Shown: piece by piece, positions 1 through 64,000 of the stretch
Position numbering within the stretch: position 1 is the stretch's first letter
Layout: each line of letters opens with the position of its first letter
Assembly (NCBI GenBank): GCA_037130655.1
Contig: JBAXSP010000004.1
Location: 337 to 64,336 of the forward strand
Length of the DNA stretch: 64,000 nt
Direction of reading: 5' to 3'
Source of the DNA: a bacterium
GTDB taxonomy: Bacteria > Patescibacteriota > Minisyncoccia > Phycocordibacterales > UBA9973
Position numbers and translations under genes: made by a program
The notes under the pieces: model-generated
Database searches by the model: none
Seen by the model: the letters and a program-made list of their open reading frames with translations, nothing else
What the model was told of the DNA's origin: nothing

Positions 1-356
1 TTCTTGGTCATAATTGCCACATCTTCGGTAAATTGCCGAATGAATTCGATATATTCTTTTGTTTGAATTTTAAGGAGCGGTTCTGTTTGTTCCTCGTAGC
101 GTTTTTCCAAAATCATCAAATATGGACGAATGTCGAGACGTCGTGACTGAATTACGATTTGTGTAGAAAAATCGAGTGAATTCAAAAAAGATTGGAACTG
201 CATAAGCACCGCTTGTTGTTCATCAAATGATTTCAAAGAAAGGTTGATTGAAGATGCCAAAACAATAGCACGCAAACCGCCGCCTTTTAAGACAACGATA
301 CCGTCTCTTATTTCTTTGATTGGAACAAAATCTTGTGTTGCATTTTGTGTAGCCAT
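1..356 (-). CDS. Putative VirB4/TrbE-like type IV secretion ATPase, N-terminal fragment (the C-terminus lies beyond the window start)
   Basis: The frame is open from ATG (rc of 354-356) to the window edge. The translation MATQNATQDFVPIKEIRDGIVVLKGGGLRAIVLASSINLSLKSFDEQQAVLMQF resembles the N-termini of Gram-positive VirB4-family ATPases, and the gene lies directly downstream of a PrgI-like gene. It is not in the ORF track because no stop falls inside the window. Confidence 0.45.
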   Translation of the reverse strand, partial: MATQNATQDFVPIKEIRDGIVVLKGGGLRAIVLASSINLSLKSFDEQQAVLMQFQSFLNSLDFSTQIVIQSRRLDIRPYLMILEKRYEEQTEPLLKIQTKEYIEFIRQFTEDVAIMTK

Positions 357-376
357 TGCAAATATTATAGCACCAT

Positions 377-488
377 AATGACTAATTACTAATGACCAGT
401 GACTAGTAAAAGATTGATTTCACTTCGTGAAATCAATCTTTATTTATTTTTATATTAGTCATTAGTCATTGGACACTAGTCATTATTT
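377..488. repeat. Heptamer-array/terminator composite element, copy 1
   Basis: Left arm aatgactaattactaatgaccagtgactagtaa. Hairpin gattgatttcacttcgtgaaatcaatc followed by a T-run. Right arm ttagtcattagtcattggacactagtcatt. Sits between the PrgI stop and the VirB4-like start. Confidence 0.7.
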
Positions 489-891
489 ATTGCTGTCCTT
501 TATCCAAAACATCCAAACTCCATGCAATATCTCGAAGCTTTTCCTCGGTCAATTTATGGTTTGTGCCTGAGACAGGTGTTTGATCTTTTTTAATGATCTC
601 TTTTTTCTTTTGACCTGGCTGTTTCCAAATATACAGTTTGTTTGAAACAGAATAAGACAACCAAGATTGCAATATCACAATAAAAGGTTGATCATTTATC
701 TTATAAAATGCGAGCATGAGTGCAAGTCCCGCAAAAAATACCGCTACTGGCAGCCCCAAAAAAGACGGCAACAGCTTAAGCGACAAATACGTCAAACCCG
801 CACCACCTGCCAAATACAATGCTTGTTTCCAGGTAAGTGGACCAAAAATCTTGTCTTCGATATCAATAAATTGTGGTACTTTGAACTGCAT
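487..891 (-). CDS. PrgI-family small membrane protein (T4SS VirB3-like)
   Basis: 134 aa. The N-terminal MQFKVPQFIDIEDKIFGPLTWKQALYLAGG matches the characteristic PrgI-family signature (YxVPQ..E.EDKI.GP.T.RQ) and is followed by two hydrophobic helices. Confidence 0.6.
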   Translation of the reverse strand: MQFKVPQFIDIEDKIFGPLTWKQALYLAGGAGLTYLSLKLLPSFLGLPVAVFFAGLALMLAFYKINDQPFIVILQSWLSYSVSNKLYIWKQPGQKKKEIIKKDQTPVSGTNHKLTEEKLRDIAWSLDVLDKGQQ

Positions 892-917
892 AAGATAATA
901 GATACTTAATAATTAAC

Positions 918-1643
918 TTAAATTTCTTCGCGATAGACATCATTACTTCGAGAAGAGATGTTTTCTACTCTCGGCAGTGACTGGTCTGTCTTTGTACTAG
1001 GAATACCGAAACTACTATTTAGTTTTGTTTGGGCAATTCCTTTGAAAATAACTGGCTCACTTTTTGTTGGGTGCTCGATAGCTTCCATCAAATTTGCTTC
1101 ACTCATATTCTTGTTTGTAGTGTCGATTGCTGGCCCCATACGCTGTGTCAATTCATTTTGACTCGGCAATTCATCAAACGAAATTCCAGCATTTGAAAAT
1201 GTTTTCATTTCTCGCTTGTTGATATTTGCAACAATTTCATTTTCATTCGATTGAGGCTGAACAACCTCTTCTGCTGGCTCCTCTTCGATTTCAATTCCAG
1301 CATTATACATGATGTCTTCAGGCTCTTCTGGTGGTTTATATGAAAGCACGTCATTTTCTTCTGCAATAATAGCATTTAACGCTATTTTAAAAGGACCAAA
1401 AACTGTTGCATCGATATCTTTTATCATTGCAGACAATTGTGTGTCAGGTAGTCCTGTTTTTCTTAACTCTCCAGCAAAACCGTTCACATCAAGCGCTCCT
1501 TCAAGAAATTCTTTTATGATTGTTTGCATCATGTTAGTTTTTTCTTGTAGTCCATACTTGCCACAAACAACACCTATCAAATCATCTATCTTGATTTCAT
1601 GATATGCACCGTATATTTGAGTGATTGTTCCTAAGTTATTCAT
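918..1643 (-). CDS. Hypothetical acidic protein
   Basis: 241 aa ORF that is co-oriented and nearly contiguous with its flanking genes. No recognisable motif. Confidence 0.5.
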   Translation of the reverse strand: MNNLGTITQIYGAYHEIKIDDLIGVVCGKYGLQEKTNMMQTIIKEFLEGALDVNGFAGELRKTGLPDTQLSAMIKDIDATVFGPFKIALNAIIAEENDVLSYKPPEEPEDIMYNAGIEIEEEPAEEVVQPQSNENEIVANINKREMKTFSNAGISFDELPSQNELTQRMGPAIDTTNKNMSEANLMEAIEHPTKSEPVIFKGIAQTKLNSSFGIPSTKTDQSLPRVENISSRSNDVYREEI

Positions 1644-1646
1644 ATA

Positions 1647-4600
1647 TTATTTCTTTTCTTCTTTTGGTTTTCCTCCACTTTCTATTTTTTCTTTATTTTC
1701 TTTGATTTTTGTTTTGTTTGAATCAATTTGAGTAGTCAATGTCTCTTTTTGTCGAGAGAAATTTTTTCTATCAGATGAAACGCTTCCCAAGAATTTCATT
1801 CGAGAACGAATCTTATCGAGTTCTTTCTTATCTACTGTTCCGCTCTGTTCTTTTTGATACAATTCGTCTCGTAATGTTTCATTTTGTTCGAAGACATAAT
1901 CTTCTACTGTTGTAGTAATCATATCTTGCAACTGTTTCTCTTTTCGAATAATATTCTTAGCCATTTCTTCAGCTGATTTCTTTGCCTTCTTCTTCTCGTC
2001 ATCACTCAGTTCCGTGAAATTAGCAGCTTGTTTATCAGCATCAGTCATGTCAACAAACTTACCAGTTGCTGCGTCTCGTTTTTTACCAAGCTTCTTATTG
2101 ATTTCATCCTCTTCAGTAAGAATTGCTTTCTTTTCATCAACAATTTTCTTATATTCTTCATTGTTTGCTTTGAGGTCATCGATTTTATCTTTCAACGGCT
2201 TAAGTTCTGCGTTATTTTCTATCAAACCAGTATTTCTTGCCAATGCGCTTTCTGCTGCAGTAACTCTTCTTTCATTCTCTTTATTGGCGCGTTCAAGATC
2301 CTCATTTTGATTTTGAAGCTTAACTGCATCAGCCTTGGCTTTTTCACTTTGTTTTGCGTATTTCTCTTTGATATCTTTGTTAATACGATTATCAGCAACA
2401 GCACTTCCTAAAAGAGAAGCACCTACTACAGCACCGACACCTGTACCAACCAAAGCACTTCCTGCAACCGAGCCTGAAAAACGACCTGCACCACCAACAA
2501 CACCCGCAGCAACAACCCCTTGTGTAGCCCTGTCATTATCTTTTGACCTACCAATAAAGCTGGTTGCCTTATTGAGCACAGATCCGGTAACAGAGAAGTC
2601 GTCAAATCTTGTATCGAGACGTGCCAATAGTTTTTCAAGGCGATCATCTTCGACTTTTTTACGCATAGCTTTGATATCTTCTGGTTTTGCATCTTTACCA
2701 AGCTCTTCAAATCGCTTGCCATATTTTGCTTCGTGTTTTTTCTTGAATTCTTCTTCAAATTTCTTTTTCTCGTCGTCTGTTTTTGCTGCATAATTTGCTG
2801 CAATTTTTTCTTTTTCAATTTTATCTTTATATATTGTTTCGTACTTTTCAACCTGATTATCATGCATTTCTTTAAACTGAGTATCTGTGACATGTGATAT
2901 TTTTGATTGTCGCTCGATTTCTTTTTCCTTCTTTTCTTGTCGTTCTTTTTGATATGTAGCAAATCCTGTTTTATTTGCATCAAGACCAACGGCCCCCATA
3001 GAAAGACCGGCACCTCCAAGAAATGCATTTGTAGTTTTACCACTCATATCGAAACCTGATACCTTACTAAAACCACCTGACACCGCATTAAATCCTTTTG
3101 TATTTCTTACATCAAAAGAACCGTCTTTTGCTTTGTCAAAAGTTTTGAGACCAAGTTTTGCAAATTTACCACTAATACCACCTTTTGCTTCGGCCGCAGC
3201 CAATCGTTCAGCAAGCTTTGCTCCTGTCCCACTTGTTGCTGCAGCACCAAGTGTATTTCTTCCTATTAAAGCAGCTCCGCCAGTTGCCGCACCGAGAGCA
3301 ACACCACCAACAACACCTGCGGCTTGTGTAATTTTCCCTGCCAACTCCTTTGCAACTGATCCAGCCAAACTTACCGCAGTATCTTTTGCTTTTCCAAGCA
3401 TCACGATAATGAATATAAATGGCATGACAACTCCTAATATCCAAGAAGTGTTTGATTCGCCTGACTCCTTCAAAAGAGGTGCTCCGATTTGCACAAACAA
3501 CAATATCAAATACATAAACACCATAAAAATAGGTGCCATCATTGCTATCTTAAATGTCTCTTTCAACCAAGAATCAAATGAAATACCTCCCATTTTCCAC
3601 CCTTTTGGAAGAATATTAGAAACAAAAGCAAGTGGAGAAGTGATTGTCTGCACCCAAAGACCAATGACTCGTCCAACAAATAATATTCCTATCTTGAAGA
3701 AAATACCTGCACCAATCACATTAAGAATAACTGCGCAGATAGTAATGAGAATAAATGTAGTATTATCCAAATCACCACCACTACTAGCCTCGTTTCTTCC
3801 TGCATTTTTTGAATTTACATCATCATAAAGCTTGTCTTTTCCTTCGAGTACAATACGCTGTGGGTCGAAACCAGAAACAATCACCTCCGACATTCCATGA
3901 GCAACAGTTCGCTCGCCAGTACTTCTATCTATTTTGGTTATAGCGATTGTGTCTGAGTTATAAAACAACCTGGCCGTCACGTTCCCTGTATCAATAATAA
4001 TTCGAGTCAAGAAAAAACTAAAATTAATCGTAACCGCAGCAATAATAATCGGTATAATCATTTTTTTCCAATCAACACCACCTGTCTCAAGTAATGTACC
4101 GATTGCGATGTACATCATCATTACAATAAAAGCTATATTACAAAGATCACGCACAAGTGCCCACGCCTTTTGAACAAACTGCGATGAATTATCATAAGAA
4201 GAACTTTGAATCGAGTAGTCGAAAGTAAAATCAAACAACATACCCGCAACCATAAAGAGCCAAGATGTTGGTACATATAAAACATAATAGAGTAACTGCG
4301 CAAAACAACCTGACATCGAAATACCATCTGAAACACCCAGCCAGCATCTTGGCATACTTTCATCCGGATCAAGTGCACCTGCTTCACCTGACTGCTCAAG
4401 TGTGCCATTTGTCAATCCAATAGTTCCTTCTGCTTTATAATTAGCACCCCCAACCTGATCACTACCACCAGTCTTAAAAGTCATATTCTTAATAACATCA
4501 CCTCCTAGACCTTTATTAATTAATACTAATTGGGCAACATAATCAGTACCACTACCCAATCCCTCTATACGAAAAGATCCTTTTGTTTCAATATTTTGTG

Positions 4601-5135
4601 TATTAATTTGGATAGGAAATAAGAAAGCATTATTTGGAATAGAGCTGACACCCGAAACAGGAGTTGTTCCTTTATATACAACAATAAAAGCAGCATTATC
4701 TATTTTAATGTTTCTAATGGATTCATAATAAACAGCGCGAACCTTGGGAACGTCTTGCCCTGCGACTGTTTCTTTTTGAGAATAACCTATTTCAAGATCA
4801 TTCTTGCTATCAAAATAAACAGCGGATCCATATACCTGTACTTTATATGTACCATTGGCTTCTGCTGTTGGTTTATTGTTCCCAACATAATCATCTGCAT
4901 AATAATCAATTGTTTTCACTAAATTATTTGTTGAAACAAGGTCATATTCTATTTCATGTGTAGAATACCCTGTGTAATTACCTTTTGTACGAATATAACT
5001 TTTACTAAAATCATCGGACAAAGTAGATGCTTTTGCTATATTGGTAGAAAATCCTTGCAAAGAAAAAACAAGCGGAGAAAAAGCCAAGACTCCGAGAATC
5101 AAACTTATTACGCTCTTGGAAAAAAAGCGATACAT
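1647..5135 (-). CDS. Large polytopic membrane protein, possibly VirB6/TrbL-like, with Gly/Ala-rich and KE-rich coiled-coil C-terminal region
   Basis: 1162 aa. N-terminal signal/TM (MYRFFSKSVISLILGVLAFSPLVFS). The central region has multiple hydrophobic helices (e.g. LLYYVLYVPTSWLFMVAGMLFDFTF, IAFIVMMMYIAIGTLL, IIPIIIAAVTINFSFFLTRIIID). It sits in a cluster with PrgI and the VirB4-like gene. Confidence 0.4.
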   Translation of the reverse strand: MYRFFSKSVISLILGVLAFSPLVFSLQGFSTNIAKASTLSDDFSKSYIRTKGNYTGYSTHEIEYDLVSTNNLVKTIDYYADDYVGNNKPTAEANGTYKVQVYGSAVYFDSKNDLEIGYSQKETVAGQDVPKVRAVYYESIRNIKIDNAAFIVVYKGTTPVSGVSSIPNNAFLFPIQINTQNIETKGSFRIEGLGSGTDYVAQLVLINKGLGGDVIKNMTFKTGGSDQVGGANYKAEGTIGLTNGTLEQSGEAGALDPDESMPRCWLGVSDGISMSGCFAQLLYYVLYVPTSWLFMVAGMLFDFTFDYSIQSSSYDNSSQFVQKAWALVRDLCNIAFIVMMMYIAIGTLLETGGVDWKKMIIPIIIAAVTINFSFFLTRIIIDTGNVTARLFYNSDTIAITKIDRSTGERTVAHGMSEVIVSGFDPQRIVLEGKDKLYDDVNSKNAGRNEASSGGDLDNTTFILITICAVILNVIGAGIFFKIGILFVGRVIGLWVQTITSPLAFVSNILPKGWKMGGISFDSWLKETFKIAMMAPIFMVFMYLILLFVQIGAPLLKESGESNTSWILGVVMPFIFIIVMLGKAKDTAVSLAGSVAKELAGKITQAAGVVGGVALGAATGGAALIGRNTLGAAATSGTGAKLAERLAAAEAKGGISGKFAKLGLKTFDKAKDGSFDVRNTKGFNAVSGGFSKVSGFDMSGKTTNAFLGGAGLSMGAVGLDANKTGFATYQKERQEKKEKEIERQSKISHVTDTQFKEMHDNQVEKYETIYKDKIEKEKIAANYAAKTDDEKKKFEEEFKKKHEAKYGKRFEELGKDAKPEDIKAMRKKVEDDRLEKLLARLDTRFDDFSVTGSVLNKATSFIGRSKDNDRATQGVVAAGVVGGAGRFSGSVAGSALVGTGVGAVVGASLLGSAVADNRINKDIKEKYAKQSEKAKADAVKLQNQNEDLERANKENERRVTAAESALARNTGLIENNAELKPLKDKIDDLKANNEEYKKIVDEKKAILTEEDEINKKLGKKRDAATGKFVDMTDADKQAANFTELSDDEKKKAKKSAEEMAKNIIRKEKQLQDMITTTVEDYVFEQNETLRDELYQKEQSGTVDKKELDKIRSRMKFLGSVSSDRKNFSRQKETLTTQIDSNKTKIKENKEKIESGGKPKEEKK

Positions 5136-5157
5136 ATATACACAAAGTATATCACTG

Positions 5158-5258
5158 TCAGTTGATAGTTGTTAGTTGATAGTTGTGAGAAAAACAAAAG
5201 CGTGATGGACGAAGTCCATCACGCTTTTGTTTTTTATTAGTCACTAGTTATTGAACAT
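5158..5258. repeat. Heptamer-array/terminator composite element, copy 2 (variant left arm AGTTGAT/AGTTGTT)
   Basis: Left arm tcagttgatagttgttagttgatagttgtgag. Hairpin aaaagcgtgatggacgaagtccatcacgctttt. Right arm attagtcactagttattgaacatt. Confidence 0.6.
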
Positions 5259-5263
5259 TATAC

Positions 5264-7540
5264 TTATTGTCCAATTCCAAAGATTTTCTCAAATGTACTA
5301 CTGAAACCACATTTGTTTTTTGTATCATACAGTGGCTGTTGGCTTTGTTTAACACTATCATAATATGTCTTTCCTGTGTCATATGCTAAACCTAAATTAT
5401 ATCCATCTGACCAACTAATATCTGATTTACAATTAAATCCAATTCCATCACCTACTACACCTTGACCGTAGTCAAATGCTGCAAACGATCGCTGAACAGC
5501 ATCTTGTATGCCGGCCCACGGAACACCACCCTTTTGTTCTTTGTCTTCTTTTCCAAATGAATAAAATACATTCGTATTTGCATCTGCACGGGGATTGTTA
5601 TAATTAGTATACGAAACACTACCGTCTTTATTATACCGAGGAACATTAATCTTATAACCACCAACATCATCATCATCATCATACAAAGACTCACTTAAAT
5701 GTGTCCACGATAAAATCAATTCCTGTCCTTGTTTATGATTATCCCAACGACAATCTTGTGTATCCCCTGAGGCACTTGCTTGATCTGTGTCAAAAATAAT
5801 CGAACTATCAACATAAAATGGTGCGATTCGACGTTTTGGACTCTTTGATGGATCTGGCACCAAATCTCCATTTGCAATATCTTGTGTTTGCTCCTGACAG
5901 ATTGAGGTTAGTTCTTTGACGTAATTTTTTGAATTTTGTAATTCTTCAATATCATGACCGATACCTGCGATTGCTTCTGGTGTACGAATCTGTGGTAGTA
6001 ATCTGAAAAATTGTCTGAGCAACTTGTCATATTCCGCTTGTTCATCAGTTGTCAAAATAATTGGTGTATTTTGTCCTGAAGTACCATTTGAACAAGTATT
6101 TCCTGTAGTGTCTGGAACATAAGTATCAGTGTCGAAGAAATTATCCTTGTCGAGGTCTGGGCAGTATATTTTTTGCAAATTTAACGGAAGATTATCACAC
6201 AAATCAGTTCCTGTATTTGTTGTTTGTATTTGAATACTAGTATTTGCACGAAGGGTTTTACCTGCTTTAGTAACACAAGAGATAGCATAGCGTGAATCTT
6301 TGTTTTTTGGAGTTACTCCAAAATTTTGTACTGGAGTGGTGTTATCAGGTACAGGTTTTGAGCCGATCCATGACGATGTATCTACACCCCCAGTAGAAAC
6401 AGTTGCTCCTGCTCCGACTCCTTCACAAGAAGCAAATGCTGTGCCTGCAGGTGAAAACCAAAAGAGTGTACTTGTACCGTCTGGTTGCACCACTTCCGGT
6501 GAAGCAATCAAAGATAATTCTTTTGAAGCATCAGCATTTGGATTACATTCTGGCATCAAAACAGAAACATTTGCAGGATATATACTACAATCTTTTGTTG
6601 TATTCCCTGATGTTCCATCGTCAAGAATAAGTGCCACTTGAGCAACAACATATTCTTTTGGTGGAGTAGTGTCTGCTGTTTCTACCTGACTCTCTGCAGT
6701 ACCAAAACCAATAGTACTTGCAGTTTCAGTTTTTGCAGTAGAACTTAGTTGTGCTTGTACTGGTTTTTCACAGGTGAGCACATAGATAATTTCTTTGTCA
6801 CCATATGGCATTTGAGTTTTTTTGGTTTGCGGTTTTGTAGGTACTGGCTGTTTACCATTCCAGTTATATAACTTACTTTGTACATACGCAGTTGCGTTGA
6901 CACCTTTTGATTTCAAATCTTTTTGCTGATAGACCCCACCCGCATATGAACCAACGCAGCTTGCAAAATCCATTTTTGTTGGAGATGACCAAGAGATAGT
7001 GAGTTGATCTTTTGTTTTCGCCGTATCAGTTGAAGCGGTCACTACCAAATCTTTGGTTGCAATCGTATCTCTTTTGATTAACTCTTTGAGTGCATCCTCA
7101 TTGTTTGAGGGAATAGCAGAAGGTCCATTGTCTGAATTTGTATCTAATACATCTTGCAATAATTCAGTAGACGTATCTTTGCTATCAATAACACCATCTT
7201 TGTTGGTATCAATCACTGCATCTTTGTTGTTGATTACACCATCACCATTGGTATCTTTGGTTGGAATAAGTGAACCTTTTAAAGGAATAGTACTTCCGGT
7301 GGTTGATGATGCACTTGTGTTGTTTGTAGCATCTTCTGCTGTACCATTTTTGATGGTATCTTTTTTCTTTGGCAAAAGATTCCCAAGATCGACAAAAAAT
7401 TGCGCGCGTTGATTTGCGTCTTTGGTGATAGGATTTGCAACTTGCTTACTACCAATCAGTATCGCCAAAATTGCAACGACTAACACAACAAAAATAAGTG
7501 CTACTATTTTTATTCTTTTTTTCTTTTCTTCATTCATCAT
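5264..7540 (-). CDS. Secreted or membrane-anchored hypothetical protein with Asp-rich calcium-binding-like repeats (DTNGDGVINNKD / DTNKDGVIDSKD)
   Basis: 758 aa. N-terminal TM (IVALIFVVLVVAILAILIG), Thr/Ser-rich linkers, and tandem D-x-D-G-D-G-like repeats typical of thrombospondin type 3 or dockerin-like Ca-binding loops. Confidence 0.5.
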   Translation of the reverse strand: MMNEEKKKRIKIVALIFVVLVVAILAILIGSKQVANPITKDANQRAQFFVDLGNLLPKKKDTIKNGTAEDATNNTSASSTTGSTIPLKGSLIPTKDTNGDGVINNKDAVIDTNKDGVIDSKDTSTELLQDVLDTNSDNGPSAIPSNNEDALKELIKRDTIATKDLVVTASTDTAKTKDQLTISWSSPTKMDFASCVGSYAGGVYQQKDLKSKGVNATAYVQSKLYNWNGKQPVPTKPQTKKTQMPYGDKEIIYVLTCEKPVQAQLSSTAKTETASTIGFGTAESQVETADTTPPKEYVVAQVALILDDGTSGNTTKDCSIYPANVSVLMPECNPNADASKELSLIASPEVVQPDGTSTLFWFSPAGTAFASCEGVGAGATVSTGGVDTSSWIGSKPVPDNTTPVQNFGVTPKNKDSRYAISCVTKAGKTLRANTSIQIQTTNTGTDLCDNLPLNLQKIYCPDLDKDNFFDTDTYVPDTTGNTCSNGTSGQNTPIILTTDEQAEYDKLLRQFFRLLPQIRTPEAIAGIGHDIEELQNSKNYVKELTSICQEQTQDIANGDLVPDPSKSPKRRIAPFYVDSSIIFDTDQASASGDTQDCRWDNHKQGQELILSWTHLSESLYDDDDDVGGYKINVPRYNKDGSVSYTNYNNPRADANTNVFYSFGKEDKEQKGGVPWAGIQDAVQRSFAAFDYGQGVVGDGIGFNCKSDISWSDGYNLGLAYDTGKTYYDSVKQSQQPLYDTKNKCGFSSTFEKIFGIGQ

Positions 7541-7545
7541 ATATA

Positions 7546-9651
7546 TTAATGTACACCTACATTACCTGTTGTTCCATTGGCCGACCCAGTAGTGGTACCA
7601 TTTGTTGTATTGTTGGTTGTGTTATTACTTGTTGCATTCCCACCAATTCCTGTTGCAGTACCTGCGCCAGTTGTTGTACCTCCAGGACCATATGTTGCAC
7701 CACCGCCGACACTTGTCGTACCGTTGGCATTACCAGTATTTCCAAAAATTCCACCAAATGGTTCTATTGTGCCGAGACAAGCCGGATCAATTGGAAGTGC
7801 ATTAATATTATCTACTTGTACTTTTTGCCCTGGGCCATATTTTAGTTTTGCTTCATCCGCCAAACGTTTGTATACCCTATTCATCAAATTATCCATTTTC
7901 TTTTGAACTGCAAAAACTTGATTGGTTGTTGCCATAACATCGATAGCTTCGTTTTGATTGTCTAAAATTTGCTGTGAATATTGTGGCCACAGTTCAAGTT
8001 CTTTGTTGGCAGTTCTTGCTATCGGCATGACGTTTGGATTTGTCACATATGTGTTGCTGATGAAGTTGTTGTACAGATCAACTGAATCTCGATATGAACC
8101 ACGGAGTACAGAGAGGATGCCGTTAATGATTGTCTGAGCATCAATTGATTTCCAAAAACTCTGCCAGCCACTAACAGTAACACTTTTGATTAGAGCATTA
8201 TGCAACCCATCAAGACGACTATTGATAACAGCATCAGCATTATCTTCCCATCCAGGACGAGGACCAGGAATACAATAGGAAAGATCGTGCAGTGGGTACC
8301 CACACCAATCTGTTGTCATCTCATTCAAATTATCACTATATTTAGCCAAACTAGATTCATAGTTTACATTCCCTGAACCTGCACTTGCTTTGTTTAATTG
8401 CTTGATTCGACGAGCAACTGACGGAGCATCTTTGTTTGCACTATACTGATCGAGTGTTTTTTGGTCTCCAATATAACTGAGCTGTGTAATCAACACGTCA
8501 GGCAGTATTTCATGATCAAACACCCGTGGGTCGATTGGTTTGTTTGGGGCAACTTTCAACCAATCAGATGCATCACCATTCGTAAAACCACCACTAATAC
8601 CTGAGACGGAATTATTAAGCCCAGGACCACCTGATGCATAAGAATCGGTAGTTTTTCCTTTTGAAAGACTTGAAAGACCTCGTTTGATCAATTGATCGGT
8701 CAATGCAGTGAAGATTTTTGAAACAGACGTATTTACATCATTAGCGATTTCAAGTTGGCGACCCGTTGTCCCAAGTGCTTGATTGATTTGATTTTGCACC
8801 ACAGAACCAGGTGTGACCACCTCCCATCGATTACAAGTAACTTTTGGATCTGCTTTGTGTGCTTCGACATACCCTGCTGGGTCTACACATTTTTTGACTG
8901 ACAAAAAGTTTGGTTGTGACAATTCTGCTTGTACTGCGCCAACTTTTTGATTGATAAGCTTATCTGATTCTTCAGCAAGATTGATACTCACCCCTAGTGG
9001 ATTATTTCTTTCACTGAGTGTCACACTTTTCCAAGCAGCCCAACCACCACCTTCACTAAAATCTTTTTTGAACACTTTTGGATCAGGACCAGTATATTTG
9101 AAATTATCGAGCGGACTCAAAGATACTTTTCTGTCAGTAATCAATTGCCGAAGTGCAGATTTTGCATACGGAGAAAATGATGGGTCGTCTTCATATTTTG
9201 CAAGTAATCCATTTTTGAGACCATTGATTGATTCATTTTCAATACTCGCAAAAAAAGATTCACGATTTCGAATATACAGCGGATTTCCATCAAATCCACT
9301 ATTAATCCAGTTAACAATACTTTCAGTAAGTTGTTGTAATACTACACGAGCAAGAGATACAGCAATCGCATCAATACAAGCTTTTGTATTGTTTGCTTTT
9401 GCTTGTTGTTTGTCATCAACCTTAACAGCGGCAGTACCTAGTGTCGATCCAGCTTTTTCTTTTGCTTTTTCTTTAAGACCTGAAATAATTCCTTTCCCAA
9501 GCAAACAACCCGCCAATGAAGATGCTGTAGCCGAACCGAGCGAAGCACCAAGTGAAGCACCGTCGAGCGCTTCAGCTTTTGGAGGAATAGCAACAATCAA
9601 AAAACTAACGAGCAGTATTGAGGTGATTGTTTTTTTGAAAAAAGTAAGCAT
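7546..9651 (-). CDS. Secreted hypothetical protein with C-terminal Gly/Thr/Asn-rich low-complexity tail
   Basis: 701 aa with an N-terminal signal peptide (MLTFFKKTITSILLVSFLIVAIPPKAEA). The C-terminal ~70 aa are GTTTGAGTATG-type low complexity. Confidence 0.5.
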   Translation of the reverse strand: MLTFFKKTITSILLVSFLIVAIPPKAEALDGASLGASLGSATASSLAGCLLGKGIISGLKEKAKEKAGSTLGTAAVKVDDKQQAKANNTKACIDAIAVSLARVVLQQLTESIVNWINSGFDGNPLYIRNRESFFASIENESINGLKNGLLAKYEDDPSFSPYAKSALRQLITDRKVSLSPLDNFKYTGPDPKVFKKDFSEGGGWAAWKSVTLSERNNPLGVSINLAEESDKLINQKVGAVQAELSQPNFLSVKKCVDPAGYVEAHKADPKVTCNRWEVVTPGSVVQNQINQALGTTGRQLEIANDVNTSVSKIFTALTDQLIKRGLSSLSKGKTTDSYASGGPGLNNSVSGISGGFTNGDASDWLKVAPNKPIDPRVFDHEILPDVLITQLSYIGDQKTLDQYSANKDAPSVARRIKQLNKASAGSGNVNYESSLAKYSDNLNEMTTDWCGYPLHDLSYCIPGPRPGWEDNADAVINSRLDGLHNALIKSVTVSGWQSFWKSIDAQTIINGILSVLRGSYRDSVDLYNNFISNTYVTNPNVMPIARTANKELELWPQYSQQILDNQNEAIDVMATTNQVFAVQKKMDNLMNRVYKRLADEAKLKYGPGQKVQVDNINALPIDPACLGTIEPFGGIFGNTGNANGTTSVGGGATYGPGGTTTGAGTATGIGGNATSNNTTNNTTNGTTTGSANGTTGNVGVH

Positions 9652-9653
9652 AC

Positions 9654-10541
9654 TTAGTTGTTTTTTGGATTAAGTGCAAATAACTGACTACCTATTTCAG
9701 TAAATTCATCGTTATACTTTTTGTACTGAATAATACCGGGCATCGCTACAGTTGCATTATCATACAAAAGTGATAATTTTTTAAGTGCAATACCTACTTT
9801 GATAGAACTATTTGCAAAACGACGGTGTAATTCTACTACATCAGCAGGTACTTTCATTTTTGCAAGCGCACCACCGAGCCCTATATACGCATTACTTACA
9901 TCATCCAAATCTTTTATTCCGTTACGATCTTCATTTTGAAGTGTATACGCAAGTATACCAACCTCATTACCAGCGCCTTGTTTTTCATAAGTAGTGACAA
10001 TTGATTCTAATTCTTTCAAATATTTCTTCTTGTTTTCTACTGTCGAAGGAACACTGCTAATTTTTTCTTTTGAAATAGCGTCAGGCAAAGTATCGTCAGA
10101 AGTAATCTTGTCAGCCAATGTTATTGCGAGCACACTAGCTGATTCATCATTGAGCGCACCTGAGTCTTTGAGTACCATCAAAGAAGAAAAGAATTCTTGT
10201 GCGATTTTATCTGTTTCATTGGTGTCACCACCGCCATTTTGTGAGAGTGATTCACGTTTTTTAGATATATAAGTCAAATCATCAACACCATTGAAAGTGG
10301 CAACTTTTTTTGGATCAGTCCCCCAAAGTGATTCTTCCCAGTCAGCAACACCATCACCATCAGTATCGATAAACACCGCTTCTTTGAGTGTAGCGTTTTG
10401 AATTTTACCTTTTCTTCCGATAGAACCAACGAGACTAGACCAATTAACATATTTAACAAGCACCACAAGCAATAAAATCCCAATAATTATAAGGATTTTT
10501 TTTGAAAATTGTTTACTTGGAAGATATTGTTGAAATGACAT
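9654..10541 (-). CDS. Membrane-anchored hypothetical protein with DTDGDGVADWEE calcium-binding-like motif
   Basis: 295 aa. N-terminal TM (ILIIIGILLLVVLV). Its start overlaps the stop of the upstream gene, which implies an operon. Confidence 0.5.
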   Translation of the reverse strand: MSFQQYLPSKQFSKKILIIIGILLLVVLVKYVNWSSLVGSIGRKGKIQNATLKEAVFIDTDGDGVADWEESLWGTDPKKVATFNGVDDLTYISKKRESLSQNGGGDTNETDKIAQEFFSSLMVLKDSGALNDESASVLAITLADKITSDDTLPDAISKEKISSVPSTVENKKKYLKELESIVTTYEKQGAGNEVGILAYTLQNEDRNGIKDLDDVSNAYIGLGGALAKMKVPADVVELHRRFANSSIKVGIALKKLSLLYDNATVAMPGIIQYKKYNDEFTEIGSQLFALNPKNN

Positions 10542-10544
10542 ATA

Positions 10545-10913
10545 TTATCTGCTTACATTAAATCTTTTTGGTGCAATTGACCATGAAGGGACAAATGCGC
10601 CTGTTTCCGTGTTGTAACATGTATTGTAATCAATACTGTATCTACCTAAAATTTGTTGTCCTGCCCGAAGTGTTTTACTTGATTCAGAAACAAAAAATGG
10701 TAAGATTATAAATTTTGAACCGATCGGAGCAATGGTCATTGGTCCGTATTGAGCACCGCACGCAACCTGACTTTCAGCAGTGTTATTGAGTTGTCGAATT
10801 TTCCCACCAAAATTAAACGATGGACCGATAGCAAATGTATTTGTAGCAAAAGAAAATCCGAGCGCAACAAATACACTCAAAAATAATAACGAACGAATTT
10901 TAGAGTGACTCAT
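10545..10913 (-). CDS. Small secreted hypothetical protein
   Basis: 122 aa with a signal peptide (LLFLSVFVALGFSFATNTFA). Its start abuts the ksgA stop. Confidence 0.45.
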   Translation of the reverse strand: MSHSKIRSLLFLSVFVALGFSFATNTFAIGPSFNFGGKIRQLNNTAESQVACGAQYGPMTIAPIGSKFIILPFFVSESSKTLRAGQQILGRYSIDYNTCYNTETGAFVPSWSIAPKRFNVSR

Positions 10914-11830
10914 TACTTCAGTATACTAGAGCGCGACAAAGCCAACCACTCTTTTATGTGCAAATCTTCGGCGCGGATGTTTGAGGGAATTTTCGATTCC
11001 TCAAACATCCGCGCAATCACCTCACTTTGTATTCCACCTTCCTTCAAATTATGCGCCAATGTCTTTCGTTTGTGACCAAAACCAAGATGAATTAATTCAA
11101 AAAAAGCTTTTTCTTCTTTGGTATTCTTAAAATTACTACGAGAAATGTTTGAAATCGACAAAATAGCCGAATCAACCTTTGGTGCTGGCACAAATGAGCC
11201 TGCTTTCACAACATCGACGAGTTTTGGTTCACCAAAAGCTTTGATTGAAATAGAAAGAAGTGAACCTTTCTCGTCACGAGCAACCGCACGCTCAGCAACT
11301 TCTTTTTGCACCAAAACAACGATTTTACTTGGCTGAACCACTTCTTCGAGGAATTTCCGGACGATTGCACCTGTTATATAGTAGGGAATGTTTGCGATTA
11401 ATTTGTATGTGATTACGTCCGAAGTTTTCTCGATGGTCTGTTTTTTCAAAGGTCCTGCGGAGGCGGGTAGCCGAGCACGAGCCGATTTTTCACCAGAAAA
11501 ATACGGCGTACCTTTGAAAAAGCAGGACCATTCTAACATTGCGTTCTTAATTGGAATTTCTAATATATCTCCCTCAATAAGTAATAGTTGTTTATTTTCA
11601 AGCTCTTTCGAAAATTTTTCACGTAACAAAGGTATCAATTCACGGTCTTTTTCAATTGCCACGACTTTTGCACCAGTTTTGAGTAAACTTTCAGTCAAAA
11701 TACCGGTTCCAGGACCGATTTCAAGCACCGTATCAGTTTTTTTGAGCTCTCCGGCTTCGACAATCTGTCTGACCGCCTTTTCTGACTTCAAAAAATTCTG
11801 CCCGAGGGATTTTTTAGCTTTGTATTCCAT
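10913..11830 (-). CDS. rsmA: 16S rRNA (adenine1518-N6/adenine1519-N6)-dimethyltransferase RsmA/KsgA, carrying a ~40-aa in-frame insertion
   Basis: Diagnostic N-terminal KKSLGQNFL motif, SAM-binding LEIGPGTGILT, and NIPYYIT (the E. coli NLPYNIS equivalent). About 37-40 extra residues (AMLEWSCFFKGTPYFSGEKSARARLPASAGPLKKQTIEKTSDVIT) lie between the EGDIL and NIPY motifs. Confidence 0.9.
   Translation of the reverse strand: MEYKAKKSLGQNFLKSEKAVRQIVEAGELKKTDTVLEIGPGTGILTESLLKTGAKVVAIEKDRELIPLLREKFSKELENKQLLLIEGDILEIPIKNAMLEWSCFFKGTPYFSGEKSARARLPASAGPLKKQTIEKTSDVITYKLIANIPYYITGAIVRKFLEEVVQPSKIVVLVQKEVAERAVARDEKGSLLSISIKAFGEPKLVDVVKAGSFVPAPKVDSAILSISNISRSNFKNTKEEKAFFELIHLGFGHKRKTLAHNLKEGGIQSEVIARMFEESKIPSNIRAEDLHIKEWLALSRSSILK
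11434..11530. mobile_element. MITE-like palindromic element (TTTTTCACCAGAAAAA-core family, copy A) inserted in frame inside ksgA
   Basis: Terminal inverted repeats tggtctgttttttcaaaggtcc / ggtacctttgaaaaagcaggacca flank a core gcggaggcgggtagccgagcacgagccgaTTTTTCACCAGAAAAAta. The core is shared with the copies at 43604, 51863 and 62320. Confidence 0.55.
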
Positions 11831-11928
11831 GGAGCAAGTATATCAGTATTTCAGTAGTCAGAATATAGAAATAAAAAAAGGGCTTCGCAAGCGAAGCCCT
11901 TAAGGGTACAAAAGAAAAAAGAAAAGGA

Positions 11929-12667
11929 TTAGAAATTGACTTGTCGAGGACCGCGGACCGCATTGCGATTGTCACGATCGAGCCAGTCCAAGCAGAAACG
12001 ACCATCGCCACCCCTGCCCATGCAGAGCACGCAGTCATCGGAATCCAAGGCATGAAAACGAGTCACTCCTTTGACATCAAGCATATTGTTCGTCTCAAAG
12101 CGGTAACGAAGGGCAAATATAATTCCTTCAATAGGGATCATATATTTATTGCCATCACTGCAAAAATCATCATAGCTTTTGTTCAAATGCTTTTTGTCCG
12201 GCTCAACAGTACCAACGTGCGTAATGCAATAATTACCATCGGGACGAAATTGCTTGGTTTTTGTACAAGCATCGATATCCTTTGAATAGTCATTATTGTA
12301 CACACTTTTGTCGCCAAAAAGTTTTTTGTACACTTGTATCCATTGTTTGCCCGTAATCGAGCGTTGCAAATTCTTCGGAATACTCTGGCAATGTTACTAA
12401 ATTCCAATCAATTTCTTGTGCAGGCAATCCAAGAATTTCATAGACTTTGTTGTAAAAGTTCTGAATTTTCTCTTGTTGTTCTGCCCAAGAAAAAGTGCTT
12501 TTGATACCGAAAATTTCTTTTCGTTTTGACATCGGCATCAGCATAAATGACTGAAGGCATTTGATAAAATCAGGGTTCTGCTTTTTGACTGCTGAACGGA
12601 GATTTTTGTTAACTTCGTGTTGTAGAGCAAACGCAGTGTCTGCATCTACGATGATTTCTTTGTTCAT
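11929..12667 (-). pseudogene. Hypothetical gene split by a +1/-1 frameshift into two overlapping ORFs (12293..12667 and 11929..12369); either a pseudogene or a sequencing error
   Basis: Two minus-strand ORFs in adjacent frames overlap by 77 nt. The shift falls around the homopolymer run gtacaaaaaactttttggcg. The downstream frame is blocked by TAG and TAA just upstream of the overlap. Confidence 0.4.
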
Positions 12668-12852
12668 CTTTTTTACTATTTTTTATTTTGAAAGAATAGA
12701 TCATTTGTTCACTACTCTGTTAGTATTATATCACATATTTTAGATAAAAGTCAATAGACTGTGCGTTTTTCAGTGTTGTAACAAAAAAGCCTGATTTTGC
12801 TTTGCAAAATGACGCTTTTTTGTGTTCCTTATACTTATACTTCTACCTTATA

Positions 12853-14760
12853 CTAGAGATAAATCACCCTCCCCAAATTACTTTGCCATTCTTCTTTTTC
12901 AATCAACTCTTCCGGAATATCAAATAAAAATTCTGATGGTACGGTAATTTGTCGTTGTCCGAAAATAGTTCGAATCGTCGCATACGTCAAAAACAATTTT
13001 TTACGTGCACGAGTGACGGCCACATAAAAGAGTCGGCGCTCTTCTTCTTTTTCTTCGACTTTTGTTTGTCCGTCTCGTTCAAGTGGAAAGAGTCCGTGTT
13101 CAAGCCCAACAACAAACACATATTCAAACTCCAATCCTTTCGATGCGTGTACCGTCATCAAACGTGCTGAGTTGTTTTGTTCATCAATACTATCTTGATC
13201 AGAGACCAATGCAACTTCTTCGACAAACGCCATGAGTGCTTCTTCAGGTGGCAAGTGGTTCCATTTGGTCGCAACAGTCGCGAGTTCTTCCATGTTTGCC
13301 AATCGCTCACGATCTTCGTCGGTACCGGCTTCCAATTCTTTTTTCAATCCAGTTTTTTCAATGATGTATTTGATGAGCAAGTCAGTTGTATGTGTTTCTC
13401 CGTACACACGAATGTCTTCAAGTAATGCAAAAAATCCATCAACCTTTTTACTCATTGCTGGTGGCAAGGCTTCGCGTTGTTCAGCAAATACTTTCAATAT
13501 TGTTGTCTTGCCGATACCACGAGCAGGTACATTGATGATACGTTTCAAATCAGATAGTGAATCTGGATTGAGGGCCGCACGTACATATGAAATGATATCT
13601 TTAACTTCTTTTCGATCGAAGAATTTTGTTCCGACGATTTGATAATGTAATCCGCGATTCATAAACATATCTTCGAATGTTCGAGATTGGAAGTTCGCAC
13701 GATAGAGTATTGCAATTTCATTTCCTTTGACCCCCTGATCAAGTAATTCAGTTATTTTGTCGACAACAAATTCTGCTTCGTATTTTTCATCATAACCTTC
13801 ATAGAGTCCGACAAGTGCACCGTCTTCACCATTGGTAAACAATGTCTTGTCTTTGCGATTTTTATTTTTCTTGATGATTTCATTTGCAACACTCAAGATA
13901 TTTTTGGTTGAACGATAATTTTCTTCAAGTAATACAATTTTTGCATCAGGATAATCTTTTTCAAAATTCAAAATATTATTGACGTTTGCACCACGCCAAC
14001 TATAAATCGTCTGATCACCGTCACCGACAACACACAGGTTACGATATTTTTTGGCTAGCAATTTTGCAAGCGTATATTGCACTTCGTTAGTGTCTTGATA
14101 TTCATCAATATGAATATAGTGATATCGTTCTTGCCATTTTTCTAACACGTCCGGATGTTTCTGAAACAGTGTCACGGTCTTCAACAAGAGATCGTCGAAG
14201 TCAACACTGTTTTCTCTTTTGAGTGCAGCTTCATATGCTTCCCAAATTTTGAGCACTGTTTTTCCAAACATACTTTCAGCTTTTTCTCGATATGCATCAA
14301 CAGTCACAAACTCACCTTTTTCGCGAGAAATAATTCCACGGAATTTTTTGGGTTCGTATTGTTTTGGATCAAGACCAAACGCAATGATTGCATCTTTAAT
14401 GAGTGCATTAGTATCGGCAGTATCGGCAATCGTAAACATTTTTTTCAAGCCGACTTTTTCATATTCTTCTCGAAGTACACGAACGCCAAATGAGTGAAAT
14501 GTCGTCAGTGTTGGCAATGATGAAACAGTTCCAATTTCTTTTTCGATGAGTGAAACCGCGCGTTCGCGCATTTCTCCGCCAGCTTTATTCGTGAAAGTAA
14601 TCGCAAGGATTTGATGTGGTGGAACGCCGTTTTTGATGAGCTCTACAATACGATGGGTGAGAGTCTTTGTCTTACCTGCACCAGCACCTGCCAAAATGAG
14701 CATTGGTCCATCTTTGTGCAAAACTGCTTGTAATTGTGCATCGTTCAATGAGTGTGACAT
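12853..14760 (-). CDS. ATP-dependent DNA helicase, UvrD/PcrA/Rep family
   Basis: 635 aa. N-terminal LNDAQLQAVLHKDGPMLILAGAGAGKTKTLTHRI (Walker A of SF1 helicases), followed by the DEYQDTN and VGDGDQTIYSWRGA motifs. Confidence 0.9.
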   Translation of the reverse strand: MSHSLNDAQLQAVLHKDGPMLILAGAGAGKTKTLTHRIVELIKNGVPPHQILAITFTNKAGGEMRERAVSLIEKEIGTVSSLPTLTTFHSFGVRVLREEYEKVGLKKMFTIADTADTNALIKDAIIAFGLDPKQYEPKKFRGIISREKGEFVTVDAYREKAESMFGKTVLKIWEAYEAALKRENSVDFDDLLLKTVTLFQKHPDVLEKWQERYHYIHIDEYQDTNEVQYTLAKLLAKKYRNLCVVGDGDQTIYSWRGANVNNILNFEKDYPDAKIVLLEENYRSTKNILSVANEIIKKNKNRKDKTLFTNGEDGALVGLYEGYDEKYEAEFVVDKITELLDQGVKGNEIAILYRANFQSRTFEDMFMNRGLHYQIVGTKFFDRKEVKDIISYVRAALNPDSLSDLKRIINVPARGIGKTTILKVFAEQREALPPAMSKKVDGFFALLEDIRVYGETHTTDLLIKYIIEKTGLKKELEAGTDEDRERLANMEELATVATKWNHLPPEEALMAFVEEVALVSDQDSIDEQNNSARLMTVHASKGLEFEYVFVVGLEHGLFPLERDGQTKVEEKEEERRLFYVAVTRARKKLFLTYATIRTIFGQRQITVPSEFLFDIPEELIEKEEWQSNLGRVIYL

Positions 14761-14790
14761 TGTATTACTTTATCACACGTGCGTGAAAAT

Positions 14791-14822
14791 AAAAAAATAA
14801 CACCTTGCAGTGTTATTTTTTT
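14791..14822. terminator. Bidirectional terminator between the UvrD-like and 982-aa genes
   Basis: aaaaaaataacaccttgcagtgttattttttt. Confidence 0.6.
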
Positions 14823-14830
14823 ATTTTCAA

Positions 14831-17779
14831 CTATTTCTTATTTGCCATCGCCAAGTGAATATAATCAACAATTTTGTATCCAGTAGGACTGATGCCTGAA
14901 CTTTTTTGCAAATCAATGATTACTTGTGCCAATTGTTGCAGTTTTTTATCATTTGTTTTTTGAGTCAAAAATGTTGCTGTATCTTTATATGCTACATTCA
15001 TCCACTCTTTACTTTGCACCCCATCTTGTATTTTGAAACCAAAAAGTTTTGAATCAAAGATATGGTTGATGGTTTCTTGAAATTGTGGCTCGATTGCACC
15101 AAGCTGGCTGTAATCAATTGTTTTGATAATTGTTGAATCAGTTGCTTCATCTGGTCGTGGAATTTTTGGACCGGTGTATGTGGTAGCGGTATCTGTGACA
15201 GATGAGTTGTCGGCAAAATCACTTGCCTGTGTATCAATCTCATTTTCATCGATTGCAGGTGGGTAAAACTTTTCAATGGCGCCGGTGTTTTTAGTTGCAC
15301 CTTTTATTGAAGTAATTTTCTTTTCAAATAATTCTTCATATGGCTTGTTGATATTCTCTTCGCCAACCACTTTTTTGCCATCGAAATATTCATGAATCAC
15401 TGCCTTGCCATCAGTATCAAATTCGACTTTGTACGCAGCGTGATCGATTGCATCTTTGGTCAAACGAACTTCTTTCAATCCATTCATATACCCTTCTTGT
15501 TTGATCAGTTCAACACCTTTGTTGAATGCAAATGCATGCAAATCCTCTCCTTCCTTGAAACCGAGCTTCATTGCGAGTTCTTTATTGTTTTCAATTTGTC
15601 GAATGATTACTGAACTGACTCCATCATTTTCATGCACCAACATATCTGAAGAAATAAGTTCTGGTGTTTTAGGTGTTTGTATTTCTTGTGTTACTTGTTT
15701 GAGTGTATCTACATTGTTTCCGATTGGATTTTTTGCAACATAGGTAGAATCAATTGCATTTGAATTTGGAGATACTGGTACTTTTACTTCTTGTATCTGT
15801 TCGGCATTTATCTTTACTGTTCCCTTGACCACTTGCCCATCAGGAGTACCTTGTCCCCACAACCACTCAGAAACTCCAGCACCAATCAATCCGCCGAGCG
15901 CACCAAACTTTGCAGATTCCCAAGCTTTTTCTTTGACATAATTTTTTTCTTCTTGCGCAAGTGCATTGCGGTATGCTTCTCGATTACTTTGAAGTGCCTC
16001 AGCTCTGTTTTTGAAACGATGAACTGAACCAAAGAAATCATTTGTTGCAATCGTACCACCACGCTCTTCTTGTTCATCTATTTTTTGTGCCAATTCTTCT
16101 TTGAGTGATTGTTGTAACCCTGAATCAGAAATAGCGAGCGTTGTTGCACCTTCTCGAAGCAATGTATTGAGTGCCATTTTTTCTTGCAACCCACTTTGCC
16201 CTTTATCAAATACCATTTCACCTTTTTCTATTTTTTCTCGAACATAGTCCAAACGGTTTTCAAGTTGTATTCTCCAAAAAGCAACATCACCTTCATTTGA
16301 AGCAGTGTTTATTTTGTCTTTCATACGAGCTATCGTATGACCAATTTTTTGCAAACTTTCTGCTGGAGCATGCTCACCTTTTTTGTACAGCAATGCATCT
16401 CGTGAAATTGTTAGCTTTTGACCAAGATCGTCTTCGATTTCAAAAGAACGACTTGGTGTATCTGTCCCACTTCTTCGTCGGTTTCCTGCTTCATATACAA
16501 GTGAATCTTTTGTTCGTTTTTGTCCACGCAAATATCCGATTGCACCAGAGATAAGCGGTGCCGCAATGATAGTAGCCGCGCCAAAACCAGCAACCGCACC
16601 TGCACCAATTGCACCTTTTCGAAGTGCGCCACCACCTGCCATATAATAACCATTGTCTTGTACATAGCCCGTCAGGTATTTTTGCCAAACTTTTCCTTTC
16701 TCAATTCCAACAAAGGCTTTGTGAATTCTTGGCTCACTTGCAAACAAACGGTCAGTCATCACGCGACCTTCGAGTTCTGCCAATTTACTTCCTGCTTCTT
16801 GTTCACTCAAACCAACAGACACCAGTTGTTCAAATTGTTTTTCTTTGGCTTGTTCAAATGCATTTTTTGCTTCGTTGTATTTTTTCTGCAACTCTTTTGG
16901 TGCCTCAGGTGTTGCCCATGCTTCCGGAATATTTTTCAATTCATAGGCACTTTTATCTAACGAATATTTTGCATCATCAAAAGATTCTTTTTTTGCAACT
17001 GGAATTGTGGGAGTGATTCCAACTTCAGAAAAATAATCAAACAATGCATCACCTTTTTTGTTCACCAATATTTTTCTTTCTTTGACGGTATTTTTAAAAA
17101 AATCAAAATCAACTTCGTCTTGTTTGATATGAGCGAGTGCTTGTTTTTCGTAAGCAAGTAATTTTGCATTTTTACTAAATTGCAAACCAATATTTTTCCC
17201 AATACTTTTTACTTTTCCCAAAAAACCCACACCTGCTTGTGCATTCTTTTTATCAAGCTCAAACATATCACGTGCACGAAGTTTTGATTCTTGCACGGCA
17301 TATGATTGCATCCGTTCGAGTAAAACGGTTTTTTGTTGCCAACTCAGCCCTTCGAGCTTTGACATATTTGGTAACTCACGATTAATAGCAATAGATTTTT
17401 TACCTACAGGTGTATTATGTTCACTCACGTCGCGAACCATTTCCTTTGGAAAAAATTCAGGAAATGATTTCAAAAACTTTTCATTTATTTCAGCGTTTTT
17501 CTTTTCTGTTTCTTTTTGTTGTTTTTGCTCAAATAAAGCATCTTTTTCTTCTTCTGACTTCCCTTCAAAAACCTTCCCAATTTTTTCTTTGAGTTTTGAA
17601 ATCTTGCCTTTCTTTTTTTCTTCAGGCTCTGGAGTAGGAACGGTTTCTTCGTTAGATTCATTAGACTCAGTGACCTCAACAGCCTCTTGTTCGACAATAT
17701 TCTCAGCATCTAGCAACTCTTTGGCTTTTCTGTTTTTTTCTCGCTCGGGCCCATAGCTCATCATATCTAGCTCGTTCAT
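14831..17779 (-). CDS. Large hypothetical protein with acidic/Lys-rich N-terminus and two Gly-zipper hydrophobic segments
   Basis: 982 aa uninterrupted ORF. Internal GGGALRKGAIGAGAVAGFGAATIIAAPLISGAIGYL and GALGGLIGAGVSEW segments. No recognisable catalytic motif. Confidence 0.5.
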   Translation of the reverse strand: MNELDMMSYGPEREKNRKAKELLDAENIVEQEAVEVTESNESNEETVPTPEPEEKKKGKISKLKEKIGKVFEGKSEEEKDALFEQKQQKETEKKNAEINEKFLKSFPEFFPKEMVRDVSEHNTPVGKKSIAINRELPNMSKLEGLSWQQKTVLLERMQSYAVQESKLRARDMFELDKKNAQAGVGFLGKVKSIGKNIGLQFSKNAKLLAYEKQALAHIKQDEVDFDFFKNTVKERKILVNKKGDALFDYFSEVGITPTIPVAKKESFDDAKYSLDKSAYELKNIPEAWATPEAPKELQKKYNEAKNAFEQAKEKQFEQLVSVGLSEQEAGSKLAELEGRVMTDRLFASEPRIHKAFVGIEKGKVWQKYLTGYVQDNGYYMAGGGALRKGAIGAGAVAGFGAATIIAAPLISGAIGYLRGQKRTKDSLVYEAGNRRRSGTDTPSRSFEIEDDLGQKLTISRDALLYKKGEHAPAESLQKIGHTIARMKDKINTASNEGDVAFWRIQLENRLDYVREKIEKGEMVFDKGQSGLQEKMALNTLLREGATTLAISDSGLQQSLKEELAQKIDEQEERGGTIATNDFFGSVHRFKNRAEALQSNREAYRNALAQEEKNYVKEKAWESAKFGALGGLIGAGVSEWLWGQGTPDGQVVKGTVKINAEQIQEVKVPVSPNSNAIDSTYVAKNPIGNNVDTLKQVTQEIQTPKTPELISSDMLVHENDGVSSVIIRQIENNKELAMKLGFKEGEDLHAFAFNKGVELIKQEGYMNGLKEVRLTKDAIDHAAYKVEFDTDGKAVIHEYFDGKKVVGEENINKPYEELFEKKITSIKGATKNTGAIEKFYPPAIDENEIDTQASDFADNSSVTDTATTYTGPKIPRPDEATDSTIIKTIDYSQLGAIEPQFQETINHIFDSKLFGFKIQDGVQSKEWMNVAYKDTATFLTQKTNDKKLQQLAQVIIDLQKSSGISPTGYKIVDYIHLAMANKK

Positions 17780-17970
17780 AATATATAGGATTATTTGCTT
17801 TTAAGTACATCTATTGTATTACACAAACACCCCATTGACCACAAAGAGGTGGTGCGTTAGCATTATATTTACGGGGTTCTCTGCCCTTTTATACTGATAC
17901 TACAGACACGATTTTATCCTTGTTTTTCAAGGAATTCTGCAAAACTGACCGATTGTAACACTCTATATAT

Positions 17971-19221
17971 ATGTGTAGAGCATCAAGAAAGCTTATTTAT
18001 ACAAAAAAACCAAAAAATGTTTCTTCCTCTCCTCGTACTACATTGAAGAAACAGTTATATCGAAACAAAAACCTGACACTTGGGACAGTGGCGTTATTTG
18101 CTATTTTTGCATACACAACAACAGACGCTACGGTGTTTGATAAAATCGCAGCCTTTTTCCAAAGCAAGCCAGTAGTCAAAAGCAATTCTCAGACAGTTGC
18201 ATTACTTGATCCACTCAACAGCACTGAGAATGCTGGTATTCCAGTCCTCTTAGAAGGAGATGATTCTCTTTCTGCCGAAACAGGACCAATGGGCACACAA
18301 GCTGATATTGAAGACTATTACCCAGCAAGTGATGAGATTCAAACATACACAACAAAAGATGGTGACACATTGAAAGGTATTGCAAAAATGTTTGACGTTA
18401 GTCCAAGTACTATTATCTGGGCAAACAACCTTGATACAAATACAAAACTAACAACCGGGCAAACATTGGTTATTCTCCCTGTTTCTGGATTACAGTATAC
18501 ACCTAAAAAAGGAGATACTGTTGGTGGGATTGCAAAACGTTTTGGTGTAGACCCTGAAGATATTACTTCTTTCAACGGCATTTCTACACTAACAACCGGC
18601 GAAGCAATCATTGTTCCAAATGGTGAAATGGAAAAACCAACACCTGTTGAGAAAAAACCAGTAAAACAAATAGCAAAAACAACTAAAGAACCGGTGATCA
18701 TCAAAAAAGGAGAAACAGTATTCGATAGAACAATTGGAAGTGTCTTTAGTCTTGCTGGTCCACAAAAAGGTGAAACTGTTGCACGCTCAAGACGTGGTGA
18801 AAAAATTTGGGGATTCAATGCACCGGCATTCAAAGATTACTATATCTTCCCGGTAGAAGGTGGAATCAAAACTCAAGATCTTCATGGATTCAATGGTATC
18901 GATATTGGATATCCTGGTAGAGCTGGTGGTGCCCCAATCAAAGCCGCAGCAGCAGGAACAGTCATTGTTGCAAAAGATACTGGGTCAAACGGAGGATACG
19001 GAAAATATGTCGTTATCGCTCACAACAATGGAACACAGACACTCTACGCCCACAACTCAAAAAATGCAGTCTCAGTTGGTGACACGGTCAAACAAGGAGA
19101 AGTAATTGCATATATGGGAAGAACAGGGAAAGCAACTGGATACCACGTACACTTTGAAATTCGCGGAGCCAAAAACCCATTTGCTACAAGTTTCAATAGT
19201 GACAATACAAGTAACGACTAA
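17971..19221 (+). CDS. LysM-domain M23-family peptidoglycan endopeptidase
   Basis: Two LysM repeats (YTTKDGDTLKGIAKMFDVSPSTIIWANNL and YTPKKGDTVGGIAKRFGVDPEDITSFNGI) and a C-terminal M23 signature (GIDIGYP...YVVIAHNNGTQTLYAHNS...GRTGKATGYHVHFEIR). The true start may be an internal Met. Confidence 0.85.
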   Translation: MCRASRKLIYTKKPKNVSSSPRTTLKKQLYRNKNLTLGTVALFAIFAYTTTDATVFDKIAAFFQSKPVVKSNSQTVALLDPLNSTENAGIPVLLEGDDSLSAETGPMGTQADIEDYYPASDEIQTYTTKDGDTLKGIAKMFDVSPSTIIWANNLDTNTKLTTGQTLVILPVSGLQYTPKKGDTVGGIAKRFGVDPEDITSFNGISTLTTGEAIIVPNGEMEKPTPVEKKPVKQIAKTTKEPVIIKKGETVFDRTIGSVFSLAGPQKGETVARSRRGEKIWGFNAPAFKDYYIFPVEGGIKTQDLHGFNGIDIGYPGRAGGAPIKAAAAGTVIVAKDTGSNGGYGKYVVIAHNNGTQTLYAHNSKNAVSVGDTVKQGEVIAYMGRTGKATGYHVHFEIRGAKNPFATSFNSDNTSND

Positions 19222-19322
19222 ATAATGACCAATTGCCAATGACTAGTGACTAAAAATCGTATGAAGACTTCGTCTTCATACGATTTTTTAATTGGTCATT
19301 AGTCATTAGACACTAGTCATTG
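19221..19322. repeat. Heptamer-array/terminator composite element, copy 3 (between convergent genes)
   Basis: taatgaccaattgccaatgactagtgacta / aaaatcgtatgaagacttcgtcttcatacgatttt / aattggtcattagtcattagacactagtcatt. Confidence 0.75.
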
Positions 19323-20857
19323 TTTCCGATTTTCGGTCGATATTGTAACGCCTCAAGAATATGAGCAACTTCAACAGTATCTTTGTTTTCTACATCAGCA
19401 ATAGTTCGAGCCAATTTAATCACTCGATGATATGCTCGTGGAGACAGTCCCAATTTTTCTGCACTTGTTTTTAATATGTTTTTTACTTCATCAGAAAGTT
19501 GCACAAACTGATTGAGCTCTTTTGTTGTCATTGCGCTATTCGTCATATCACTTCGCTTCAGTTGCTTAAAACGCTCGTGTTGCTTTTTGCGTGCTTGCAA
19601 TACTTTTTCACGCAACACCTCACTAGTCTCACCGCTTTTATTTGTGCTCATCAAATCATCATACGAAACATGAGGCACTGCAATCATAATATCAATACGG
19701 TCAAGTAGTGGTCCTGATAATTTTCTTTCATATCGCAAAATGTCATGTGCACCACAAATACACTCTTTGACACCGCTTCCTTTGTATCCGCACGGACACG
19801 GATTCATAGCTGCAATCAAAGAAAATCGTGAAGGAAACTGCATCGTTCCTCGTGCACGAGACACCGTCACGACACCATCTTCAAGTGGTTGCCGGAGTGC
19901 TTCGATTACTCGTTTCTCAAATTCAGGAAACTCATCCAAAAACAACACTCCTTTGTGTGCAAGTGTCACTTCACCAGGACGCGGATTAGCACCTCCACCA
20001 ATAAGTGCTACGTACGAAGAAGTATGGTGTGGAGAACGAAATGGTGGAACAAAAGAAATTCCTTCAGCCACTTGTCTACTTCCAACAATTGAATGGATAC
20101 CAATCACCTCAAGCGCTGATTCTTTTGAAAGCGGTGGCAACAATGTCGCAAACGCTTTTGCAAGCAATGTTTTTCCGGTACCAGGCGGTCCATACAAAAT
20201 AACATTATGATTTCCCGCCGCAGCAATGAGCAAGGCCCGCTTCACACTTTCTTGCCCTTGAATATCTTCAAAAGCAATATCATACATTTGAGTGTTTGAA
20301 ATAGGCACCTCTTTAATTGCAGGAAGCGTGAATTCTTTTTTATCATCAAGATGCGCAACCAAATCAGACAATGAATCGAAACCGATAATCTCAATCGCGT
20401 CTACAAGCGAAGCTTCGGTTGCATTTTCACTTGGAACATACAGTGTTTTGATTCCGGCTTTGGCACAAGAAAGTGCAATCGGAAGAACACCTTTGAGCGG
20501 ACGGACACTTCCGTCGAGTGACAGTTCGCCAATAAAAACACTATCATCAGATAGTGGTTGTAAAAACTCTTCACCGACAAGCAACGATAGTGCAATAGCC
20601 ACATCATGATAGGCGCCCTCTTTTTTCAATTCAGCCGGAGCAAGTGCGATCGTAATTTTCTTTGTACCGAATTTTTCTGGCAAGAGATTACTGTTTCGCA
20701 AAGCACTTGTCACACGATTTTTAGATTCCTCAACAGCTTTATCAGGTAATCCCACAACAGCAAAAGAATGTATTCCCCGTTCAACATCTGATTCAACGGT
20801 GACAATAGTTCCCTTGATTCCGAATGGTTGTGCTGATAGCACTCGAGCGAAACTCAT
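19313..20857 (-). CDS. YifB/ComM-family Mg-chelatase-like AAA+ ATPase
   Basis: N-terminal Lon-like domain, Walker A GPPGTGKTLLAKA, and a C-terminal Mg-chelatase domain. The start was moved to MSFARVLSA at 20857. The 24 upstream codons in the track ORF are a read-through of the repeat element. Confidence 0.85.
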   Translation of the reverse strand: MSFARVLSAQPFGIKGTIVTVESDVERGIHSFAVVGLPDKAVEESKNRVTSALRNSNLLPEKFGTKKITIALAPAELKKEGAYHDVAIALSLLVGEEFLQPLSDDSVFIGELSLDGSVRPLKGVLPIALSCAKAGIKTLYVPSENATEASLVDAIEIIGFDSLSDLVAHLDDKKEFTLPAIKEVPISNTQMYDIAFEDIQGQESVKRALLIAAAGNHNVILYGPPGTGKTLLAKAFATLLPPLSKESALEVIGIHSIVGSRQVAEGISFVPPFRSPHHTSSYVALIGGGANPRPGEVTLAHKGVLFLDEFPEFEKRVIEALRQPLEDGVVTVSRARGTMQFPSRFSLIAAMNPCPCGYKGSGVKECICGAHDILRYERKLSGPLLDRIDIMIAVPHVSYDDLMSTNKSGETSEVLREKVLQARKKQHERFKQLKRSDMTNSAMTTKELNQFVQLSDEVKNILKTSAEKLGLSPRAYHRVIKLARTIADVENKDTVEVAHILEALQYRPKIGNND

Positions 20858-20876
20858 AAATAAAGCATAGCAAAAG

Positions 20877-20977
20877 TAATGACCAATTACTAATGACCAA
20901 TGACCAATGACCAATAATTCGAAAAACACGAAGCCAAAGGCTTCGTGTTTTTATTAGTCATTAGTCACTAGTCATTA
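20877..20977. repeat. Heptamer-array/terminator composite element, copy 4
   Basis: taatgaccaattactaatgaccaatgaccaatgaccaata / gaaaaacacgaagccaaaggcttcgtgttttt / attagtcattagtcactagtcatt. Confidence 0.75.
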
Positions 20978-20981
20978 TCTT

Positions 20982-21344
20982 CTATTCGTTAATGTGTTCC
21001 TTACAAGTAGGAGCAGCAGGATTTGCCTCAATTCTGTCTGCTTCAATCTCTTTGCCACACACACGACAGATACCGAATGTGTTTGATTCAAGATTTTCAA
21101 GTGCAGTTTCTACTGACTTTAATCGTGCAGAGAGTGCACTAACGGTAGACCCTCGTTCCTCAAAATCTTCAATACGATCCGCCAAATCATTAAAATCTGC
21201 CTCTGGTCCAGCGTCCTGGTTTTCAGGAACAACTTCCCACATACCAGTTGTCGCATTAAATGATGCGATATCCGAAAGTTCACTTTGTAACTGCTCTTTT
21301 TCTTTAAGCAACAATTCGTGTTGCTCAAGGTGTTGTTCTTTCAT
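20982..21344 (-). CDS. DksA/TraR-family C4-type zinc-finger protein
   Basis: 120 aa. Coiled-coil N-terminus and C-terminal CRVCGKEIEADRIEANPAAPTC four-Cys finger. Confidence 0.75.
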   Translation of the reverse strand: MKEQHLEQHELLLKEKEQLQSELSDIASFNATTGMWEVVPENQDAGPEADFNDLADRIEDFEERGSTVSALSARLKSVETALENLESNTFGICRVCGKEIEADRIEANPAAPTCKEHINE

Positions 21345-21424
21345 TTATAAAAATGATTTTACAATCAAAAAATATGATAAGGCGAATCGATAGCTTCGCA
21401 CCATTATGATACCATAACCAAGAC

Positions 21425-22321
21425 CTACTGCAACAAAGGATTTGTTGAGCTATGGATTCGTTCCAACAACACACGAAAAGCTTCTTTGTTTGTAGTGATA
21501 ATCACTGTTTTAGTGTTTACAATAGACCACAACAAAACATCTTGCCCGAACTCATCACGAAGCACTCGGACGTTTTGGTTTTCAATGATACTGTCATCGA
21601 AAACTTTATAAAACAACGGATCGGCAGGAAGTGTTTCGTAATCAAACAATGGCAAAATGTTTTGTGCCATTGTACGTTCCCACTCATTCATTCCTTGAAA
21701 AGACCCGTCTGTTCCAGAGAGCGTCAAAATAATAAACGGCACTGACACATCTGTTCCATTAACCATTCCCCATTCAAACATTCCATTTGCTCCAATTACT
21801 AATTTTCGAGGAATATTTTTGTCAACAATCGACAATAGCTGTTCTGTTGTTACTGGCAATACAACACCATCGGCTCGTTCGTTACCGAAAGCGATTCTAG
21901 TAAGACCTGCGTTTGAAGTATTTTTGATATAACTTTTTTCGAGTGTATTTTTGAGTGTTTCTACATCAGACGGAAGCGGTCCAACTTTATCTTGTTTATT
22001 GAAAAAAATAAGTGGCTGTATTGGAGGCAACACTTCTGTTGTTGTTTTTTGTACATAATTTTTGAGACTGATTCCAAGAATGACAACCGTGGCAATAGAA
22101 ATAATAATTCCGAACACAAAAAATAGTTTATTGGGAAGACTTGCGAGTGTTGTTGATTTTCTAACATTTTCTTCGGCGCGTTCTTTTTCAATCGTCATCT
22201 TCACCAAAGAACCTTGTTCGCCAGTCAACGCCTGTGCAACATCTTTTTTGAAAGTTCGGACTGCACCCTGCGCAATCAAAATATCGTCATGGTTATTTGG
22301 ATTTATGTTTTCTGAATTCAC
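21425..22321 (-). CDS. Membrane-anchored hypothetical protein
   Basis: 298 aa with a single TM (LFFVFGIIISIATVVILGISL). Confidence 0.5.
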   Translation of the reverse strand: MNSENINPNNHDDILIAQGAVRTFKKDVAQALTGEQGSLVKMTIEKERAEENVRKSTTLASLPNKLFFVFGIIISIATVVILGISLKNYVQKTTTEVLPPIQPLIFFNKQDKVGPLPSDVETLKNTLEKSYIKNTSNAGLTRIAFGNERADGVVLPVTTEQLLSIVDKNIPRKLVIGANGMFEWGMVNGTDVSVPFIILTLSGTDGSFQGMNEWERTMAQNILPLFDYETLPADPLFYKVFDDSIIENQNVRVLRDEFGQDVLLWSIVNTKTVIITTNKEAFRVLLERIHSSTNPLLQ

Positions 22322-22361
22322 AAATATATTATAACAAATAATAATAATTTAATTGTATTAA

Positions 22362-22468
22362 AATGACTAATTACTAGTGACCAATGACCAGTATTTTGAA
22401 AACAAAAGAGGCGAAACAGAATGTTTTGCCTCTTTATTAGTCATTAGTCACTAGTCATTGGACATTGC
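22362..22468. repeat. Heptamer-array/terminator composite element, copy 5
   Basis: aatgactaattactagtgaccaatgaccagt / aaaagaggcgaaacagaatgttttgcctcttt / attagtcattagtcactagtcattggacatt. Confidence 0.75.
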
Positions 22469-22980
22469 TATCTGTATCCCATCAAATATTTTTTTGGATT
22501 ATCAGACAAATCAGTGAAGTCATCTACGACTTCGCGTAATTTTCCAGAAGTTGCTTTACCAAATGAAATAACTTCTACTTGTGTTCCGTAGGTATTTTGC
22601 AAATACTCTACCATCGGTATGAAGTCTCCATCTCCTGCCACAAGCACCACCGCATCAAGACGTGGTGCCATTTTCATTGCATCAACAGCAAGTCCGACAT
22701 CCCAATCACCCTTTTTGGCTCCGCCGGCAAATACTTGCAGGTCTTTTGTTTTTGTTTCAATACCAAGTTTTGTCAGTGCTTCAAAAAAGTTTTTCTCATC
22801 ACCTGCTTCACTGGTAATCACATATGCGATTGCACGCACCAGCTTTCGCCCCGCAATTGCGTCTTTGACCACTGCACCAAAATTAACTTTTCGTTTGTAC
22901 AAATTTTTTGCACTATGATACAAATTTTGTGCATCGATAAATACACCGACACGCTGTTCTTTATGTTTAATAATTGCCAT
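22468..22980 (-). CDS. NYN-domain (LabA/DUF88-like) protein
   Basis: VGVFIDAQNLYHSAKN...VVLVAGDGDFIPMVEYLQ matches the NYN/LabA nuclease fold. The start was moved to MAIIKHK at 22980. Confidence 0.65.
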   Translation of the reverse strand: MAIIKHKEQRVGVFIDAQNLYHSAKNLYKRKVNFGAVVKDAIAGRKLVRAIAYVITSEAGDEKNFFEALTKLGIETKTKDLQVFAGGAKKGDWDVGLAVDAMKMAPRLDAVVLVAGDGDFIPMVEYLQNTYGTQVEVISFGKATSGKLREVVDDFTDLSDNPKKYLMGYR

Positions 22981-23109
22981 ATATAAAAATAGTTTAACTA
23001 ACCGTATTAAAAATTGTTGGTGCAATATAAGCACAACAACACAATGTAAGTATAAAGGAAAACAACTCGAACCACTAATAAATAAAACACCGTATCGGTG
23101 TTTTATTTA

Positions 23110-23370
23110 TTACGCCTTTAGTTTTTTTGAAACTTCCTCGAAACGTTTCTTGTCTGTTTTTTCAAGATATTTGAGGTGAGTACGACGATCAGCTACCATT
23201 TTGAGAAGTCCGCGTCGTGAGTGAGCATCTTTCTTGTTTTTCTTTAGGTGAGTAGCCAATTCATCGATACGAGCTGAAATCAATGCGATTTGCACCTCTG
23301 GAGAACCAGTGTCAGTTTCGTGAACTTGGCTCTTTTTGATAAGATTTTGCTTTTTCTTTGTTGTTAACAT
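23110..23370 (-). CDS. rpsO: 30S ribosomal protein S15
   Basis: 86 aa. [47 protein letters not shown] is the conserved S15 core. Confidence 0.95.
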
Positions 23371-23406
23371 TGTAGACCAATAGTAGCATATAAGCCAAAA
23401 ATAAGC

Positions 23407-23429
23407 AAGCCCCGTATACTCGGGGCTTT
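23407..23429. terminator. GC hairpin aagccccgtatactcggggctt (near-identical copy of the 27187 hairpin) between the divergent rpsO and xer genes
   Basis: 9-bp GC-rich stem. Followed by ggtcattggtgg, which resembles a degenerate heptamer arm. Confidence 0.5.
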
Positions 23430-23674
23430 AGAAGGTCATTGGTGGTGAAAAATCGCCATATATAGCATTGAGCCATATAATAAAAAGAGTATAGTTGCCA
23501 CTAGAATGAAAAAATATTTCAGACCATTTTTAACAATCACCCCTTCGGTGTTAGCTTCTTCTAAATTTGTCATAATACTAATTGATTTGCTCCATTTCAA
23601 TTATGCGCTTATGCAAAACTTTTGCAAGACGACAATCACATCTCCATTGTGCGACACTACGCTATAATAGAAAC

Positions 23675-24589
23675 ATGTACGATCTCGCTCAACTCAAACG
23701 CCAGTTTCTCGAACACGTTGAAATAGAAAAAGGGCAGAGTCTCAAAACGGTCGAAAATTATGACCGCTACCTTACTCGATTCCTCGCTTTTGCCAAGGTC
23801 ACCGACCCCAAAGATATTACCGATGATATTGTTCGTGAATTTCGTCTTTTTCTCAACAGACAAACTGGAATGAAGGTTCGCGGTCAATCTGCCGCCACCA
23901 TGAAGCGCAACACACAAAACTACTATCTTATTGCGCTTCGTGCATTTCTTCGTTATCTCATGAAAAGAAATGTCACTTCCCTGCCACCCGATCGTATTGA
24001 GCTCGCAAAGATCAAAGAGCGTCACTTAGACTTGATGACGACAGCAGAACTACACCGCCTCCTTGAAGCACCAGACAAAACAACATCTGTTGGACTTCGT
24101 GACAAAGCAATCCTTGAATTATTTTTCTCCACCGGACTTCGTCTTTCCGAACTCTGTTCACTCAATAGTGATTTAGATTTATCACGAGATGATTTTTCTA
24201 TTCGCGGAAAAGGTGAGAAAGTTCGTGTTGTCTTTTTGTCTGAAGAAGCAAAGCTTGCTATTCGTGAATATTTGAAATCTCGCAAAGATATGAATGAGGC
24301 ATTGTTTGTGCAAATTTCAAAAAACAATATCGGTACTGGCCGTCTGACCCAACGTTCAATCGAGCGCATTGTTCGTCATTACGCAACCAAAGCCGGTATT
24401 TCAAAAAAAGTTACTCCACACGTTATTCGTCACTCATTCGCCACCGACCTCCTTTCCAACGGTGCAGATATTCGTAGTGTGCAGATGATGTTGGGTCACG
24501 CAAACATTGCAACAACACAGATTTATACCCACGTGACCGATGCACAACTGAGAGATGTTCATAAGAAATTTCACAGCAAAAGAAAATAA
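23675..24589 (+). CDS. Tyrosine site-specific recombinase, XerC/XerD family
   Basis: N-terminal SAM-like domain. C-terminal catalytic residues ...LGLRLSEL..., HVIRHSFATDLLSNGADIRSVQMMLGHANIATTQIYTHV (R-H-R-Y). The start was set at MYDLAQLKRQF. Confidence 0.85.
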   Translation: MYDLAQLKRQFLEHVEIEKGQSLKTVENYDRYLTRFLAFAKVTDPKDITDDIVREFRLFLNRQTGMKVRGQSAATMKRNTQNYYLIALRAFLRYLMKRNVTSLPPDRIELAKIKERHLDLMTTAELHRLLEAPDKTTSVGLRDKAILELFFSTGLRLSELCSLNSDLDLSRDDFSIRGKGEKVRVVFLSEEAKLAIREYLKSRKDMNEALFVQISKNNIGTGRLTQRSIERIVRHYATKAGISKKVTPHVIRHSFATDLLSNGADIRSVQMMLGHANIATTQIYTHVTDAQLRDVHKKFHSKRK

Positions 24590-24600
24590 AAAAAATCCTG

Positions 24601-25092
24601 CTATTGAGCAGGATTTTCTGTAGAGATTGTCTCTCTCCGGTTTCTTTTACCTCGATGAGTGTATTCTTCTACTCTGAAGTTACTGTTTGACCAAACATTA
24701 TCTGTTTTACGTGCAAAGAGATAATACATTGAAGTGAGTGCATTGTAATACAACCCAGAAAGCAGTACGAGTATTGTCGTTGTTTCCCAATCGATACGGA
24801 GTTCATTTCTACCATAAGCAAAAAACAAACAAAAAGAAAAAACGATCAACGTAATTACAACAGCTCTACCTCTCGGACTAAAATCAGCAACTGTACCACC
24901 AACAGTTCCGTCACCAGGATCTGGATAGACAAGAAAAACAAATGAAAGCACAGCACAAGAGCCGAGCAAGAAATACAAATACATTTCTGTAAAAGGAGTA
25001 TTTTTTGCTAGATACTCAACATACGGCAATTTGATGTTTGCCGTGATAGCAATGAACAAAAAAGAGAGTAAAACTTTTGATATATTTTTCAT
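24601..25092 (-). CDS. Hypothetical integral membrane protein
   Basis: 163 aa with four predicted hydrophobic helices. Confidence 0.45.
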   Translation of the reverse strand: MKNISKVLLSFLFIAITANIKLPYVEYLAKNTPFTEMYLYFLLGSCAVLSFVFLVYPDPGDGTVGGTVADFSPRGRAVVITLIVFSFCLFFAYGRNELRIDWETTTILVLLSGLYYNALTSMYYLFARKTDNVWSNSNFRVEEYTHRGKRNRRETISTENPAQ

Positions 25093-25165
25093 ATGAGCAA
25101 CAATTTATCCTTCTTTAGCATACTCCCGTTTTATCCAAAAAACAATAGTTTGGTATACTATTAAA

Positions 25166-25939
25166 ATGAAAATCATTTCTTGGAACACCAACGGTGTCAG
25201 AGCTACCGACAAACAAGGACATCTCTTGCCACTTTTTGATACAAAACCAGACATTGTTTCCCTACAAGAAACCAAAGCCGAGCTCGACCAATTACCCGAA
25301 AGTGTCACTCATATTCCAGGCTATCAGTTTTTTATTTCTCCCTGCAAAACTCGCAAAGGATATAGTGGTGTTTCAATGCACATCAAAGACAGTATAAAAA
25401 TTGAAAAAGTCGAATACGGTTTTGGAAACAAAGAGTTCGATGATGAAGGACGGACGATTATTTTATACACCAAAGATTTCATCCTCCTCAATTCATACTT
25501 CCCCAACGGTGGAGGTGGACCTGTTCGTCTTGATTACAAACTTCGTTTCTATGATGCATATCTCAAATTTTTAGATAAAAACAAAAAATTCGGCAAGAAA
25601 ATTATTTTCTGTGGTGATGTAAACACCGCTCACACCGAAATTGATTTGGCTCGACCAAAAGAAAATATCGAAAACACCGGTTTCTTACCAATCGAACGTG
25701 CATGGCTCGACAAAGTTGTTACTCATGGATACATAGATACATTCCGTAACTTACATCCAGAAACCAAAGACATGTATAGTTATTGGGATCAAAAAACCCG
25801 TGCCCGCGATAGAAATGTCGGCTGGCGTATTGATTACTTTTTTGTTTCAGAAAATCTCCTCAAGCAAGTCAAAAAATCAGAAATGTTAACTGATTATCTC
25901 GGTTCTGACCACTGCCCTATCATCCTCGAGCTAAAATAA
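25166..25939 (+). CDS. xth: Exodeoxyribonuclease III (AP endonuclease, Xth family)
   Basis: MKIISWNTNGVRA...SLQETK...GDVNTAHTEIDL...SDHCPIILEL are the hallmark ExoIII/APE1 motifs. Confidence 0.9.
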   Translation: MKIISWNTNGVRATDKQGHLLPLFDTKPDIVSLQETKAELDQLPESVTHIPGYQFFISPCKTRKGYSGVSMHIKDSIKIEKVEYGFGNKEFDDEGRTIILYTKDFILLNSYFPNGGGGPVRLDYKLRFYDAYLKFLDKNKKFGKKIIFCGDVNTAHTEIDLARPKENIENTGFLPIERAWLDKVVTHGYIDTFRNLHPETKDMYSYWDQKTRARDRNVGWRIDYFFVSENLLKQVKKSEMLTDYLGSDHCPIILELK

Positions 25940-25984
25940 GTGTTTGTTTTTTATCCATTTTTCGTGTATGGTAAAAGAAAAAAT

Positions 25985-26116
25985 ATGGATAAAATTATAA
26001 AACTTTTGTGGGAACATCGCATAGCTACAGGCATAGGATGTTGGACATTTGTTTTATTATTCATCCTCTGGCTTCTATTTTGCACAAAAACAGAAAAAAC
26101 CAACAATCGTCAGTAA
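25985..26116 (+). CDS. Possible small membrane protein (43 aa)
   Basis: ATG-initiated MDKIIKLLWEHRIATGIGCWTFVLLFILWLLFCTKTEKTNNRQ with one TM helix. It is below the ORF-track length cutoff. Confidence 0.25.
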   Translation: MDKIIKLLWEHRIATGIGCWTFVLLFILWLLFCTKTEKTNNRQ

Positions 26117-26182
26117 TGGCGATTTCTTTTTGCATATTTCTACAAAATAAGGTACAACAAAAGAGGAAAAAGTAATACTACA

Positions 26183-26641
26183 ATGAATATATATGGAAAA
26201 CTTGAGGAAATAATTCATACAGCAAACACATTATTTCCCGAATTTTTGAAAGAAAACAAGCAAGTGCTTGGTGACAGAAAAGGAGTTTATCTTCTCGCTG
26301 TCAGCAGAAATGAATGGAAAACAGTAGGAGCTGTATTGGGAGATTTTGAAGATCCCTTGAAAATTCTTGAAAAGACTGCTTTTGCAACAGAAAAAGCTTG
26401 TCGACTCGAAAAGAATTATAAACACTTTACTTCCTTTCACACGCAAAATTACACAAAGAAACAATTTGGTGGAGCAATCAGTCTTCCAGAAATAATCCTT
26501 TCTTGCTCTGGTTTTCCAGCAATACAAGATCATTATTTCTGTTTGTCAGTACTCAAAAAAGTTGGACTATGCTCAGAAAAAGAAGAGCAGCGAATCCAAA
26601 AAGAATTTGAATGTTACAAAAACTTTGGCACCTCTTATTAA
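26183..26641 (+). CDS. Hypothetical protein
   Basis: 152 aa ORF with no recognisable motif. Confidence 0.4.
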   Translation: MNIYGKLEEIIHTANTLFPEFLKENKQVLGDRKGVYLLAVSRNEWKTVGAVLGDFEDPLKILEKTAFATEKACRLEKNYKHFTSFHTQNYTKKQFGGAISLPEIILSCSGFPAIQDHYFCLSVLKKVGLCSEKEEQRIQKEFECYKNFGTSY

Positions 26642-26703
26642 AACCGGAAATTTCCGGTTTTTATTTTTGTGCTATATTGGGAATGGAATATTTTTTACAA
26701 AAA

Positions 26704-27182
26704 TGAATACTATAATTGAAAACACTAGAGCTCTTTTACAAATGCTCGATGGAACTGGTGGAAGACTTTCTTTTCCCGAATCAATCCAAGAATGGCGAAA
26801 ACTGGAAACATTTTTTGAACAAACAAATAACAAACCATACCACAGTTTCACCTTGCGACTAGATGATGAAAACTCAAATGAAACTCGTTCCGAATACATC
26901 AGCATGCACGATGTAATTGAAACATCGAACGGAATATTCATCCACGGAAAGAAAGGTGGGCGACTCGACGGCACGCTCGGTGGAAACATGTGGAGCGAAT
27001 TGATTCTTTATTTTGAGAACAAAACAAAAGCCGATGAAGTGCTGGCAGGCAGTGTTACTCGAGAAAAAATCGACAGAATGTTCAACAACGTCCTGATCAT
27101 CACTAGAAAGATTAATCACTATGATCTCGAAGCCGGCCCTGCAAAAAAATTATTTTTGCAAACAGTACAACCTACTTCTTAA
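26704..27182 (+). CDS. Hypothetical protein
   Basis: The track ORF 26562..27182 overlaps the previous gene. The internal Met start MNTIIENTRALLQ is preferred. No recognisable motif. Confidence 0.4.
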
Positions 27183-27186
27183 AACA

Positions 27187-27213
27187 CCAAAGCCCCGTAT
27201 CCTCGGGGCTTTT
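27187..27213. terminator. Bidirectional intrinsic terminator between convergent genes (aaagccccgtatcctcggggcttttttt)
   Basis: GC stem plus a T-run on the plus strand and an A-run upstream. Lies between the stops of the 26704..27182 gene and cca. Confidence 0.7.
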
Positions 27214-28764
27214 TTATTTCACTCCATGCTTCTTTCGCAACTTCCCTACTTCCTCCCCTTCCAACTCCTCTTTTTTTTCTTTCGCCTTCTCCCCTAGTTC
27301 TTTCAATGTTACGTCATCCATTTGTTCGTATTCCTTTACTCGCTCTGTCAGTGTTTCAATGGTGTTTTTACTTGGATCATCCAGCACTTCTTCGAGTAAT
27401 GCATTCAACATCCAGCCCATGCGTGGTCCGGCTTTGATTTGCAGATCATTCATCAAGTAATTCCCGTCTATTGCCAGCTGTTTCACCGAAATCGGATCAC
27501 GCAGACACTCTTCGATCATTGCATGATATTTACGCAAACGGTACGGGGCTTCAGTCTTACTCATTCCTACTCGGTCACATTCGCGCACCTGCATCAACTC
27601 CCAGATATGATCAACACCAACATTTGCCACCACTCTACGTACAGCAGAGAGTGTAATTTGTTCTGTATCAGAGAAAAACATATGCCGACGCACCATATTT
27701 GTTACATACACAACTGTTTCCCGTGAAAACTTCATTCTATCCAATATTTTTTGAGTCATTTTTGCCCCGACGACTTCGTGTCCATAAAAGGTTGGTTTTA
27801 CCTTAGCGCTTGGCGTTCTTTTTGTTCGTGGTTTTCCAATATCGTGAAAAAGCGCTGAAAGACGGATATCAGTCGAATATCCTTTGTCAGCAGCGTGTTG
27901 TACAGCACCCAGAAGATGCTCGAATACATCATAGATGTGAGCCCCACCTTGGTGACAACCGATTCCCTCTTCAAGTTCAGGGATAATGTATGTAAGTAAT
28001 CCCAATTTCTGCAGCAAAGCAATTCCTTGTGCAGGACGTGGACTTTCGATTATTTTGACAAACTCATCTCGAATTCGTTCTTGTGAGATGTTTTCTATCA
28101 ACTGTGCATGTTCAGCAATTGCCGCCAATGTCTCCCCTTCAATAGCAAAATCCAAGACTGTGGAAAACCTCACGGCACGTAACATACGCAAAGCATCTTC
28201 AGAAAATCGTTCTATCGGACTTCCGACCGTTTTGATTATTTTGTCTTTTATATCGGACTGTCCGTTATAAAGGTCAAGTATTGTGTCCTTTTCTATACTA
28301 TAGGCCATAGCATTGACCGTAAAATCACGACGTCCGAGATCTTCTGAAACGTTTCTTGTGTAACAAACTTCATCTGGATGACGATTATCACTATATTTAC
28401 CTTCCTTACGGAAAGGTGTGACTTCTACCATATAGTATTCCGTTTCATCTGAAACGATAGTATTTGTGTCACGTGAAACGTTTTTATCTAGATTTATAGG
28501 CGTTTCTTGTGTAACAATAGGAATACAGACACCAACAGTACCGAAAGTGTTCTCATAAACCGTCTTCTCAAAGAGTCCTTGAATCTCCTCAGGAGTAGCG
28601 CTTGTTGTTAGATCCCAGTCTTTGACATCTCTACCTAAAAACATATCTCGGACACAGCCACCAACAACAAAAGCCTCAAAACCAGCATTTTCGAGTTTTT
28701 GTGTTACATATGTAACATAAGAGGGAATTAGTTCTTTGTTTATTTTTTTAGGCGTTTGTTGCAT
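27214..28764 (-). CDS. cca: CCA tRNA nucleotidyltransferase (polyA-polymerase head domain + HD domain)
   Basis: VVGGCVRDMFLGRDVKDWDLTTSATPEE nucleotidyltransferase motif, RDFTVNAMAY, and an HD domain (LSALFHDIGKP). Confidence 0.85.
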   Translation of the reverse strand: MQQTPKKINKELIPSYVTYVTQKLENAGFEAFVVGGCVRDMFLGRDVKDWDLTTSATPEEIQGLFEKTVYENTFGTVGVCIPIVTQETPINLDKNVSRDTNTIVSDETEYYMVEVTPFRKEGKYSDNRHPDEVCYTRNVSEDLGRRDFTVNAMAYSIEKDTILDLYNGQSDIKDKIIKTVGSPIERFSEDALRMLRAVRFSTVLDFAIEGETLAAIAEHAQLIENISQERIRDEFVKIIESPRPAQGIALLQKLGLLTYIIPELEEGIGCHQGGAHIYDVFEHLLGAVQHAADKGYSTDIRLSALFHDIGKPRTKRTPSAKVKPTFYGHEVVGAKMTQKILDRMKFSRETVVYVTNMVRRHMFFSDTEQITLSAVRRVVANVGVDHIWELMQVRECDRVGMSKTEAPYRLRKYHAMIEECLRDPISVKQLAIDGNYLMNDLQIKAGPRMGWMLNALLEEVLDDPSKNTIETLTERVKEYEQMDDVTLKELGEKAKEKKEELEGEEVGKLRKKHGVK

Positions 28765-28947
28765 ACAAACAATTTTGTGCGGGGTAGGAGAATCGTTCCT
28801 TACAGGAACAGTACCCTAATTGGCTGTTTTGTTTCGCATTGCTCCACAAAACAGCTCAATCAGGCTTCGATTCTTTGCTCGTGTTTCATAAGAAACACTT
28901 GCGCTTACCCCACACAATAACTAAGGAAATATACAGTATTTTTATTG

Positions 28948-29018
28948 TGCGGGGTAGGAGAATCGAACTCCTGTCTCATCCTTGGCAAGGACGCATTCTA
29001 CCACTAAACCAACCTCGC
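28948..29018 (-). tRNA. tRNA-Gly (anticodon GCC)
   Basis: The reverse complement folds as a cloverleaf. Anticodon loop CCTTGCCAAGG, T-arm AGGAGTTCGATTCTCCT, and acceptor GCGAGGT/ACCCCGC with one A:C mismatch. Confidence 0.7.
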
Positions 29019-29089
29019 TATTATTTTTTAATACGACTATTATAACGACTCTTTCATAAAAAAGCAATTTGTGTAATAATGCAACTATT

Positions 29090-29161
29090 GCACTTGTGGT
29101 GAAATGGATATCACAGCGGTCTTCGGAACCGTTATTCTGGGTTCGAGTCCTGGCAGGTGCA
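29090..29161 (+). tRNA. tRNA-Arg (anticodon TCG)
   Basis: Acceptor GCACTTG/CAGGTGC, D-arm GTGAAATGGATATCAC, anticodon loop CTTCGGA, T-loop GGGTTCGAGTCC. Confidence 0.7.
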
Positions 29162-29348
29162 CAAAAAAAACGTAGTTTTTCCTGTCTCCGCAAGTGTTTT
29201 CCTTAGAAAACACGAGGACGGACTCGAAAAGCTTTTGTAGTAGATTTCGGGCACCATAAAGAAATCTACTCAAAAGCTGTACTGTTCCTGTAAGGAACGA
29301 GTCCTGGCAGGTGCACCAAATAGTAAGTTTACTTATAAGTCCTTAATA

Positions 29349-29376
29349 TAAAAGCCGGTCTTTAAGACCGGCTTTT
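29349..29376 (+). terminator. Intrinsic terminator downstream of tRNA-Arg and its partial copy
   Basis: aaaagccggtctttaagaccggcttttat. Confidence 0.65.
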
Positions 29377-29606
29377 ATATTAGAGACTTCCTTTTTATCC
29401 CCTTATTTTTACTGATAATTTTATTGAAACTGTGGATAACTCTGTGTATATTGTGTATAAGACAGTCTCTTTGGTATGAAGGTCAAATGTATTTTATAAT
29501 AAAAAACCTTTATTTTATAAGCTTTTTTATAAAAAGACGACCAATATGTAGGTTTTTAGACTTTTACACACAGGACTTTTATTCACAAACGTATAATTAA
29601 GAATAT

Positions 29607-30002
29607 ATGCCAAAAGTTTTTACTTCGAAAACACAAAAACTTGGTGAAATAGGGGAGAATCTAGCTTGTGCGTTTCTTATGAAACACGGTTTTTCTATTG
29701 TTGAGCGTAATTTCACCATTTCTTCTGGTGAAATTGATATTATTGCAAAGAAAAAGGGGATTATTCACTTTGTAGAAGTAAAATCAGCTTCTGCAAACTT
29801 CAATCACAGCGTTACACGTGCAACAACCGTTGATCCTATGGAAAACATGCATCCTATGAAAATGAAGAAATTCCTCCGAGTGGTACAGACATATTTATTA
29901 AACAAAGATATATCTGAAGATTTTTCTATAGATTTAGCCATTGTGTATATAGATGAAGTTAAAAAACAGGGGAAAGTAGAGCTGTTTGAAAATATTGCAT
30001 AA
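29607..30002 (+). CDS. YraN-family (UPF0102) endonuclease-like protein
   Basis: GEIGENLACAFLMKHGFSIVERNF...GEIDIIA...HFVEVKS matches the YraN/UPF0102 signature. Confidence 0.7.
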   Translation: MPKVFTSKTQKLGEIGENLACAFLMKHGFSIVERNFTISSGEIDIIAKKKGIIHFVEVKSASANFNHSVTRATTVDPMENMHPMKMKKFLRVVQTYLLNKDISEDFSIDLAIVYIDEVKKQGKVELFENIA

Positions 30003-30007
30003 TCTAA

Positions 30008-30045
30008 ATAAAAAAAACCCTGCTTTCACAGGGTTTAAGGTTTTG
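30008..30045 (+). terminator. Intrinsic terminator after the yraN-like gene
   Basis: aaaaaaaaccctgctttcacagggttt. Confidence 0.6.
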
Positions 30046-30056
30046 TTGTTGAGATA

Positions 30057-30581
30057 TTATCTATCTAACAACATAATTTGATTTGATCCATCTACTTTCA
30101 CAAGTAGATAACCAAGCTGACCATCTACATACTGGTGACTAATAGTGTAATCACCAGATAACCAAGCTGTTGGAACTTTTCTTGTTTGAGTTACCCAAAC
30201 ATCTTGATTAGGGAGAGGAAAGTTCATCCTAATTACAGGAACAGGACCATTCCCCAGATCAACATATGTCTCAATCATTTGAGCGGATATATACTGATCA
30301 CCAGGAAGTTTGTTACCGTCTTCATCCAAAACAGATGTGTCGGGTAGGTAATACAAACCAGCCAAACTGTCTTTGAAGGAAATCTTCCATTTTGACTGGC
30401 CGTATTGTGTATAACCCAAACCAAACCTGTTAACATTTACACCCTCAGCAAACCAAAGAGGGAACTCTTTGCCTGAAAGTTGTTTATCTTTTTCAGGTAA
30501 AGTAATCACTGTCGGTTTTTTTCTGCAACCAGTAACAGCTATTGTCACCAATAGAATCGTTAAATATATTGTATTTTTCAT
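30057..30581 (-). CDS. Hypothetical lipoprotein
   Basis: 174 aa with signal peptide and lipobox (LTILLVTIAVTGC). Confidence 0.5.
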   Translation of the reverse strand: MKNTIYLTILLVTIAVTGCRKKPTVITLPEKDKQLSGKEFPLWFAEGVNVNRFGLGYTQYGQSKWKISFKDSLAGLYYLPDTSVLDEDGNKLPGDQYISAQMIETYVDLGNGPVPVIRMNFPLPNQDVWVTQTRKVPTAWLSGDYTISHQYVDGQLGYLLVKVDGSNQIMLLDR

Positions 30582-30654
30582 GTGCCTTTATTTAATTGTA
30601 CTTATATTATATCAAATAAATAATAAAAAGTCAATGGCATATTGTATAGATTTA

Positions 30655-30711
30655 GACTTCCCGCACATAAGAAAAACCCTCAATATTGAGGGTTTTTCTT
30701 ATGTGCGGGAT
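30655..30711 (-). terminator. Long perfect hairpin (24-bp stem) formed by the tRNA-Gly(TCC) 3' trailer folding back onto the tRNA acceptor/T-stem 3' strand
   Basis: cccgcacataagaaaaaccctcaa-tatt-gagggtttttcttatgtgcggg. The right arm is the tRNA 3' end itself. Confidence 0.6.
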
Positions 30712-30774
30712 AAGAGAATCGAACTCTTGTCCCCTGCTTGGAAGGCAGGTATTCTACCACTAAACCAATCCCGC
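30704..30774 (-). tRNA. tRNA-Gly (anticodon TCC)
   Basis: Acceptor GCGGGAT/ATCCCGC perfect, anticodon loop CTTCCAA, T-arm AGAGTTCGATTCTCT. Confidence 0.75.
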
Positions 30775-30816
30775 ATAAGTTGAACTAAAACTTACTATTT
30801 AACTATCATTTCTTAG

Positions 30817-30887
30817 TCGGGGTGCCGAGAATCGAACTCGGCTCTCACGGTCCCAAACCGCGTATACTACCGATGTACTACACCCCG
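30817..30887 (-). tRNA. tRNA-Pro (anticodon TGG)
   Basis: Acceptor CGGGGTG/CACCCCG, anticodon loop TTTGGGA, T-arm CCGAGTTCGATTCTCGG. Confidence 0.75.
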
Positions 30888-30993
30888 ATTAAGCATTAGC
30901 CCAACTGATGATCATCATACCATATTCATGTTTTTTTTCAACTTTTCTCATAAAAAACAGCCCGAAGGGCTGTTTTAAAGAATAGATTATTTG

Positions 30994-32001
30994 TTATTGC
31001 TTACGAAACGTTCTAAATACCGGTTTTTCATTTTCATCAGAGGATGAAAAGAAATATGTTCCAGGGCTTAGACCGTTTAAATCAATATTCGTCTGACTAG
31101 TAGTACCGACAAATACCTTTCTCCCGCTAACATCAATAATGGTTACTGTTTTCCCGGATGGAAAACCTGATAATATCAAGTTATTAGCGACAGGATTAGG
31201 GAAAATACTTATCACCGGAACGGTTTGTTGACCGACGGTAATTGTAGTAAATTTTTCTGTTCTGCCGTTTAAATCAACTTCGATCAAACGATAATAACAA
31301 AATTCATCCACCATATCTGTGAAAGAATATGTTTGAAGTGTATTACTTGTACCAACGGCCTTTATTTGAGCTATTGGAACAAAATTAATACCATCAAAAC
31401 TTCTTTCTACAGAAAAATAGTCTGCATTCTGCTCAGCCGCAGTCTGCCAAATAAGTAGATTCTTACCATTTTGAGCTGTCCCTTTGAAGGAAACAATGTT
31501 CACTGGCAATGGCTCATTGCTTTTGTCAGTAAATGTTCCGGCAGAGATACCTGCCTGTAGGGAATTGGTATTCCACGTTAGATCGGTGTTGTCCGAAGAC
31601 GTACCGCTATTTGCAAATACAACAGTGCACAAGTCAGTAAAACTCGTAGGAATAGCGATTCTCGAAACAGGGGCCGTTATGGTGAGACTACAGATACCTG
31701 TAGTGTTATCATAATTGGCATTTAATGAATAACCGGTCCACGCAGGATCCATTGACGAAGTTGTAATTGAAGTAACTTTACTGAAATTTGATATCGTAAA
31801 AACAAAAATATTTACATCAAGACTATCCAAAGAAGACAGCCTGATTTGAGGAGTGACCGTGAGGCTAGTAGCCGACACAGAAGAGGATACAAACTTTCCG
31901 TCCATGGTTGTTTGGGCAGATACTGACATGCAGATGCAAAGCATTGCGAGGGCGATTGAATATATTTTTTTCATTGTAATAACTGGATTTATTTCCTTCA
32001 T
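30994..32001 (-). CDS. Secreted protein with C-terminal T9SS-type (Por secretion tail) sorting domain
   Basis: 335 aa with a signal peptide. The C-terminal ~75 aa (ISIFPNPVANNLILSGFPSGKTVTIIDVSGRKVFVGTTSQTNIDLNGLSPGTYFFSS...) fit the Por_Secre_tail/TIGR04183 pattern (FPNPa...l.i......v.i.d..Gr.v.......id.s.L..G.Yf). Confidence 0.55.
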   Translation of the reverse strand: MKEINPVITMKKIYSIALAMLCICMSVSAQTTMDGKFVSSSVSATSLTVTPQIRLSSLDSLDVNIFVFTISNFSKVTSITTSSMDPAWTGYSLNANYDNTTGICSLTITAPVSRIAIPTSFTDLCTVVFANSGTSSDNTDLTWNTNSLQAGISAGTFTDKSNEPLPVNIVSFKGTAQNGKNLLIWQTAAEQNADYFSVERSFDGINFVPIAQIKAVGTSNTLQTYSFTDMVDEFCYYRLIEVDLNGRTEKFTTITVGQQTVPVISIFPNPVANNLILSGFPSGKTVTIIDVSGRKVFVGTTSQTNIDLNGLSPGTYFFSSSDENEKPVFRTFRKQ

Positions 32002-32040
32002 TACTATATATCAGATAAATGGTTTTGTAAAGAAAAACCC

Positions 32041-33138
32041 TCAGACAAGCTGAGGGTTGGGTTTTTTACCTAATTTTTTCAAAACTACATAATGTGAATA
32101 AAGAGCGTCCCAGAATGTAGGGAATTCGTTGTAAGGAAGATTACCTTCTTTACAAACCTGTTTTACAAATACACTGATTTCTGGATAACGATCGTGACTA
32201 ATTTTGTGTTCGAGATGGTGTTCAATTTGACGATTCAAGCCACCTGCATACCATCTCCAAAACTTACTATTTGGTGCAAAATTTGCAGTGGTCAGAATTT
32301 GATGCACCGCGTTTTCATGTGGGATAACATTGTGTTCCATTCCCAAACTTGCAGGAGTGTCAACCATATCGGTCAGATCAACGACATGTGCCAATTGAAA
32401 GACAGTGCTGATGATAAGTCCGACCGAAAAAGCAATAATTCCATATGCAACAAAAACTTCTGTCCATGAGTAACCGAAGAAGTAGTGAGGCATGAGAATA
32501 AAAATTGCAACATGTAATACTTTGCTCAACCAAAAAATGAAATGGTCTTTTATTTTGAAATTTAGTTTCGCAGGACCAACACGTCCGTTAAAATAATTTG
32601 CAAAATCTGAATACCAAATCCATGTAAGATATCCGAAGACACCGTAAACCAACCACATGTACACATGCTGGAATTTCATCCAAGGCTTCCATTTTTGTGA
32701 TGGATGAAGTCGTGCAATAAACGGAATACTAATATCAGTATCGTATCCGTGTACATTTGTGTAAGTATGGTGGACCACATTGTGTTTTATTTTCCAAATT
32801 CTGATGTTGCCACCAAGAATATTGAGCCAAAAACCCATTGCGTCATTTATCCAACCCTTTTCAGAAAAAGATTCGTGACCACCATCATGCATTAAATTGA
32901 ACCCTATTCCTGCTATAACTGCTCCGAAAAACATCAAGAGTAGTATAGAAAAAAATAGCGGCAGATTAGTTGTTGCGAGCACAAAATATGAAATAGCCCA
33001 AAGGGACATAAAAATCCATGCTTTTGTATGCAACACATGCGTTCCCGTTGATCCATATTTTTTAAGATACGGATCAACAAGTTCCTTAAGTCTTTTTTTG
33101 AACCAAGGAGAGGTTGCTTTAAATATTAATTTTTCCAT
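32041..33138 (-). CDS. Membrane fatty-acid desaturase (His-box family)
   Basis: Three histidine boxes (HDGGHESF, HNVVHHTYTN, QIEHHLEH) and multiple TM helices. Confidence 0.8.
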   Translation of the reverse strand: MEKLIFKATSPWFKKRLKELVDPYLKKYGSTGTHVLHTKAWIFMSLWAISYFVLATTNLPLFFSILLLMFFGAVIAGIGFNLMHDGGHESFSEKGWINDAMGFWLNILGGNIRIWKIKHNVVHHTYTNVHGYDTDISIPFIARLHPSQKWKPWMKFQHVYMWLVYGVFGYLTWIWYSDFANYFNGRVGPAKLNFKIKDHFIFWLSKVLHVAIFILMPHYFFGYSWTEVFVAYGIIAFSVGLIISTVFQLAHVVDLTDMVDTPASLGMEHNVIPHENAVHQILTTANFAPNSKFWRWYAGGLNRQIEHHLEHKISHDRYPEISVFVKQVCKEGNLPYNEFPTFWDALYSHYVVLKKLGKKPNPQLV

Positions 33139-33292
33139 ATCTATTTAAAAGAATTTTTCCTCTCAAATTATATCACTGTCTATAGAAAACAAAAATCACC
33201 CGAATGGGTGATTTTTGTTTTATGCCGACAATCTTACAAGCTATAGATCTTGTTTGATTTCCAATAAAAACAATTAATTAAATTTGTTTTTA

Positions 33293-33568
33293 TTATTTTG
33301 CAACAGCATCTTTGAGAGCTTTTGCTGCGCGGAATTTTGGAACTCGTGTTGCTGGAACACTTACAGACGCACCTGTTTTTGGGTTGCGAGCTGTACGTGC
33401 TGCACGCATTTTTACAGAGAAGATACCAAGTCCAGCGATACTTACTTCTTCGCCTTTCTTCAAAGTACCAACTACTGCGTCCAAGATACTATCGACAACC
33501 ATTTCAGCTTGTACTTTTGTACCGCCGATTTTCTCTTGTACGAGTTCTACAATTGCTGCTTTGTTCAT
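33293..33568 (-). CDS. hup: HU-family DNA-binding protein
   Basis: MNKAAIVELVQEKIGGTKVQAEMVVDSILDAVVGTLKKGEEVSIAGLGIFSVKMRAARTARNPKTGASVSVPATRVPKFRAAKALKDAVAK. The start was trimmed to the internal ATG at 33568. Confidence 0.9.
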   Translation of the reverse strand: MNKAAIVELVQEKIGGTKVQAEMVVDSILDAVVGTLKKGEEVSIAGLGIFSVKMRAARTARNPKTGASVSVPATRVPKFRAAKALKDAVAK

Positions 33569-33809
33569 AATAAATAAAATACTATGACTACTAATGAGCG
33601 ACCATTTCGACAGACAGCTTATGCGTTCGCCTAAGCTGTTTACATTATATCCAAGTTTTACAAGGGGATGCAAGGGCTTTACTGTTGACAAGTTTTTGAA
33701 ACAATATAGAAGTATTTTGATAATTAGAACAAAAAAAGAGCACTAATTTCGTTCGTGCTCTTTTTTCTATCTATATTCTGAAATACTATATTCTGATTTA
33801 CTTTTTGTT

Positions 33810-35339
33810 CTACCGTGCGAATTCGATAATTCGATTCTCACGAATGACGGTAATCTTGATTTCACCAGGGAATTTGAGTTCTTGCTCGATTTTTTTAACA
33901 ATATCACGTGCCAAATGTTTAGCTTCGATATCAGAAACACTGTCAGGGGAGACAAAGATACGAACTTCACGTCCCGCAGAGATAGCATATGACCTCTCAA
34001 CACCCTTGAAACCATTAATGATTCCTTCGAGGTCTGCCAGTCGTTTCAAGTAATTCTCAACAGTATCACGACGTGCTCCTGGGCGCCCACCAGAGATATA
34101 GTCTGCGGTCTGCACAATCACTGCCTCAATACTTTCATGAGGACAATCGTCATGGTGAGATTTCATTGCGGTGATAATACGTGGATCTGCACCAAATTTT
34201 TCAAGAATACGAATACCGATATCGATATGTGTTCCCTGAACTTCGTGATCAAGTGCTTTTCCGATGTCGTGCACCAATGCACCCGCCTTGGCGATTGCAA
34301 CATCAGCACCAAGCTCTTCTGCAAGCATTCCTGCAATATGCACCATTTCAATCGAGTGCTGAAGTACATTTTGTCCATAACTGGTACGGAAATGCAATCT
34401 TCCAACAATAGCTACGATACGAGGGTCAAGATTGAAGATTCCACATTCATAGACGGCTCGTTCTCCTTCTTCTTTCATAATCTTGTTAATTTCCTCTCGA
34501 GCCTTATCGAGTGTTTCCTCGATTTTTGCTGGCTGGATACGTCCATCAGAAATAAGATTTTCCAATGCTACACGAGCAACTTGCCGACGAACAGGGTCAA
34601 ATGAAGAAATAACAATCGTACCCGGAGTATCATCAATAATGAGCTCGACGCCGGCTGCACGTTCGAAAGACCGAATATTACGTCCTTCTTTTCCAATAAT
34701 CTTACCTTTGATGTCCTCTGAAGGAATATTCACGACGGTAGTCAGATGTTCTTGGGCGGTAGAAGATGAAAGCCGATGAATGGTGGTGGTCAAAATTTCT
34801 TTGGCACGACGATTCAACTTTTCTTCATTTTCACATTCAAGCTTACGGGTGCGAATCATCAGATCTTCTGCATAATCGCGCTCAATATCTTTTTCAAGGA
34901 TTACTTTCGCTTCTTCTTTTGAAAGACCAGCGATTTTTTGGATTTCTTTGATTTTTCCAGCTTCAAGCTCTGAAACATTTGTCTTGATAACTTTGATTTC
35001 TTCAATTTGATCTTTCAAATGATCGGCTTCCTTGTCGAGCTCGATTTGACGAGCGTCGAGATATTCTTCTTTTTTAACCAAACGAACTTCAGTTTTCTTC
35101 CATTCATCTGTTTTTGTTTTTTCGAGCTCTTTGAGCTCTTCTTCTTTTTCTTCTGCTTTCGTGCGGGCTTCTTCGGTAATACGAGCAACTTCTTCTTTTG
35201 CACTCAAAATCATTTGCTTGATTTCAAGGTCAATAGAACCTCGTTTTGCCATCGTTAGCAGGAGACGGATAAAATATCCAGCTCCTCCTCCGAGAATAAA
35301 AGCTAGCAGCACAAAGGCTGTTTCGACGGTAAATACCAT
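33810..35339 (-). CDS. rny: Ribonuclease Y
   Basis: N-terminal TM, coiled coil, KH domain (IIGKEGRNIRSFERAAGVELIIDD) and HD domain (HSIEMVHIAGMLAEELGADVAIAKAGALVHDIGK). Confidence 0.9.
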   Translation of the reverse strand: MVFTVETAFVLLAFILGGGAGYFIRLLLTMAKRGSIDLEIKQMILSAKEEVARITEEARTKAEEKEEELKELEKTKTDEWKKTEVRLVKKEEYLDARQIELDKEADHLKDQIEEIKVIKTNVSELEAGKIKEIQKIAGLSKEEAKVILEKDIERDYAEDLMIRTRKLECENEEKLNRRAKEILTTTIHRLSSSTAQEHLTTVVNIPSEDIKGKIIGKEGRNIRSFERAAGVELIIDDTPGTIVISSFDPVRRQVARVALENLISDGRIQPAKIEETLDKAREEINKIMKEEGERAVYECGIFNLDPRIVAIVGRLHFRTSYGQNVLQHSIEMVHIAGMLAEELGADVAIAKAGALVHDIGKALDHEVQGTHIDIGIRILEKFGADPRIITAMKSHHDDCPHESIEAVIVQTADYISGGRPGARRDTVENYLKRLADLEGIINGFKGVERSYAISAGREVRIFVSPDSVSDIEAKHLARDIVKKIEQELKFPGEIKITVIRENRIIEFAR

Positions 35340-35535
35340 ATTTTTATATGCTAAGAAAACACCGATTCTATATACCGGCGGACATCAGAAATAATATGTC
35401 TTAAGAAATATACTGCTTTGAGATACATAATTTGAGATTGGAATAAACGGCATATCGGTCAATAAGGAATTTCGGAAATTTCAGAAAGGATGTCTTTTTA
35501 GACTTAATTAAGAGTAACAAAATAAATATAACAGA

Positions 35536-35660
35536 ATAATGACCAATGTTCAATGACCAGTGACAAATAATTCGAATCAAAAGAGCGAAGCCGTAGGCTT
35601 CGCTCTTTATTATTTGGTGATTTTAATTAGTCATTGGTCACTAGTCATTAGACATTACTT
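35536..35660. repeat. Heptamer-array/terminator composite element, copy 6 (abuts the clpP stop codon)
   Basis: ataatgaccaatgttcaatgaccagtgacaaat / aaagagcgaagccgtaggcttcgctcttt / ttaattagtcattggtcactagtcattagacatt. Confidence 0.75.
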
Positions 35661-36239
35661 CTTCTTGTTTCCCATTACATCATCAATCAATCCGTATTTT
35701 TTTGATTCATCAGCACTCATCCAGTAATCACGATCACTGTCTTTTTCAATTTGTGCGTATGTCTTGCCGGTATTTTTTGCCAAGATTTTGTACAGATTTT
35801 CTTTGAGCTTGAGAATATGCTTTGCAGTAATTTCTACATCAGACGCTTGTCCTTCGATGCCAGTTAGTGGTTGGTGGATCATCACTTCAGAATTCGGTAA
35901 TGCAAAACGCTTACCTTTTGCACCAGCAGAGAGAATTATAGCCCCCATACTTGCCGCCATACCAATACAGATAGTAGAAACATCACATTTGATATGATTC
36001 ATTGTATCTAAAATCGCAAGACCTGATTGGATACTTCCTCCTGGAGAGTTGATGTAGAGAGAAATATCTTTCTTTGAATCAGAATGTTCCAAGAAAAGCA
36101 GTTGAGCGATAATAATATTTGCTACCTGGTCATCAATCGGACCACCGAGGAAAATAATACGTTCGTTCAAAAGGCGAGAGTAGATGTCATACGCTCGTTC
36201 GCCATTCATTGTTTTTTCGATAACTGTTGGGATTAACAT
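35655..36239 (-). CDS. clpP: ATP-dependent Clp protease proteolytic subunit
   Basis: [24 protein letters not shown]...[18 protein letters not shown]...[11 protein letters not shown]...MIHQP is the catalytic Ser-His core. Confidence 0.95.
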
Positions 36240-36362
36240 AGGTAAGTTATAAAGTTAAAAATTCATAAAGTCTATAAAGTAGTGAGAACACTATAGCATT
36301 ATTTGGGGATTTTTCAACAAATAAAAACAACGACCACTGGTCGTTGTTTTTATTTGTTTTTA

Positions 36363-37430
36363 CTATTTCAATGCTTCCAAGAAATTCAACGCTTTATCAT
36401 TTGTCATTGTTTCATCAATGTATGACACTGCACGAGCTTTGTCGGCACCAGGATATTGTTTCAAGATTTCTTCTACTTGTTTTTCAACTTCTTCTTGTGA
36501 AGGTTTCAAATTTTCAGCCTTAGCGATTGCTTCGAGTGCCAATTTTCCAACAACACTTTTCTTTGCTTCACCCTTGATCTCTTCTCGCAAATCAGCTTCT
36601 TTTTTGTTGATACGAGTCATGTAGTCATCAAACAATAACCCCATTGATTCGATATCGTGCTTCATGCGTTGCAACATAATATCACTTTCACTTTGGATGA
36701 GCACTGCAGGGATTTCAACTTCTGTTGCGTCGATCAATGCATCCATAATCAATGTACGTACGCGAGATTTTTCACGTTGTTCTTTTTCAAGGGTAATATT
36801 TGCTTCAACTTTTGCGCGAAGTGCCGCAACATCATCAAAACCAAAACTCTTAGCGAATTCATCATTCAATTCTGGCAACATATCGTCTGTAATTTCGCCG
36901 TGTGAGTGATCATCATGATCATGTCCACCTTCTTCATGTAGTTTGTTGTGAGCACGCATTTCTTGCAATTGGCGCAATGTTTTTTCTACATCTTGATCAA
37001 GCGGTTGTTCGTTTTCATTGTTTTCAGTATCGTCTTTCTTCGAAATTGCTTCTTTTGCAATCTTTTTGTAGTCAGGAAGTGTAAATGAAGGCATCACGTC
37101 AGTAACAATCTTGAATTCCAATGGGTTTCCCTTGGCAATTTTAGTAATGATAACTTCTGGATAACCAATAGCATCAACTTTTTCGATAGTCAACATTTCC
37201 AAATAAACCGCTTCGATAGCCAATTCTGCCATTTTTTCAAACAGCACCATCTCTGATACTTCTTTTTCAACCATCGCTACTGGTACCTGTCCTTTGCGGA
37301 AACCTTTGACTTCCACCACTTGAGCGAATATCTCAAGCGCTTTTTGTTTGTAACTTTCTACTTTTTCCCATTCTAGTTGAGAAGCCAGTTCGATCTTTGA
37401 ATCTGGTAGTGTGTTTTTTGTGATTTTCAT
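36363..37430 (-). CDS. tig: Trigger factor (short form, apparently lacking a full PPIase domain; has a His/Asp-rich insert)
   Basis: The N-terminal ribosome-binding domain has the GFRKGQVP signature. 355 aa against ~430 aa in typical trigger factors. The insert is EEGGHDHDDHSHGE. Confidence 0.7.
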   Translation of the reverse strand: MKITKNTLPDSKIELASQLEWEKVESYKQKALEIFAQVVEVKGFRKGQVPVAMVEKEVSEMVLFEKMAELAIEAVYLEMLTIEKVDAIGYPEVIITKIAKGNPLEFKIVTDVMPSFTLPDYKKIAKEAISKKDDTENNENEQPLDQDVEKTLRQLQEMRAHNKLHEEGGHDHDDHSHGEITDDMLPELNDEFAKSFGFDDVAALRAKVEANITLEKEQREKSRVRTLIMDALIDATEVEIPAVLIQSESDIMLQRMKHDIESMGLLFDDYMTRINKKEADLREEIKGEAKKSVVGKLALEAIAKAENLKPSQEEVEKQVEEILKQYPGADKARAVSYIDETMTNDKALNFLEALK

Positions 37431-37470
37431 AGGCAGAGCATATCGTTTTCTTGCTTAAAAAGCAAGAAAA

Positions 37471-37594
37471 TAATGACTAATTACCAATGACCGATGACTA
37501 ATAATTTCGAACTAAAAAAAGCAAAACATTTCATGTTTCGCTTTTTTGGTTAATGTTGTTTTACTGGTCATTAGTCATTGGACACTAGTCATTG
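37471..37594. repeat. Heptamer-array/terminator composite element, copy 7
   Basis: taatgactaattaccaatgaccgatgactaataa / aaaaaagcaaaacatttcatgtttcgctttttt / ctggtcattagtcattggacactagtcattg. Confidence 0.75.
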
Positions 37595-37801
37595 TTCTAA
37601 TGTCTCACTATCTGTCGAAGAGGCAACAGAATCAAGTGTTGCAGTGTTTTCTTTGACCTCAAGATTGATTTGATCTGATACAGGATCTGAGGCGAGTGGT
37701 TTTTTATTTACCTTATTACTTATATACGAAAGAGAAACACCCCCTATAATTATAAGGAGTATTAAAATAACTAGTTTTTTTCCATTATTTGTCATTTGCA
37801 A
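37589..37801 (-). CDS. Small membrane-anchored hypothetical protein
   Basis: 70 aa with TM KLVILILLIIIGGVSLSYI. Confidence 0.35.
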   Translation of the reverse strand: MQMTNNGKKLVILILLIIIGGVSLSYISNKVNKKPLASDPVSDQINLEVKENTATLDSVASSTDSETLEQ

Positions 37802-38261
37802 TACTTATGACGATTGAACGGAGCAATTTATTACTGTCATTAGTATTGTCACGCAAAGAATTTATGGTGTTTTGTTTACTTGCAAAAAATTTTGCCGTTG
37901 GATCAATGATTTTGATAGAACTTAGTTCGTCGACATATGATTTTGCAAGTTCAATGTTTTTATTCACAATATCCCAATTTGTTTGTGTCTCTGTAGATAA
38001 AACTTTTCCGTTTGATGTATACTCAGCAATCATTTTTTCTACTTTTTGATAGCGTGCTTGTGTACGAAGCAGGGGAGACGCAAAAATACCATCGATCTTA
38101 TACGTACGAGCTTTTGGTTCGATAATTTCTACTGTAGAAGTTGCTTGAACTGTTGTTGATGTAGCTTTTGGAGTAATAGTGGTTGTTTTCTTAACAGTCA
38201 CAGCGTTTCCAATAAGAGGAAGAAAGAAGAGTGGCAACAAAAGAATAGAGATGTATTTCAT
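37785..38261 (-). CDS. Secreted hypothetical protein
   Basis: The start was trimmed to MKYISILLLPLFFLPLIGNA (signal peptide). Thr-rich region. Confidence 0.45.
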   Translation of the reverse strand: MKYISILLLPLFFLPLIGNAVTVKKTTTITPKATSTTVQATSTVEIIEPKARTYKIDGIFASPLLRTQARYQKVEKMIAEYTSNGKVLSTETQTNWDIVNKNIELAKSYVDELSSIKIIDPTAKFFASKQNTINSLRDNTNDSNKLLRSIVISIANDK

Positions 38262-38353
38262 AGAGTAAGTATACAACAAAGAAAAGTATAAGGAATTAGT
38301 ATAAGTATGAGGAAACAAAAGAGCGAAACCTTTCAGGTTTCGCTCTTTTGTTT

Positions 38354-38941
38354 TTATTCCTCGAATTTCGGAAGATAGTCTTTCACATATCGTTCCTCAC
38401 ACTCTTTGATCACTTTAATTGCTTCGTCTTTTTCGAAGAAACCAAGTGGTTTACAAGTGCCAGGTTTTTTCAAGTGTTTGTAATACTCAAAATAATGTTC
38501 AACTTCTTTCATCCAGTGTTCACCCAAGTCTGTATATGACTTAATGTGATCCATTCGTTTGTCGTCTGCGAGTACAGTAATGATTTTGTCATCACGTTCT
38601 CCGCCGTCTTCGAATTTCATCACACCAATAACTCGAAGCTCAGCCAAAGATCCAGGTAATAATGTTTCTGTTACATTTGCAACAACAACATCAAGTAAAT
38701 CTCCGTCTTCATCCCATGTTTTTGGAATAAGTCCGTAGGTGATAGGGTAGGCAAGAGAAGAGTATCCGACACGATCAAGCTTTAATACACCAGCTTCAGT
38801 AATATATTCGTATTTGTTGATTGTGTTTGGTGTAATTTCTATCAATCCGTTTACAACACCTTTTTCTTCATCAACAAAAGCTGGAAGAATATGTTGTAAA
38901 TTCAACATGTACTTTGATGGTTTGTGGTCGATGTTTGCCAT
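38354..38941 (-). CDS. ppa: Inorganic pyrophosphatase (family I)
   Basis: ...NGLIEITPNTINKYEY...LDRVGYSSLAYPITYGLIPKTWDEDGDLLDVVV... matches soluble PPase. The start at 38941 removes the overlap with nusA. Confidence 0.85.
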   Translation of the reverse strand: MANIDHKPSKYMLNLQHILPAFVDEEKGVVNGLIEITPNTINKYEYITEAGVLKLDRVGYSSLAYPITYGLIPKTWDEDGDLLDVVVANVTETLLPGSLAELRVIGVMKFEDGGERDDKIITVLADDKRMDHIKSYTDLGEHWMKEVEHYFEYYKHLKKPGTCKPLGFFEKDEAIKVIKECEERYVKDYLPKFEE

Positions 38942-38942
38942 A

Positions 38943-40229
38943 TTATGCAGTTTCTTCAACGATTTCTGCTACAGTTTCGACATCTTCTTGTGACAAACCT
39001 TCTTCTGTTGCTTCTTCAAGTGCTTCAGTAACAGCTTCACCAAGATCTGCACCACTGTTTTTCTTTTCTTCACGCTCATCTGAAGCCATAATTGTGTCGT
39101 CTACAACAATATCACCAACAGTACCTTTGATATCAATTCTCCAACCAGTAAGCTTCGCAGCGAGACGAACATTTTGTCCTCCTTTACCGATTGCAAGAGA
39201 TAGTTGATCTTCAGCAACTTCAACAGACGCTTTGTGTTCTGTTTCGTCGATTTCGATGTTCAATACTTTTGCAGGAGACAGAGAGTTTGAAATAAATTCA
39301 GCTGGACTTTCTGACCATGGAATAATATCAATCTTTTCTCCGTTTAGTTCATTTGAAACAGTTGTAACACGAACTCCGCGTCCTCCGACACACGCACCGA
39401 TAGGGTCTACTTGGTCATCATTTGAGTGTACAGCGATTTTTGAACGAGAACCTGGTTCACGAGCGATTGATTTGATTTCAACTGTTCCTGACGCAATTTC
39501 TGGTGCTTCAATTTCAAACAATGCATGCAAGAATTTAGGATGTGTACGAGAAAGTCTCAAATTTACTCCGCGAACTGATTCTTCAACAGAGAAGAGGTAT
39601 GCACGAATACGATCTCCGCGATTCCAACGTTCTCCAGGGATTTGTTCTTCAGGAGAAAGTACTCCAGTTGCACGATTGAAATCAACAAAAAGCATTCCTT
39701 TTTCTACTTTTTGGACATACCCATTCACAATTTCACCTTCTTTGTCTCCGTATTCATCAATGATTGTTGAACGTTCTGCTTCACGAATCTTTTGAATAAT
39801 CACCTGTTTAGCTGTTTGAGCAGCAACACGCCCAAAATCTGCTTTGTTTTCAAGTGGAAAAATGATTTCATCTTCCAATTCAGCATCTTTTTTGATTTTC
39901 TTCGCGTCTTCCAAGAAAATATGATGTTCTTCATTGTAACGAACACGCATATCTCCTTCTTCAAGCACTTCTTCAGCAGGTTCTTCACCTTCTGTTTCTT
40001 CAACAATACGAACAAGTGTGTCATCTACAACGATTTTTACTTGAGAAAAATCTGTTTCTCCTGTTTCCATATCAAAAGAACAACGAACGATTTGTCCTTT
40101 TTTTCCGTAATCTTTTTTGTATGCAGCAGCCAAAGATTGCTCAATAGCTTCAATTATTTTATCTTTTGGTATTTTTCGCTCTTCTTCTAGTTGAATAAGG
40201 GCGAGTTTCATTGTTTTTAAGTCAAACAT
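38943..40229 (-). CDS. nusA: Transcription termination/antitermination factor NusA
   Basis: N-terminal NusA domain, S1 and tandem KH domains, and an acidic C-terminal tail. Confidence 0.9.
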   Translation of the reverse strand: MFDLKTMKLALIQLEEERKIPKDKIIEAIEQSLAAAYKKDYGKKGQIVRCSFDMETGETDFSQVKIVVDDTLVRIVEETEGEEPAEEVLEEGDMRVRYNEEHHIFLEDAKKIKKDAELEDEIIFPLENKADFGRVAAQTAKQVIIQKIREAERSTIIDEYGDKEGEIVNGYVQKVEKGMLFVDFNRATGVLSPEEQIPGERWNRGDRIRAYLFSVEESVRGVNLRLSRTHPKFLHALFEIEAPEIASGTVEIKSIAREPGSRSKIAVHSNDDQVDPIGACVGGRGVRVTTVSNELNGEKIDIIPWSESPAEFISNSLSPAKVLNIEIDETEHKASVEVAEDQLSLAIGKGGQNVRLAAKLTGWRIDIKGTVGDIVVDDTIMASDEREEKKNSGADLGEAVTEALEEATEEGLSQEDVETVAEIVEETA

Positions 40230-40436
40230 ATTTTATTTTTATTTAATTTTGCTAATTTTTCTAAAAATAATGCCCGCTTTTGGCGGACATTACTATTAAT
40301 ATCTTTATATTACATAACAAAACAGGAAAACACAAGTCATTCACTTTTTATTTTTTATTGTTGTAATGATTTTTTATTTTTTCAAAAAAATGTAAAACAG
40401 GCTTTGTTTTGTAAGACTATTAACAACTTGTTCAGG

Positions 40437-40487
40437 TTATCCACAGGTTTTCAACATATTTTTTAGATTTTGGGGAGTTTATCCACA
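40437..40487 (+). promoter_or_regulatory. Two perfect DnaA boxes (TTATCCACA) upstream of dnaA
   Basis: ttatccaca at 40437-40445 and 40479-40487, within the AT-rich region preceding the dnaA start. Confidence 0.75.
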
Positions 40488-40503
40488 GAACATAAAAGCT
40501 ATA

Positions 40504-41856
40504 ATGTTTTTTATGCAAGACTACAAACAACTTTGGGATAGCTGTTTAATCGAAATAGAGTCAGGTCTTTCAAAAGCCAATTTTAATACTTGGTTTAAAA
40601 ATACATCAATAATCAAACAAGACGCCGGTACGGTATATATCGGAGTACCAAATGAATTCGTCAAAGAGTGGTTAGTAACAAGATTCAATAAATTGATACT
40701 AAAAACACTTATGAATTACACGGAAAATATCCGTGGAGTAGAATATACCATTGTAAAACAAGATCAAAACAAGAAAAATATCGAAAATAGTCCATCATAT
40801 CAGAACGCAACACTTCCGCTCGACGATTTATATGTGAACAAAGAGGATAATTTGAATCCTCGATATATTCTAGATACTTTTATTGTTGGATCATTCAACG
40901 AGTTGGCTTATGCTGCCTCTCAAGCAATTATCAAGGCACCAGGAAAGAGTTATAACCCGTTTTTTGTCTATGGAAATAGTGGTCTCGGAAAAACACACCT
41001 CATTGAGGCAATAGGGAACACTATTAAGAAGAATGATTCGAGTAAAAAGATTTACTATACAACACTTGAGCGTTTCTATATTGAGTGTGTAAATGCTATT
41101 CAAGCCAATAAAATCAATATTTTCAAGGAAAAATACCGAAAATTCGACGTGTTGATTATTGATGACGTCCAATTTATTACCGGAAAAACTCGTACACAAG
41201 ATGAATTGTTCCATGTTTTCAATACTTTGTATGACACAAACAAACAAATCGTGTTTTCATCTGATAAACACCCCAATTTCATTGCCGGCCTCGAAGATCG
41301 TTTGAAGTCACGCTTTTCTCAAGGGATGATCGTTGAAGTACTTGAACCAGAATATGAGTCTCGTATTGCCATTTTGAACGAAAAAGCAAAACAAATGAAT
41401 AAAAACATTAATCCTGAGGTAATTGAATATATTGCATCGGTGGTTGAAGGGAATATTCGTGAACTAGAGGGGACTTTGAACTCTATTATCTGCCAAAGTG
41501 ATCTTCGAAACCGCCCAGTAGACATCAACGAAGTCAAACAATTCCTCAAAAACGTTGTTCGTCCCAAAAAACAGGTAGCTGTCGAAGAAGTCGTCAAAAC
41601 AATTGCTGATTTCTACGGTATAGACGAGCAATCTATCTATGAAAAGACTCGTCGTAAGGAAATTGTCCACGCAAGACAGATGGTAATGTTTATTCTCCGT
41701 GAAGAATTCAGTGTCTCTTTCCCATTAATCGGTCAAAAACTAGGAGGGAAGGATCACACAACAGTGATTCACTCGTGTACAAAAATAAAATCAGAATTAT
41801 TACACAATCCAGTACTTGGTCAAGAGCTTGAAAAACTAAAAATCTTGTTCAGATAA
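40504..41856 (+). CDS. dnaA: Chromosomal replication initiator protein DnaA
   Basis: AAA+ core (GNSGLGKTHL), the sensor/box VII region, and a C-terminal DNA-binding domain (...HARQMVMFILREEF...LGGKDHTTV...). Confidence 0.95.
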   Translation: MFFMQDYKQLWDSCLIEIESGLSKANFNTWFKNTSIIKQDAGTVYIGVPNEFVKEWLVTRFNKLILKTLMNYTENIRGVEYTIVKQDQNKKNIENSPSYQNATLPLDDLYVNKEDNLNPRYILDTFIVGSFNELAYAASQAIIKAPGKSYNPFFVYGNSGLGKTHLIEAIGNTIKKNDSSKKIYYTTLERFYIECVNAIQANKINIFKEKYRKFDVLIIDDVQFITGKTRTQDELFHVFNTLYDTNKQIVFSSDKHPNFIAGLEDRLKSRFSQGMIVEVLEPEYESRIAILNEKAKQMNKNINPEVIEYIASVVEGNIRELEGTLNSIICQSDLRNRPVDINEVKQFLKNVVRPKKQVAVEEVVKTIADFYGIDEQSIYEKTRRKEIVHARQMVMFILREEFSVSFPLIGQKLGGKDHTTVIHSCTKIKSELLHNPVLGQELEKLKILFR

Positions 41857-42236
41857 TAAATAAAATTGTGGATAAACCCTGTGGATACTGTGTGTAAAAG
41901 GATAGACAAGACTGTGAATAATAAAAAGTAAAAAGTGGATAAAAACAGGTGTGTAAAAGTTATATTTTTACCCCAAAGTTACCAACAGGATATTTTGTGT
42001 ATAAGTTTTACCAAAAGAAGCTTGTGGTATATAGAAAAAGAAGGTAATTAACACTATCAACAGACCTATCATAATCATCATATAATTATATATAATATAT
42101 AATATAACTATCTTAAAAACAGAAAACACAAAGATAGTTATATTTCGTCTTCGACTCGGACGACGTAAAAGTAACAATCTTTTACTCGCTCCTCGCTTGA
42201 CGAAATAACAACGTAAAAAATAATTAAACTAACGAC
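41857..42236 (+). promoter_or_regulatory. oriC: DnaA-box cluster plus AT-rich unwinding element between dnaA and dnaN
   Basis: tgtggataa, tgtggatac, tgtgaataa, agtggataa and tgtgtataa boxes. The 42070-42115 stretch is almost pure A/T (ataattatatataatatataatataact). Confidence 0.75.
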
Positions 42237-43334
42237 ATGAAATTCGAAGCCTCAATAGAAAAAATAAAAGAAGCGATTGTAAACACTGATCGAATTGCGG
42301 GCAAGAATTTATCATTACCAGTTCTTGGAAGTATCTTAATTATCGCATCAGATAAAAAGCTCAAATTGCGTTCTACAAACCTTAGTATCGGCATAGAGGT
42401 AGATGTACCCGCAAAAGTTGAAAAAGATGGCGTAGTGGCAGTACGTGCCGAAATACTGGCAGGTTTCTTCTCTAATCTAGTCGGTGGAGGAATGGTTTCT
42501 TTTGAACAAGTTGAAAACACTATTGTTCTTAGTACAAAACAAGTCACTTCTCGTATCAAAACAATTCCACACGAAGATTTTCCAACGATTCCAGTGATTG
42601 ATGGTGAAGGAAATAAGATTAATGCTCAAAAATTCAACGAAGGATTACGTGCAGTGTATTATTCAGCAGCTGTCTCTGATATCAAGCCTGAAATCGCAAG
42701 TATTTATGTGTATAAAGATGGTGAAAAGTTGGTATTCGTTGCAACAGACTCATTCCGTCTTTCTGAAAAGAAGATTCAGCAAAGTGTTGAAAATTTTGAA
42801 TCAATGTTGATTCCATGGAAAAATGTTGTTGAAATAATGCGGTTATTGGACAGTGTACAAGGAGATTTTGTTTTGACACACACAAAGACGCAGATTGCTA
42901 TCACTGACAAAGAACAAGGATTATACCTGACTTCTCGGGTGATCGACGGAAATTTCCCAGATTATCGACTTATTTTTCCAAAAGAAGTATTGATCGAAGT
43001 GAATATTTTGAAACAAGAATTTGTGCAGTCATTGAAATTGGCAACAATTTTTTCTGATAAATTCAATCAGATCACATTGAATATCAATGCGGATACAAAC
43101 ACTTGTTCTGTTGCTTCAAAAAACAACGAAACTGGTGAGCAAGATATTGTGGTTCCATGTAAAGTAACTGGCGGAAGTATCACCGCGAGTTTCAACTACA
43201 AACACTTTATGGATTGCTTTTCTTCAGTTGGTGGTGACACGGTCAAACTATCGTTTACTCAACCACAAAAACCAGTGCTGGTGAGCGGGACAGATAATAG
43301 TTTTACTTATTTGATAATGCCACTCAACCGCTAA
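42237..43334 (+). CDS. dnaN: DNA polymerase III beta sliding clamp
   Basis: 365 aa immediately downstream of dnaA/oriC, with the three-domain architecture. Typical N-terminal MKFEASIEKIKEAI... Confidence 0.9.
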   Translation: MKFEASIEKIKEAIVNTDRIAGKNLSLPVLGSILIIASDKKLKLRSTNLSIGIEVDVPAKVEKDGVVAVRAEILAGFFSNLVGGGMVSFEQVENTIVLSTKQVTSRIKTIPHEDFPTIPVIDGEGNKINAQKFNEGLRAVYYSAAVSDIKPEIASIYVYKDGEKLVFVATDSFRLSEKKIQQSVENFESMLIPWKNVVEIMRLLDSVQGDFVLTHTKTQIAITDKEQGLYLTSRVIDGNFPDYRLIFPKEVLIEVNILKQEFVQSLKLATIFSDKFNQITLNINADTNTCSVASKNNETGEQDIVVPCKVTGGSITASFNYKHFMDCFSSVGGDTVKLSFTQPQKPVLVSGTDNSFTYLIMPLNR

Positions 43335-43335
43335 T

Positions 43336-43593
43336 ATGGCCGAGCGAATGACGTCGTATATCGAGCAATTACTCGGTAAACTACAACAAAAAGAAAACGT
43401 TAAGAAAAAAATCGCCGAAATAATATTGTCTGTCACTAAGGTTCCAGTTGAACCGAAAAATATCAGCGCAAAAAATGGTGTCTTGTTCGTCAAAGAAAGC
43501 GGTATGAGAAAACAAGAGATTGTGATGAATAAGCAGAAGATTATTGAAGGAATACAAAAGGAAGTTGGTTCGCTTTTTCTTGATATAAAATAA
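43336..43593 (+). CDS. Small hypothetical protein downstream of dnaN (possibly DUF721-like)
   Basis: 85 aa. NGVLFVKESGMRKQEIVMNKQKIIEGIQKEVG is reminiscent of the conserved DUF721 segment. The assignment is weak. Confidence 0.3.
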   Translation: MAERMTSYIEQLLGKLQQKENVKKKIAEIILSVTKVPVEPKNISAKNGVLFVKESGMRKQEIVMNKQKIIEGIQKEVGSLFLDIK

Positions 43594-43603
43594 AACTCTT
43601 CTC

Positions 43604-43697
43604 AGTTGTAATTTTTTAAGAACACAGATATTTTTCTGGTGAAAAATTCCTTTGCTCGCCTACCCGGCTGCGCAAGTTTCTTAAAAAATTACAACTC
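43604..43697. mobile_element. MITE-like element, TTTTTCACCAGAAAAA-core family (copy B)
   Basis: 19-bp TIR agttgtaattttttaagaa / ttcttaaaaaattacaact. The core (rc) is gcgcagccgggtaggcgagcaaaggaaTTTTTCACCAGAAAAAta. Confidence 0.55.
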
Positions 43698-44131
43698 TAA
43701 AATATTTTGAAAAAATAAAAACTTCCGAATATCGGAAGTTTTTATTATAGAAAAAAGCTCGAATCTCCAAACAATCCTTGTGTTAATAAAAAAACAAGTA
43801 GTCAGATTGCAAAGGATAGCCCCAGCAGACGGTAAACCGTAACCAAGACGTCCTCTTTAAAATAACTTGAGCGTAAGCCGATTGCTTAGAGATTTGAGCC
43901 TTCTTTTGATATACTAGAAAAAATAGTATATACCATATTTTTAACCTGAAAACAGTTTAACATATTATACTTTTTTTGTCAACTACCTTGTTATAAAATC
44001 GTTATATATCAAATAAATGTAAGGATTTTCAGATGTAGATGAAATTCGATGAAAAAATGAGTATTCGAGCGAGATGTATAAATTATACATTGAGTGAGAA
44101 ACGGAATTTTTGAAGAAGAAGTTCGCTACAT

Positions 44132-45127
44132 ATGGAAATTCTAGATAGCATGCAAAAAGAACAGCACACAGACGGAAGACTCGACCAAACACTTCGCCCA
44201 AATACGTGGGATGAATATATTGGACAAGAACACATCAAAGAAAATGTGCGAATTTTGCTTGAAGCTGCAAAAGAACGTGAACACCATGCAGAGCATTTAC
44301 TTTTTTATGGGCCACCAGGACTCGGAAAAACAACACTCGCTCATTTGATTGCGAAACATACCGGTAGAAATATTCGTTCAACATCAGGGCCAGCGATTGA
44401 AAAAGTTGGTGACCTTGCATCGATTCTTACAAACCTAACAGCAGGAGATATTTTGTTTATTGATGAGATTCATCGGTTGAATAAAATGATTGAAGAAGTT
44501 TTGTATCCGGCAATGGAGTCTGGGGTGCTTGATATTATTATCGGAAAAGGGCCATCTGCTCGAACAATCCAACTTGAATTACCACCATTTACCTTGATTG
44601 CTGCAACGACTCGTGTGGCATCACTTTCTTCTCCGCTCCGTTCACGTTTTTCCGGTGGAACATTTCGATTGGAATTTTATACGAATGAAGAATTGAAAAA
44701 AATTATTGCTCGTTCGGCGAAGTTGCTTGGTATTGAGTTGTCTGATACTGCGCTAAATGAAATTGCGATTCGTAGTCGCAGTACTCCGAGAACTGCCAAT
44801 CATTTTCTCAAGCGTGCACGAGATTTTGCTCAAGTACACAAAAAAGAATTGGATGACAAAACTGTCCGTGAAGCATTGGCATTGCTCGGTATTGATGAAC
44901 TAGGTTTGACTCAAACAGATCGAAAAATATTGGAAGTAATGATTGAAAAATTCAATGGTGGGCCAGTTGGTTTGAACACAATCTCTGCTGCAACAGGAGA
45001 GGAAGAAGCAACAGTCGAAGAAGTCATCGAGCCGTACCTATTACAACTTGGTTTGATTGAACGGACACCAAGAGGAAGAACTGTGACTAAAAAAGCATAT
45101 ACCCATCTTGGTTTTGATTTGAAATAA
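44132..45127 (+). CDS. ruvB: Holliday junction branch-migration helicase RuvB
   Basis: LRPNTWDEYIGQEH...LLFYGPPGLGKTTLA...FIDEIHR plus the C-terminal winged-helix. Confidence 0.95.
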   Translation: MEILDSMQKEQHTDGRLDQTLRPNTWDEYIGQEHIKENVRILLEAAKEREHHAEHLLFYGPPGLGKTTLAHLIAKHTGRNIRSTSGPAIEKVGDLASILTNLTAGDILFIDEIHRLNKMIEEVLYPAMESGVLDIIIGKGPSARTIQLELPPFTLIAATTRVASLSSPLRSRFSGGTFRLEFYTNEELKKIIARSAKLLGIELSDTALNEIAIRSRSTPRTANHFLKRARDFAQVHKKELDDKTVREALALLGIDELGLTQTDRKILEVMIEKFNGGPVGLNTISAATGEEEATVEEVIEPYLLQLGLIERTPRGRTVTKKAYTHLGFDLK

Positions 45128-45219
45128 TTAAAATATGAAAAAATAAAAAGCGGAATATTCCGCTTTTTATTTTATTAAGGTCTATATTCTAATTACCGAC
45201 ATACTGATATACTTTCCAT

Positions 45220-45699
45220 ATGATTATTCTCGCTATTGATCCTGGTTTTGAACGATTGGGAATTGCAGTGATTGAAAAAACCACCGGACAAAAAGAAACA
45301 TTGGTTTATTCTGAGTGTTTTAAAACATCGGCAAAAATTCCACACCATGAAAGACTTGCACTAATTCAAACAAAATTTTTGGACATTATTCATATATACA
45401 AACCTGAGTGCTTGGCTATTGAAACATTACTTTTTTCAAACAACACAACAACTGCAATGCCGGTAGCTGAGGTTCGTGGTGTGTTGCTCTCGAATGCATC
45501 ATTGGAAGGACTCAAAATATTTGAATACAATCCAAATACAATCAAAGTAGCAGTAACGGGTTACGGGAAGTCTGACAAAGGGCAAGTTGCTCATATGGTA
45601 ACGAGACTTATTGATACGAAAAATAAAAAAATGATAGACGACGAACTTGATGCAATAGCTATTGGACTGACCTTTTTTGCTATCGAGAAAACAAACTAG
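45220..45699 (+). CDS. ruvC: Holliday junction resolvase RuvC
   Basis: MIILAIDPGFERLGIAV with the conserved catalytic Asp/Glu pattern. 159 aa. Confidence 0.85.
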   Translation: MIILAIDPGFERLGIAVIEKTTGQKETLVYSECFKTSAKIPHHERLALIQTKFLDIIHIYKPECLAIETLLFSNNTTTAMPVAEVRGVLLSNASLEGLKIFEYNPNTIKVAVTGYGKSDKGQVAHMVTRLIDTKNKKMIDDELDAIAIGLTFFAIEKTN

Positions 45700-45785
45700 T
45701 TTCTAATTAACAAAAACCCTTGCATCATTCTGTGGTTTTGGTATAAACGATAAATAATACTTTTAATAGATAATTTTTACGTGTA

Positions 45786-46025
45786 ATGACATACAACGAC
45801 GATACAGATAATCTTTATTGGGAAGATGACTTTGATGGTTCAACAAAGGGGCTTCATGATGAAAACGATGACGATCCATACACGGGTCATTTTGGTTTTA
45901 GTGTAAAAGATGGTGATGATGATGCTGATGTAGAAACAGCTCTTCCGTTGGAAGATGACGAACCGCTTATTGATGAAGACCTTGCTGGTCTTGCAGGAGA
46001 AAAAGAAGAAGAGGAAGCAGAGTAA
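45786..46025 (+). CDS. Small highly acidic hypothetical protein
   Basis: 79 aa with about 40% Asp/Glu. Confidence 0.35.
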   Translation: MTYNDDTDNLYWEDDFDGSTKGLHDENDDDPYTGHFGFSVKDGDDDADVETALPLEDDEPLIDEDLAGLAGEKEEEEAE

Positions 46026-46124
46026 TGTCTAATGACTAGTTACTAATGATCAATAATAAAACAACGAAGCCTATGGCTTCGTTGTTTTATGTTCGAAATA
46101 CTAGTCACTACTCATTAGTCATTA
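46023..46124. repeat. Heptamer-array/terminator composite element, copy 8
   Basis: taatgtctaatgactagttactaatgatcaataa / aaaacaacgaagcctatggcttcgttgtttt / atactagtcactactcattagtcatt. Confidence 0.7.
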
Positions 46125-46126
46125 TT

Positions 46127-48643
46127 TTAGTTTACATTAAACTGAATACTTGCTTCACCGCGGTTGTATACCGAGTCAACACCAACAACACGCAAGGTGT
46201 TTTCACTACCAACAGAAGATATTGCTGATGGGGTAAATGTGTAACTTGTGCCATTTGAAGAACCGATTAATATATTGTTGATATATACATCTATTTTTTT
46301 CAATGGATATACACCAGTAGATGAAACAGAAATGGTTACTGAATCACTTGCACCAACACTTACTCCATCGGTCGGAGTGTTAATTGTTATTTTGGGTTTT
46401 GTTGCCTCAGTGTGTACGTCATCATAACTTGTTGGTTTTGAACTTGCCGATACAGCAGGGTAACTATTTCTATTTTTGTTCCACCAATCTTGCACACTTG
46501 TTTCCCAGTGTGAGAATAGTCCATCACTACCTGGATCAAATGGTGCTGGGCCTGTTGGGTCATTTCTGTTTACCCAGTACAAAATGTCATGCACATTAGT
46601 AATCACTCGTTCCTGTTTTGTTTCTTCAGGGGTGAGATCTGTTGCAAGTTTGCCAGATATTTTGTCGATATAGAAACTTTCTCCACCAAGCCATGCACCA
46701 TGCAACACTGGTTTTTCAGGATAGGGAATTTGAGCTGTTGGGAAATTTTCTGGTTGTGTTTTTGAAAGCGCATAACGCATAAATTCATTCCATGTTGGAC
46801 CTGCAACTGCGGCACCACCTTTTTTCATTGGTTTATTGTCGTTGTTTCCCGCCCAGACACCAACGGCGATACTTGGAGTGTAGCCAACAAGCCATGCGTC
46901 TTTGTTGTTGTTGGTGGTACCTGTTTTTGCGGCAACTTGGCGTCCTTCTATGTAGAGTGCTGAATGTGCTCCAAATGTTGGAATACGTGCTTCGTTATCA
47001 GAGAGTACATTTGAAATCATGGCAGTCACATTCGGATCCATTGCTGGTGTTTCTTCTTGTTGGAATGATTCCAATTCTTTTCCTTCTTTGTCTTTGACTG
47101 AAAGAATAGGAGTAATTTTTTCTTTGACACCGTTGTTTGCAAATACACTGTACGCACTAGTCATATCAAGGAGTGACACTTCACCACCTCCGAGCACCAA
47201 AGAGAGTCCGTATTGGTTTTTGTCTCCCGTTAGGTTGACCCCGAGAGCTCGTGCGGTACGCATTGCTTCATCAACGCCAACCAAGTACAGTGTTTTCACT
47301 GCAGGGACGTTACGTGACTCTTGAAGGGCATCTCTCATACTGATAGGGCCTTTGAATTTGTTGTCGAAGTTGTCTGGGTTGTAACAATCTGCTTTTGTGC
47401 TTCCTGGGTTCGGTACGCTATATGCATTACAACGAGTAGAGAATTCTGTTCGAACATCAAACAGTGTTGTGTCTGGTGTATATCCTTTTGCAAATGCGGC
47501 CGCATAAACAAATGGTTTGAATGATGAACCTGGTTGTCTGCGAGCTGTTGCGATATTGAAGGCACCATCGATTTGTTTATCAAAATAATCTCTCGAACCA
47601 ACCATTGCAAGGATTTGTCCGTTTTTGGGATCAATAGCAACTAGTGCTTGGTTTGTTGCACCCCAATCTTTTTCTAGTTGTGGTGCGGTCTTTTTTGCTA
47701 TTTCTTCAGCTTTTTGTTGGAGATCGTAATCAAGTGTGGTGATGACATTTAATCCACCGGCTTCAAGCACACCGTCACCATATTTTTCTTGCAGGTAATT
47801 TTGAATATAAAAAACAAAGTGTGGTGCTTTGATGCCAGTTGATTCTTGTGGTTTGAATGTCACTACTTCGGCCTTTGCTTTGTCGAACTCTTCTTGAGTA
47901 ATTACCTTGGTTGCAAGCATTTTGTTCAAGACGGCGTTTTTACGGTCTTCAAGTAATGCGCGGTTTTTTCCATAGGGAGAATAAAGTGTCGGGCCTTTTG
48001 GAATAGCGGCAAGGTATGCAGATTCAGCAACAGTTAGATCAATTGGATTTTTGCCGAAGAACATCCGAGATGCTTCTTTGATTCCATACACTGTTCCGCC
48101 GTACGGAGATTCATTTAAATATAACGCCAAGATTTCATCTTTGGTCATTGTCTTTTCGATTTTCAAAGCCAAAACTACTTCTTTGATTTTTCGGGCAATA
48201 CTTTTGTCTTGAGTAAGCAGGGTGTTTTTGACTACTTGTTGGGTAATCGTTGAACCTCCTTGTTTTTTTGCACCACCATGAAGCAGGTTCACCAATACTG
48301 CGCGTGCAATAGAAGTCAAACGAATTCCATTGTGAGAATAGAATTGATCGTCTTCGATTGCGACTGTTGCTTTTTTGATGTTTTCTCCCATTTCAGAAAA
48401 TGGAATCTCAGTACGCTTGGTGTTTTTGTGAAAATCATACAAAACAATTTCACCTGTTCTATCATAGATCTTTGTTGAATTGATGACTTGTCGAGCGTCC
48501 ACATTTGAGAAATCTGGAACACCGACAAAGCCGACCCAGGCCACGATTGCTCCAACGAAGAACAATGCTGTCCCCATACCAAGGAGTACAAAATTGCGAA
48601 TAATATGCCACGTATTTTTATTAAATTTCTTTTTTATTTCCAT
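46127..48643 (-). CDS. Class A penicillin-binding protein (transglycosylase + transpeptidase, PBP1A-type)
   Basis: N-terminal TM, GT51 motifs (EDDQFYSHNGI, GGSTITQQ), transpeptidase motifs (SSFKP, KTGTT), and a C-terminal extension. Confidence 0.9.
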   Translation of the reverse strand: MEIKKKFNKNTWHIIRNFVLLGMGTALFFVGAIVAWVGFVGVPDFSNVDARQVINSTKIYDRTGEIVLYDFHKNTKRTEIPFSEMGENIKKATVAIEDDQFYSHNGIRLTSIARAVLVNLLHGGAKKQGGSTITQQVVKNTLLTQDKSIARKIKEVVLALKIEKTMTKDEILALYLNESPYGGTVYGIKEASRMFFGKNPIDLTVAESAYLAAIPKGPTLYSPYGKNRALLEDRKNAVLNKMLATKVITQEEFDKAKAEVVTFKPQESTGIKAPHFVFYIQNYLQEKYGDGVLEAGGLNVITTLDYDLQQKAEEIAKKTAPQLEKDWGATNQALVAIDPKNGQILAMVGSRDYFDKQIDGAFNIATARRQPGSSFKPFVYAAAFAKGYTPDTTLFDVRTEFSTRCNAYSVPNPGSTKADCYNPDNFDNKFKGPISMRDALQESRNVPAVKTLYLVGVDEAMRTARALGVNLTGDKNQYGLSLVLGGGEVSLLDMTSAYSVFANNGVKEKITPILSVKDKEGKELESFQQEETPAMDPNVTAMISNVLSDNEARIPTFGAHSALYIEGRQVAAKTGTTNNNKDAWLVGYTPSIAVGVWAGNNDNKPMKKGGAAVAGPTWNEFMRYALSKTQPENFPTAQIPYPEKPVLHGAWLGGESFYIDKISGKLATDLTPEETKQERVITNVHDILYWVNRNDPTGPAPFDPGSDGLFSHWETSVQDWWNKNRNSYPAVSASSKPTSYDDVHTEATKPKITINTPTDGVSVGASDSVTISVSSTGVYPLKKIDVYINNILIGSSNGTSYTFTPSAISSVGSENTLRVVGVDSVYNRGEASIQFNVN

Positions 48644-48684
48644 ATATAAATAGTATCACGATAGCAGGAAAAATTTTAGAAAAT

Positions 48685-49890
48685 ATGATACAGTATGCCT
48701 ATATGGTAGATACTGATATACAAAAAATTAACACCCTTTTGGGGCGGGGAACAGAAGATGTTTTTGTGAAAGATGATTTGTTGAAAAAACTTTCATCAGG
48801 CAAACAACTTCGAATCAAGTTCGGTATTGATCCAACTGGACCAAAGATTCATATTGGGCGAGCGGCAGTGCTTCGTAAATTAAAAGCGTTTCAAGATTTG
48901 GGGCATCAAATTGTTTTGATTATCGGAGATTTTACCGCTCAAATTGGCGATGCTTCTGATAAGAGTGAAAAACGACCAATGCTTTCCAAGGAACAAGTGA
49001 ATGAAAATTTCAAGGCATACAAAGAACAAATTGGAAAAATTTTGGATATTTCAAAAGTAGAATTTCGATACAATAGTGATTGGCTTGCAACACTTAGCTT
49101 TGCTCAAATTTGTGAACTTGCTGAAGTTTTCACGGTGCAACAAATGATTTCTCGAAGAAATTTCAAGGAACGTATTGAAAATGGGAATGAAATTTCATTA
49201 CGAGAATTTATGTACCCACTGATGCAAGGATATGATTCTGTTATGGTTGAGGCTGATGTTGAGATTGGTGGATTCGATCAATTGTTCAACTTGAAAGCAG
49301 GAAGAATAATGCAAAAACATTTTGGAAAAGAAGAACAAAATGTGTTGACGGTGCAAATGCTTGAGGGAACAGATGGACGAAAAATGTCGACCAGTTGGGG
49401 AAATGTGATTACGATTACCGATGAACCGAACGATATGTTTGGTCACATTATGTCTGTCAAAGATGAACTAATTCCAAAATACTTTTTACTTGCGACTGAT
49501 GTTGTAACTTCAGAAATTGAAATAATTACCAAAGCAATTACTGATGGAGCAAATCCAATGATATACAAAAAGCAGTTGGCAAAAGAAATTGTTGCTCTTT
49601 ATCACGGTGCGGACGCTGCGCAGAATGCGTACGAACATTTTGAAAACACCTTCTCAAAAGGAGAAATTCCAGAACTTGCAGATATGGAAGTAGCAGGAGA
49701 AACACAACTGGTAGAAATTTGTTTGCATCACGGGCTCGTGAGTTCAAAAGGAGAATTTGCTCGACTGATTGAAAGTAAATCTATTGAACATATGGATAGT
49801 GAAAAGATTGTTGATGACAAAAATGCAATCGCACAAAGCGGCACGTATCGAATAGGGAAGAAGCGATTTATCAAAATAAAAGTCATATAA
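48685..49890 (+). CDS. tyrS: Tyrosine--tRNA ligase
   Basis: HIGH-type motif (GIDPTGPKIHIGRAAV), KMSTS (a KMSKS variant), and a C-terminal S4-like domain. Confidence 0.85.
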   Translation: MIQYAYMVDTDIQKINTLLGRGTEDVFVKDDLLKKLSSGKQLRIKFGIDPTGPKIHIGRAAVLRKLKAFQDLGHQIVLIIGDFTAQIGDASDKSEKRPMLSKEQVNENFKAYKEQIGKILDISKVEFRYNSDWLATLSFAQICELAEVFTVQQMISRRNFKERIENGNEISLREFMYPLMQGYDSVMVEADVEIGGFDQLFNLKAGRIMQKHFGKEEQNVLTVQMLEGTDGRKMSTSWGNVITITDEPNDMFGHIMSVKDELIPKYFLLATDVVTSEIEIITKAITDGANPMIYKKQLAKEIVALYHGADAAQNAYEHFENTFSKGEIPELADMEVAGETQLVEICLHHGLVSSKGEFARLIESKSIEHMDSEKIVDDKNAIAQSGTYRIGKKRFIKIKVI

Positions 49891-50000
49891 TAGTGACCAG
49901 TTACTAATGACCGATGACCAATAACAAAAAAGTGACAACCAAGAGTTGTCACTTTTTTTATTCGAAACTATTGGTCACTAGTCATTGGTAATTAGTCATT
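49891..50000. repeat. Heptamer-array/terminator composite element, copy 9 (between the convergent tyrS and PilB-like genes)
   Basis: tagtgaccagttactaatgaccgatgaccaata / aaaaaagtgacaaccaagagttgtcacttttttt / ctattggtcactagtcattggtaattagtcatt. Confidence 0.75.
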
Positions 50001-50006
50001 ATCTCT

Positions 50007-51710
50007 CTAATCTTCATCGAAATCTACAACCTCCACTGCTTCCTCATATGTTGTCACACCATTCAAGATTTTCACCACTGCGTCTTCTTTCATATCAAGA
50101 ATGTGTTGTGTTTCAGATGCTTTTTTGATTTCTCGTTCACTTGGGTTTTTGTTTACGATATCTTCAATTGATTGGTCTGTGAGTATTGCTTCGAACACAC
50201 CGATTCGTCCTTTGTATCCAGTTCCGCTACATTTTTCACAACCAACCGCTTGTTTGACTTTCATATCCATATCAGCTGATACATTATATGAAGCCATATC
50301 TTTTCCTTCTGCAATCGCCTGTGTGATAATCGCGCTGAATATGTTCTTTTCATTTTCGTTTGCGTCACGATCTGTCGCACAGTATTTACAAACTTTTCTG
50401 ATCAACCGTTGTGCTACTGAAATAGTGAGAGCAGAAGTGAGGATTTTTGGATTGATACCAAGGTCAATCAAGCGGGGAATAACACCTGCGGCATTGTTGG
50501 TGTGGAGTGTTGAGAACACCAAGTGACCAGTAAGTGCTGCGTTGATTGCAATTGTTGCTGTGTCTTTGTCTCGGATTTCTCCCACCATGATTACGTCAGG
50601 GTCTTGTCTTAGTGCTGCACGAAGTCCTTCAGGGAAACCGTAGCCTTTGTCGATTTCAGTTTGAGTTTGAGTGATACCTGCGAGGTGATATTCAATCGGG
50701 TCTTCAATAGTAAGAATTTTTAACTCAGGATCATAGATGCGACGAAGGAATGAATAGAGGGTGGTTGTTTTTCCAGATCCTGTTGGTCCGGTGATCAACA
50801 TCAATCCATTTGGTTTTTTGATTTCGTGATCCAGAATCTTAAAGAGTTTTGGTTCGATTCCCAGGTCTTCGAATTTTACTTTCGTTGCTTTTGGGTTGAG
50901 TAGACGCATAACAATTCCTTCGCCGTATGCAGATGGAATGATTGATGTACGAATACCAATTTCATCTCCGCTAATAAAAATACTAAAACGTCCATCCTGT
51001 GCTTGGTCTGTTTGAGTAAGTTTCAATCCTGAGATCAATTTGATACGAGAGTCGATCATTCTGAACTTTGCTTCATCAAAGAATGCTACATCTTGCAACA
51101 CTCCGTCGAGACGATACCGTAAACGAATTCGTTCATGCTCTGGTTCGATGTGAATATCAGACGCATCAATCGAAATTGCTCCAGCGAGAATAATTTCAAG
51201 CATGCGAGAAGTTTTCTTTTGAGAGCCGTCAGAAATAATTTGTTCAATGATTTTTCTAATATCATCAATTGTTTTAATCTGTGTCCCGAGTGCAAGGAGA
51301 GTGTCTCCGGTGATGTCGATACCACCTTCTCGAGAAACAGTGGTGTTTGAAAGTTCGCGATAGCGTTCCCAAACTTTTGTGAGACTGGCGATTGATGCCA
51401 TATAGATATGAGGAACATATCCTTTTTTGATGAGGTTTGCTGTCAGTAATGCAACATCGGTGTGAGCAGGAGAGTGTAGTGCGATGTGCAGATTGTTCCC
51501 GGCTAGTTTGAACGGAGCAACTTCCATATCATGTGCGTCTTTTTCGTCGAAGGCTCGCAATGCTTCGTTTTCAATAACCACTCCAGCAAGGTTGATATAT
51601 GGAATATTGTATTTTTCGGTCGCCAACATTTCTACCAAACCCTCTTCTTCTTGTTTTCGTAGTTCGTCAACGCGTTTGTTTTGTGATTTGTCATCAAAAG
51701 AAATACTCAT
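50007..51710 (-). CDS. Type IV pilus assembly / type II secretion ATPase (PilB/GspE family)
   Basis: Walker A LITGPTGSGKTTTL, Asp and His boxes, and a C-terminal tetra-Cys motif (CKYCATD...CEKCSGTGYKGR). Confidence 0.9.
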   Translation of the reverse strand: MSISFDDKSQNKRVDELRKQEEEGLVEMLATEKYNIPYINLAGVVIENEALRAFDEKDAHDMEVAPFKLAGNNLHIALHSPAHTDVALLTANLIKKGYVPHIYMASIASLTKVWERYRELSNTTVSREGGIDITGDTLLALGTQIKTIDDIRKIIEQIISDGSQKKTSRMLEIILAGAISIDASDIHIEPEHERIRLRYRLDGVLQDVAFFDEAKFRMIDSRIKLISGLKLTQTDQAQDGRFSIFISGDEIGIRTSIIPSAYGEGIVMRLLNPKATKVKFEDLGIEPKLFKILDHEIKKPNGLMLITGPTGSGKTTTLYSFLRRIYDPELKILTIEDPIEYHLAGITQTQTEIDKGYGFPEGLRAALRQDPDVIMVGEIRDKDTATIAINAALTGHLVFSTLHTNNAAGVIPRLIDLGINPKILTSALTISVAQRLIRKVCKYCATDRDANENEKNIFSAIITQAIAEGKDMASYNVSADMDMKVKQAVGCEKCSGTGYKGRIGVFEAILTDQSIEDIVNKNPSEREIKKASETQHILDMKEDAVVKILNGVTTYEEAVEVVDFDED

Positions 51711-51734
51711 GGTCTTTTTAGTTTAACACAAAAA

Positions 51735-51772
51735 AAGCAATGACCAATGACTAGTGACTAATGACTAATAAA
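51735..51772. repeat. Solo heptamer array (half element) upstream of the PilB-like gene
   Basis: gcaatgaccaatgactagtgactaatgactaataaaa with no partner arm or GC hairpin. It is followed by an AT-rich stretch and MITE copy C. Confidence 0.55.
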
Positions 51773-51862
51773 ATTTAAATTATAAAAAATAAATAATTAT
51801 TTTTTATAAAAATATATAAACTATTATTTAAAATAATTGCAATTTTTTTTCATGGAATGAAG

Positions 51863-51955
51863 GTGTGTTTTTCAGTAGACTCTGCGCAGACTGACGAGTC
51901 GAGCAAAGTAATTTTTCACCAGAAAAATATACGTGTCTACTGAAAAACAGCACCT
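51863..51955. mobile_element. MITE-like element, TTTTTCACCAGAAAAA-core family (copy C), flanked by an 8-bp direct duplication
   Basis: TIR gtgtgtttttcagtagac / gtctactgaaaaacagcac. Core gcgcagactgacgagtcgagcaaagtaaTTTTTCACCAGAAAAAta. Flanking direct repeats gaatgaag at 51855-51862 and 51956-51963. Confidence 0.6.
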
Positions 51956-52022
51956 GAATGAAGACTTGACAAACATATTGTATTGTGATACAATCTTGTT
52001 AGAAATCAAATAATATACAAAA

Positions 52023-53342
52023 TTGAAACAGTACATTTTAAACATCAAAAAAGTCCTTTTTACGGCAATCATTGTTTTGGTTGTGTCAGCAAAAGGCTAC
52101 ACAAAAAATTCTAACGATACTACTTGGCATCATTTGCCATATAGTAAAAATCCAACCACTCAAAAAACCGGAGCAGAAATTGCGGAGGGGATTGAGAATG
52201 GAACACTTGAACTGAACATGAGTATTGATGAGTTTGTAATTCAAAAAACAAACATTATCAACATTTATTGCAAACGCGACAAATGGAAAGATGCTCAAGG
52301 AAATCTGGTGGCCCCATACAAAGCCTCGAGGCAATTCATTGCTTCAATGTATCGGAACGCAAAACTGCAAACCGCAAGTTGGCAGTCCGACCAAGCATTG
52401 GTTTTTAGATTAACAACCGGAAGTATTGGTTCTGGGAAAAAAGAGAAAGTAGTCATAAAATATTTTGACTACTGGAACAGAAATCCTTACCAAAACGAAG
52501 GAATGTTTACAATTAGCCCAAGTGCTTTGTCCGATGTTGTTGGTAATTATCCAGATATTAATTTGGGTAGCAACCAGTGTTTGAATGATATTTTTATCAA
52601 ACAAATACAACAGCAACCAATCGCTCAGACTCCTGCTCCTTGCACAACATGTAATCAGCAGGTACAGCAACAGGTGTACCAGCAACCACAACAACAGCCA
52701 TGCAACAATTGCCAACAAGTGCAATGTCAGGGTGGATGTAACACGTGGAGCGGTATTCCTGTTAGAGTTCCGGCGATCTACACAGATCAGTACACAAGTC
52801 CGTGGTGGAACTTCAATGGCTATCCTCCAAACGTTAACTGTAACTACGGTTACGGAAACATGGGGTATGCACAACAAGGTTGTGGGTATTGCGGTGTTGT
52901 TGGTTGTAATGGTGGTTGTTATGGAAGAGGGAGAAATCCTTATCCGTATATGATTGCAGGACAATTAATCAGTGCTGGAACAATGCTCGGTTTGGCTTAT
53001 TTTAGCCAACCGCAACAAACCATTTTGGTTCAAAACTACAATACAACGACTTCAAATGGTGGAACGTCTCAGACGTGGACACCGACCAATAACGGGAGCG
53101 GTATTGTTGTTACCCCTGGGGGGAGCACATCAGCACTTAATTGGGGCACTGGAAACAGTAACAGTGGTGGAACAAACCAAACAAACACAGGTCTTAACTG
53201 GGGAACCGGAAACAGTTTCGGTGGTGGAACAAACCAAACAAACACGAACTTTAACACAGGAACTGGAAACAGTTTTAATGGAGGGGGTTCGTCAAATTGG
53301 GGAGGAACATCTTATGTTATTCCTGCTCAATGGTTGCGTTAA
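52023..53342 (+). CDS. Secreted Cys- and Gln/Asn/Gly-rich hypothetical protein with internal tandem repeats
   Basis: 439 aa with a signal peptide. A QQ/C-rich middle region, and the C-terminus has ~19-aa tandem repeats (NWGTGNS.GGTNQTNT). Confidence 0.5.
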   Translation: MKQYILNIKKVLFTAIIVLVVSAKGYTKNSNDTTWHHLPYSKNPTTQKTGAEIAEGIENGTLELNMSIDEFVIQKTNIINIYCKRDKWKDAQGNLVAPYKASRQFIASMYRNAKLQTASWQSDQALVFRLTTGSIGSGKKEKVVIKYFDYWNRNPYQNEGMFTISPSALSDVVGNYPDINLGSNQCLNDIFIKQIQQQPIAQTPAPCTTCNQQVQQQVYQQPQQQPCNNCQQVQCQGGCNTWSGIPVRVPAIYTDQYTSPWWNFNGYPPNVNCNYGYGNMGYAQQGCGYCGVVGCNGGCYGRGRNPYPYMIAGQLISAGTMLGLAYFSQPQQTILVQNYNTTTSNGGTSQTWTPTNNGSGIVVTPGGSTSALNWGTGNSNSGGTNQTNTGLNWGTGNSFGGGTNQTNTNFNTGTGNSFNGGGSSNWGGTSYVIPAQWLR

Positions 53343-53468
53343 GTTTTTTTTTTGTAATATTGGGCATCGTTTCGATGATGCCCTCTATTTTTAAGTATTT
53401 GTGATACATTTGTAGTCGCACGAATACTCAAAAATGGAGGAATCCATTGTTAAGTAATAAATAATTAT

Positions 53469-55298
53469 ATGAATAAAACAATACAAAAAATAATCAAACT
53501 GGTATCGTTTTCTGCGCTCGCACTTTTTGCTAGTGCAACTTTTGCGTCTGCTACACAGTTTCCAACTGTGTCAGTGATGAATGCAACAAACAATCCAGGG
53601 TGTAATTTTGCACAATGTGGATCATCTTCAGTTTCTGCAAACCCTGGAGATATTATCTCTGTGCAAATCTTTTACAATAACACAACAGCAAGTGCACAAA
53701 ATGTGACACTTAGTCTTTCTCCTCGTACACAAACAGGAACAACTTTTTCTTTCACTGGATCTGCAAGTAATGCAGGAAGTGGAACAGTAAGTGTGACTGT
53801 TTCAGGAGGACAATCACAAACAGCAACATTGATGTCTGGTACTGCTCGTTGGTACAAAGATATTCCAACAAATAACCAACTCGTAAACGGTGTGTCTGTT
53901 GACTCACTCTTTGCTGGAAGTTTTTCAGTTGGAACACTAGCTCCGGTACAAGGTAATGCTTCTCCGAACCAAGGTGTGCTTGTTGTCGATTTCCAAATTT
54001 CAAACAATCAATATCAACCACAAACATACGCATGTAATGATGGGATTGATAATGATGGGGATGGATACCGAGACTATCCAAGCGATAGTGGTTGTACAAG
54101 TGCAACTGATAACGATGAATACAATACTCCAATCAATACTATTATTTGGGGATGTATGGATTATCGTGCAACGAATTACAATGCAAGTGCAACTCGTGAT
54201 AACGGAAACTGTACTTATGTAAACAACAACACAACAACATATGTGTGGGGTTGTACAAACTCAAGTGCATACAACTATGATTATCGTGCAAACCGTGATG
54301 ATGGTTCTTGCCGATATAACAACAATAATAACTCCACAAACAACCAAAGCCCAACTGTTGCTACAACAATGGCTACAAACATTTCAACGAGTGCTGCCCG
54401 ACTAAATGGTATTGCGTATGCAAACAACAATAATACAAACGTATGGTTCGAATGGGGTCAAACAACTTCATACGGAAATCGTACAAACACTGTTTCAATT
54501 GGAACAGCAAATGGACAAGCAATGTCTGATTCTATTTATGGATTGCAAGCTGGTACTATTTATTACTACCGAGCAGTTGCTCAAAATAATTTCGGTACTG
54601 TGTACGGTGAACGCGTATGGTTCCGAACAACTGGTGATGGTGTGGTAGATTCTACAAACACAACGACTACAAAAATCGTATACATTCACGATAGTTCAAA
54701 AACAGTCAATTTGATTCCTGCACAAACAGTGCCATCATTGATTGCACTTCGTATTGAAAACAAATTTGATTCTGTGTGTACTGGAGATAATCTTGAATAC
54801 ACCGTAACGTATCAAAACGTTTCGGGAAAAACAATTTCAAACGTAGTACTACAAGTAGTACTACCAGGCGGAGTTAGTTTTGTAAGATCATCAAATGGTT
54901 CATTTGATAAAGATTCAAACACACTCACTATCCCACTTGGAACACTTACTCCAAACCAAACTGGAACTGCGTATGTATCTGCTCACATTGATACAATTGC
55001 AAGTGATACTGATATCGTAGTTACAACTGCGCGTATGGTATACACTCACCCAGTAAGTGGTGCACAAGAAGATGTGATTGCATATGATATCAATCATAAA
55101 GGTGCATGTAGTTCAATTGGACTCGGTGCTGCAGCATTGTTTGGAAATGGATTTTTCCCAACAACATTCTTCGGATGGTTGCTATTGATTCTTGTAATCT
55201 TGATTCTTGTATTGATTGCTCGCAATCTCTATGATCGCAAAAGACTAACTAATACAAAAACAAGTAGTAGTACAAACACAACAACTTTGTCGCAGTAA
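53469..55298 (+). CDS. Cell-surface hypothetical protein with Ig/Fn3-like and DUF11-like segments, an IDNDGDG Ca-binding-like motif, and a C-terminal TM anchor
   Basis: 609 aa with a signal peptide. CNDGIDNDGDGYRDYPSDSGC; a tandem Cys-containing ~30-aa repeat; an Fn3-like WFEWGQTTSYGNRT...YYYRAVAQNNFGTVYGERVWFRT; C-terminal LLLILVILILVLIA. Confidence 0.5.
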   Translation: MNKTIQKIIKLVSFSALALFASATFASATQFPTVSVMNATNNPGCNFAQCGSSSVSANPGDIISVQIFYNNTTASAQNVTLSLSPRTQTGTTFSFTGSASNAGSGTVSVTVSGGQSQTATLMSGTARWYKDIPTNNQLVNGVSVDSLFAGSFSVGTLAPVQGNASPNQGVLVVDFQISNNQYQPQTYACNDGIDNDGDGYRDYPSDSGCTSATDNDEYNTPINTIIWGCMDYRATNYNASATRDNGNCTYVNNNTTTYVWGCTNSSAYNYDYRANRDDGSCRYNNNNNSTNNQSPTVATTMATNISTSAARLNGIAYANNNNTNVWFEWGQTTSYGNRTNTVSIGTANGQAMSDSIYGLQAGTIYYYRAVAQNNFGTVYGERVWFRTTGDGVVDSTNTTTTKIVYIHDSSKTVNLIPAQTVPSLIALRIENKFDSVCTGDNLEYTVTYQNVSGKTISNVVLQVVLPGGVSFVRSSNGSFDKDSNTLTIPLGTLTPNQTGTAYVSAHIDTIASDTDIVVTTARMVYTHPVSGAQEDVIAYDINHKGACSSIGLGAAALFGNGFFPTTFFGWLLLILVILILVLIARNLYDRKRLTNTKTSSSTNTTTLSQ

Positions 55299-55299
55299 G

Positions 55300-55368
55300 C
55301 GACTAGCTCCTAGCATCTAGCTACTAGCTAAAAAAAGAACAGCGACCTTTGGTCGCTGTTCTTTTTTT
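55300..55368. repeat. Variant heptamer-array/terminator element (CTAGC-type arm)
   Basis: gactagctcctagcatctagctactagcta, then the hairpin aaaaaaagaacagcgacctttggtcgctgttcttttttt. The right arm is absent. Confidence 0.55.
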
Positions 55369-55406
55369 GGTGGAACTTGATTGTCTTTTTGTGTTACAGT
55401 GTCCAT

Positions 55407-55871
55407 ATGGAAAAAGACAAAAAGTTCGAATTGGTGACACTCACTGACACTGCACAACTTGCAGTAGAGATTGTTTCATTGATCTCGGAAAACATGAAGC
55501 ACAGTGATGTTGGTGCACAAGTAGTACTCCTTTCTGGTACACTCGGCACCGGCAAGACAACCCTTTCACAAGCAATCGCAAAAGAACTTGGTGTTACCGA
55601 AACTGTTATCTCACCAACTTTTATTCTTATGAAACGATACGAAAGTCAAAATGATTTGATAAAAAATTTGGTGCACATTGATGCATATCGTCTCGAGAAC
55701 AAAGAAGAAATGAGCAGGTTGGAATGGGAAGCATTGATCAATCAAAACAATACACTCATCTTGCTTGAATGGCCAGAAAAAGTTTCAGGCATTCTGTTAC
55801 CAGAGAAAACGATCACTGTTTCACTGGTCCATGAAAGCGAAGGACGAAGACGTGCAACAATTTCATTTTAA
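55407..55871 (+). CDS. tsaE: tRNA threonylcarbamoyladenosine biosynthesis protein TsaE
   Basis: LSGTLGTGKTTLSQAIAKELGV, SPTFILMKRYE, HIDAYRLE. Confidence 0.8.
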   Translation: MEKDKKFELVTLTDTAQLAVEIVSLISENMKHSDVGAQVVLLSGTLGTGKTTLSQAIAKELGVTETVISPTFILMKRYESQNDLIKNLVHIDAYRLENKEEMSRLEWEALINQNNTLILLEWPEKVSGILLPEKTITVSLVHESEGRRRATISF

Positions 55872-55889
55872 AAAAATTTTTCAAAGCGT

Positions 55890-58259
55890 ATGGCAAAAAA
55901 ACTAACGGACAAAAATAAAAAGACACTCGTATTACTTGATGCTCATGCAATCATTCACCGTGCATATCACGCACTACCAGAATTTGCGACACGTGCCGGA
56001 GTTCCGACAGGCGCACTCTATGGTATCATTGCAATGGTGCTCAAAATCACCGAAGAGTTACAACCAGATTATATTGTTGCGTGTTACGATCTTCCGCAAA
56101 AAACATTTCGCCATGAAGCGTATGACGCCTACAAAGGTACTCGTGCAAAAACTGATGATGCACTCGTTTCGCAAATAATACAATCACGAGAAATTTTCGA
56201 CGCATTAAATATTCCAATGTATGATGCACCAGGTTTTGAGGCCGATGATGTGCTCGGTGCAATTGCAGAGCAAACAAAAAATGATGACACGTTGAATGTG
56301 ATCATTGCGTCAGGTGATATGGACACACTTCAATTGGTTGAAGGAAACCGTGTGCAAGTGTACACCTTGAAAAAAGGTTTGAACGATACCATTATTTATA
56401 ATGAAAAAGCGGTGGTGGAAAGATTCGGATTTTTGCCAATTCAAATTCCAGATTACAAAGGATTGCGCGGTGATACATCTGACAACATTATTGGAGTCAA
56501 AGGTATCGGAGAAAAAACTGCAACAAGTTTGATTCTTGCATATAAGACAATCGAACAACTATTTGTCGCAATTAAAAAGGACAGAGACAGTGTCAAGAAA
56601 AAAGCAAGTGTCACTGATCGCATCATTGACCTATTGATTGAAAATGAAGAAGAAGCATTGTTCTCAAAAACACTCGCAACAATTCGTCGCGATGTGCCAA
56701 TTACTTTTGTACTTCCAGAAGAATTCAAAAAAAATGCAGAACGAGAAAAATTGATTGCACTCTGTCAGAAATTTGAATTCCGAAGCTTGATTACACGTAT
56801 CGAAAAAGTTTTTGGTTTTGATCCAATCAAAGATGAAATCGAAATCAAAGGCGATGATATTTTTTTGGTGAAGAAATTGAGCATCGCAACGTCGCTACTC
56901 AATTCAGAAGACAAAGAACCAGACATCGGCGCGATTTTATTTCACACAAAAACAACAACGATTGCAGATGCAGAAAAAGTATTGATGCAAGATATCAAGA
57001 AAAATAATTTGGAATTTGTTTTTGATGTAATTGAAACTCCACTCATTCCGATTATTTCTGAGCTCGAAGAAAATGGTATTTTGATTGATGTAGAATATTT
57101 GAAAAAGTTGAGCAAAGAATATCACACAGCGCTCGATATTTTGGAAAAGAAAATTTACGAACTAACTGGTGAGACATTCAATATCAATTCACCAAAACAA
57201 CTAGCAGAAATTTTGTACGACAAGTTGGAACTTTCGGATGGAATCAAAATGAAAAAAACTGCCGGTGGTGCACGTTCAACAAAAGAATCCGAACTGCTTA
57301 AAATGAAAGACGCACATCCAGTCATTTCATTTATTCTTGAATACCGCGAATTACAAAAATTACTTTCGACCTACATCGACACCTTGCCGAGTTTGGTGAA
57401 AGAAGACGGAAGAATTCATGCACACTTTTTGCAGACAGGAACCACGACCGGACGCTTTGGTTGTGAAAATCCAAACCTGCAAAATATTCCAATCAAGACA
57501 GAATTAGGAAAACGAATTCGAAATGGTTTTGTTGCAAGCAAGGGTTGTACATTGGTTTCGTTCGACTATTCACAAATCGAACTTCGGGTAGCGGCAATGC
57601 TTGCAGGCGATACGTATATGACCGAAGCGTTTATTCGAGGTGATGACATTCACACAGCAGTGGCAATGAAAGTCTTTGGGGTAAGTGAAGCAGATATGAC
57701 TTATGATATGCGACGTCGAGCAAAAGTCATCAACTTCGGTATTCTCTATGGTATGGGGGTGACCGCACTCAAAGATGCACTAGGAACCGACCGTAAAGAA
57801 GCCCAAGCTTTCTACGACAACTATTTCTTGGCCTTTCCTTCGATTGCGGGATATTTGGAAGGAATTAAGGAATTTGCTAAAAAGCACGGATTTACGACAA
57901 CATTGTATGGACGACGACGTTATTTCCCAAATATTAAATCAAGTATCCAGTTTATCCGAGCAATGGCTGAGCGAACTGCGATCAATGCACCAATCCAAGG
58001 AACAGGGGCGGATATTATGAAATTGGGAATGATTAAGGCTCAAACAGAGCTTGCGAAGGCTGGTTTGAATGAAAAAGCCAAAATGGTGCTTCAGGTGCAC
58101 GATGAAATCATTTATGAAGTAGAACATAGTGCAGTAGAACAAGTAACGAAAATTGTTAGTAATGCGCTGGTGACAGCAATGCCGGATGAACCAAAGCCAA
58201 CAATCACAGTCCCTCTTGCTGTAGGAGTAAAACAAGGAGAAAATTGGGGTGTATTATAG
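55890..58259 (+). CDS. polA: DNA polymerase I (5'-3' exonuclease + polymerase domains; reduced 3'-5' exonuclease region)
   Basis: N-terminal 5'-nuclease (LVLLDAHAIIHRAYHAL), polymerase motifs A (DYSQIELR), B (RRRAKVINFGILYG) and C (QVHDEIIYE). 789 aa. Confidence 0.9.
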   Translation: MAKKLTDKNKKTLVLLDAHAIIHRAYHALPEFATRAGVPTGALYGIIAMVLKITEELQPDYIVACYDLPQKTFRHEAYDAYKGTRAKTDDALVSQIIQSREIFDALNIPMYDAPGFEADDVLGAIAEQTKNDDTLNVIIASGDMDTLQLVEGNRVQVYTLKKGLNDTIIYNEKAVVERFGFLPIQIPDYKGLRGDTSDNIIGVKGIGEKTATSLILAYKTIEQLFVAIKKDRDSVKKKASVTDRIIDLLIENEEEALFSKTLATIRRDVPITFVLPEEFKKNAEREKLIALCQKFEFRSLITRIEKVFGFDPIKDEIEIKGDDIFLVKKLSIATSLLNSEDKEPDIGAILFHTKTTTIADAEKVLMQDIKKNNLEFVFDVIETPLIPIISELEENGILIDVEYLKKLSKEYHTALDILEKKIYELTGETFNINSPKQLAEILYDKLELSDGIKMKKTAGGARSTKESELLKMKDAHPVISFILEYRELQKLLSTYIDTLPSLVKEDGRIHAHFLQTGTTTGRFGCENPNLQNIPIKTELGKRIRNGFVASKGCTLVSFDYSQIELRVAAMLAGDTYMTEAFIRGDDIHTAVAMKVFGVSEADMTYDMRRRAKVINFGILYGMGVTALKDALGTDRKEAQAFYDNYFLAFPSIAGYLEGIKEFAKKHGFTTTLYGRRRYFPNIKSSIQFIRAMAERTAINAPIQGTGADIMKLGMIKAQTELAKAGLNEKAKMVLQVHDEIIYEVEHSAVEQVTKIVSNALVTAMPDEPKPTITVPLAVGVKQGENWGVL

Positions 58260-58372
58260 GTTCTAGTGATTAGTTTCTAGTTGCTAGTAAAAACATAGAA
58301 AAAAGAGCGAAAACCTACGGTTTTCGCTCTTTTTTTGTTAAAACTAGAACCTAGTCACTAGCCACTAGAACC
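58258..58372. repeat. Variant heptamer-array/terminator element (CTAGT / ACTAGAA-type arms)
   Basis: ggttctagtgattagtttctagttgctagta / aaaaaagagcgaaaacctacggttttcgctcttttttt / aaaactagaacctagtcactagccactagaacc. Confidence 0.65.
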
Positions 58373-58394
58373 TATCACTTGCTATACTCTCTCT

Positions 58395-58877
58395 ATGGAA
58401 CCAACTCAGAAGAAACCAAAAAGCGTACATATCATTTTATCAGAATCATATTTGACCTTTATTGTCCTCTTTATTCCAGCAATGTTGTTGGATACTTATT
58501 TTAATACCAATAAAACCGTGCATCCAAATCTTGTTATTTTGGGTTGGGTACTACTATTTATCTCACCGGTTCTTATTTATTGGGCACAAAAAACCTCAGC
58601 TGCTTTCAAAAAAGCTTATGAAAATGGTACTCCGATTACTCCGAGCTTCTTTATGCACGGGCCATACAGGGTTACTCGTCGTCCAACTCATCTTGGTATT
58701 ACACTGATGTTTGTTGGATTTTCTCTTGTTATATCAAGTCCGTTTGCGCTAGTTTCTGCATTGATTGCACACTTGGTGACACAAATGAATTTCATTAAAC
58801 GCGAAGAATGTATTTTGCTTGAAAAATACGGCGAACCATATCAGGTTTACTGTAATAAAGTTGGCAAATGGCTATGA
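58395..58877 (+). CDS. Isoprenylcysteine carboxyl methyltransferase (ICMT/PEMT) family membrane protein
   Basis: GPYRVTRRPTHLGITLMFVGF ... EECILLEKYGEPYQVY matches the ICMT-family C-terminal signature. Four TM helices. Confidence 0.6.
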   Translation: MEPTQKKPKSVHIILSESYLTFIVLFIPAMLLDTYFNTNKTVHPNLVILGWVLLFISPVLIYWAQKTSAAFKKAYENGTPITPSFFMHGPYRVTRRPTHLGITLMFVGFSLVISSPFALVSALIAHLVTQMNFIKREECILLEKYGEPYQVYCNKVGKWL

Positions 58878-59563
58878 TGACACTGGTTGTTGGTGGTGAC
58901 TACAAAAAAAGAAGTTTATATCGAGGAAAGTTTCTCGGTGAAGATTTTGTTGTGTCATCAGCTGAAAGCATCAAAGAGGTGCTTACAGAAATAACTGCAA
59001 CATCACTTTTTGAGGAAATGAAAGGAGTGGTATTTGTAAATATATTTTCTCAGAATAAACATGAAGCAGATTGGAAGTTGATTTTAGAACAAGCTTCAGC
59101 AGGAACTCGAAAATGCATCTTCGAAGAAGAAAAAACCATTGCAGGACTTGCTCCGTTGTGCAAAAAATACAAAGTAGAAGTACTTGACCTGAAAGAAAAA
59201 GAGCAAAGTAAATATAACCCTTTTTTGATTACTGATGCATATGGTGCAGGTGATAAGAAGGAATTGTTCAGTCTTTTTATGGAATCTCTCGAACGAGGTG
59301 AGGTAGCAGAAGAAATACATGGACGAATTGCTTGGATGGCAAAAACCTTGGCAACTGTTGAATTATCATTGAAAAATAAGGACGAAAGCATTGTTTCAGA
59401 AATCAATCCCTTTGTTGTATCAAAAACCAAGCGAATATTGTCTGCACAAAAAAACCGATCTTTTATGAAAGAATATTGCGAATTGGTAAGTATGTATCAC
59501 TTGGGGCATAGAGGAGAAGGAGAAATGATGTATTTGCTTGAACGGTTTTTGTTGTCTATATAA
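58868..59563 (+). CDS. Hypothetical protein (weak resemblance to DNA polymerase III delta subunit)
   Basis: 231 aa that overlaps the upstream gene by 10 nt. No firm motif. Confidence 0.35.
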   Translation: MAMMTLVVGGDYKKRSLYRGKFLGEDFVVSSAESIKEVLTEITATSLFEEMKGVVFVNIFSQNKHEADWKLILEQASAGTRKCIFEEEKTIAGLAPLCKKYKVEVLDLKEKEQSKYNPFLITDAYGAGDKKELFSLFMESLERGEVAEEIHGRIAWMAKTLATVELSLKNKDESIVSEINPFVVSKTKRILSAQKNRSFMKEYCELVSMYHLGHRGEGEMMYLLERFLLSI

Positions 59564-59582
59564 TAAATAGAAAAATTCATAT

Positions 59583-59614
59583 AAAAAAAGCCTTCTGTGG
59601 GAGAAGGCTTTTTG
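59583..59614 (+). terminator. Intrinsic terminator after the 58868..59563 gene
   Basis: aaaaaaagccttctgtgggagaaggctttttg. Confidence 0.65.
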
Positions 59615-59820
59615 TATGGTTATATTTTATTGTAGGCTTGAAAAGCAGAAAGAACAAATGAGGTGAAAGTTGCGTAATAATTAACTTAATTATATGAAAA
59701 GGGAGCAAGTCCATTTTTTATTGGCAAGAGCCAAAAGTTTGACTGTCGCTTTCTATATGTGCCTCATCTGATATAAGTATACAAGTTTTTTATTTTGTGT
59801 GTTGTGGAAAACTTTTTAAT

Positions 59821-60017
59821 AAAACCTTTTGAAAGGCACACGATTTTTGCACTACAAAAATCGGGTCGAAAGAAAGAATATGACGAAGTCGTATACTTTT
59901 TTCGACATTTTTTCAAGGCAGAAAAAATGCCTCTTTGCTCGGAAACAACCAAAAGAAAAACACCTGTCGGTGTTTTTCTTTTGGTTGTTTCCTGTGCAGA
60001 GCCTTTCAAAAGGTTTT
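59821..60017. mobile_element. 197-bp element with perfect 17-bp terminal inverted repeats (AAAACCTTTTGAAAGGC) enclosing a 24-bp perfect hairpin
   Basis: 59821-59837 aaaaccttttgaaaggc and 60001-60017 gcctttcaaaaggtttt. The internal hairpin ggaaacaaccaaaagaaaaacacc-tgtc-ggtgtttttcttttggttgtttcc is at 59950-60001. The right TIR overlaps the dsbB-like stop codon. Confidence 0.5.
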
Positions 60018-60543
60018 ATTGAGTGATATTCTTCGAAGTTTTACAAACCAAAAGTCCGATGATTGCGATAAATATACATAGAGACATCAGTGGAATCGTG
60101 ACAAAACCGAATTCATTCACGAAGTTTTGTGTGCAAGATACCGCTGAAGAGCAGGGAATCAGTGGAGAGAGTCCAAAGTTGAGGGAATTGTGATACAAAG
60201 AGATGATTGTGCCAAAAATAGCAAGAATACTGATTGTCCATACAGAAACAATCGATTCTTTCTTCCAAAAACCAATAAATGCAAGTGGAATCATTGGAAA
60301 CAGGGCGATTCGTTGCCACCAACAAAGCGTGCAAGGAGAATAATTGTACCCCATAGAATACACGAGGCTTCCCAAACAAGCACCGCTGACAATAATACCA
60401 ATCAAAAGCAAGGCTTTTTCTTTGATAAATAAAGTGATTTTATGATTTGGTGCAAAAAAACTAAGAAAAAATACCTTTAGTCCGAAGATTCCAATAAGAA
60501 GTGCTCCAATTGCTGAAAATGTGTTGAAAGTATCTACAGACAT
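60016..60543 (-). CDS. Disulfide bond formation protein B (DsbB/BdbC family)
   Basis: Four TM helices. CTLCWWQRIALFPM matches the BdbC/DsbB CxxC-W-QR motif. A second Cys pair CSSAVSC lies in the periplasmic loop. Confidence 0.7.
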   Translation of the reverse strand: MSVDTFNTFSAIGALLIGIFGLKVFFLSFFAPNHKITLFIKEKALLLIGIIVSGACLGSLVYSMGYNYSPCTLCWWQRIALFPMIPLAFIGFWKKESIVSVWTISILAIFGTIISLYHNSLNFGLSPLIPCSSAVSCTQNFVNEFGFVTIPLMSLCIFIAIIGLLVCKTSKNITQ

Positions 60544-60546
60544 AGG

Positions 60547-61164
60547 TTATTTAGCGGTTGAAGTCGCGTTAGTTGGTGTACCTAGATCAAAACCTGTCCA
60601 TTTTGCGAGTGTTTCAGGTGGAATTTCTCCGGTAATACGTGAAAATGGTGGGATTGTATAGCTTCCATCAGCATTTTTTGCAGGTTCAACATCCATTCCG
60701 ATCGTTTCTTTTTCAAAAACCCACACTTTTGAATATGGAGAAGCTGTTTTTTCACAAATAGGGTCATTGCTTGGTGTGTTTTCTTTGTATATGTCACAGA
60801 CAGCACGAAGGTTTTCGTTGATTGTGATAGGGTTGGTGAATTTCCATGTAGGGTAACTGGCGATTTTTTCATCTTTACAGATTTGTAGTTGCCCAGAACC
60901 ATCAGCAGTTGAACATTCTACATATGGAAGGAGTTTTACACTACTACCAAAAGCTTTTTTCTGGGCTTGGCAGTGTGGACACCAAAAGGCGCCATAGAAT
61001 TTTGCTCCGACAGTTTTCAAATGCATTGCTAAAGCATCGTATTGCCCTGGTTTTGATGAGTTTGTTCCTTTGTTTGCAATAATTCCTCCTGCGATACCAA
61101 GTATAAGCACCAATCCAATAATTCCAAAAAATAATTTTGTGTTCATATAAAGACATAATACCAC
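60547..61164 (-). CDS. Membrane-anchored thioredoxin-fold thiol:disulfide oxidoreductase (DsbA-like)
   Basis: N-terminal TM. YGAFWCPHCQAQKKAFG thioredoxin CxxC motif. Adjacent to the DsbB-like gene. Confidence 0.7.
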   Translation of the reverse strand: MVLCLYMNTKLFFGIIGLVLILGIAGGIIANKGTNSSKPGQYDALAMHLKTVGAKFYGAFWCPHCQAQKKAFGSSVKLLPYVECSTADGSGQLQICKDEKIASYPTWKFTNPITINENLRAVCDIYKENTPSNDPICEKTASPYSKVWVFEKETIGMDVEPAKNADGSYTIPPFSRITGEIPPETLAKWTGFDLGTPTNATSTAK

Positions 61165-61218
61165 GAGCCTTTTTCATCAACTAGTAGCGGATATTGTTGT
61201 GTGTTATACAATGTATAT

Positions 61219-61947
61219 ATGTCAGTATTTCTATTCGGACTATTTGCTGGGATTATGACCTTTTTGGGTGGTTTTTCGGCATTATACTTTTCTCGCAAAT
61301 CAAAAGACACACTTCATTTGATGGTTTCAGTAACTGCTGGAGCAATCTTGGTTTTGGCAGTAATTGGGTTGCCTGGTGAGGCGATAGAATTATTGGGAAA
61401 TGTACAAGGTGCACTTATGCTGATACTAGCAGGATTTTTGCTCTATCTTGTTTTGGATAGATCTCTCGTGCTACATAGTCATTCTCATGAAGCAGGTCAT
61501 GAGCACCGAGTTGTTCATCGTTCATCGTTTCGCGCTAGTGCAATGATCGCCCATAGTTTGCTCGATGGTATTGCTATTGGCCTTGCTGCGAAAGCTGACA
61601 TAGGGCTTTTAATCCCCGTTGGAATTGCGGTGATTGCCCACGATTTTTCTGATGGATTAAATACCGTCAGTGCAGTCCTCAAAGATGGTTCACGAAGAAA
61701 AGCATTGTGGTTCTTGATTCTCGATTCGATTGTTCCAATTCTTGGAATAGTGCTTGCCTATTATGTACTCACGGTTCCAGATAAGGTGCTCGGAGGAATA
61801 CTTGCGGTTATTGCTGGATTTTTCCTGTATATCTCTGCAAGCGATATTATTCCGGAAACTTTTCATAATCACCCGAAAACATTTACGACCGTTGCGACGG
61901 TTATTGGGGTGGTGTTGATGGGGGTATTGGTGCAGTTTGTGAAATAA
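61219..61947 (+). CDS. ZIP-family divalent metal transporter
   Basis: His-rich loop HSHSHEAGHEH, HSLLDGIAIG and IAHDFSDGL motifs, with multiple TM helices. Confidence 0.8.
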   Translation: MSVFLFGLFAGIMTFLGGFSALYFSRKSKDTLHLMVSVTAGAILVLAVIGLPGEAIELLGNVQGALMLILAGFLLYLVLDRSLVLHSHSHEAGHEHRVVHRSSFRASAMIAHSLLDGIAIGLAAKADIGLLIPVGIAVIAHDFSDGLNTVSAVLKDGSRRKALWFLILDSIVPILGIVLAYYVLTVPDKVLGGILAVIAGFFLYISASDIIPETFHNHPKTFTTVATVIGVVLMGVLVQFVK

Positions 61948-61979
61948 ATAAACAAAACCAGCTATATAGCTGGTTTTGT

Positions 61980-62192
61980 TTATTTTTCTAGTGTTGTATT
62001 TCCACTAATCAGATCAAAAATTTTATTTTCTATATTGAAAAGTTCTGTCTGCATATTTTTTAATATAGTATATTTTTCTCCACTAAAATCCTCGATGTTT
62101 TTAGTTTTTAAAAATTCTTCAATATATCCATCATATTCTTCATTCAATTTTTTCCAACTTGTTTTGATTTGATCAAATTCTTCCTTTTTCAT
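61980..62192 (-). CDS. Small hypothetical protein
   Basis: 70 aa ORF preceding the repeat-rich region. Confidence 0.3.
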   Translation of the reverse strand: MKKEEFDQIKTSWKKLNEEYDGYIEEFLKTKNIEDFSGEKYTILKNMQTELFNIENKIFDLISGNTTLEK

Positions 62193-62460
62193 ACAGATAA
62201 ATTATACAGGAATCGATCACAGATTACTAAAGCTATTTGTTTCGGTGGGAATCCCTCCTTACAGGGGCAGTAAACTTACAGTTTCTGTACACCTTTTGGA
62301 TATTTTTTCATAGGAATCGATCACAAGTATTTTTCACCAGAAAAATCTCGCGACCCCGCCTCGCCTATTTTTCGGGTGAAAAATTAGGGCTCCGGCTTTC
62401 GATTCCTACACGCAAAGCAAAATTGTTTGCTTCGCTCGAGGGGACACAAAAATAAAAACT
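62193..62460. repeat. Repeat-rich region next to tRNA-Lys: a 14-bp direct repeat pair around an 86-bp insert, a double TTTTTCACCAGAAAAA / TTTTTCGGGTGAAAAA palindrome (MITE-family copy D), and an inverted, interrupted copy of the tRNA-Lys 3' end
   Basis: aggaatcgatcaca at 62204-62217 and 62304-62317. 62323-62385 tttttcaccagaaaaatctcgcgaccccgcctcgcctatttttcgggtgaaaaa. 62397-62445 ggctttcgattcctac[acgcaaagcaaaattgtttgcttcgct]cgaggggac matches the tRNA-Lys T-loop-to-acceptor sequence on the opposite strand. Confidence 0.5.
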
Positions 62461-62487
62461 GCACAAATTGTGCAGTTTTTATTTTTG

Positions 62488-62560
62488 TCCCCTCGGTAGG
62501 AATCGAACCTACGACCATCTCCTTAAAAGGGAGCTGCTCTACCGACTGAGCTACGAGGGG
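62488..62560 (-). tRNA. tRNA-Lys (anticodon TTT)
   Basis: Perfect acceptor CCCCTCG/CGAGGGG, D-arm GCTCAGTCGGTAGAGC, anticodon loop CTTTTAA, T-arm TAGGTTCGATTCCTA. An unusual C at position 1. Confidence 0.7.
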
Positions 62561-62611
62561 TTGGTTATTTTTCGGCAAGTTGCTGAAAATATGTTATAAA
62601 AATAGCATTAT

Positions 62612-63115
62612 ATGAACAAAAGGTCAATAACCCAAAATGAAAAGAAGTTAATTTTAGTACTCGACAATATTCGCAGTGAACACAATACCGGTTCGCTTTT
62701 TCGTACTGCCGACGGAGCAGGGGTGAGCAAGGTTTTTCTTGTAGGCACAACACCAAAACCAATCGATCGTTTTGGGCGGCCAGTTGGCACAATTGCAAAA
62801 ACTGCTCTCGGTGCAGAGAAAACTATTCCATATGAATATTATGCAACCACCGAAGAAACAATTACTGTATTAAAAAAAGAGGGAGTACATATATATAGTC
62901 TTGAGCAAACAGCAAGTAGTGTTTCTTTGTTTGATGTTGAACCACAATTTCCGTGTGCACTTATCGTTGGTAATGAAGTTGATGGGGTAAGCAAAGAGTT
63001 TGTTGATGCAAGTGATACAGTGCTTGAAATTCCAATGAACGGTGAAAAAGAAAGTTTGAATGTGAGTGTAGCAGGCGGAATAGGATTATTTTTTCTTTTG
63101 CAAAAGAAAAAATAA
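62612..63115 (+). CDS. SpoU/TrmH-family RNA 2'-O-methyltransferase
   Basis: LVLDNIRSEHNTGSLFRTADGAGV, LIVGNEVDGVS, EIPMNGEKESLNVSVAGGIGLF are the SPOUT motifs. Confidence 0.8.
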   Translation: MNKRSITQNEKKLILVLDNIRSEHNTGSLFRTADGAGVSKVFLVGTTPKPIDRFGRPVGTIAKTALGAEKTIPYEYYATTEETITVLKKEGVHIYSLEQTASSVSLFDVEPQFPCALIVGNEVDGVSKEFVDASDTVLEIPMNGEKESLNVSVAGGIGLFFLLQKKK

Positions 63116-63127
63116 TCCTATTCCGCA

Positions 63128-63238
63128 AATGACCAGTGTCCCAGTGACTAATGACCAATAAAACTGAACAAAAAAAGAAATCTTTTTGGGATTTCTTTTT
63201 TTAAATATTAGTCACTAGTCATTGGTAATTAGTCATTA
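63128..63238. repeat. Heptamer-array/terminator composite element, copy 13
   Basis: aatgaccagtgtcccagtgactaatgaccaata / aaaaaagaaatctttttgggatttcttttttt / attagtcactagtcattggtaattagtcatt. Confidence 0.75.
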
Positions 63239-63385
63239 CTTCCCATACGCTCTACTTTGTTCGTATGGTGTTGCTGGGGTGAGATATGGCTTATCTTTTT
63301 CTGCGCGAGCTGGTCCACCTGTGGCATACCAAAGAATCCAAAGAGCAACAAGCGATAATAAAATTATTTTTATTTCTGACATAGA

Positions 63386-64000
63386 TTAATTGTATCGCAC
63401 TTGGTGTGTATCGCAAAAGTGAGCACTGCGACCATTGATCACTTCACGAAGAATTGTTCCATTGCAATTTTTCATACCACACTTTGTTCCGTTCATTTTG
63501 TACGCCAAATGGTTTTCGTGAAATTGTCCCGGTTTGCCATGAATGTTTCGATAATCACTCGTCGAATCACCACCAAAATCAATACCTTTCTTGAGAACTA
63601 CGAGCATTGCTTTGTAAATATTTTTCCTTACTTCTTTCGGAATGTTGTTCCAGTTGCTCTTCGGGTGTACTCCTGCGCGAAAGAGTAATTCATCAGAATA
63701 AATATTTCCGATGCCGGCAATGGTGCGCGTGTCCATCAAGAATGTTTTGATTGGTCGAGTGTTTCCTTTTGCTTTGTCCAAAGTATTTTCAAAATCAGCG
63801 AAAGAAATATCTTGTGTAATGTCCGGGTGAGTTTGTGAATTGATTGGTTCCGGCCCACTGTCTTTCAAGTGTTTTGATGTTTCAATGTCAGTTGTTTTTT
63901 CAATAGTAATTTTGCCGAACTTACGAGCATCACAAAAAACTAAGTGTTTTGTTTTTCCTTTCTGTTCAAGAGTGAATACGCAGTGAATAAACCTATTATA
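63386..64000 (-). CDS. mutM: Formamidopyrimidine-DNA glycosylase (Fpg/MutM); the N-terminus extends beyond the window end
   Basis: H2TH (LMDTRTIAGIGNIYSDELLFRAGVHP) and a C-terminal zinc finger (CGMKNCNGT...HFC). The frame stays open upstream to the window edge (...HLVFCDARKFGKI...). The track ORF starts at an internal TTG. Confidence 0.8.
   Translation of the reverse strand, partial: YNRFIHCVFTLEQKGKTKHLVFCDARKFGKITIEKTTDIETSKHLKDSGPEPINSQTHPDITQDISFADFENTLDKAKGNTRPIKTFLMDTRTIAGIGNIYSDELLFRAGVHPKSNWNNIPKEVRKNIYKAMLVVLKKGIDFGGDSTSDYRNIHGKPGQFHENHLAYKMNGTKCGMKNCNGTILREVINGRSAHFCDTHQVRYN

Follow-up and report, generated by a model that had tools for sequence, protein, structure and literature searches.

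Stop-rich heptanucleotide arms around predicted intrinsic terminators in a Patescibacteria-type genome: variant copies and a main repeat family

Do the intergenic repeats near positions 55,300 and 58,258 of the window (the whole 64,000-nucleotide stretch of DNA analysed here), built from heptamers of their own, belong with the main repeat family of the same DNA, and on which of their properties does selection act? A sequence-only reading had proposed that the variants keep a common arm-hairpin-arm architecture through selection on periodicity, a CTAG core and complementarity between arms, a pattern said not to fit recent transposition of a single master copy. The periodicity, the TAG core and the constraint are upheld below; arm-arm covariation, a requirement for pairing and the exclusion of recent transposition are not. 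Homologs of the encoded proteins carry the names Paceibacteria, Parcubacteria or Nomurabacteria.

Layout of the elements

In this small, uncultured bacterium, heptamer runs rich in stop codons flank roughly half of the predicted transcription terminators (Table 1). The main family comprises ten elements with the layout (YARTGAC)4-5, hairpin, (GTCAYTR)4-5, in which the arms fall into position-specific subtypes A and B. Copies are up to 79% identical to one another over 95 nt, and their central hairpins mostly differ, except for a sub-family marked by GAGCGAAGCC/CGAAGCC; the hairpin of e35626, which belongs to this sequence type, is found at a different locus in sister strains. The same genomes also carry a second palindromic repeat family.

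Table 1. Positions of heptamer arms and hairpins in the window.
Feature	Positions	Strand	Description
e376, main family	376-485		type A arm 376-409, hairpin 410-440, type B arm 451-485
e5156, variant left arm	5156-5189	+	(AGTTGWT)4-5; lag-7 identity 0.78
e5156, terminator hairpin	5192-5232		-28.9 kcal/mol
e5156, right arm, degenerate main type	5233-5263	-	abuts TAA stop of ORF 5264-7540
e19222, main family	19223-19322		between convergent genes
e20878, main family	20877-20977		arms 20877-20918 and 20950-20977, hairpin 20925-20949
e22362, main family	22361-22467		arms and hairpin
e35626, main family	35536-35657		hairpin GAGCGAAGCC-GTA-GGCTTCGCTC
e37471, main family	37471-37594		arms and hairpin
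e46025, main family	46023-46124		between convergent genes
e49890, main family	49891-50001		between convergent TyrRS and PilB-like ATPase genes
e51736, solitary main-type arm	51738-51772	+	followed by A/T-only hairpin
e55300, variant arm	55301-55333	+	GA CTAGCTC CTAGCAT CTAGCTA CTAGCTA AAA; lag-7 identity 0.77
e55300, predicted intrinsic terminator	55334-55368	+	AAAGAACAGCGACC-TTT-GGTCGCTGTTCTTT and T-run; -21.5 kcal/mol
e58258, variant left arm	58257-58292	+	TAGGTTC TAGTGAT TAGTTTC TAGTTGC TAGTAAAA; lag-7 identity 0.68, P=2e-4
e58258, predicted bidirectional terminator hairpin	58298-58336		A-tract, GAGCGAAAACC-TAC-GGTTTTCGCTC, T-tract; -23.4 kcal/mol
e58258, variant right arm	58338-58374	-	- strand: TAGGTTC TAGTGGC TAGTGAC TAGGTTC TAGTTTTAA; lag-7 identity 0.71
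e63128, main family	63127-63238		flipped: type B arm left, type A arm right

The variant copies are present as described, at 55301-55333, 58257-58374 and 5156-5189, and the strings quoted for them, gactagctcctagcatctagctactagcta (55301-55330), ttctagtgattagtttctagttgctagta (58261-58289) and aactagaacctagtcactagccactagaacc (58342-58372), lie where they had been placed. Each consists of four to five tandem heptamers, with units CTAGCTN, TAGKKNC or AGTTGWT, adjoining an intrinsic terminator, and their architecture matches that of the main family. One correction applies to e55300: this copy has a left arm, then a hairpin (55334-55364) and a T-run, with no inverted arm 3' of the hairpin. The description of e5156 as carrying its variant heptamer on one arm only is accurate, the arm in question being the left.

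Arrays are all intergenic or overlap just a stop codon. Arms abut or overlap the stop codons of genes, and for five genes the first heptamer itself supplies the stop, as at polA, whose stop codon is the first TAG of the e58258 left arm. The e55300 arm begins 2 nt past the TAA stop of ORF 53469-55298, and the last codons and stop of ORF 19313-20857 (..NND*) come from the right arm of e19222, where a relative has ..E*. At the other edge of e58258, the right arm stops about 20 nt upstream of a leaderless start at 58395. The solitary arm e51736 sits 28 nt upstream of the start of ORF 50007-51710.

By consensus scan and folding, the hairpins of the elements resemble terminators, with stems of 13 to 20 pairs, energies of -12 to -29 kcal/mol and flanking A- and T-tracts; they have the features of intrinsic (Rho-independent) terminators, and such activity is predicted for them. 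Folded by themselves, the main-family arms stay unstructured, at 0 to -5 kcal/mol. Searches with Rfam returned nothing but tRNAs above the gathering threshold in the window, and permissive searches gave sub-threshold matches to generic long hairpins.

Seven-base period and unit composition

The four variant arms repeat with a period of seven: lag-7 identity is 0.68-0.78, vs at most 0.44 at other lags (P<=2e-4 by shuffles, taking the maximum over lags 2-12), which bears out the proposed periodicity. The pattern TAGN4TAGN4TAG has 18 matches vs 0.11 expected, TGACN3TGACN3TGAC with at most one mismatch has 30 vs 0.40 expected, and Tandem Repeats Finder reports period-7 arrays at 13 loci, including each copy. 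Along with the period, the variants retain a TAG/TAGT core and the order of arm, hairpin and, where present, second arm. The tetranucleotide CTAG is depleted in the window (78 observed vs 221 expected), and one third of its occurrences lie within the arms, which make up 1.3% of the bases.

Across 74 main-family units, A2 occurs in 97%, T4 in 100%, G5 in 86%, A6 in 88% and C7 in 95%, while positions 1 and 3 toggle as Y and R, position 3 being A in 76%. The T at position 4, present in 74/74 units, yields TAAT or TAGT. Counting one seen in a relative, there are five independent heptamer types: YARTGAC, TAGKKNC, CTAGCTN, AGTTGWT and, in strain L252, TAGTAGT. All five place a stop codon in nearly every unit, though the remaining bases vary.

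Stop codons and orientation

Read towards the hairpin, every one of the 24 arms has stops in all three reading frames, with a mean of 6.5 stops per 35 nt. The e55300 arm holds five stops and the e58258 left arm seven, each closing 3/3 frames. By comparison, just one of the 39 flanks of 35 nt lying 3' of the stops of arm-less genes closes all frames (mean 1.7 stops), and on the opposite strand of the arms themselves all frames are closed in 11 of 24 (mean about 3 stops). Eight of the 24 arms have no incoming ORF in the stop-rich direction; these are distal arms of co-directional pairs, plus e51736. Six of the 74 main-family units lack any stop, and TAR and TGA do not stand in for one another within a unit (Fisher P=1). 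TGA is rare as a gene stop, in two of 51 genes, and in E. coli the context UGAC supports only weak termination.

Conservation and turnover in relatives

Where orthologous arms could be compared, they are under purifying selection, as had been proposed, diverging by 3-7% vs 39-50% at four-fold degenerate sites. Between e58258 and its counterpart in sister strain L123, 2 of 73 arm positions have changed, one in each arm (four-fold sites 39%; binomial P=2e-13). One of the two changes destroys a TAG, and conservation spans almost all bases, beyond the TAGs. The hairpin between these arms shows a compensatory G-C to A-T change. At e49890, the arm on the TyrRS side is orthologous and conserved in L251 and L252, with two changes in 28 positions and one 7-nt indel (P=1.7e-4; four units there, five here); the hairpin and second arm are not conserved in either strain, so that a single arm has been conserved alone.

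Presence of the elements is another matter. Among eight loci compared with relatives, the element is found whole at one only (e58258, in L123), and one arm remains at e49890. At the other six, relatives whose proteins are 92-95% identical show a plain terminator, a different heptamer or no array: the e55300 arm is absent in sister strains L122 and L123, L244 has a plain terminator in place of e19222 and lacks e20878 and e22362, e51736 is absent in L251 and L252, and at e46025 L252 carries (TAGTAGT)n arms, a further variant, and L251 no arms. Intergenic DNA next to these turned-over loci is 93-100% identical, and some relatives have swapped hairpins at the same loci. Comparison of filled with empty sites shows that the resident terminator was replaced, with no insertion beside it; target-site duplications are absent, the 10-nt flanks having no direct repeats. 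This turnover indicates a family gained, lost and shuffled quickly, by a mechanism leaving no target-site duplications, and the statement that the pattern does not fit recent transposition was therefore too strong. Over the same regions relatives have far fewer arms than the window, and in about 80 kb from more distant relatives, whose proteins are 55-61% identical, arms are essentially absent. The arms are evidently dispensable, because about 15 strong predicted terminators in the window have none and close relatives are mostly arm-less.

Candidate explanations

Our tentative preference is for a bidirectional cassette of punctuation, all-frame stop codons plus a terminator, built from heptanucleotide repeats resembling the cyanobacterial STRR (see below) and spread by copy and paste. 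It is likewise plausible, though we hold it with reserve, that variants and main family represent a single kind of element, lineage-specific and modular, assembled around bidirectional intrinsic terminators. Each arm has four to five units of [TAR or CAR][TGA or NNN] plus one nucleotide, YARTGAC in the main family and TAG-NNN-N in the variants, and is oriented such that entry into the terminator from its side meets five to eight stop codons across all three frames. The stops occupy an otherwise unstructured stretch of about 35 nt separating the gene's stop codon from the hairpin. Anatomy, density of stops, orientation, conservation and turnover are observed; a barrier to ribosomes and the way of copying are inferred. 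A ribosome that had shifted frame or missed its stop may thus be released before melting the terminator hairpin or running to the RNA 3' end, and a terminating ribosome would be held about 35 nt from the stem, while the hairpin with its A- and T-tracts would halt RNA polymerase from both directions. The inverted second arm would be part of a symmetric cassette that therefore could work in any gene context, and on read-through would add a stem of 26-29 bp. Arm length may change by 7-nt slippage, and arms and hairpins may be copied or exchanged among terminators through recombination or template switching at palindromes, and this would account for the speed with which elements come, go and trade hairpins. 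A role in stopping leaves the period of seven unexplained; a 4-nt period gives all-frame stops more compactly. Outside this phylum these heptamers follow genes in both orientations, an observation that runs counter to the cassette reading. So do the eight arms that no ORF enters in the stop-rich direction, the terminators that work without arms, the constraint on bases of the e58258 arms beyond the TAGs, the stop-free units with no compensation between TAR and TGA, and the rarity of TGA as a gene stop together with the weak UGAC context.

Possible, if doubtful, is that a sequence-specific protein binds along each arm and oligomerises there, with one subunit or dimer per heptad. The target would be either double-stranded DNA, as for the ribbon-helix-helix protein omega (ParB) of pSM19035, or the RNA of the 3' UTR, as for HutP, which reads (UAG-N4)x3, and TRAP, and binding would tune termination, the decay of mRNA or how the DNA is organised locally. 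Near invariance at five of seven unit positions looks like a recognition motif, and the variant arms fit the TAG-N4 pattern of HutP sites. The inverted omega unit AGTGATT, one base from AGTGACT, occurs literally in the e58258 left arm, and the four to five contiguous units per arm accord with an omega requirement for at least four contiguous heptads (PMC9499535). Conservation of single orthologous arms also suits this reading, as does the occurrence of the heptamer class in many phyla and in viral contigs of 41-74% GC, a spread hard to explain without some shared recognition or property. Against it, four or five different heptamers occupy one architectural slot, and a single protein would not read them all, the TAG core aside. 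Neither the strict inward orientation nor the flush contact with stop codons is predicted, close relatives with presumably the same proteome are without most arms, and no ribbon-helix-helix, HutP, TRAP or cold-shock domain protein occurs among the roughly 50 proteins of the window.

We consider it unlikely that the elements are simply selfish or neutral palindromic repeats (REP/BIME- or MITE-like), copied between terminators and tolerated with no host function, their stop-rich ends and built-in terminator letting insertions at gene 3' ends survive. The polymorphism of presence, absence or replacement at 7 of 8 loci in strains so closely related is what such repeats would show, as are the richness of the window in arms relative to its relatives, the identity between copies, the subtypes A and B, which imply common descent, the hairpin sub-families common to non-orthologous loci, the company of a second palindromic family and the gene whose C-terminus was rewritten by an arm. 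A static orthologous copy should, however, decay neutrally, which the arms do not. The variant at 58,258 is unique and so has no donor copy for gene conversion, yet it is conserved. Other points against selfish insertion are the missing target-site duplications, the lack of any transposase or RAYT among the same set of window proteins, the replacement of resident terminators and the unlikeness of most central hairpins between copies.

In the sense of the sequence-only reading, selection might act on pairing between the arms, by which the terminator would grow into a hairpin some 50 bp long that might serve RNA 3'-end stability, provide an RNase III site on read-through transcripts or form a DNA cruciform; we judge this improbable. 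The arms are imperfect inverted repeats (57-79% complementary; 27 pairs between the e58258 arms), and full elements form 21-30 arm-arm pairs and reach a minimum free energy of -36 to -59 kcal/mol, vs -21 to -35 with shuffled arms. Both arms of the e58258 and L252 variants have switched heptamer together, and in plus-strand RNA the two e58258 substitutions are pairing-neutral, one turning A-U into G.U and the other falling at a T.T mismatch. The joint switch is, however, also explicable by palindrome-templated copying. Covariation between arms is absent from the main family, where mean left-right complementarity is 0.73 within and 0.76 between elements (Mann-Whitney P=0.89). Nor is a requirement for pairing supported: the e5156 left arm is not complementary to its right arm (0.44), and some arms occur, and are conserved, with no partner (e55300, e51736 and, in L251 and L252, the TyrRS arm). 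Pairing energy does not favour the transcribed strand, and with an efficient terminator the distal arm would go untranscribed.

Least of all do we credit a by-product of replication slippage, in which simple heptanucleotide repeats arise beside hairpins with no selection on sequence. In its favour, no long simple-sequence repeats of prokaryotes are reported to be more frequent than heptamers, for which slippage of the polymerase is given as the cause (Mrazek 2007, as cited in PMC4679880 and PMC4692102), the orthologous TyrRS arm differs by one unit in length and the final two units of e55300 are identical. Against it stand strongly conserved orthologous arms, position-specific subtypes, a fixed inward orientation, a unit number limited to four or five and a TAG core common to independent variants.

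Comparison with known systems

Omega of pSM19035 recognises 7-bp heptads (5'-WATCACW-3') that are arranged directly or inverted (PMC9499535). The arms resemble such arrays in their contiguous, non-palindromic 7-bp units, four to five in number, direct or inverted, with a unit that differs from WATCACW at one to two of seven positions. Omega arrays, however, occupy a few promoter sites of one plasmid and have a known protein, whereas the arms occur at dozens of chromosomal gene ends and use several unrelated heptamers.

The RNA sites of HutP and TRAP, in the Bacillus hut and trp attenuators, place triplet cores (UAG) at fixed spacing, 7 nt for HutP, beside a terminator. Variant arms match TAG-N4, and the main family has the core YAR-TGAC with its predominant A at position 3; those sites lie in single regulatory leaders upstream of genes, whereas the arms are a genome-wide 3' feature.

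REP/BIME sequences of Enterobacteria and Pseudomonas, associated with RAYT transposases, are short and extragenic, number in the hundreds at gene 3' ends, form inverted pairs and vary among strains; they act in stabilising mRNA 3' ends, in termination and in translation close to stop codons. The elements described here share the extragenic position at gene 3' ends, the inverted pairing and the strain variability. They differ in that each REP unit is palindromic on its own and begins with a conserved GTAG head, whereas the arms are non-palindromic tandem heptamers that do not fold by themselves, as their near-zero folding energies show, and the hairpin is the variable part. As candidate MITEs, the elements have terminal inverted repeats and lack both a target-site duplication and a conserved internal sequence.

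Inverted pairs of the Neisseria DNA uptake sequence, and Correia elements, are lineage-specific repeats that form or flank terminators between genes, and to that extent the arms are alike. Uptake sequences differ in forming the stem themselves, being frequent inside genes as well and being common to related species. For the arms, TGAC and GTCA outside them are near expectation (199 and 230 on the two strands vs 221 expected), and close relatives do without arms.

The GGGNATC and GGGGAYT heptamer repeats of Xanthomonas and Nostoc (Rehm et al. 2015, PMC4692102) prefer four units, are enriched within 50 bp of stop codons, include some inverted pairs between convergent genes and differ in length and sequence among close relatives. 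Those repeats are G-rich and form G-quadruplexes, whereas the arms are A/T-rich and stop-rich and have no G-runs. [quoted passage not shown] They differ in unit, in being almost never inverted (one indirect repeat) and in lying just upstream of start codons, not between stop codon and terminator.

The arms are head-to-tail 7-nt repeats dispersed at many intergenic sites, as are long heptanucleotide simple-sequence repeats in general (Mrazek et al. 2007) and the short tandemly repeated repetitive (STRR) sequences, whose cyanobacterial class STRR2 reportedly has the unit TTGGTCA, described by Mazel et al. in 1990; we take the main heptamer class found here to be the same. An exact-pattern scan for TGACYARTGACYARTGAC found mostly genomes of Nostocales and Oscillatoriales, and the unit class TGACCAA / TGACTAA (TTGGTCA / TTAGTCA on the other strand) fills loci of Nostoc, Anabaena, Microcoleus and Scytonema. 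STRR arrays are free-standing and belong to (heterocystous) cyanobacteria. Outside this host, arrays mostly stand alone and are frequently long; they have either polarity and follow genes in both orientations. In this Patescibacteria-type host, by contrast, arrays of four to five units with position-specific subtypes lie flush with stop codons and form inverted, inward-pointing pairs around a separate G+C-rich terminator hairpin.

Anatomy and periodicity of the elements

The sequence-only reading had described variant members of the element family that change the heptamer while keeping a seven-nucleotide period and an arm-hairpin-arm layout. The three strings it quoted are present as described, and a position weight matrix together with autocorrelation upholds the period: lag-7 identity is 0.68-0.78 in four variant arms, with all other lags at or below 0.44, and shuffles attain this lag-7 identity at P<=2e-4. 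The window has 18 copies of the pattern TAGN4TAGN4TAG, where 0.11 would be expected. The layout holds overall, except that the copy at 55300 has a single arm. In the element at 58258, the polA stop codon is the first TAG of the left arm. The observation as a whole is thus confirmed, while its interpretation, selection on period, CTAG core and arm complementarity, is supported in part.

Main-family elements follow the layout (YARTGAC)4-5, YAATAA, terminator hairpin, reverse complement. The consensus drawn from 74 units reads T/C, A (97%), A/G, T (100%), G (86%), A (88%), C (95%). The arms are not plain repeats, and two position-specific subtypes, A and B, can be recognized; in all five co-directional gene pairs, the arm beside the incoming stop codon is of type B and the one beside the downstream promoter of type A. 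The TGAC strand is directed at the hairpin in every arm. Each arm starts 0-6 nt past a stop codon or contains that stop codon, and in five genes the stop of the first heptamer serves as the gene stop. For ORF 19313-20857, the arm supplies the C-terminus ..GNND*, where a relative has ..GE*. Main-family arms by themselves are unstructured. Of the window's terminators, about 12 have arms and about 15, just as strong, do without them, which makes the arms an optional accessory. No element has a match at Rfam thresholds, and the reading as a known RNA family was rejected.

Features of the window
Feature	Position	Description
Ten further elements	376, 19223, 20877, 22361, 35536, 37471, 46023, 49891, 51738, 63127	
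Type A arm		TAATGAC YAATTAC YAATGAC CRRTGAC YAATAATTCGAA
Type B arm		YAATGAC TAGTGTC YAATGAC TAATGAC YAATAAA
e55300 variant arm	55301-55333	four units, CTAGCTC CTAGCAT CTAGCTA CTAGCTA; starts 2 nt past TAA of ORF 53469-55298
e55300 terminator	55334-55368	directly after arm; A-tract, 14-bp stem, T-run
e58258 left arm	58257-58292	five units, TAGGTTC TAGTGAT TAGTTTC TAGTTGC TAGTAAA
e58258 hairpin	58298-58336	between the two arms
e58258 inverted arm	58338-58374	opposite strand TAGGTTC TAGTGGC TAGTGAC TAGGTTC TAGTT
e5156 left arm	5156-5189	(AGTTGWT)n
e5156 right arm	5233-5263	degenerate version of the usual type
DnaA boxes	40437, 40479	TTATCCACA; upstream of dnaA (40504-41856)
DnaA box	41867	TGTGGATAA; just past dnaA
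Second dispersed repeat, ~100 nt	43594-43720; 51855-51975 (reverse strand)	ATATTTTTCTGGTGAAAAATTMCTTTGCTCG...CTGCGCA

Stop codons in the arms

Five unit types are found: YARTGAC, TAGKKNC, CTAGCTN, AGTTGWT and TAGTAGT. All five have 4-5 units per arm, lie between a stop codon and the hairpin, and include a stop in nearly every unit. Read inward, every one of the 24 arms has stops in all three frames (mean 6.5 stops per 35 nt); of 39 control flanks of equal length after genes without arms, 1 does (mean 1.7). On their opposite strand the arms close all frames in 11 of 24 cases. The main unit, TAR-TGA-C, can be read as a pair of neighboring stop-type codons and an extra base, and the frame moves by one per repeat; its invariant T4 yields TAAT or TAGT. 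Either-or compensation of TAR and TGA codons inside the unit was rejected (Fisher P=1).

Among 51 ORFs 100 aa or longer, the stop is TAA in 37, TAG in 12 and TGA in 2. A TGA stop at 58875-58877 overlaps the next gene, and a TGA stop at 32041-32043 lies within a terminator hairpin (32036-32058). CTAG is three-fold depleted in the window, and one third of all CTAGs fall inside arms. Strong depletion of palindromic tetranucleotides over the whole window extends to TTAA (200 observed, 595 expected from base composition) as well as CTAG (78 observed, 221 expected), with GATC and TCGA about as expected; restriction-modification pressure could be the cause of the TTAA and CTAG depletion.

Conservation and turnover among relatives

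The most informative evidence is the comparison with contigs of three sister lineages, whose proteins are 92-95% identical. As a neutral yardstick, divergence at four-fold degenerate sites is 37-42% for polA, PEMT and PilB, and reaches about 50% for TyrRS. Against the sister contig L123, the arms of the 58258 element have changed at 2 of 73 positions (P=2e-13) and its hairpin by about 15-20%, with one compensatory pair among the changes. The TyrRS-side arm of the main-family element e49890 differs from its relatives at 2 of 28 positions and by exactly one heptamer (P=1.7e-4); this arm is solitary in the relatives, and is therefore constrained by itself. Orthologous arms change at about one-tenth of the neutral rate.

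Although orthologous arms are conserved, the elements as units are highly unstable. At the loci of e19222, e20878 and e22362, the sister contig L244 has plain, unrelated terminators; in the same comparison the adjoining intergenic regions are 93-100% identical. The 55300 array is absent from both L122 and L123, and the 58258 element from L122. At the e46025 locus, one relative has (TAGTAGT/TAAGTAG)n arms around a different hairpin and the other has no arms. Hairpins shift separately from arms: the window's e35626 hairpin is found at the relatives' e49890 locus, and the one at e49890 in the window is similar to a terminator that stands without arms at the e46025 locus of the sister contig L251.

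Hairpins elsewhere behave in several ways. The arm-less terminator at 61950-61985, after a Zip-family gene, has an unrelated hairpin in its place in both L122 (6800-6830) and L123 (7210-7240). The terminator at 59585-59615 is orthologous among the sister strains and carries two compensatory pair changes. Hairpin sequence families, GAGCGAA[A/G]CC ... GG[T/C]TTCGCTC, occur at 35580-35608, 58298-58336 and 38313-38353 of the window and at the e49890 locus of L251 and L252. Within the window and in sister strains alike, loci that are not orthologous share such families, whether or not they have arms; terminator stems thus seem to be copied from one locus to another.

In more distant relatives (55-61% identity), about 80 kb of sequence is essentially free of arrays. 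L246, a relative with proteins about 59% identical, carries one (TTAGAWA)4 array at 18319-18349, with TAG at period 7, in a divergent intergenic region just upstream of rpsT.

Genomic setting

The genome is small, 38% G+C, and of the Patescibacteria type; for polA, the Mg-chelatase-like ATPase and PilB, the homologs at 55-61% identity carry the names Paceibacteria, Parcubacteria or Nomurabacteria. The replication origin likely lies at about 40.2-40.5 kb (40230-40503), with a gene strand switch and the cumulative GC-skew minimum both near 40 kb.

Many genes appear leaderless (starts at 356, 20857, 22321, 55407 and 58395). An extended -10 box (TGnTATAAT-like, e.g. TGCTATACT at 58380-58388) ends 6-7 nt upstream of the start codon, leaving no space for a Shine-Dalgarno sequence, and is kept in sister strains even where no arm lies upstream. 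Sister strains (L251, 5050-5180) carry a long palindrome of 130 nt (-76 kcal/mol), different from the second dispersed repeat of the window, between a PilB-like gene and a terminator. ORF 52023-53342, which has no Pfam match, contains an internal 57-nt unit repeated 2.5 times at 53135-53275 with 82% matches.

Alternative explanations

The strongest rival, a protein that reads the heptads, is itself rather unlikely. Five of the seven unit positions are fixed, and the TAG-N4 spacing is also that of the HutP RNA site. The presence of at least four contiguous units is the exact requirement of the omega/ParB ribbon-helix-helix protein, which recognizes 7-bp WATCACW heptads in direct and inverted arrays (PMC9499535). 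Several unrelated heptamers, however, occupy the same slot, and the roughly 50 proteins of the window offer no candidate, with no transposase, RAYT, RHH, HutP, TRAP or cold-shock protein among them.

A purely selfish palindromic repeat would account for the turnover but leaves unaccounted for the conservation of orthologous arms that have stayed in place, and we regard it as unlikely. No target-site duplications were found at the elements.

Selection for pairing between the arms is highly unlikely. Full elements can be folded with 21-30 arm-arm pairs (-36 to -59 kcal/mol) because both arms are copies of one motif. The complementarity proposed from sequence failed the covariation check in the main family, where a left arm matches its own right arm no better (0.73) than those of other elements (0.76; P=0.89). 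In pairing energy the transcribed strand has no advantage, and the variant arm at 5156 is unable to pair with its partner (0.44), both results likewise disfavoring pairing. Both arms are altered together only in the 58258 element and in the new variant from one relative. Neutral slippage, disfavored by the tests run, is very improbable indeed.

Three further candidates were rejected. A classical MITE does not fit, as target-site duplications are absent, the interior is variable and the resident terminator is replaced. For a DNA uptake sequence, the motif is neither enriched outside arms nor common to relatives. Arms as the -35 element of downstream leaderless promoters give weak matches (TTAGTA), and the extended -10 promoter is intact in L122, where the arm is absent.

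A possible role in gene punctuation

From the observed anatomy, stop density, orientation, constraint and turnover, we tentatively favor reading the elements as modular, bidirectional punctuation cassettes, a possibility that falls somewhat short of probable. Stop codons in all frames within an unstructured spacer would keep ribosomes off the terminator hairpin and the RNA 3' end, and the hairpin would halt polymerase coming from either side; the symmetric design could then work whatever the gene context. Both this barrier role and the manner of spread are what we infer: arm length may change through 7-nt slippage, and arms and hairpins may be copied from terminator to terminator through palindromes. 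Our support for the punctuation cassette goes no further because eight arms have no ORF coming towards them, arms are missing from half of the terminators and from most relatives, the constraint on the 58258 arms spans nearly all bases, genes here seldom stop at TGA, and a period of 4 would be more compact for a stop role.

Comparison with known systems

Passages in two sources date knowledge of heptanucleotide repeats to 1990, as the cyanobacterial STRR (short tandemly repeated repetitive) sequences, and report heptamers as the commonest among long simple-sequence repeats of prokaryotes (PMC4679880, PMC4692102). A literature search by sequence words returned eukaryotic AP-1 sites only. In exact-pattern scans of other taxa, the unit class is abundant in filamentous cyanobacteria and likewise in Bacteroidota, Planctomycetota and Acidobacteriota, in metagenome contigs of 32-66% G+C, and in at least 120 viral contigs, some of 41-74% G+C. 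Most arrays in other genomes stand alone, and they occur in both polarities and both orientations after genes, with both pair polarities present. Arrays after gene ends number 23 sense versus 40 antisense in a cyanobacteria-dominated set and 34 versus 27 in metagenomes, and a general orientation rule for the heptamer class in other taxa is rejected.

A much broader proposal, which we consider quite unlikely, is that YARTGAC and TAG-N4 arrays are portable all-frame translational stops that form complete bidirectional gene punctuation when joined to a hairpin, with two stop-type codons plus one base as a general design, and that such arrays spread by copying among terminators and by transfer among bacteria and phages. 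If true, it would give a functional reason for the dominance of heptamers among long simple-sequence repeats in prokaryotes and explain the persistence of the same A/T-rich unit in genomes and viral contigs up to 74% G+C.

This genome offers an unusually clean and testable case of a long-unexplained repeat class: 4-5 units, a stop-rich strand directed at the terminator, arms flush with stop codons, and the same arms conserved where orthologous yet swapped between strains like cassettes. The combination leads to hypotheses of a ribosome barrier, a heptad-binding protein or palindrome-templated copying, all of them testable, and provides a small genome for the purpose. The cassette-like turnover documented here, in which terminators of these reduced genomes are replaced as modules, bears on annotating and comparing Patescibacteria genomes and on designing compact synthetic insulators.

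The elements lack defining features of REP, MITE and DUS repeats, and are therefore not filed in those families. Their arms group instead with the cyanobacterial STRR heptamers and with the heptanucleotide simple-sequence repeats of Mrazek, MacGregor and Rehm. Unlike the mostly solitary arrays of other genomes, which take either orientation, the inward-pointing, stop-flush, terminator-centered cassette is therefore particular to this lineage and a handful of metagenomic look-alikes, such as contigs L221, L228 and L210.

Follow-up and report, generated by a model that had tools for sequence, protein, structure and literature searches.

A self-pairing element over the dsbB stop codon of a Patescibacteria-like bacterium, probably an enlarged member of a family of small palindromic repeats

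The 64-kb stretch of DNA analysed here, referred to as the window, carries a dsbB-like gene whose stop codon lies inside a self-pairing element of 203 bp (59818-60020). The question raised by this locus is what such a sequence represents: a small mobile element that has entered the end of a gene, a structured RNA, an elaborate terminator, or a combination of these. A sequence-only reading of the same DNA had suggested either a third small mobile element type or a structured RNA. In the following, the anatomy of the element, its relatives in the window and its orthologous counterparts in other lineages are considered in turn, before the possible explanations are weighed.

Anatomy and surroundings of the element

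The element is closed by an inverted repeat of 20 nt, with arms at 59818-59837 (AATAAAACCTTTTGAAAGGC) and, as its complement, at 60001-60020, which were found to be 100% complementary in a repeat search. The terminal repeat had been described as a perfect one of 17 bp; it is indeed real and perfect, and each arm is 3 nt longer than was then read. Four hairpins are enclosed by this repeat, one of which is a perfect 24-bp hairpin. The TAA stop codon of dsbB (60018-60016) falls within the arm at 60001-60020, as had been noted. The modules of the element are listed below, starting from dsbB, with the strand given where one is assigned.

60001-60020, minus strand: 5' arm of the closing repeat P1 (AATAAAACCTTTTGAAAGGC); it overlaps the last dsbB codon base and the TAA (60016-60018) and is present in all five lineage variants.
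59993-59998, minus strand: 5' strand of helix P2a, UGC (59998-59996), and internal-loop ACA, giving the family motif UCUGCACAG; the compact copies have the same or nearly the same motif (UCUGCGCAG and similar).
59941-59992: hairpin hp4, corresponding to P2b, perfect over 24 bp, its loop 4 nt long and its 3' arm rich in U (repeat search); a candidate bidirectional intrinsic terminator of dsbB.
59933-59940, minus strand: GA internal loop, 3' strand of P2a (GCA) and junction AAG, giving the family motif CGAGCAAAG; the 9-mer is the same as in the copies at 51868-51947 and 43604-43696.
59906-59929: hairpin hp3, CATTTTTTC-TGCCTT-GAAAAAATG on the minus strand, the counterpart of the family A/U hairpin P3 (repeat search).
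59865-59906: hp2, an imperfect hairpin of 41-42 nt (GTCGAAA...TTTCGAC), an extra module missing in the compact copies and in L139.
59841-59863: hp1, another A/U hairpin module, 9 bp long, which reads CGATTTTTG-TAGTG-CAAAAATCG on the minus strand and has UGUG after it (repeat search).
59818-59837, minus strand: 3' arm of P1, with the minus-strand sequence GCCTTTCAAAAGGTTTTATT; the window, L002 and L139 have it, whereas L135 and the L131 type have unrelated sequence in its place.

The two hairpins that the sequence-only reading had picked out are both borne out, namely the perfect one, hp4, with arms of 24 nt each at 59941-59964 and 59969-59992 (100% complementary in the repeat search) and a 4-nt loop, and the shorter one written there as cgatttttg-cacta-caaaaatcg, which is hp1. 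Within the 64-kb window, both the 24-mer of hp4, for which no occurrence is expected, and the exact 17-mer of the closing repeat occur only as their own two arms. Folding of a 221-nt stretch gives one closed multi-branch structure on either strand, with an energy of -106 kcal/mol on the plus strand (z = -15.8) and of -99 kcal/mol on the minus strand (z = -14.7) relative to dinucleotide shuffles, and none of 200 shuffled sequences folded as well as the native one. The same element is present in independent public assemblies and is therefore no assembly artefact.

Two open reading frames on opposite strands encode a common peptide, ETTKRKTP(V/T)GVFLLVVS, and the earlier attribution of this peptide to the palindrome is correct: these mirror reading frames are a by-product of the long palindrome and constitute annotation artefacts, one of which has been annotated as a 106-aa gene in a public assembly. 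When the peptide read across the element served as a protein query, only the orthologous spurious reading frame of L002 was matched. A small protein gene was considered and rejected, as the L139 allele carries a 61-nt indel relative to the window allele and the reading frames are mirror images of the palindrome.

The element lies between two convergent genes, and three features surround it.

60016-60543, minus strand: dsbB-like gene (Pfam DsbB, PF02600), capped at its 3' end by the element.
59621-59817, minus strand: conserved intergenic block adjoining the element and not part of the repeat (conservation across lineages).
59583-59614: bidirectional intrinsic terminator of a 231-aa gene (58868-59563), with three pairs showing compensatory changes between lineages (repeat search).

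The nearest named relatives of the DsbB protein, at about 40% identity, come from Paceibacteria-type MAGs, and the genome is itself probably a Patescibacteria/CPR MAG. The 231-aa gene is the one convergent to dsbB. The conserved block may correspond to a minus-strand small RNA of about 190 nt, or to a regulatory region, ending at the terminator at 59583-59614. This terminator had already been recognised as a conventional one to which the element is additional, in agreement with the repeat search. A scan for consensus terminators called nothing at the element or at 59583-59614, probably because the T run is absorbed into the stem by A/T pairs, and no promoter-like site scoring at least 9/12 was found in 59400-60200. 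Many gene ends in this genome carry perfect A-tract/T-tract palindromes of 18-26 bp, some of them over stop codons. A replication origin or terminus was rejected as an interpretation, the GC-skew switch being located at about 40-42 kb, beside dnaN, and not at the element.

A family of small palindromic repeats

When the L131-type sequence of the same locus was used as a blastn query, three other places in the window were matched. Together with the copy in the L131 allele itself and a more diverged sequence, these make up the following set, where scores refer to R1, a covariance model for which the four compact copies were the sole input.

11441-11522, plus strand: compact copy in frame inside ksgA (open reading frame 10913-11830, minus strand); 83.2 bits.
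43604-43696, minus strand: compact copy; 94.8 bits; absent at the orthologous site in L141 and L142.
51868-51947, plus strand: compact copy, upstream of the gene 52023 promoter; 87.8 bits; L141 and L143 have no copy in their orthologous intergenic region.
L131:5347-5436: compact copy in the L131 allele (B-type), recognised by ordered motifs in common with the window copies.
About 62311-62409: diverged fifth copy with two A/U hairpins.

The family numbers about four to five copies in 64 kb, the compact copies in the window being 80-93 nt long. All are built to one plan, in which a copy-specific closing repeat, P1, surrounds a conserved core of about 55 nt. The order of the core is YC-UGC-RSA, a 3-bp stem with a 5-6-nt loop, GA-GCA-AAG, and an A/U hairpin (AUUUUUC-ACCA-GAAAAAU), followed by GUG and the 3' arm. 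In the compact copies the closing repeats span 12-19 bp and differ in sequence from copy to copy, being perfect in three of the four and interrupted by one G.T wobble in the fourth. Covariation is seen in P2a (UGC/GCA versus UAC/GUA), in P2b (GCC/GGC, GAC/GUC and GGC/GCC, in addition to the 24-bp form) and in the apical pair of P3 (C-G versus G-C), while the loops hold the conserved motifs ACCA and GGGTA/GTGTA, with GTAG in three of the four compact copies. Perfect stems that are specific to each copy and surround a conserved core are what would be expected of a structured RNA or of the substrate of a structure-recognising DNA enzyme, unlike terminal repeats bound by a transposase.

Read on the minus strand, the dsbB element follows the family order: arm, UCUGCACAG, hp4, CGAGCAAAG, hp3, hp2, hp1, UGUG and second arm. 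Its perfect 20-bp closing repeat directly flanks the core, the core motifs occur in the order YCUGCRSAG, stem-loop and CGAGCAAAG, and the A/U hairpin is represented twice, by hp3 (CAUUUUUUC/GAAAAAAUG; arms 59906-59914 and 59921-59929) and by hp1 (CGAUUUUUG/CAAAAAUCG), the latter followed by UGUG. Where the compact copies have a GC stem-loop of 3 bp, the element has hp4, and the nearest counterpart of hp1 is P3 of the L131 B-type copy. In the orthologous L139 allele hp3 is the sole A/U hairpin, which gives that allele the canonical family architecture; R1 matches it over the full model length with 34.4 bits (E 2.5e-7). The window allele scores only 15.5 bits (E 0.18) owing to the 66-nt insertion of hp2 and hp1, against a best background match of 17.4 bits in unrelated genomes totalling 748 kb, so that its membership is argued from the common motifs and from the orthologous L139 allele. 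On these sequence grounds the dsbB element is considered an expanded member of the same small family, with arms related to the TTTTTTCAAAGG repeats. The sequence-only reading had given a correct lead in pointing to these repeats; its suggestion that the element may be a third type, only loosely related to them, is superseded, as the element belongs to that family.

The family behaves like selfish palindromic DNA of the kind known from Rickettsia palindromic elements (RPE) or from MITEs, because copies are missing at orthologous sites in sister lineages, one copy lies in frame within ksgA, and the orientation of the copies relative to neighbouring genes is inconsistent. The copy in ksgA (rsmA) has its core oriented antisense to the gene and keeps the frame open. 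Residues 100-134 of the KsgA protein, about 35 in all, have no counterpart in the solved structures 6ifs and 7v2l, which align on both sides, and these extra residues appear from the sequence to derive from insertion of the repeat; the one further contig with this gene, L147, shares its sample with L001 and has an identical KsgA of 305 aa. The copy at 51868-51947 is located upstream of a clear TTGACA-17-TACAAT promoter and outside the transcript. Target-site duplication at other copies had been proposed as a check; in the window, the copy at 43604-43696 is flanked by no more than an A-rich direct repeat of about 9 nt. The possibility that the core alone had been inserted into a pre-existing palindromic terminator, which would account for arms that differ between copies, was rejected, given that the empty site of 43604-43696 is without arms and that the copy in ksgA has arms of its own.

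Searches beyond these copies were carried out at several levels. The window, IMG/VR and the JGI metagenome contigs yielded no further copy of the terminal repeat; in the JGI contigs the 20-mer arm gave a single chance match in an unrelated coding region. In IMG/VR, scans for the arm, for the core and for the A/U hairpin returned chance matches only, and a distant blastn search of the family against phages and plasmids returned no match. In species-representative genomes the 17-mer arm matched at least 120 stretches and, among the matches listed, all were unrelated single chance matches; L081, which among them had been a candidate for a two-arm locus, proved to be coding sequence. At the gathering threshold, Rfam reported tRNAs only across the whole window, and its sub-threshold matches in the element and in one compact copy were to generic, miRNA-like hairpins. 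The sequence-only reading had held that, should the 17-mer have no other copies, the element would simply be a local extended terminator. The arms are unique, as that argument supposed, but the core is repeated elsewhere, and the test was therefore too simple.

One locus and its mosaic of alleles

Orthologous contigs from four further lineages were identified through cluster members of two flanking proteins, and the five variants (window, L002, L135, L139 and the L131 type) were aligned. In all of them the element occupies one and the same locus, with flanking genes that differ by 10-17% at the nucleotide level, and no empty site was found among the five lineages. The L139 contig was considered as a possible second genomic context and rejected as such, since it represents the same locus altered by a NUDIX cassette inserted in the 3' end of dsbB, with a truncated dsbB after the cassette.

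Three parts are common to all five variants: the dsbB-proximal arm, the next 15 nt or so (TCTGCRCAGGA..) and a hairpin. The hairpin at the hp4 position is a perfect 24-bp one in four of the five variants and, in the L131-type allele, a classical terminator-like hairpin with a GC core and a T run. Across the four alleles with the 24-bp form, 24 of 24 pairs are 100% paired, 5 of them having changed on both sides (five in L135, two in L139) and none having been broken. Other modules have been lost in some lineages: L139 has neither hp2 nor hp1, the L131 type has neither hp3 nor hp2, and L135 and the L131 type are both without the 3' arm, the dsbB-proximal arm persisting in these two alleles without the distal one. 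In L002 and L135 hp3 is degraded.

Identity along the alignment changes from segment to segment. Between the L002 and L131 contigs, identity is 100% over a stretch that begins at the conserved block and extends halfway into the 231-aa gene, but only 83-88% in dsbB, and L135 combines a left part of the A type with a right part of the L131 type. These segment-wise identities represent a recombination mosaic between alleles. Where present, hp1 to hp3 show 88-96% identity between lineages, a level above that of synonymous third positions (61-68%), and short unconstrained spacers show 50-74%. Taking into account the single locus in five lineages and an identity exceeding that of synonymous sites, the element is old and fixed, is not freely drifting, and is not a recent insertion. 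The conservation of hp1 to hp3 is not explained by a plain terminator role alone; function, recent recombination or concerted evolution may lie behind it.

Role of the dsbB copy and relation to known elements

The best explanation, of moderate confidence, is that an old, enlarged copy of the family was fixed at the dsbB stop codon and co-opted as a terminator or 3'-end structure, and that no new mobile type is involved. In this proposal, the short stem-loop of the family would have been expanded into, or replaced by, the perfect 24-bp hp4 with its U-rich 3' arm, and the A/U hairpin module would have been duplicated to give hp3 and hp1, with hp2 as an extra hairpin between them. The dsbB-proximal 5' arm and hp4 would together constitute a predicted bidirectional intrinsic terminator and 3'-end structure of dsbB, insulating the gene from the conserved block and from the convergent gene. 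The remaining modules would be repeat-derived DNA reshuffled by deletion and by recombination between alleles. That only the 5' arm and a terminator-like hairpin have been kept everywhere points to such a co-option of repeat-derived DNA. The hp4 hairpin starts 24 nt past the TAA, has a 3' arm of the form GGUGUUUUUCUUUUGG.. and a GC core of just 4 bp, and resembles in style the A-tract/T-tract palindromes at other gene ends of this genome. None of its 96 pairs is a G.U pair. Outside hp4, wobble-compatible changes are split about evenly between the strands, with no bias of G.U versus A.C. Since both strands fold equally and the wobble changes show no strand bias, the pattern looks like maintenance of a DNA palindrome and not like selection on one RNA strand, and the dsbB copy probably lacks an RNA function of its own.

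A different view, rather unlikely on balance, is that the family, including the dsbB element, consists of functional structured RNAs, each a three-way junction whose core is conserved and whose closing helix covaries freely. They might serve, for instance, as signals in regulation or processing, as RNase III targets or as small ribozymes not described before, and the dsbB copy would act in the 3' UTR of dsbB or as a small RNA. The P1 arms, unrelated in sequence and yet perfectly complementary around a conserved core, would be expected of such RNAs, as would the covariation of the apical pair of P3 and of both P2a and P2b. In P1, three G.U pairs (w11480, L002, L139) fit the core orientation only, that orientation is here the sense strand of dsbB, and conservation of the element is well above the neutral level. 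This is countered by the position of the other copies, those in ksgA and at 43604-43696 being antisense to local genes and that at 51868-51947 lying upstream of a promoter, and by the lack of any promoter found in 59400-60200 and of any Rfam match. Modules, even P1, are moreover dispensable in some lineages, the apex of hp2 favours the opposite strand, and hp4 is free of G.U pairs. It is decidedly unlikely that the core is instead a hairpin or cruciform recognised at the DNA level by a recombinase, an HUH-type enzyme or another DNA-binding protein, by which the elements would be spread or maintained, the dsbB copy then being a resident site. Perfect Watson-Crick palindromes in all helices on both strands without strand bias, conserved loop motifs, presence/absence polymorphism of the copies and A/U palindromes resembling half-sites, three times in the element, would all suit this idea; but no candidate enzyme gene was found in the 64 kb and the short related contigs read, copy number is low, no defined cleavage or target motifs are seen, and the evidence fits passive selfish DNA equally well. 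Drawing on both possibilities, the core of about 55 nt with its three-way junction could be an undescribed structured element of Patescibacteria-like bacteria that spreads with a fast-covarying but always perfect closing helix and is tolerated even in frame within ksgA, as an RNA or as the substrate of a single-stranded DNA enzyme, which is judged unlikely. For such an element the RNA options comprise a small ribozyme, a processing signal and a retro-mobile RNA, and the dsbB copy would be a constrained, expanded derivative. Retrons, attC sites, k-turns and the cores of hammerhead and other ribozymes were considered and rejected, their defining motifs or contexts, as generally known, being absent.

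The two simplest accounts of the locus fare less well. It is very improbable that the element is merely a local, elaborate terminator between convergent genes with a coincidental likeness to the repeats, even though its arms are unique, it stands straight after a stop codon and the genome is rich in long palindromic terminators. The ordered family motifs (UCUGCRCAG, stem-loop, exact CGAGCAAAG, A/U hairpin, GUG and closing repeat) argue against coincidence, as do the R1 match to the L139 allele at E 2.5e-7 and the L131-type allele, which carries a canonical compact copy at this very locus and has recombined with the A-type allele to give L135. The third mobile element type put forward by the sequence-only reading, that is, an independent MITE recently transposed into the 3' end of dsbB, is scarcely credible: terminal repeats perfect over 20 bp, a small size and AT/TA dinucleotides at both ends are suggestive of one, but the locus is the same in five lineages with flanking genes 10-17% diverged, none of which offers an empty site. 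A second copy of the terminal repeat is lacking in the window, IMG/VR and JGI metagenomes, the dsbB-proximal arm persists in alleles that are without the other one, and no direct repeat flanks 59818-60020 as a clear target duplication. The motifs place the element in the existing family instead. Co-option of an old family copy at the dsbB stop thus continues to be the preferred explanation, and it is in this light that the element can be compared with known systems.

Bidirectional intrinsic terminators resemble hp4 in their position near a stop codon, their A-rich 5' arm and their U-rich 3' arm, whereas hp4 has a GC core of 4 bp, is embedded in a larger closed structure and is a predicted terminator. 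REPs, which are associated with RAYT transposases, number in the hundreds and are single hairpins of 20-40 nt that end in a GTAG or CGTC tag. Like REPs and BIMEs, the present family forms extragenic palindrome mosaics for which roles in termination or mRNA stabilisation have been proposed, and GTAG occurs in the P2 loop region of three of the four compact copies. It departs from them in its three-way junction of 80-203 nt, in a GTAG that is internal and not universal, in having no known RAYT, and in a number of only four to five copies in 64 kb.

With the Correia elements (NEMIS) of Neisseria and other MITEs the dsbB element shares inverted-repeat ends, a size in the range of 100-200 bp and, probably, transcription together with adjacent genes. 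Correia elements are co-transcribed with their neighbours, and the duplexes of their terminal repeats are cut by RNase III (PMC10969869); by analogy, the perfect 20-bp and 24-bp duplexes described here would be similar substrates for this enzyme. The terminal repeats of Correia elements are conserved between copies and accompanied by TA duplications, whereas the arms of the present family are copy-specific and no duplication is seen at the dsbB locus. MITEs in general have terminal repeats common to their copies, unlike the differing arms found here, and insertion polymorphism, typical of MITEs, is absent for the dsbB element while other family copies are polymorphic.

The SPRITE, BOX and RUP elements of Streptococcus pneumoniae occur in clusters and inside each other, having inserted there, with SPRITE mimicking a rho-independent terminator (PMC10969869). 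They are modular, as is the present family with its gain and loss of modules and its A/B-type mosaic at the dsbB locus; they differ in being unrelated in sequence and host and in being high-copy, and in the present case the terminator-like hairpin is an expanded internal stem. RPE are palindromic repeats that occur both in intergenic DNA and in frame within genes (PMC10969869). Similarly to RPE, the present repeats are small palindromes in a reduced genome that enter housekeeping genes, here ksgA, without destroying them. The two are probably unrelated in sequence and belong to different phyla, the repeats described here being shorter (80-93 nt) and few, with copy-specific stems, and the dsbB copy being intergenic.

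These comparisons indicate that very small, streamlined CPR-type genomes too carry a palindromic repeat family, one whose members enter intergenic DNA as well as a housekeeping gene in frame, recombine between strains and can become enlarged and persist as gene-end structures. The findings also bear on annotation, in that the mirror reading frames over the element are artefacts and the 35 extra residues of KsgA would reflect a repeat insertion. The combination of a conserved core with perfectly paired, copy-specific stems is unusual for MITE-like repeats, and what is new here is a variant of the small palindromic repeats of the RPE/MITE/SPRITE type in a poorly sampled bacterium.

The dsbB locus and its neighbouring conserved block

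The palindromic module over the stop codon of the dsbB-like gene, hereafter the element, lies in a locus of which the orthologous copies in four contigs of related lineages (L002, L131, L135 and L139) form, when compared with window positions 58395-61164, a strong between-lineage recombination mosaic with breakpoints inside or adjoining the element. Between L002 and L131, identity is 100% over the stretch that begins with the conserved block described below and extends into the 231-aa gene, whereas dsbB reaches only 83-88%. In L139 (1130-1724), a NUDIX gene has been inserted together with its upstream region in the dsbB 3' end, which truncates the DsbB C-terminus and splits dsbB off from the element.

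Features from the dsbB 3' end to the 231-aa gene:
59818-60020, the element
59621-59800, conserved block, with 79-100% identity among lineages
59583-59614, bidirectional intrinsic terminator of the 231-aa gene
58868-59563, 231-aa gene

The conserved block may represent a small RNA of about 190 nt. Its minus-strand fold contains a GAUGAGG/CCUCAUU stem with one compensatory pair, and the G.U pairs of this fold are workable on the minus strand only. A weak CAGACA-17-TATACT-like promoter has been detected ahead of the block, which is followed by the bidirectional terminator (59614-59583). The 231-aa protein has no Pfam domain, and among 5.8 billion proteins its only homologues are the members of its own 90% cluster.

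Gene-end palindromes and repeats

Many gene ends throughout the window have palindromes that are perfect over 18-26 bp, the 5' arm being rich in A and the 3' arm rich in T; several of them have a zero-length loop or overlap a stop codon. A consensus terminator scan of 59400-60200 gave no match, even at the terminator of the 231-aa gene, probably as a result of the T run being taken up by the stem.

Further palindromes and repeats:
63075-63126, 61946-61985, 30659-30710, 5190-5234 and 62446-62488, examples of gene-end palindromes
375-486, 19207-19317 and 58256-58375, second type of repeat, long imperfect inverted repeats with abundant CTAGT/TAGTCA motifs
62311-62409, also L131 3200-3264 and L002 5-68, diverged or rearranged copies of the palindromic repeat family

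The second-type copy that separates polA from the PEMT gene encloses a terminator hairpin, with 93% conservation in L002. The family copy at 62311-62409 is closed by a 10-bp repeat (TAGGAATCGA/TCGATTCCTA) and has two A/U hairpins; it adjoins tRNA-Lys and shows conservation in sister lineages. Another family copy (11429-11533) lies within the KsgA/RsmA reading frame (10913-11830, minus strand), where it encodes about 35 extra in-frame residues (100-134), with no counterpart in solved KsgA structures.

Probable replication origin, intergenic stretch next to ruvB, and promoter

The GC skew changes sign at about 40000-42000, adjoining dnaA, which lies upstream in the sister-lineage contig L142, and dnaN (42237-43334); this region is probably the replication origin. 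Between an 85-aa gene and ruvB, an intergenic stretch (about 43752-43980) shares approximately 93% identity with L141 and L142 over some 230 nt. No Rfam family matches this stretch, which is another candidate for an unannotated RNA or regulatory region. Upstream of the gene at 52023, a sigma-70-type promoter close to the consensus (TTGACA-17-TACAAT, 51966-51994) is conserved in the sister-lineage contigs L141 and L143. This promoter shows that standard promoter scans are meaningful in the source organism.

Follow-up and report, generated by a model that had tools for sequence, protein, structure and literature searches.

The tRNA-Lys locus raises the question of what the pieces of the gene's own 3′ end that lie inverted beside it represent. 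The locus is part of a 64,000-nt stretch of DNA, the whole of which was analysed and will be referred to as the window, and the original prediction had read it as a hotspot of nested insertions containing a split inverted copy of the tRNA 3′ end, a MITE-family core and a pair of direct repeats. The tRNA-Lys locus is not singular but one degenerate member of a large family. Full units of this family are 100-170 nt long, have no ORF and follow the tRNA on its sense strand in the order terminator-like spacer, inverted acceptor 3′ strand (invA), hairpin P2, inverted copy of T54-N65 (invT), three-way-junction module and direct copy of the tRNA 3′ end from C56 (DR2). The modules fall into class I, with GUACUG and a UGUAA hairpin, and class II, with GAGGCGGGGUCG. 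Short forms lacking invA and P2 occur as well, and a terminator-like hairpin often lies between the tRNA and the unit. At tRNA-Lys, whose last ~21 nt (T54 to A73 plus C; DR1) are the source of the copies elsewhere in the locus, the following features were identified, with a slash marking the junction:

62488-62560, minus strand: tRNA-Lys(TTT) gene (ARAGORN; Rfam tRNA, 71.5 bits)
62446-62488, no strand: perfect palindrome with 21-nt arms ACAAAAATAAAAACTGCACAA and TTGTGCAGTTTTTATTTTTGT (repeat search; 100% complementary)
62437-62445, minus strand: invA, the inverted acceptor 3′ strand with discriminator and C, plus-strand text CGAGGGGAC (repeat search; 2 occurrences in the window against 0.06 expected)
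62410-62436, minus strand: hairpin P2, reading AGCGAAGCAAACAATTTTGCTTTGCGT on the minus strand, with flanks A...CGT (repeat search; conserved module of the family)
62398-62409, minus strand: invT, an exact inverted copy of tRNA T54-C65, plus-strand text TTCGATTCCTAC (repeat search)
62321-62397, minus strand: class II three-way-junction module composed of GAAAGCCGGAGCC, a hairpin, GGCGAGGCGGGGTCGCGAG, a hairpin and ACTTGTGA (fold; same core elsewhere)
62311-62320, minus strand: truncated direct copy of the tRNA 3′ end, TCGATTCCTA (T55-A64), closing the proximal class II unit (repeat search)
62254-62310, minus strand: remnant of a class I module with the P4 3′ strand ATATCCAAAAGGTGTAC, a 17-nt tandem duplication (62258-62291), a TTTACTG junction and the P5 hairpin CCCC-TGTAA-GGAG (motif and covariance model)
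62242-62253, minus strand: degenerate direct copy GATTCCCACCGA, matching tRNA G57-A68 at 11 of 12 positions and closing the class I remnant (sequence and covariance model R1)
62208-62221, minus strand: third junction, TGTGA/TCGATTCCT preceded by TTAGTAATC, the tail of another class II-type unit with a 9-nt copy of T loop and stem (repeat search)

Taken together, invT and invA reproduce the last 21 nt of the gene exactly, inverted and in two parts, confirming the predicted split copy at a level far above chance. The 9-mer TCGATTCCT occurs six times in the window against 0.42 expected, a number reached in none of 100 shuffles, and four of these occurrences fall within 62208-62506. The intact 21-mer was found nowhere in the window outside the gene, even with 3 mismatches. 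The 27-nt hairpin separating the two parts had been taken for a later interruption of the copy; it is instead P2, a conserved, covarying hairpin with the consensus AGCAAGCAAAC-NNNN-TTTGCTTGCGT that occupies the same position in many other units. At tRNA-Lys, P2 contains a G.U pair on the minus strand, corresponding to an A.C mismatch on the plus strand. The palindrome directly after the gene (62446-62488) had been overlooked and lies at the tip of the long hairpin into which the tRNA-Lys 3′ end and its inverted copy fold. By its anatomy of A-run, stem and T-run it looks like a bidirectional terminator, and a simple terminator scan left it unflagged.

The double palindrome further downstream of the gene is real (62329-62346 and 62367-62384, 94% complementary) and represents the core of the class II module. 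Folding of 62306-62446 yielded −54.7 kcal/mol for the minus strand (z −5.1) compared to −44.6 for the plus strand. The same core was found downstream of tRNAs at other loci of the family, which are given L numbers (L001, where it occurs twice, L028, L029, L106 and L108), and at L055 and L124 with a tRNA remnant only or with no tRNA detected. The predicted 14-bp direct repeat, AGGAATCGATCACA, does occur twice (62208-62221 and 62312-62325), but its copies are 90 nt apart (104 nt start to start) and not 86. It includes TCGATTCCT, the reverse complement of the T-loop/T-stem, and the two copies do not represent a target duplication around an insert; each is the right-hand junction, TGTGA/TCGATTCCT, of a separate class II-type unit.

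Beyond the proximal unit, a P5 motif was detected at 62256-62271, and covariance model R1 matched 62242-62409 with 26.7 bits (E = 8e-5) and a 113-nt insertion in P4. The degenerate direct copy that closes this class I remnant had been missed previously. The third junction resembles the end of L035, TTAGTAACTCGTGA/CCGAAT. As read from the sequence, at least three units are stacked at the tRNA-Lys locus, with an intact class II unit adjoining the gene and two eroded remnants beyond it, and the idea of a hotspot with nested or stacked units was thereby borne out.

Three further tRNA loci of the window contain related features:

28775-28947, minus strand: complete class I unit downstream of tRNA-Gly(GCC) (28948-29018); fold z −8.7; R1 73.3 bits
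29162-29316, plus strand: complete class I unit downstream of tRNA-Arg(TCG) (29090-29161); fold z −6.0; R1 72.2 bits
30659-30710, no strand: perfect palindrome with 26-nt arms that takes in the last 8 nt of tRNA-Gly(TCC)

The Gly(GCC) unit is built of spacer, invA (28905-28916), P2, invT (28866-28877), P4, GTACTG, P5 and a 21-nt direct copy (28775-28795), and stops 12 nt ahead of the gene for the CCA-adding enzyme. The Arg(TCG) unit ends with a 19-nt direct copy (29298-29316), which is followed by CCA. Both tRNAs also have inverted copies of their 3′ ends, and the two units belong to different P4 subtypes. The palindrome at tRNA-Gly(TCC) contains the inverted acceptor copy alone and no module. 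As predicted, four of the five tRNAs of the window, namely Gly(GCC), Arg(TCG), Lys and Gly(TCC), are accompanied by part of their own 3′ end; in the window no such copy was found near tRNA-Pro(TGG).

A similar arrangement exists at many other tRNAs. One motif scan yielded at least 120 loci of the same family, almost all of them from Patescibacteria, the ultra-small bacteria of the candidate phyla radiation (CPR), in which the motif lies ~100-140 nt downstream of tRNAs of every kind, and the spread covers deep lineages from Saccharibacteria to Paceibacteria. The loci were gathered via the P5 motif, and frequencies are therefore biased. Among the 126 tRNAs of the fetched loci without a P5 motif downstream, which are neighbours of the tRNA by which each locus was fetched and not selected ones, 25 have their own 3′ end exactly repeated in inverted orientation and 101 are followed by no inverted copy.

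Class I units conserve structure, not sequence. In 65 class I cores, 88.5% of the cells were paired compared to 67.5% in shuffles, and 302 double-change cells were counted compared to 108 in shuffles, a value reached in none of 500 shuffles. This covariation signal was lost when the pairing partners were slid. In 68 of 76 units, the tRNA-sense strand gave the more stable P4 (p = 7.5e-12). The units contain tandem G.A motifs as well as G.U pairs, several of the latter in the class II helix; G.U versus A.C counts in P1 and P3 (36 versus 25 and 26 versus 17) gave no clear asymmetry. This strand-specific conservation of stem structure had not been foreseen in the original prediction, and it keeps the reading of the units as RNA genes alive. 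The genes downstream of the units lie on the same strand in 40 cases and on the opposite strand in 22.

The tRNA-derived junction always lies immediately 5′ of C56-G57-A58, both at three tRNAs of the window and at ~90 loci elsewhere, and class II units use the same junction as class I units. All 97 motif occurrences with an upstream tRNA on the same strand have a DR2 that begins at C56/G57, and they cover 18 amino-acid specificities. DR2 extends to the tRNA end (G57 to N73) with at most one mismatch in 41 of 85 units and is truncated or decayed in the rest. The duplication comprises 17-24 nt of the tRNA end, and the repeat may include as many as 6 nt of the genomic trailer. Since the upstream gene is always intact while DR2 is often decayed, the distal copy is the dispensable one.

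Nearly every unit has the 12-nt block of the invT type and many have invA, and both match the gene-side copy and its trailer. In nine units with a full DR2 and differing trailers, 24 of 27 trailer nucleotides of the inverted copy match the gene side, compared to 11 of 27 for the distal side. The inverted copy also follows rare T loops, for example TCCGA, to which TCGGA corresponds. Because it tracks the gene-side copy together with that copy's own trailer, the 3′ end, the spacer and the inverted copy make up one hairpin unit, which is often a perfect palindrome with 24-29-nt arms. The trailer of DR2 usually differs from that of the gene. Most DR2 copies terminate with CA(A) instead of CCA; CCA follows DR2 in 6 of 41 units compared to 1 of 41 for the gene copy, a weak excess (~p = 0.05 by our own estimate).

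Stacked, tandem or nested arrays with intact proximal units were observed at tRNA-Lys of the window and in L043, L046, L079, L095, L112 and L125, and many units are eroded, stacked, nested or orphaned. In L112, the units fill the space between tRNAs of the same orientation and leave no room for further signals. The syntenic tRNA-Lys/SpoU locus carries a class I unit in L123 and a class II-like array in L125, whereas L129 and L121 have a plain hairpin or terminator and no unit; these relatives come from metagenomes, share 42-55% protein identity and include no strain-level empty/filled pair. A look-up of the exact protein sequence of the SpoU gene neighbouring tRNA-Lys in the window returned no record. 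In L067 and L119, tRNA and unit are 90-100% identical between genomes while the flanks are unalignable. A 99% identical block of tRNA, unit and DR2, running from tRNA position +1 to the end of DR2, is found at two unrelated places of one MAG (L099 and L107), followed in L107 by a CCA that is absent from the gene-side copy.

No integrase, transposase or reverse transcriptase (RT) was found in or beside any unit inspected. The sole tyrosine recombinase of the window (23582-24589) lies 38 kb from tRNA-Lys and apart from all three unit-bearing tRNA loci, and looks like an ordinary Xer-type gene. Loci with a large distance between tRNA and motif were considered as candidates for an autonomous copy and turned out to contain ordinary genes (L094), tandem or nested units, or an island without recombinase (L051). 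The latter is a 3.7-kb cargo island with KilA-N but no integrase, bracketed by the same right-end module and repeat. The exact P5 motif was found in none of 2.9 million viral contigs. A looser motif matched 12 contigs, 11 of them by chance, and the sole model match (L148) lies inside an ORF; the class II core gave at least 120 matches, mostly chance hits in GC-rich phages, and only L156 is real, located among cellular genes. With no true copy in these 2.9 million contigs, an origin from phages or plasmids is not supported and was rejected.

We propose that the units are insertion cassettes without a recombinase of their own, which enter the T loop with a replacement 3′ end and use a folded attachment site like integron attC or CTXφ attP; to our minds the chances of this proposal are even. 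Such a cassette would consist of (a) a replacement for the tRNA 3′ end, reaching from C56 through the discriminator and ~CA beyond and followed by a short spacer that resembles a terminator, (b) the same segment in inverted form, comprising invA and invT usually with the bulged hairpin P2 between them, and (c) the conserved three-way-junction module of class I or II. Parts a and b would form one long hairpin. The cassette would insert immediately 5′ of C56, the tRNA gene remaining intact because a new 3′ end is brought along, and the old 3′ end would be pushed to the far side, where it would become the downstream direct repeat and be free to decay. Newer cassettes would insert beside the gene and displace older ones outward to erode, as the intact proximal class II unit and the two fragmentary distal units of tRNA-Lys may illustrate. 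By analogy with the logic of integron attC and of the CTXφ attP(+) hairpin, the hairpin of a and b could serve as a double-stranded target mimic on a single-stranded folded molecule, which a recombinase acting in trans would exchange with the chromosomal T-loop site.

The constant T-loop junction, the tandem and nested arrays and the relatives with and without units fit recurrent insertion at the T loop, and to this extent the original proposal of recurrent site-specific recombination stands. As no recombinase is encoded in or beside any examined unit, we infer the recombination step, and likewise the mobility of the units and the single-stranded intermediate. Units at different tRNAs of the same genome, such as those of Gly(GCC) and Arg(TCG), are not near-identical. 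There is thus no sign of recent jumps from one tRNA species to another within a genome, and the 3′ end that fits the target must already be part of the cassette. If the proposal is right, a substantial fraction of Patescibacteria tRNA genes carry unannotated small structured cassettes, which would explain the stray tRNA 3′ fragments and long palindromes of these genomes and represent a natural insertion system sparing an essential target by bringing a spare part. It would also point to a trans-acting recombinase or RT in organisms with ~1-Mb genomes and make the question of T-loop hotspots directly testable in a minimal setting. With arms copied from the target and a constant scaffold, the units would be modular in the way of integrons, bridge RNAs and guide RNAs.

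The conservation across deep lineages, the tandem G.A motifs and the G.U pairs are no less compatible with a functional RNA than with folded DNA, and the main rival explanation, which we regard as rather unlikely, is a structured RNA gene beneficial to the host that is transcribed with or just after the tRNA. In this RNA, the inverted copies would pair with the 3′-terminal tRNA copy (P1/P3) beside P2 and the three-way junction, and it would act on the cognate tRNA or pre-tRNA via a 23-nt antisense or as a mimic of the tRNA end; it might serve in 3′ processing, quality control or titration, or regulate the next gene in cis. Covariation, strand-specific stability and UGUAA/GUACUG motifs typical of RNA agree with such a function, as do the retention across Patescibacteria classes with streamlined genomes, the conservation of the element to the same degree as the tRNA in L067/L119, the units squeezed between tRNAs in L112 and the position of the Gly(GCC) unit just before the CCA-adding enzyme gene. 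On the other hand, the occurrence is sporadic, considering the 101 tRNAs without a downstream inverted copy and the orthologous Lys loci without a unit, and the erosion, stacking, nesting and orphaning of many units, the terminator-like hairpin that often precedes them and the lack of a clear G.U versus A.C asymmetry in P1/P3 speak against it. Moreover, P1 cannot form in about half of the units since their 3′ tRNA copy is truncated. An aminoacylatable minihelix was rejected because L103, the sole Ala-linked unit with a scorable invA, has A and not G opposite U70 and consequently no G3.U70 identity pair. A host RNA would constitute a new, widespread tRNA-linked non-coding RNA. It is conceivable, though we hold it only tentatively, that the units are genes or mobile genes for a hitherto unrecognised class of tRNA-coupled structured RNAs, which would be programmable to recognise a particular tRNA or tRNA gene and in which a three-way-junction scaffold carries the 23-nt antisense and a copy of its own tRNA 3′ end and acts as a guide for processing or quality control, or as guide and template of an RNA-directed insertion retargeted by the tRNA-derived arms.

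An RNA-mediated retro-homing element of the SINE or R2 type appears improbable. Here, a composite transcript would be processed at its tRNA-like ends, receive CCA and be copied by a trans-acting RT, and the cDNA, both ends of which carry tRNA 56-76, would recombine with a tRNA gene still free of a unit. In CPR, DGR and group II RTs are said to be common, the RNA-type structural features apply to this explanation too, and the short forms without invA and P2 could be 5′ truncations. The L099/L107 block with CCA only at its distal side is in line with it, but gene conversion between paralogous Glu genes would give the same pattern; the excess of CCA after DR2 is weak, most copies ending with CA(A), and no RT is adjacent. 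The extension of the repeat into the genomic trailer indicates DNA or a precursor, not mature tRNA, as the source. Very improbable, finally, is an origin either by replication template switching at T-arm and terminator hairpins, which would yield a functionless triplication of the tandem inversion duplication type, or as attL/attR scars of lost prophages or islands. An order of direct, inverted and direct copies that turns around in the terminator loop and the T loop would suit template switching, as would the palindrome without module at tRNA-Gly(TCC), and tyrosine-integrase elements do leave repeats of the tRNA 3′ end that start in the T loop. Neither process accounts for conserved, covarying P2, P4, P5 and class II modules at fixed positions in hundreds of independent loci or for 90-100% conservation amid saturated flanks; integrase remnants were not seen, and a fresh triplication is contradicted by DR2 trailers that usually differ from the gene trailer. 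In view of the module conservation this explanation is largely refuted.

In a full-text literature search no description of this arrangement of tRNA plus cassette was found, and several known systems share parts of it. Compared with the proposed T-loop insertion cassettes, integron attC sites are likewise imperfect palindromes of ~60-140 nt, with the inverse core upstream and the core downstream, in which the folded strand is conserved in structure and not in sequence and carries bulges and a branched variable tip; the strand-specific folding of attC is also a property of the units. Integron cassettes are likewise ORF-less or cargo-bearing and are arranged head to tail at one fixed entry site with the newest nearest. 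The entry site, however, is attI and not a tRNA T loop, the paired arms of the units, 12 + 11 nt, are tRNA-derived copies, no intI gene adjoins the unit arrays, and the unit cassette restores the end of an essential gene. The integron core consists of R′ GTTRRRY and R″ RYYYAAC. The units have the core GTTCGAN, with the junction GGTTC/GANTC and an inverted block ending in GANTCGAA followed by R, and the C at the first R position breaks the integron pattern.

CTXφ-type IMEX also lack a recombinase of their own, form tandem arrays at the site and carry, at one end of the integrated element, an inverted target copy ~60-100 nt from the direct copy, giving a single-strand mimic, a geometry that the units have as well; they use dif via host XerCD, whereas the units reside at tRNA genes, comprise only 100-170 gene-free nt and give no sign of Xer or a phage stage. 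Islands, prophages, satellites and tycheposons that target tRNA genes share the T-loop sublocation, the replacement 3′ end, the displaced 3′ end as a direct repeat and remnant arrays. In the units, too, the tRNA 3′ end is repeated directly from the T loop onward, one of the two copies belonging to an intact gene, but the units lack the integrase of tyrosine-integrase elements, are ~100-fold smaller, have an additional inverted copy and three-way-junction modules, and are present at roughly a fifth or more of the tRNA genes instead of one or two per genome. R2, site-specific retroelements and the Neurospora retroplasmid likewise reside in RNA genes or have target sequence at transcript ends, tRNA-like 3′ ends and duplicated tRNA segments; the units encode neither RT nor endonuclease, CCA is rare, and target-primed synthesis is not indicated.

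Among established RNAs, the Rfam 15 families, which cover hammerhead, twister, pistol, hatchet, HDV-like, group I/II, HEARO, tmRNA and Y RNA, were compared with the window; at gathering score only tRNA was detected, and at E ≤ 10 the two regions scanned yielded hairpin noise only. A hammerhead was also dismissed by hand, as the junction strands are AAR, GUACUG and C instead of CUGANGA, GAA and H and follow a different order. Group I/II introns were discarded because the last base of the unit is C, A or U and not G, GUGYG is missing and the size is far too small, and H/ACA or C/D guides because there is no unpaired target base and no lower stem, and CUGA occurs only when N = A. Nor are the units tRNA pseudogenes or tandem duplicates: no second tRNA was called in them, nor a cloverleaf-compatible copy of 5′ half, D arm and anticodon arm, and the inverted block spans the T-loop complement plus the trailer, unlike a duplicated 5′ strand.

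MITEs and palindromic elements of the Rickettsia type are likewise short, non-coding, hairpin-rich and present in multiple copies. They were rejected as the identity of the units since the arms are derived from the target and differ at each tRNA instead of forming conserved terminal inverted repeats, and the duplication comprises ~20 nt of a specific gene and not a short fixed TSD. What had been predicted as a MITE-family core at tRNA-Lys is the class II three-way-junction module, although one of its hairpins, ATTTTTCACCAGAAAAAT, and no other part of it is common to three MITE-like copies of the window that are not linked to a tRNA. One of these three copies lies in frame within rsmA.

Downstream of the tRNA-Lys(TTT) gene we found a split inverted copy of the tRNA 3′ end, as claimed in the original prediction, the last 21 nt of the gene being reproduced on the plus strand by 62398-62409 and 62437-62445. 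The repeats clearly exceed chance: the 9-mer TCGATTCCT occurs six times in the 64-kb window compared to 0.42 expected, four of the six lying within a 300-nt Lys stretch, and CGAGGGGAC occurs twice compared to 0.06 expected. The predicted double palindrome is likewise present (two 18-nt palindromes, 62329-62346 and 62367-62384), and the direct repeat AGGAATCGATCACA was detected in both copies (62208-62221 and 62312-62325), at a spacing of 90 nt, not 86 nt. A perfect palindrome directly after the gene and an additional degenerate copy of the tRNA end had been overlooked. The following order was obtained on the minus strand, invA and invT being inverted copies of the acceptor 3′ strand and of T54-N65, respectively, and P2 a conserved hairpin.

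Elements of the tRNA-Lys locus in the sense of the tRNA
62488-62560, minus strand: tRNA-Lys(TTT) gene
62446-62488: terminator-like perfect palindrome, 21-nt arms
62437-62445, minus strand: invA, part of the inverted tRNA-Lys end (plus-strand text CGAGGGGAC)
62410-62436, minus strand: P2, 27-nt hairpin separating TTCGATTCCTAC from CGAGGGGAC
62398-62409, minus strand: invT, part of the inverted tRNA-Lys end (plus-strand text TTCGATTCCTAC)
62321-62397, minus strand: class II module
62311-62320, minus strand: 10-nt tRNA copy
62254-62310, minus strand: class I module, 3′ half only, with a 17-nt tandem duplication
62242-62253, minus strand: degenerate 12-nt tRNA copy (GATTCCCACCGA)
62208-62221, minus strand: tail (a few nucleotides) of a further class II-type unit, then a 9-nt tRNA copy

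The tRNA-Gly(GCC) and tRNA-Arg(TCG) genes are followed by one common series of parts in tRNA sense, consisting of a short spacer, invA, P2, invT and approximately 52 nt ending GTACTG-TTCC-TGTAA-GGAA-C. Each series closes with an exact direct copy of the tRNA that begins at C56 and runs to the tRNA terminus, 21 nt at Gly and 19 nt at Arg. Compared to shuffled sequences, the folds of both units are far more stable (z = −8.7 for Gly and −6.0 for Arg). The motif ACTGNNCCTGTAAGGA is present three times in the window compared to 0.16 expected, with the third copy at the Lys locus (62256-62271).

Scanning one-genome-per-species contigs with the motif TACTGNNCCTGTAAGGANNGANTC yielded at least 120 loci; as these were gathered by a single motif, proportions among them are biased. 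Nearly all matches listed derive from Patescibacteria, including Saccharibacteria, Paceibacteria/Parcubacteria and many named candidate groups, though taxonomy labels of metagenome-assembled genomes (MAGs) may include mis-binned contigs (e.g., L040, L057 and L061). Among these matches, 97 motif occurrences have a same-strand tRNA upstream, typically 90-145 nt away and covering 18 amino-acid specificities, and the sequence past the motif is always the 3′ part of that very tRNA from C56/G57. This distal repeat matches through the discriminator with at most one mismatch in 41 of the 85 units listed, the rest keeping only 5-13 nt; it often ends CA(A) and can extend up to 6 nt into the trailer. Nearly every unit carries invT, which is 12 nt long and always ends TCGAA, or TCGGA where the tRNA has TCCGA. 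Many units also carry invA (approximately 11 nt including about 3 trailer nt), 22-26 nt upstream of invT with P2 in between, the P2 stems being wholly different between units yet still paired and flanked by a conserved A...CGT. Since P2 occupies this place in many units, the 27-nt hairpin at the Lys locus is a regular part of the unit and not, as had been proposed, an insert. The family is broader than the search motif, as 25 of 126 tRNAs without a downstream P5 motif in the fetched loci are also accompanied by an inverted copy that exactly matches their 3′ end. In many loci and in the window tRNAs, CA(A) is the commonest sequence after the discriminator, ahead of CCA and of unrelated sequence; among the matches listed, CAA follows 35 of 85 gene copies and CCA is encoded in only 6 of 85.

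Two types of module were distinguished. In class I, an AAR junction precedes P4, a long hairpin with a covarying lower stem and an internal tandem G.A motif, followed by GUACUG and the hairpin P5 with a UGUAA loop, whose stems fully covary (e.g., CUCC/GGAG, GUCC/GGAC, CCGC/GCGG and ACCG/CGGU). Class II consists of RGCCGGAGC, a hairpin, GCGAGGCGGGGUCG, a second hairpin and YGUGAY, again followed by the tRNA copy from C56, and its core was also found behind tRNA-Cys, Leu, Ser and Val genes in other genomes. The double palindrome at the Lys locus, with ctcgcgaccccgcctcgcc between its halves, proved to be the class II core as it appears on the opposite strand, and the 14-mer pair is simply two class II right-hand junctions, TGTGA followed by TCGATTCCT. 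A class I covariance model gave exactly three hits in the window, at the Gly (73 bits), Arg (72 bits) and Lys loci (26.7 bits, E = 8e-5, E-values of this home-made model being rough); at Lys it pairs invT (62398-62409) with the distal copy at 62242-62253, with 113 nt inserted in P4. The proximal Lys unit is intact (−54.7 kcal/mol, z −5.1, compared to −44.6 for the other strand), and the distal units are fragments. The 17-nt tandem duplication (62258-62291, CTTACAGGGGCAGTAAA and CTTACAGTTTCTGTACA, 71% identical) lies in the eroded class I remnant, where it doubles the P5 hairpin region.

Covariation clearly supported the class I fold. In 65 cores, 88.5% of cells were paired compared to 67.5% in column shuffles, and double changes numbered 302 compared to 108 (0/500 shuffles), a signal lost on sliding the partners. 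In 68 of 76 units, P4 folded more stably in tRNA sense than on the opposite strand (p = 7.5e-12), the G.U pairs numbering 61 compared to 31; for P2 the counts were 8 compared to 0. The functional form is hence a single strand of tRNA polarity, either RNA or DNA. Nine units combine a full distal repeat with differing trailers; in these, the trailer implied by the inverted block agreed with the gene side at 24 of 27 positions and with the distal side at 11 of 27. Moreover, the palindrome often runs unbroken through trailer and terminator-like hairpin, its arms measuring 24-29 nt. A single hairpin is hence made up of the 3′ end, the spacer and the inverted copy, and the distal repeat stands apart from it as a dispensable relic.

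Exact tandem units were detected at L112 and L095, and stacked units differing in type or state at the window's Lys locus, L043, L079 and L125. At L046, behind tRNA-Pro, a unit with the 3′ end and inverted copies of another tRNA is nested inside a unit: a class I P4-P5 (L046:6432-6740) is broken at ...TGTAAGG and joined to TTCAAGTCCTCTCTCGCGCACA, the other tRNA's 3′ end accompanied by a matching invA, P2 and invT of its own, followed by a second near-identical P4-P5 (one compensatory base-pair change) and the tRNA-Pro repeat. Orphan units whose tRNA has decayed also exist. Among relatives, the syntenic tRNA-Lys/SpoU locus is occupied by a class I unit in L123 and by a class II-like array in L125; L129 and L121 have no unit there. 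Blocks of tRNA and unit are 90-100% identical between genomes with unalignable flanks. Within one MAG (JBBRPW), L099:3660-4010 and L107:2791-3141 share 99% identity over a block that begins at tRNA +1 and stops where the distal repeat stops, the sequences on either side being unrelated. The two blocks hold tRNA-Glu(CTC) and tRNA-Glu(TTC), both accompanied by a class I unit; they differ in the anticodon and the discriminator, and otherwise in one body base and one P4 base. CCA follows the L107 copy.

We consider it an even call that the units are small insertion cassettes entering tRNA genes at C56 and bringing a replacement 3′ end and their own terminator. This reading best explains, taken as a whole, the constant T-loop junction, the intact gene beside a decaying distal repeat, the gene-side hairpin of 3′ end and inverted copy, the stacking with the intact unit closest to the gene and the presence or absence among relatives. 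Recombination would perhaps, and tentatively, involve a folded single strand: the hairpin would present a double-stranded target mimic, as in integron attC sites and the CTXphi attP(+) hairpin, and the three-way-junction module would be the counterpart of the variable, strand-selecting tip. The main rival, in which the unit would be an RNA gene (host or selfish) with its cognate tRNA as target, appears rather unlikely. RNA-mediated copying is improbable; weak hints of it are the RNA-end boundaries of the L099/L107 block and a CCA that follows 6 of 41 distal repeats compared to 1 of 41 gene copies (matches listed). Passive replication errors or ordinary prophage scars cannot account for the conserved modules.

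No recombinase, transposase or reverse transcriptase ORF was found in or beside any unit examined, including a 3.7-kb island (L051:717-4440). This island, in which no recombinase was found, has a normal class I unit at tRNA-Glu on one side. On the other it is bracketed by the same right end, a second P4-P5 module that has an inverted partial P5/P4 in front and carries an identical tRNA-Glu 3′ copy; the island contains five small ORFs, one with a KilA-N domain and the others small unknowns, with a Fic/HTH gene just outside. The one recombinase looked for and found in the window, a Xer-like tyrosine recombinase (23582-24589, plus strand; Phage_integrase 5e-44 and an N-terminal SAM-like domain), is not tied to the units by anything. 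Neither a matching Rfam family nor a description of the tRNA-linked units in a literature search was found. Viral contigs gave no genuine unit copy; their sole real class II array (L156, IMG/VR 3300033463_005745, 2900-3319) lies among cellular genes, and the contig may be mis-called as viral or represent a host-flank region. This tandem array comprises a tRNA 3′ fragment (GGCAAATCCCTCCCTCTCCG), terminator palindrome, invA, P2, invT and module; its neighbours resemble, by sequence, serine acetyltransferase, UDP-glucose 4-epimerase, cytidine deaminase and GDSL lipase, and its G+C content seems higher than in the window.

The tRNA-Gly(TCC) gene ends within a perfect loopless palindrome with 26-nt arms (30659-30710, TCCCGCACATAAGAAAAACCCTCAAT and ATTGAGGGTTTTTCTTATGTGCGGGA), so that the terminator stem takes in the last 8 nt of the tRNA. 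It has no P2, invT or module and may represent either a forerunner or a leftover of the cassette hairpin. A CCA-adding enzyme gene (27214-28764, minus strand; PolyA_pol head, RNA-binding, HD and tRNA_NucTran2_2 domains) begins 12 nt past the distal tRNA-Gly 3′-end copy (28775-28795) of a class I unit on the same strand, thereby placing a CCA-less tRNA-end mimic in its 5′ leader; at L043, the orthologous gene lies directly behind tRNA-Arg without a unit.

A separate MITE-like element of approximately 95-100 nt occurs in three copies, none beside a tRNA (11436-11532, plus; 43598-43700, minus; 51858-51956, plus). All fold as three-way junctions (z −5 to −9) closed by a long stem with many T and A runs and bearing two hairpins, one of which, ATTTTTCACCAGAAAAAT (5 hits compared to 0.25 expected), is shared with the class II module together with a GCCGG..GGCGAG flavour. 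The first copy lies in frame within the rsmA/ksgA 16S rRNA dimethyltransferase gene (10913-11830, minus strand), whose product can be aligned with B. subtilis KsgA over residues 4-99 and 135-300, the 35-residue insertion EWSCFFKGTPYFSGEKSARARLPASAGPLKKQTIEK corresponding to the element; this arrangement resembles the in-frame Rickettsia palindromic elements.
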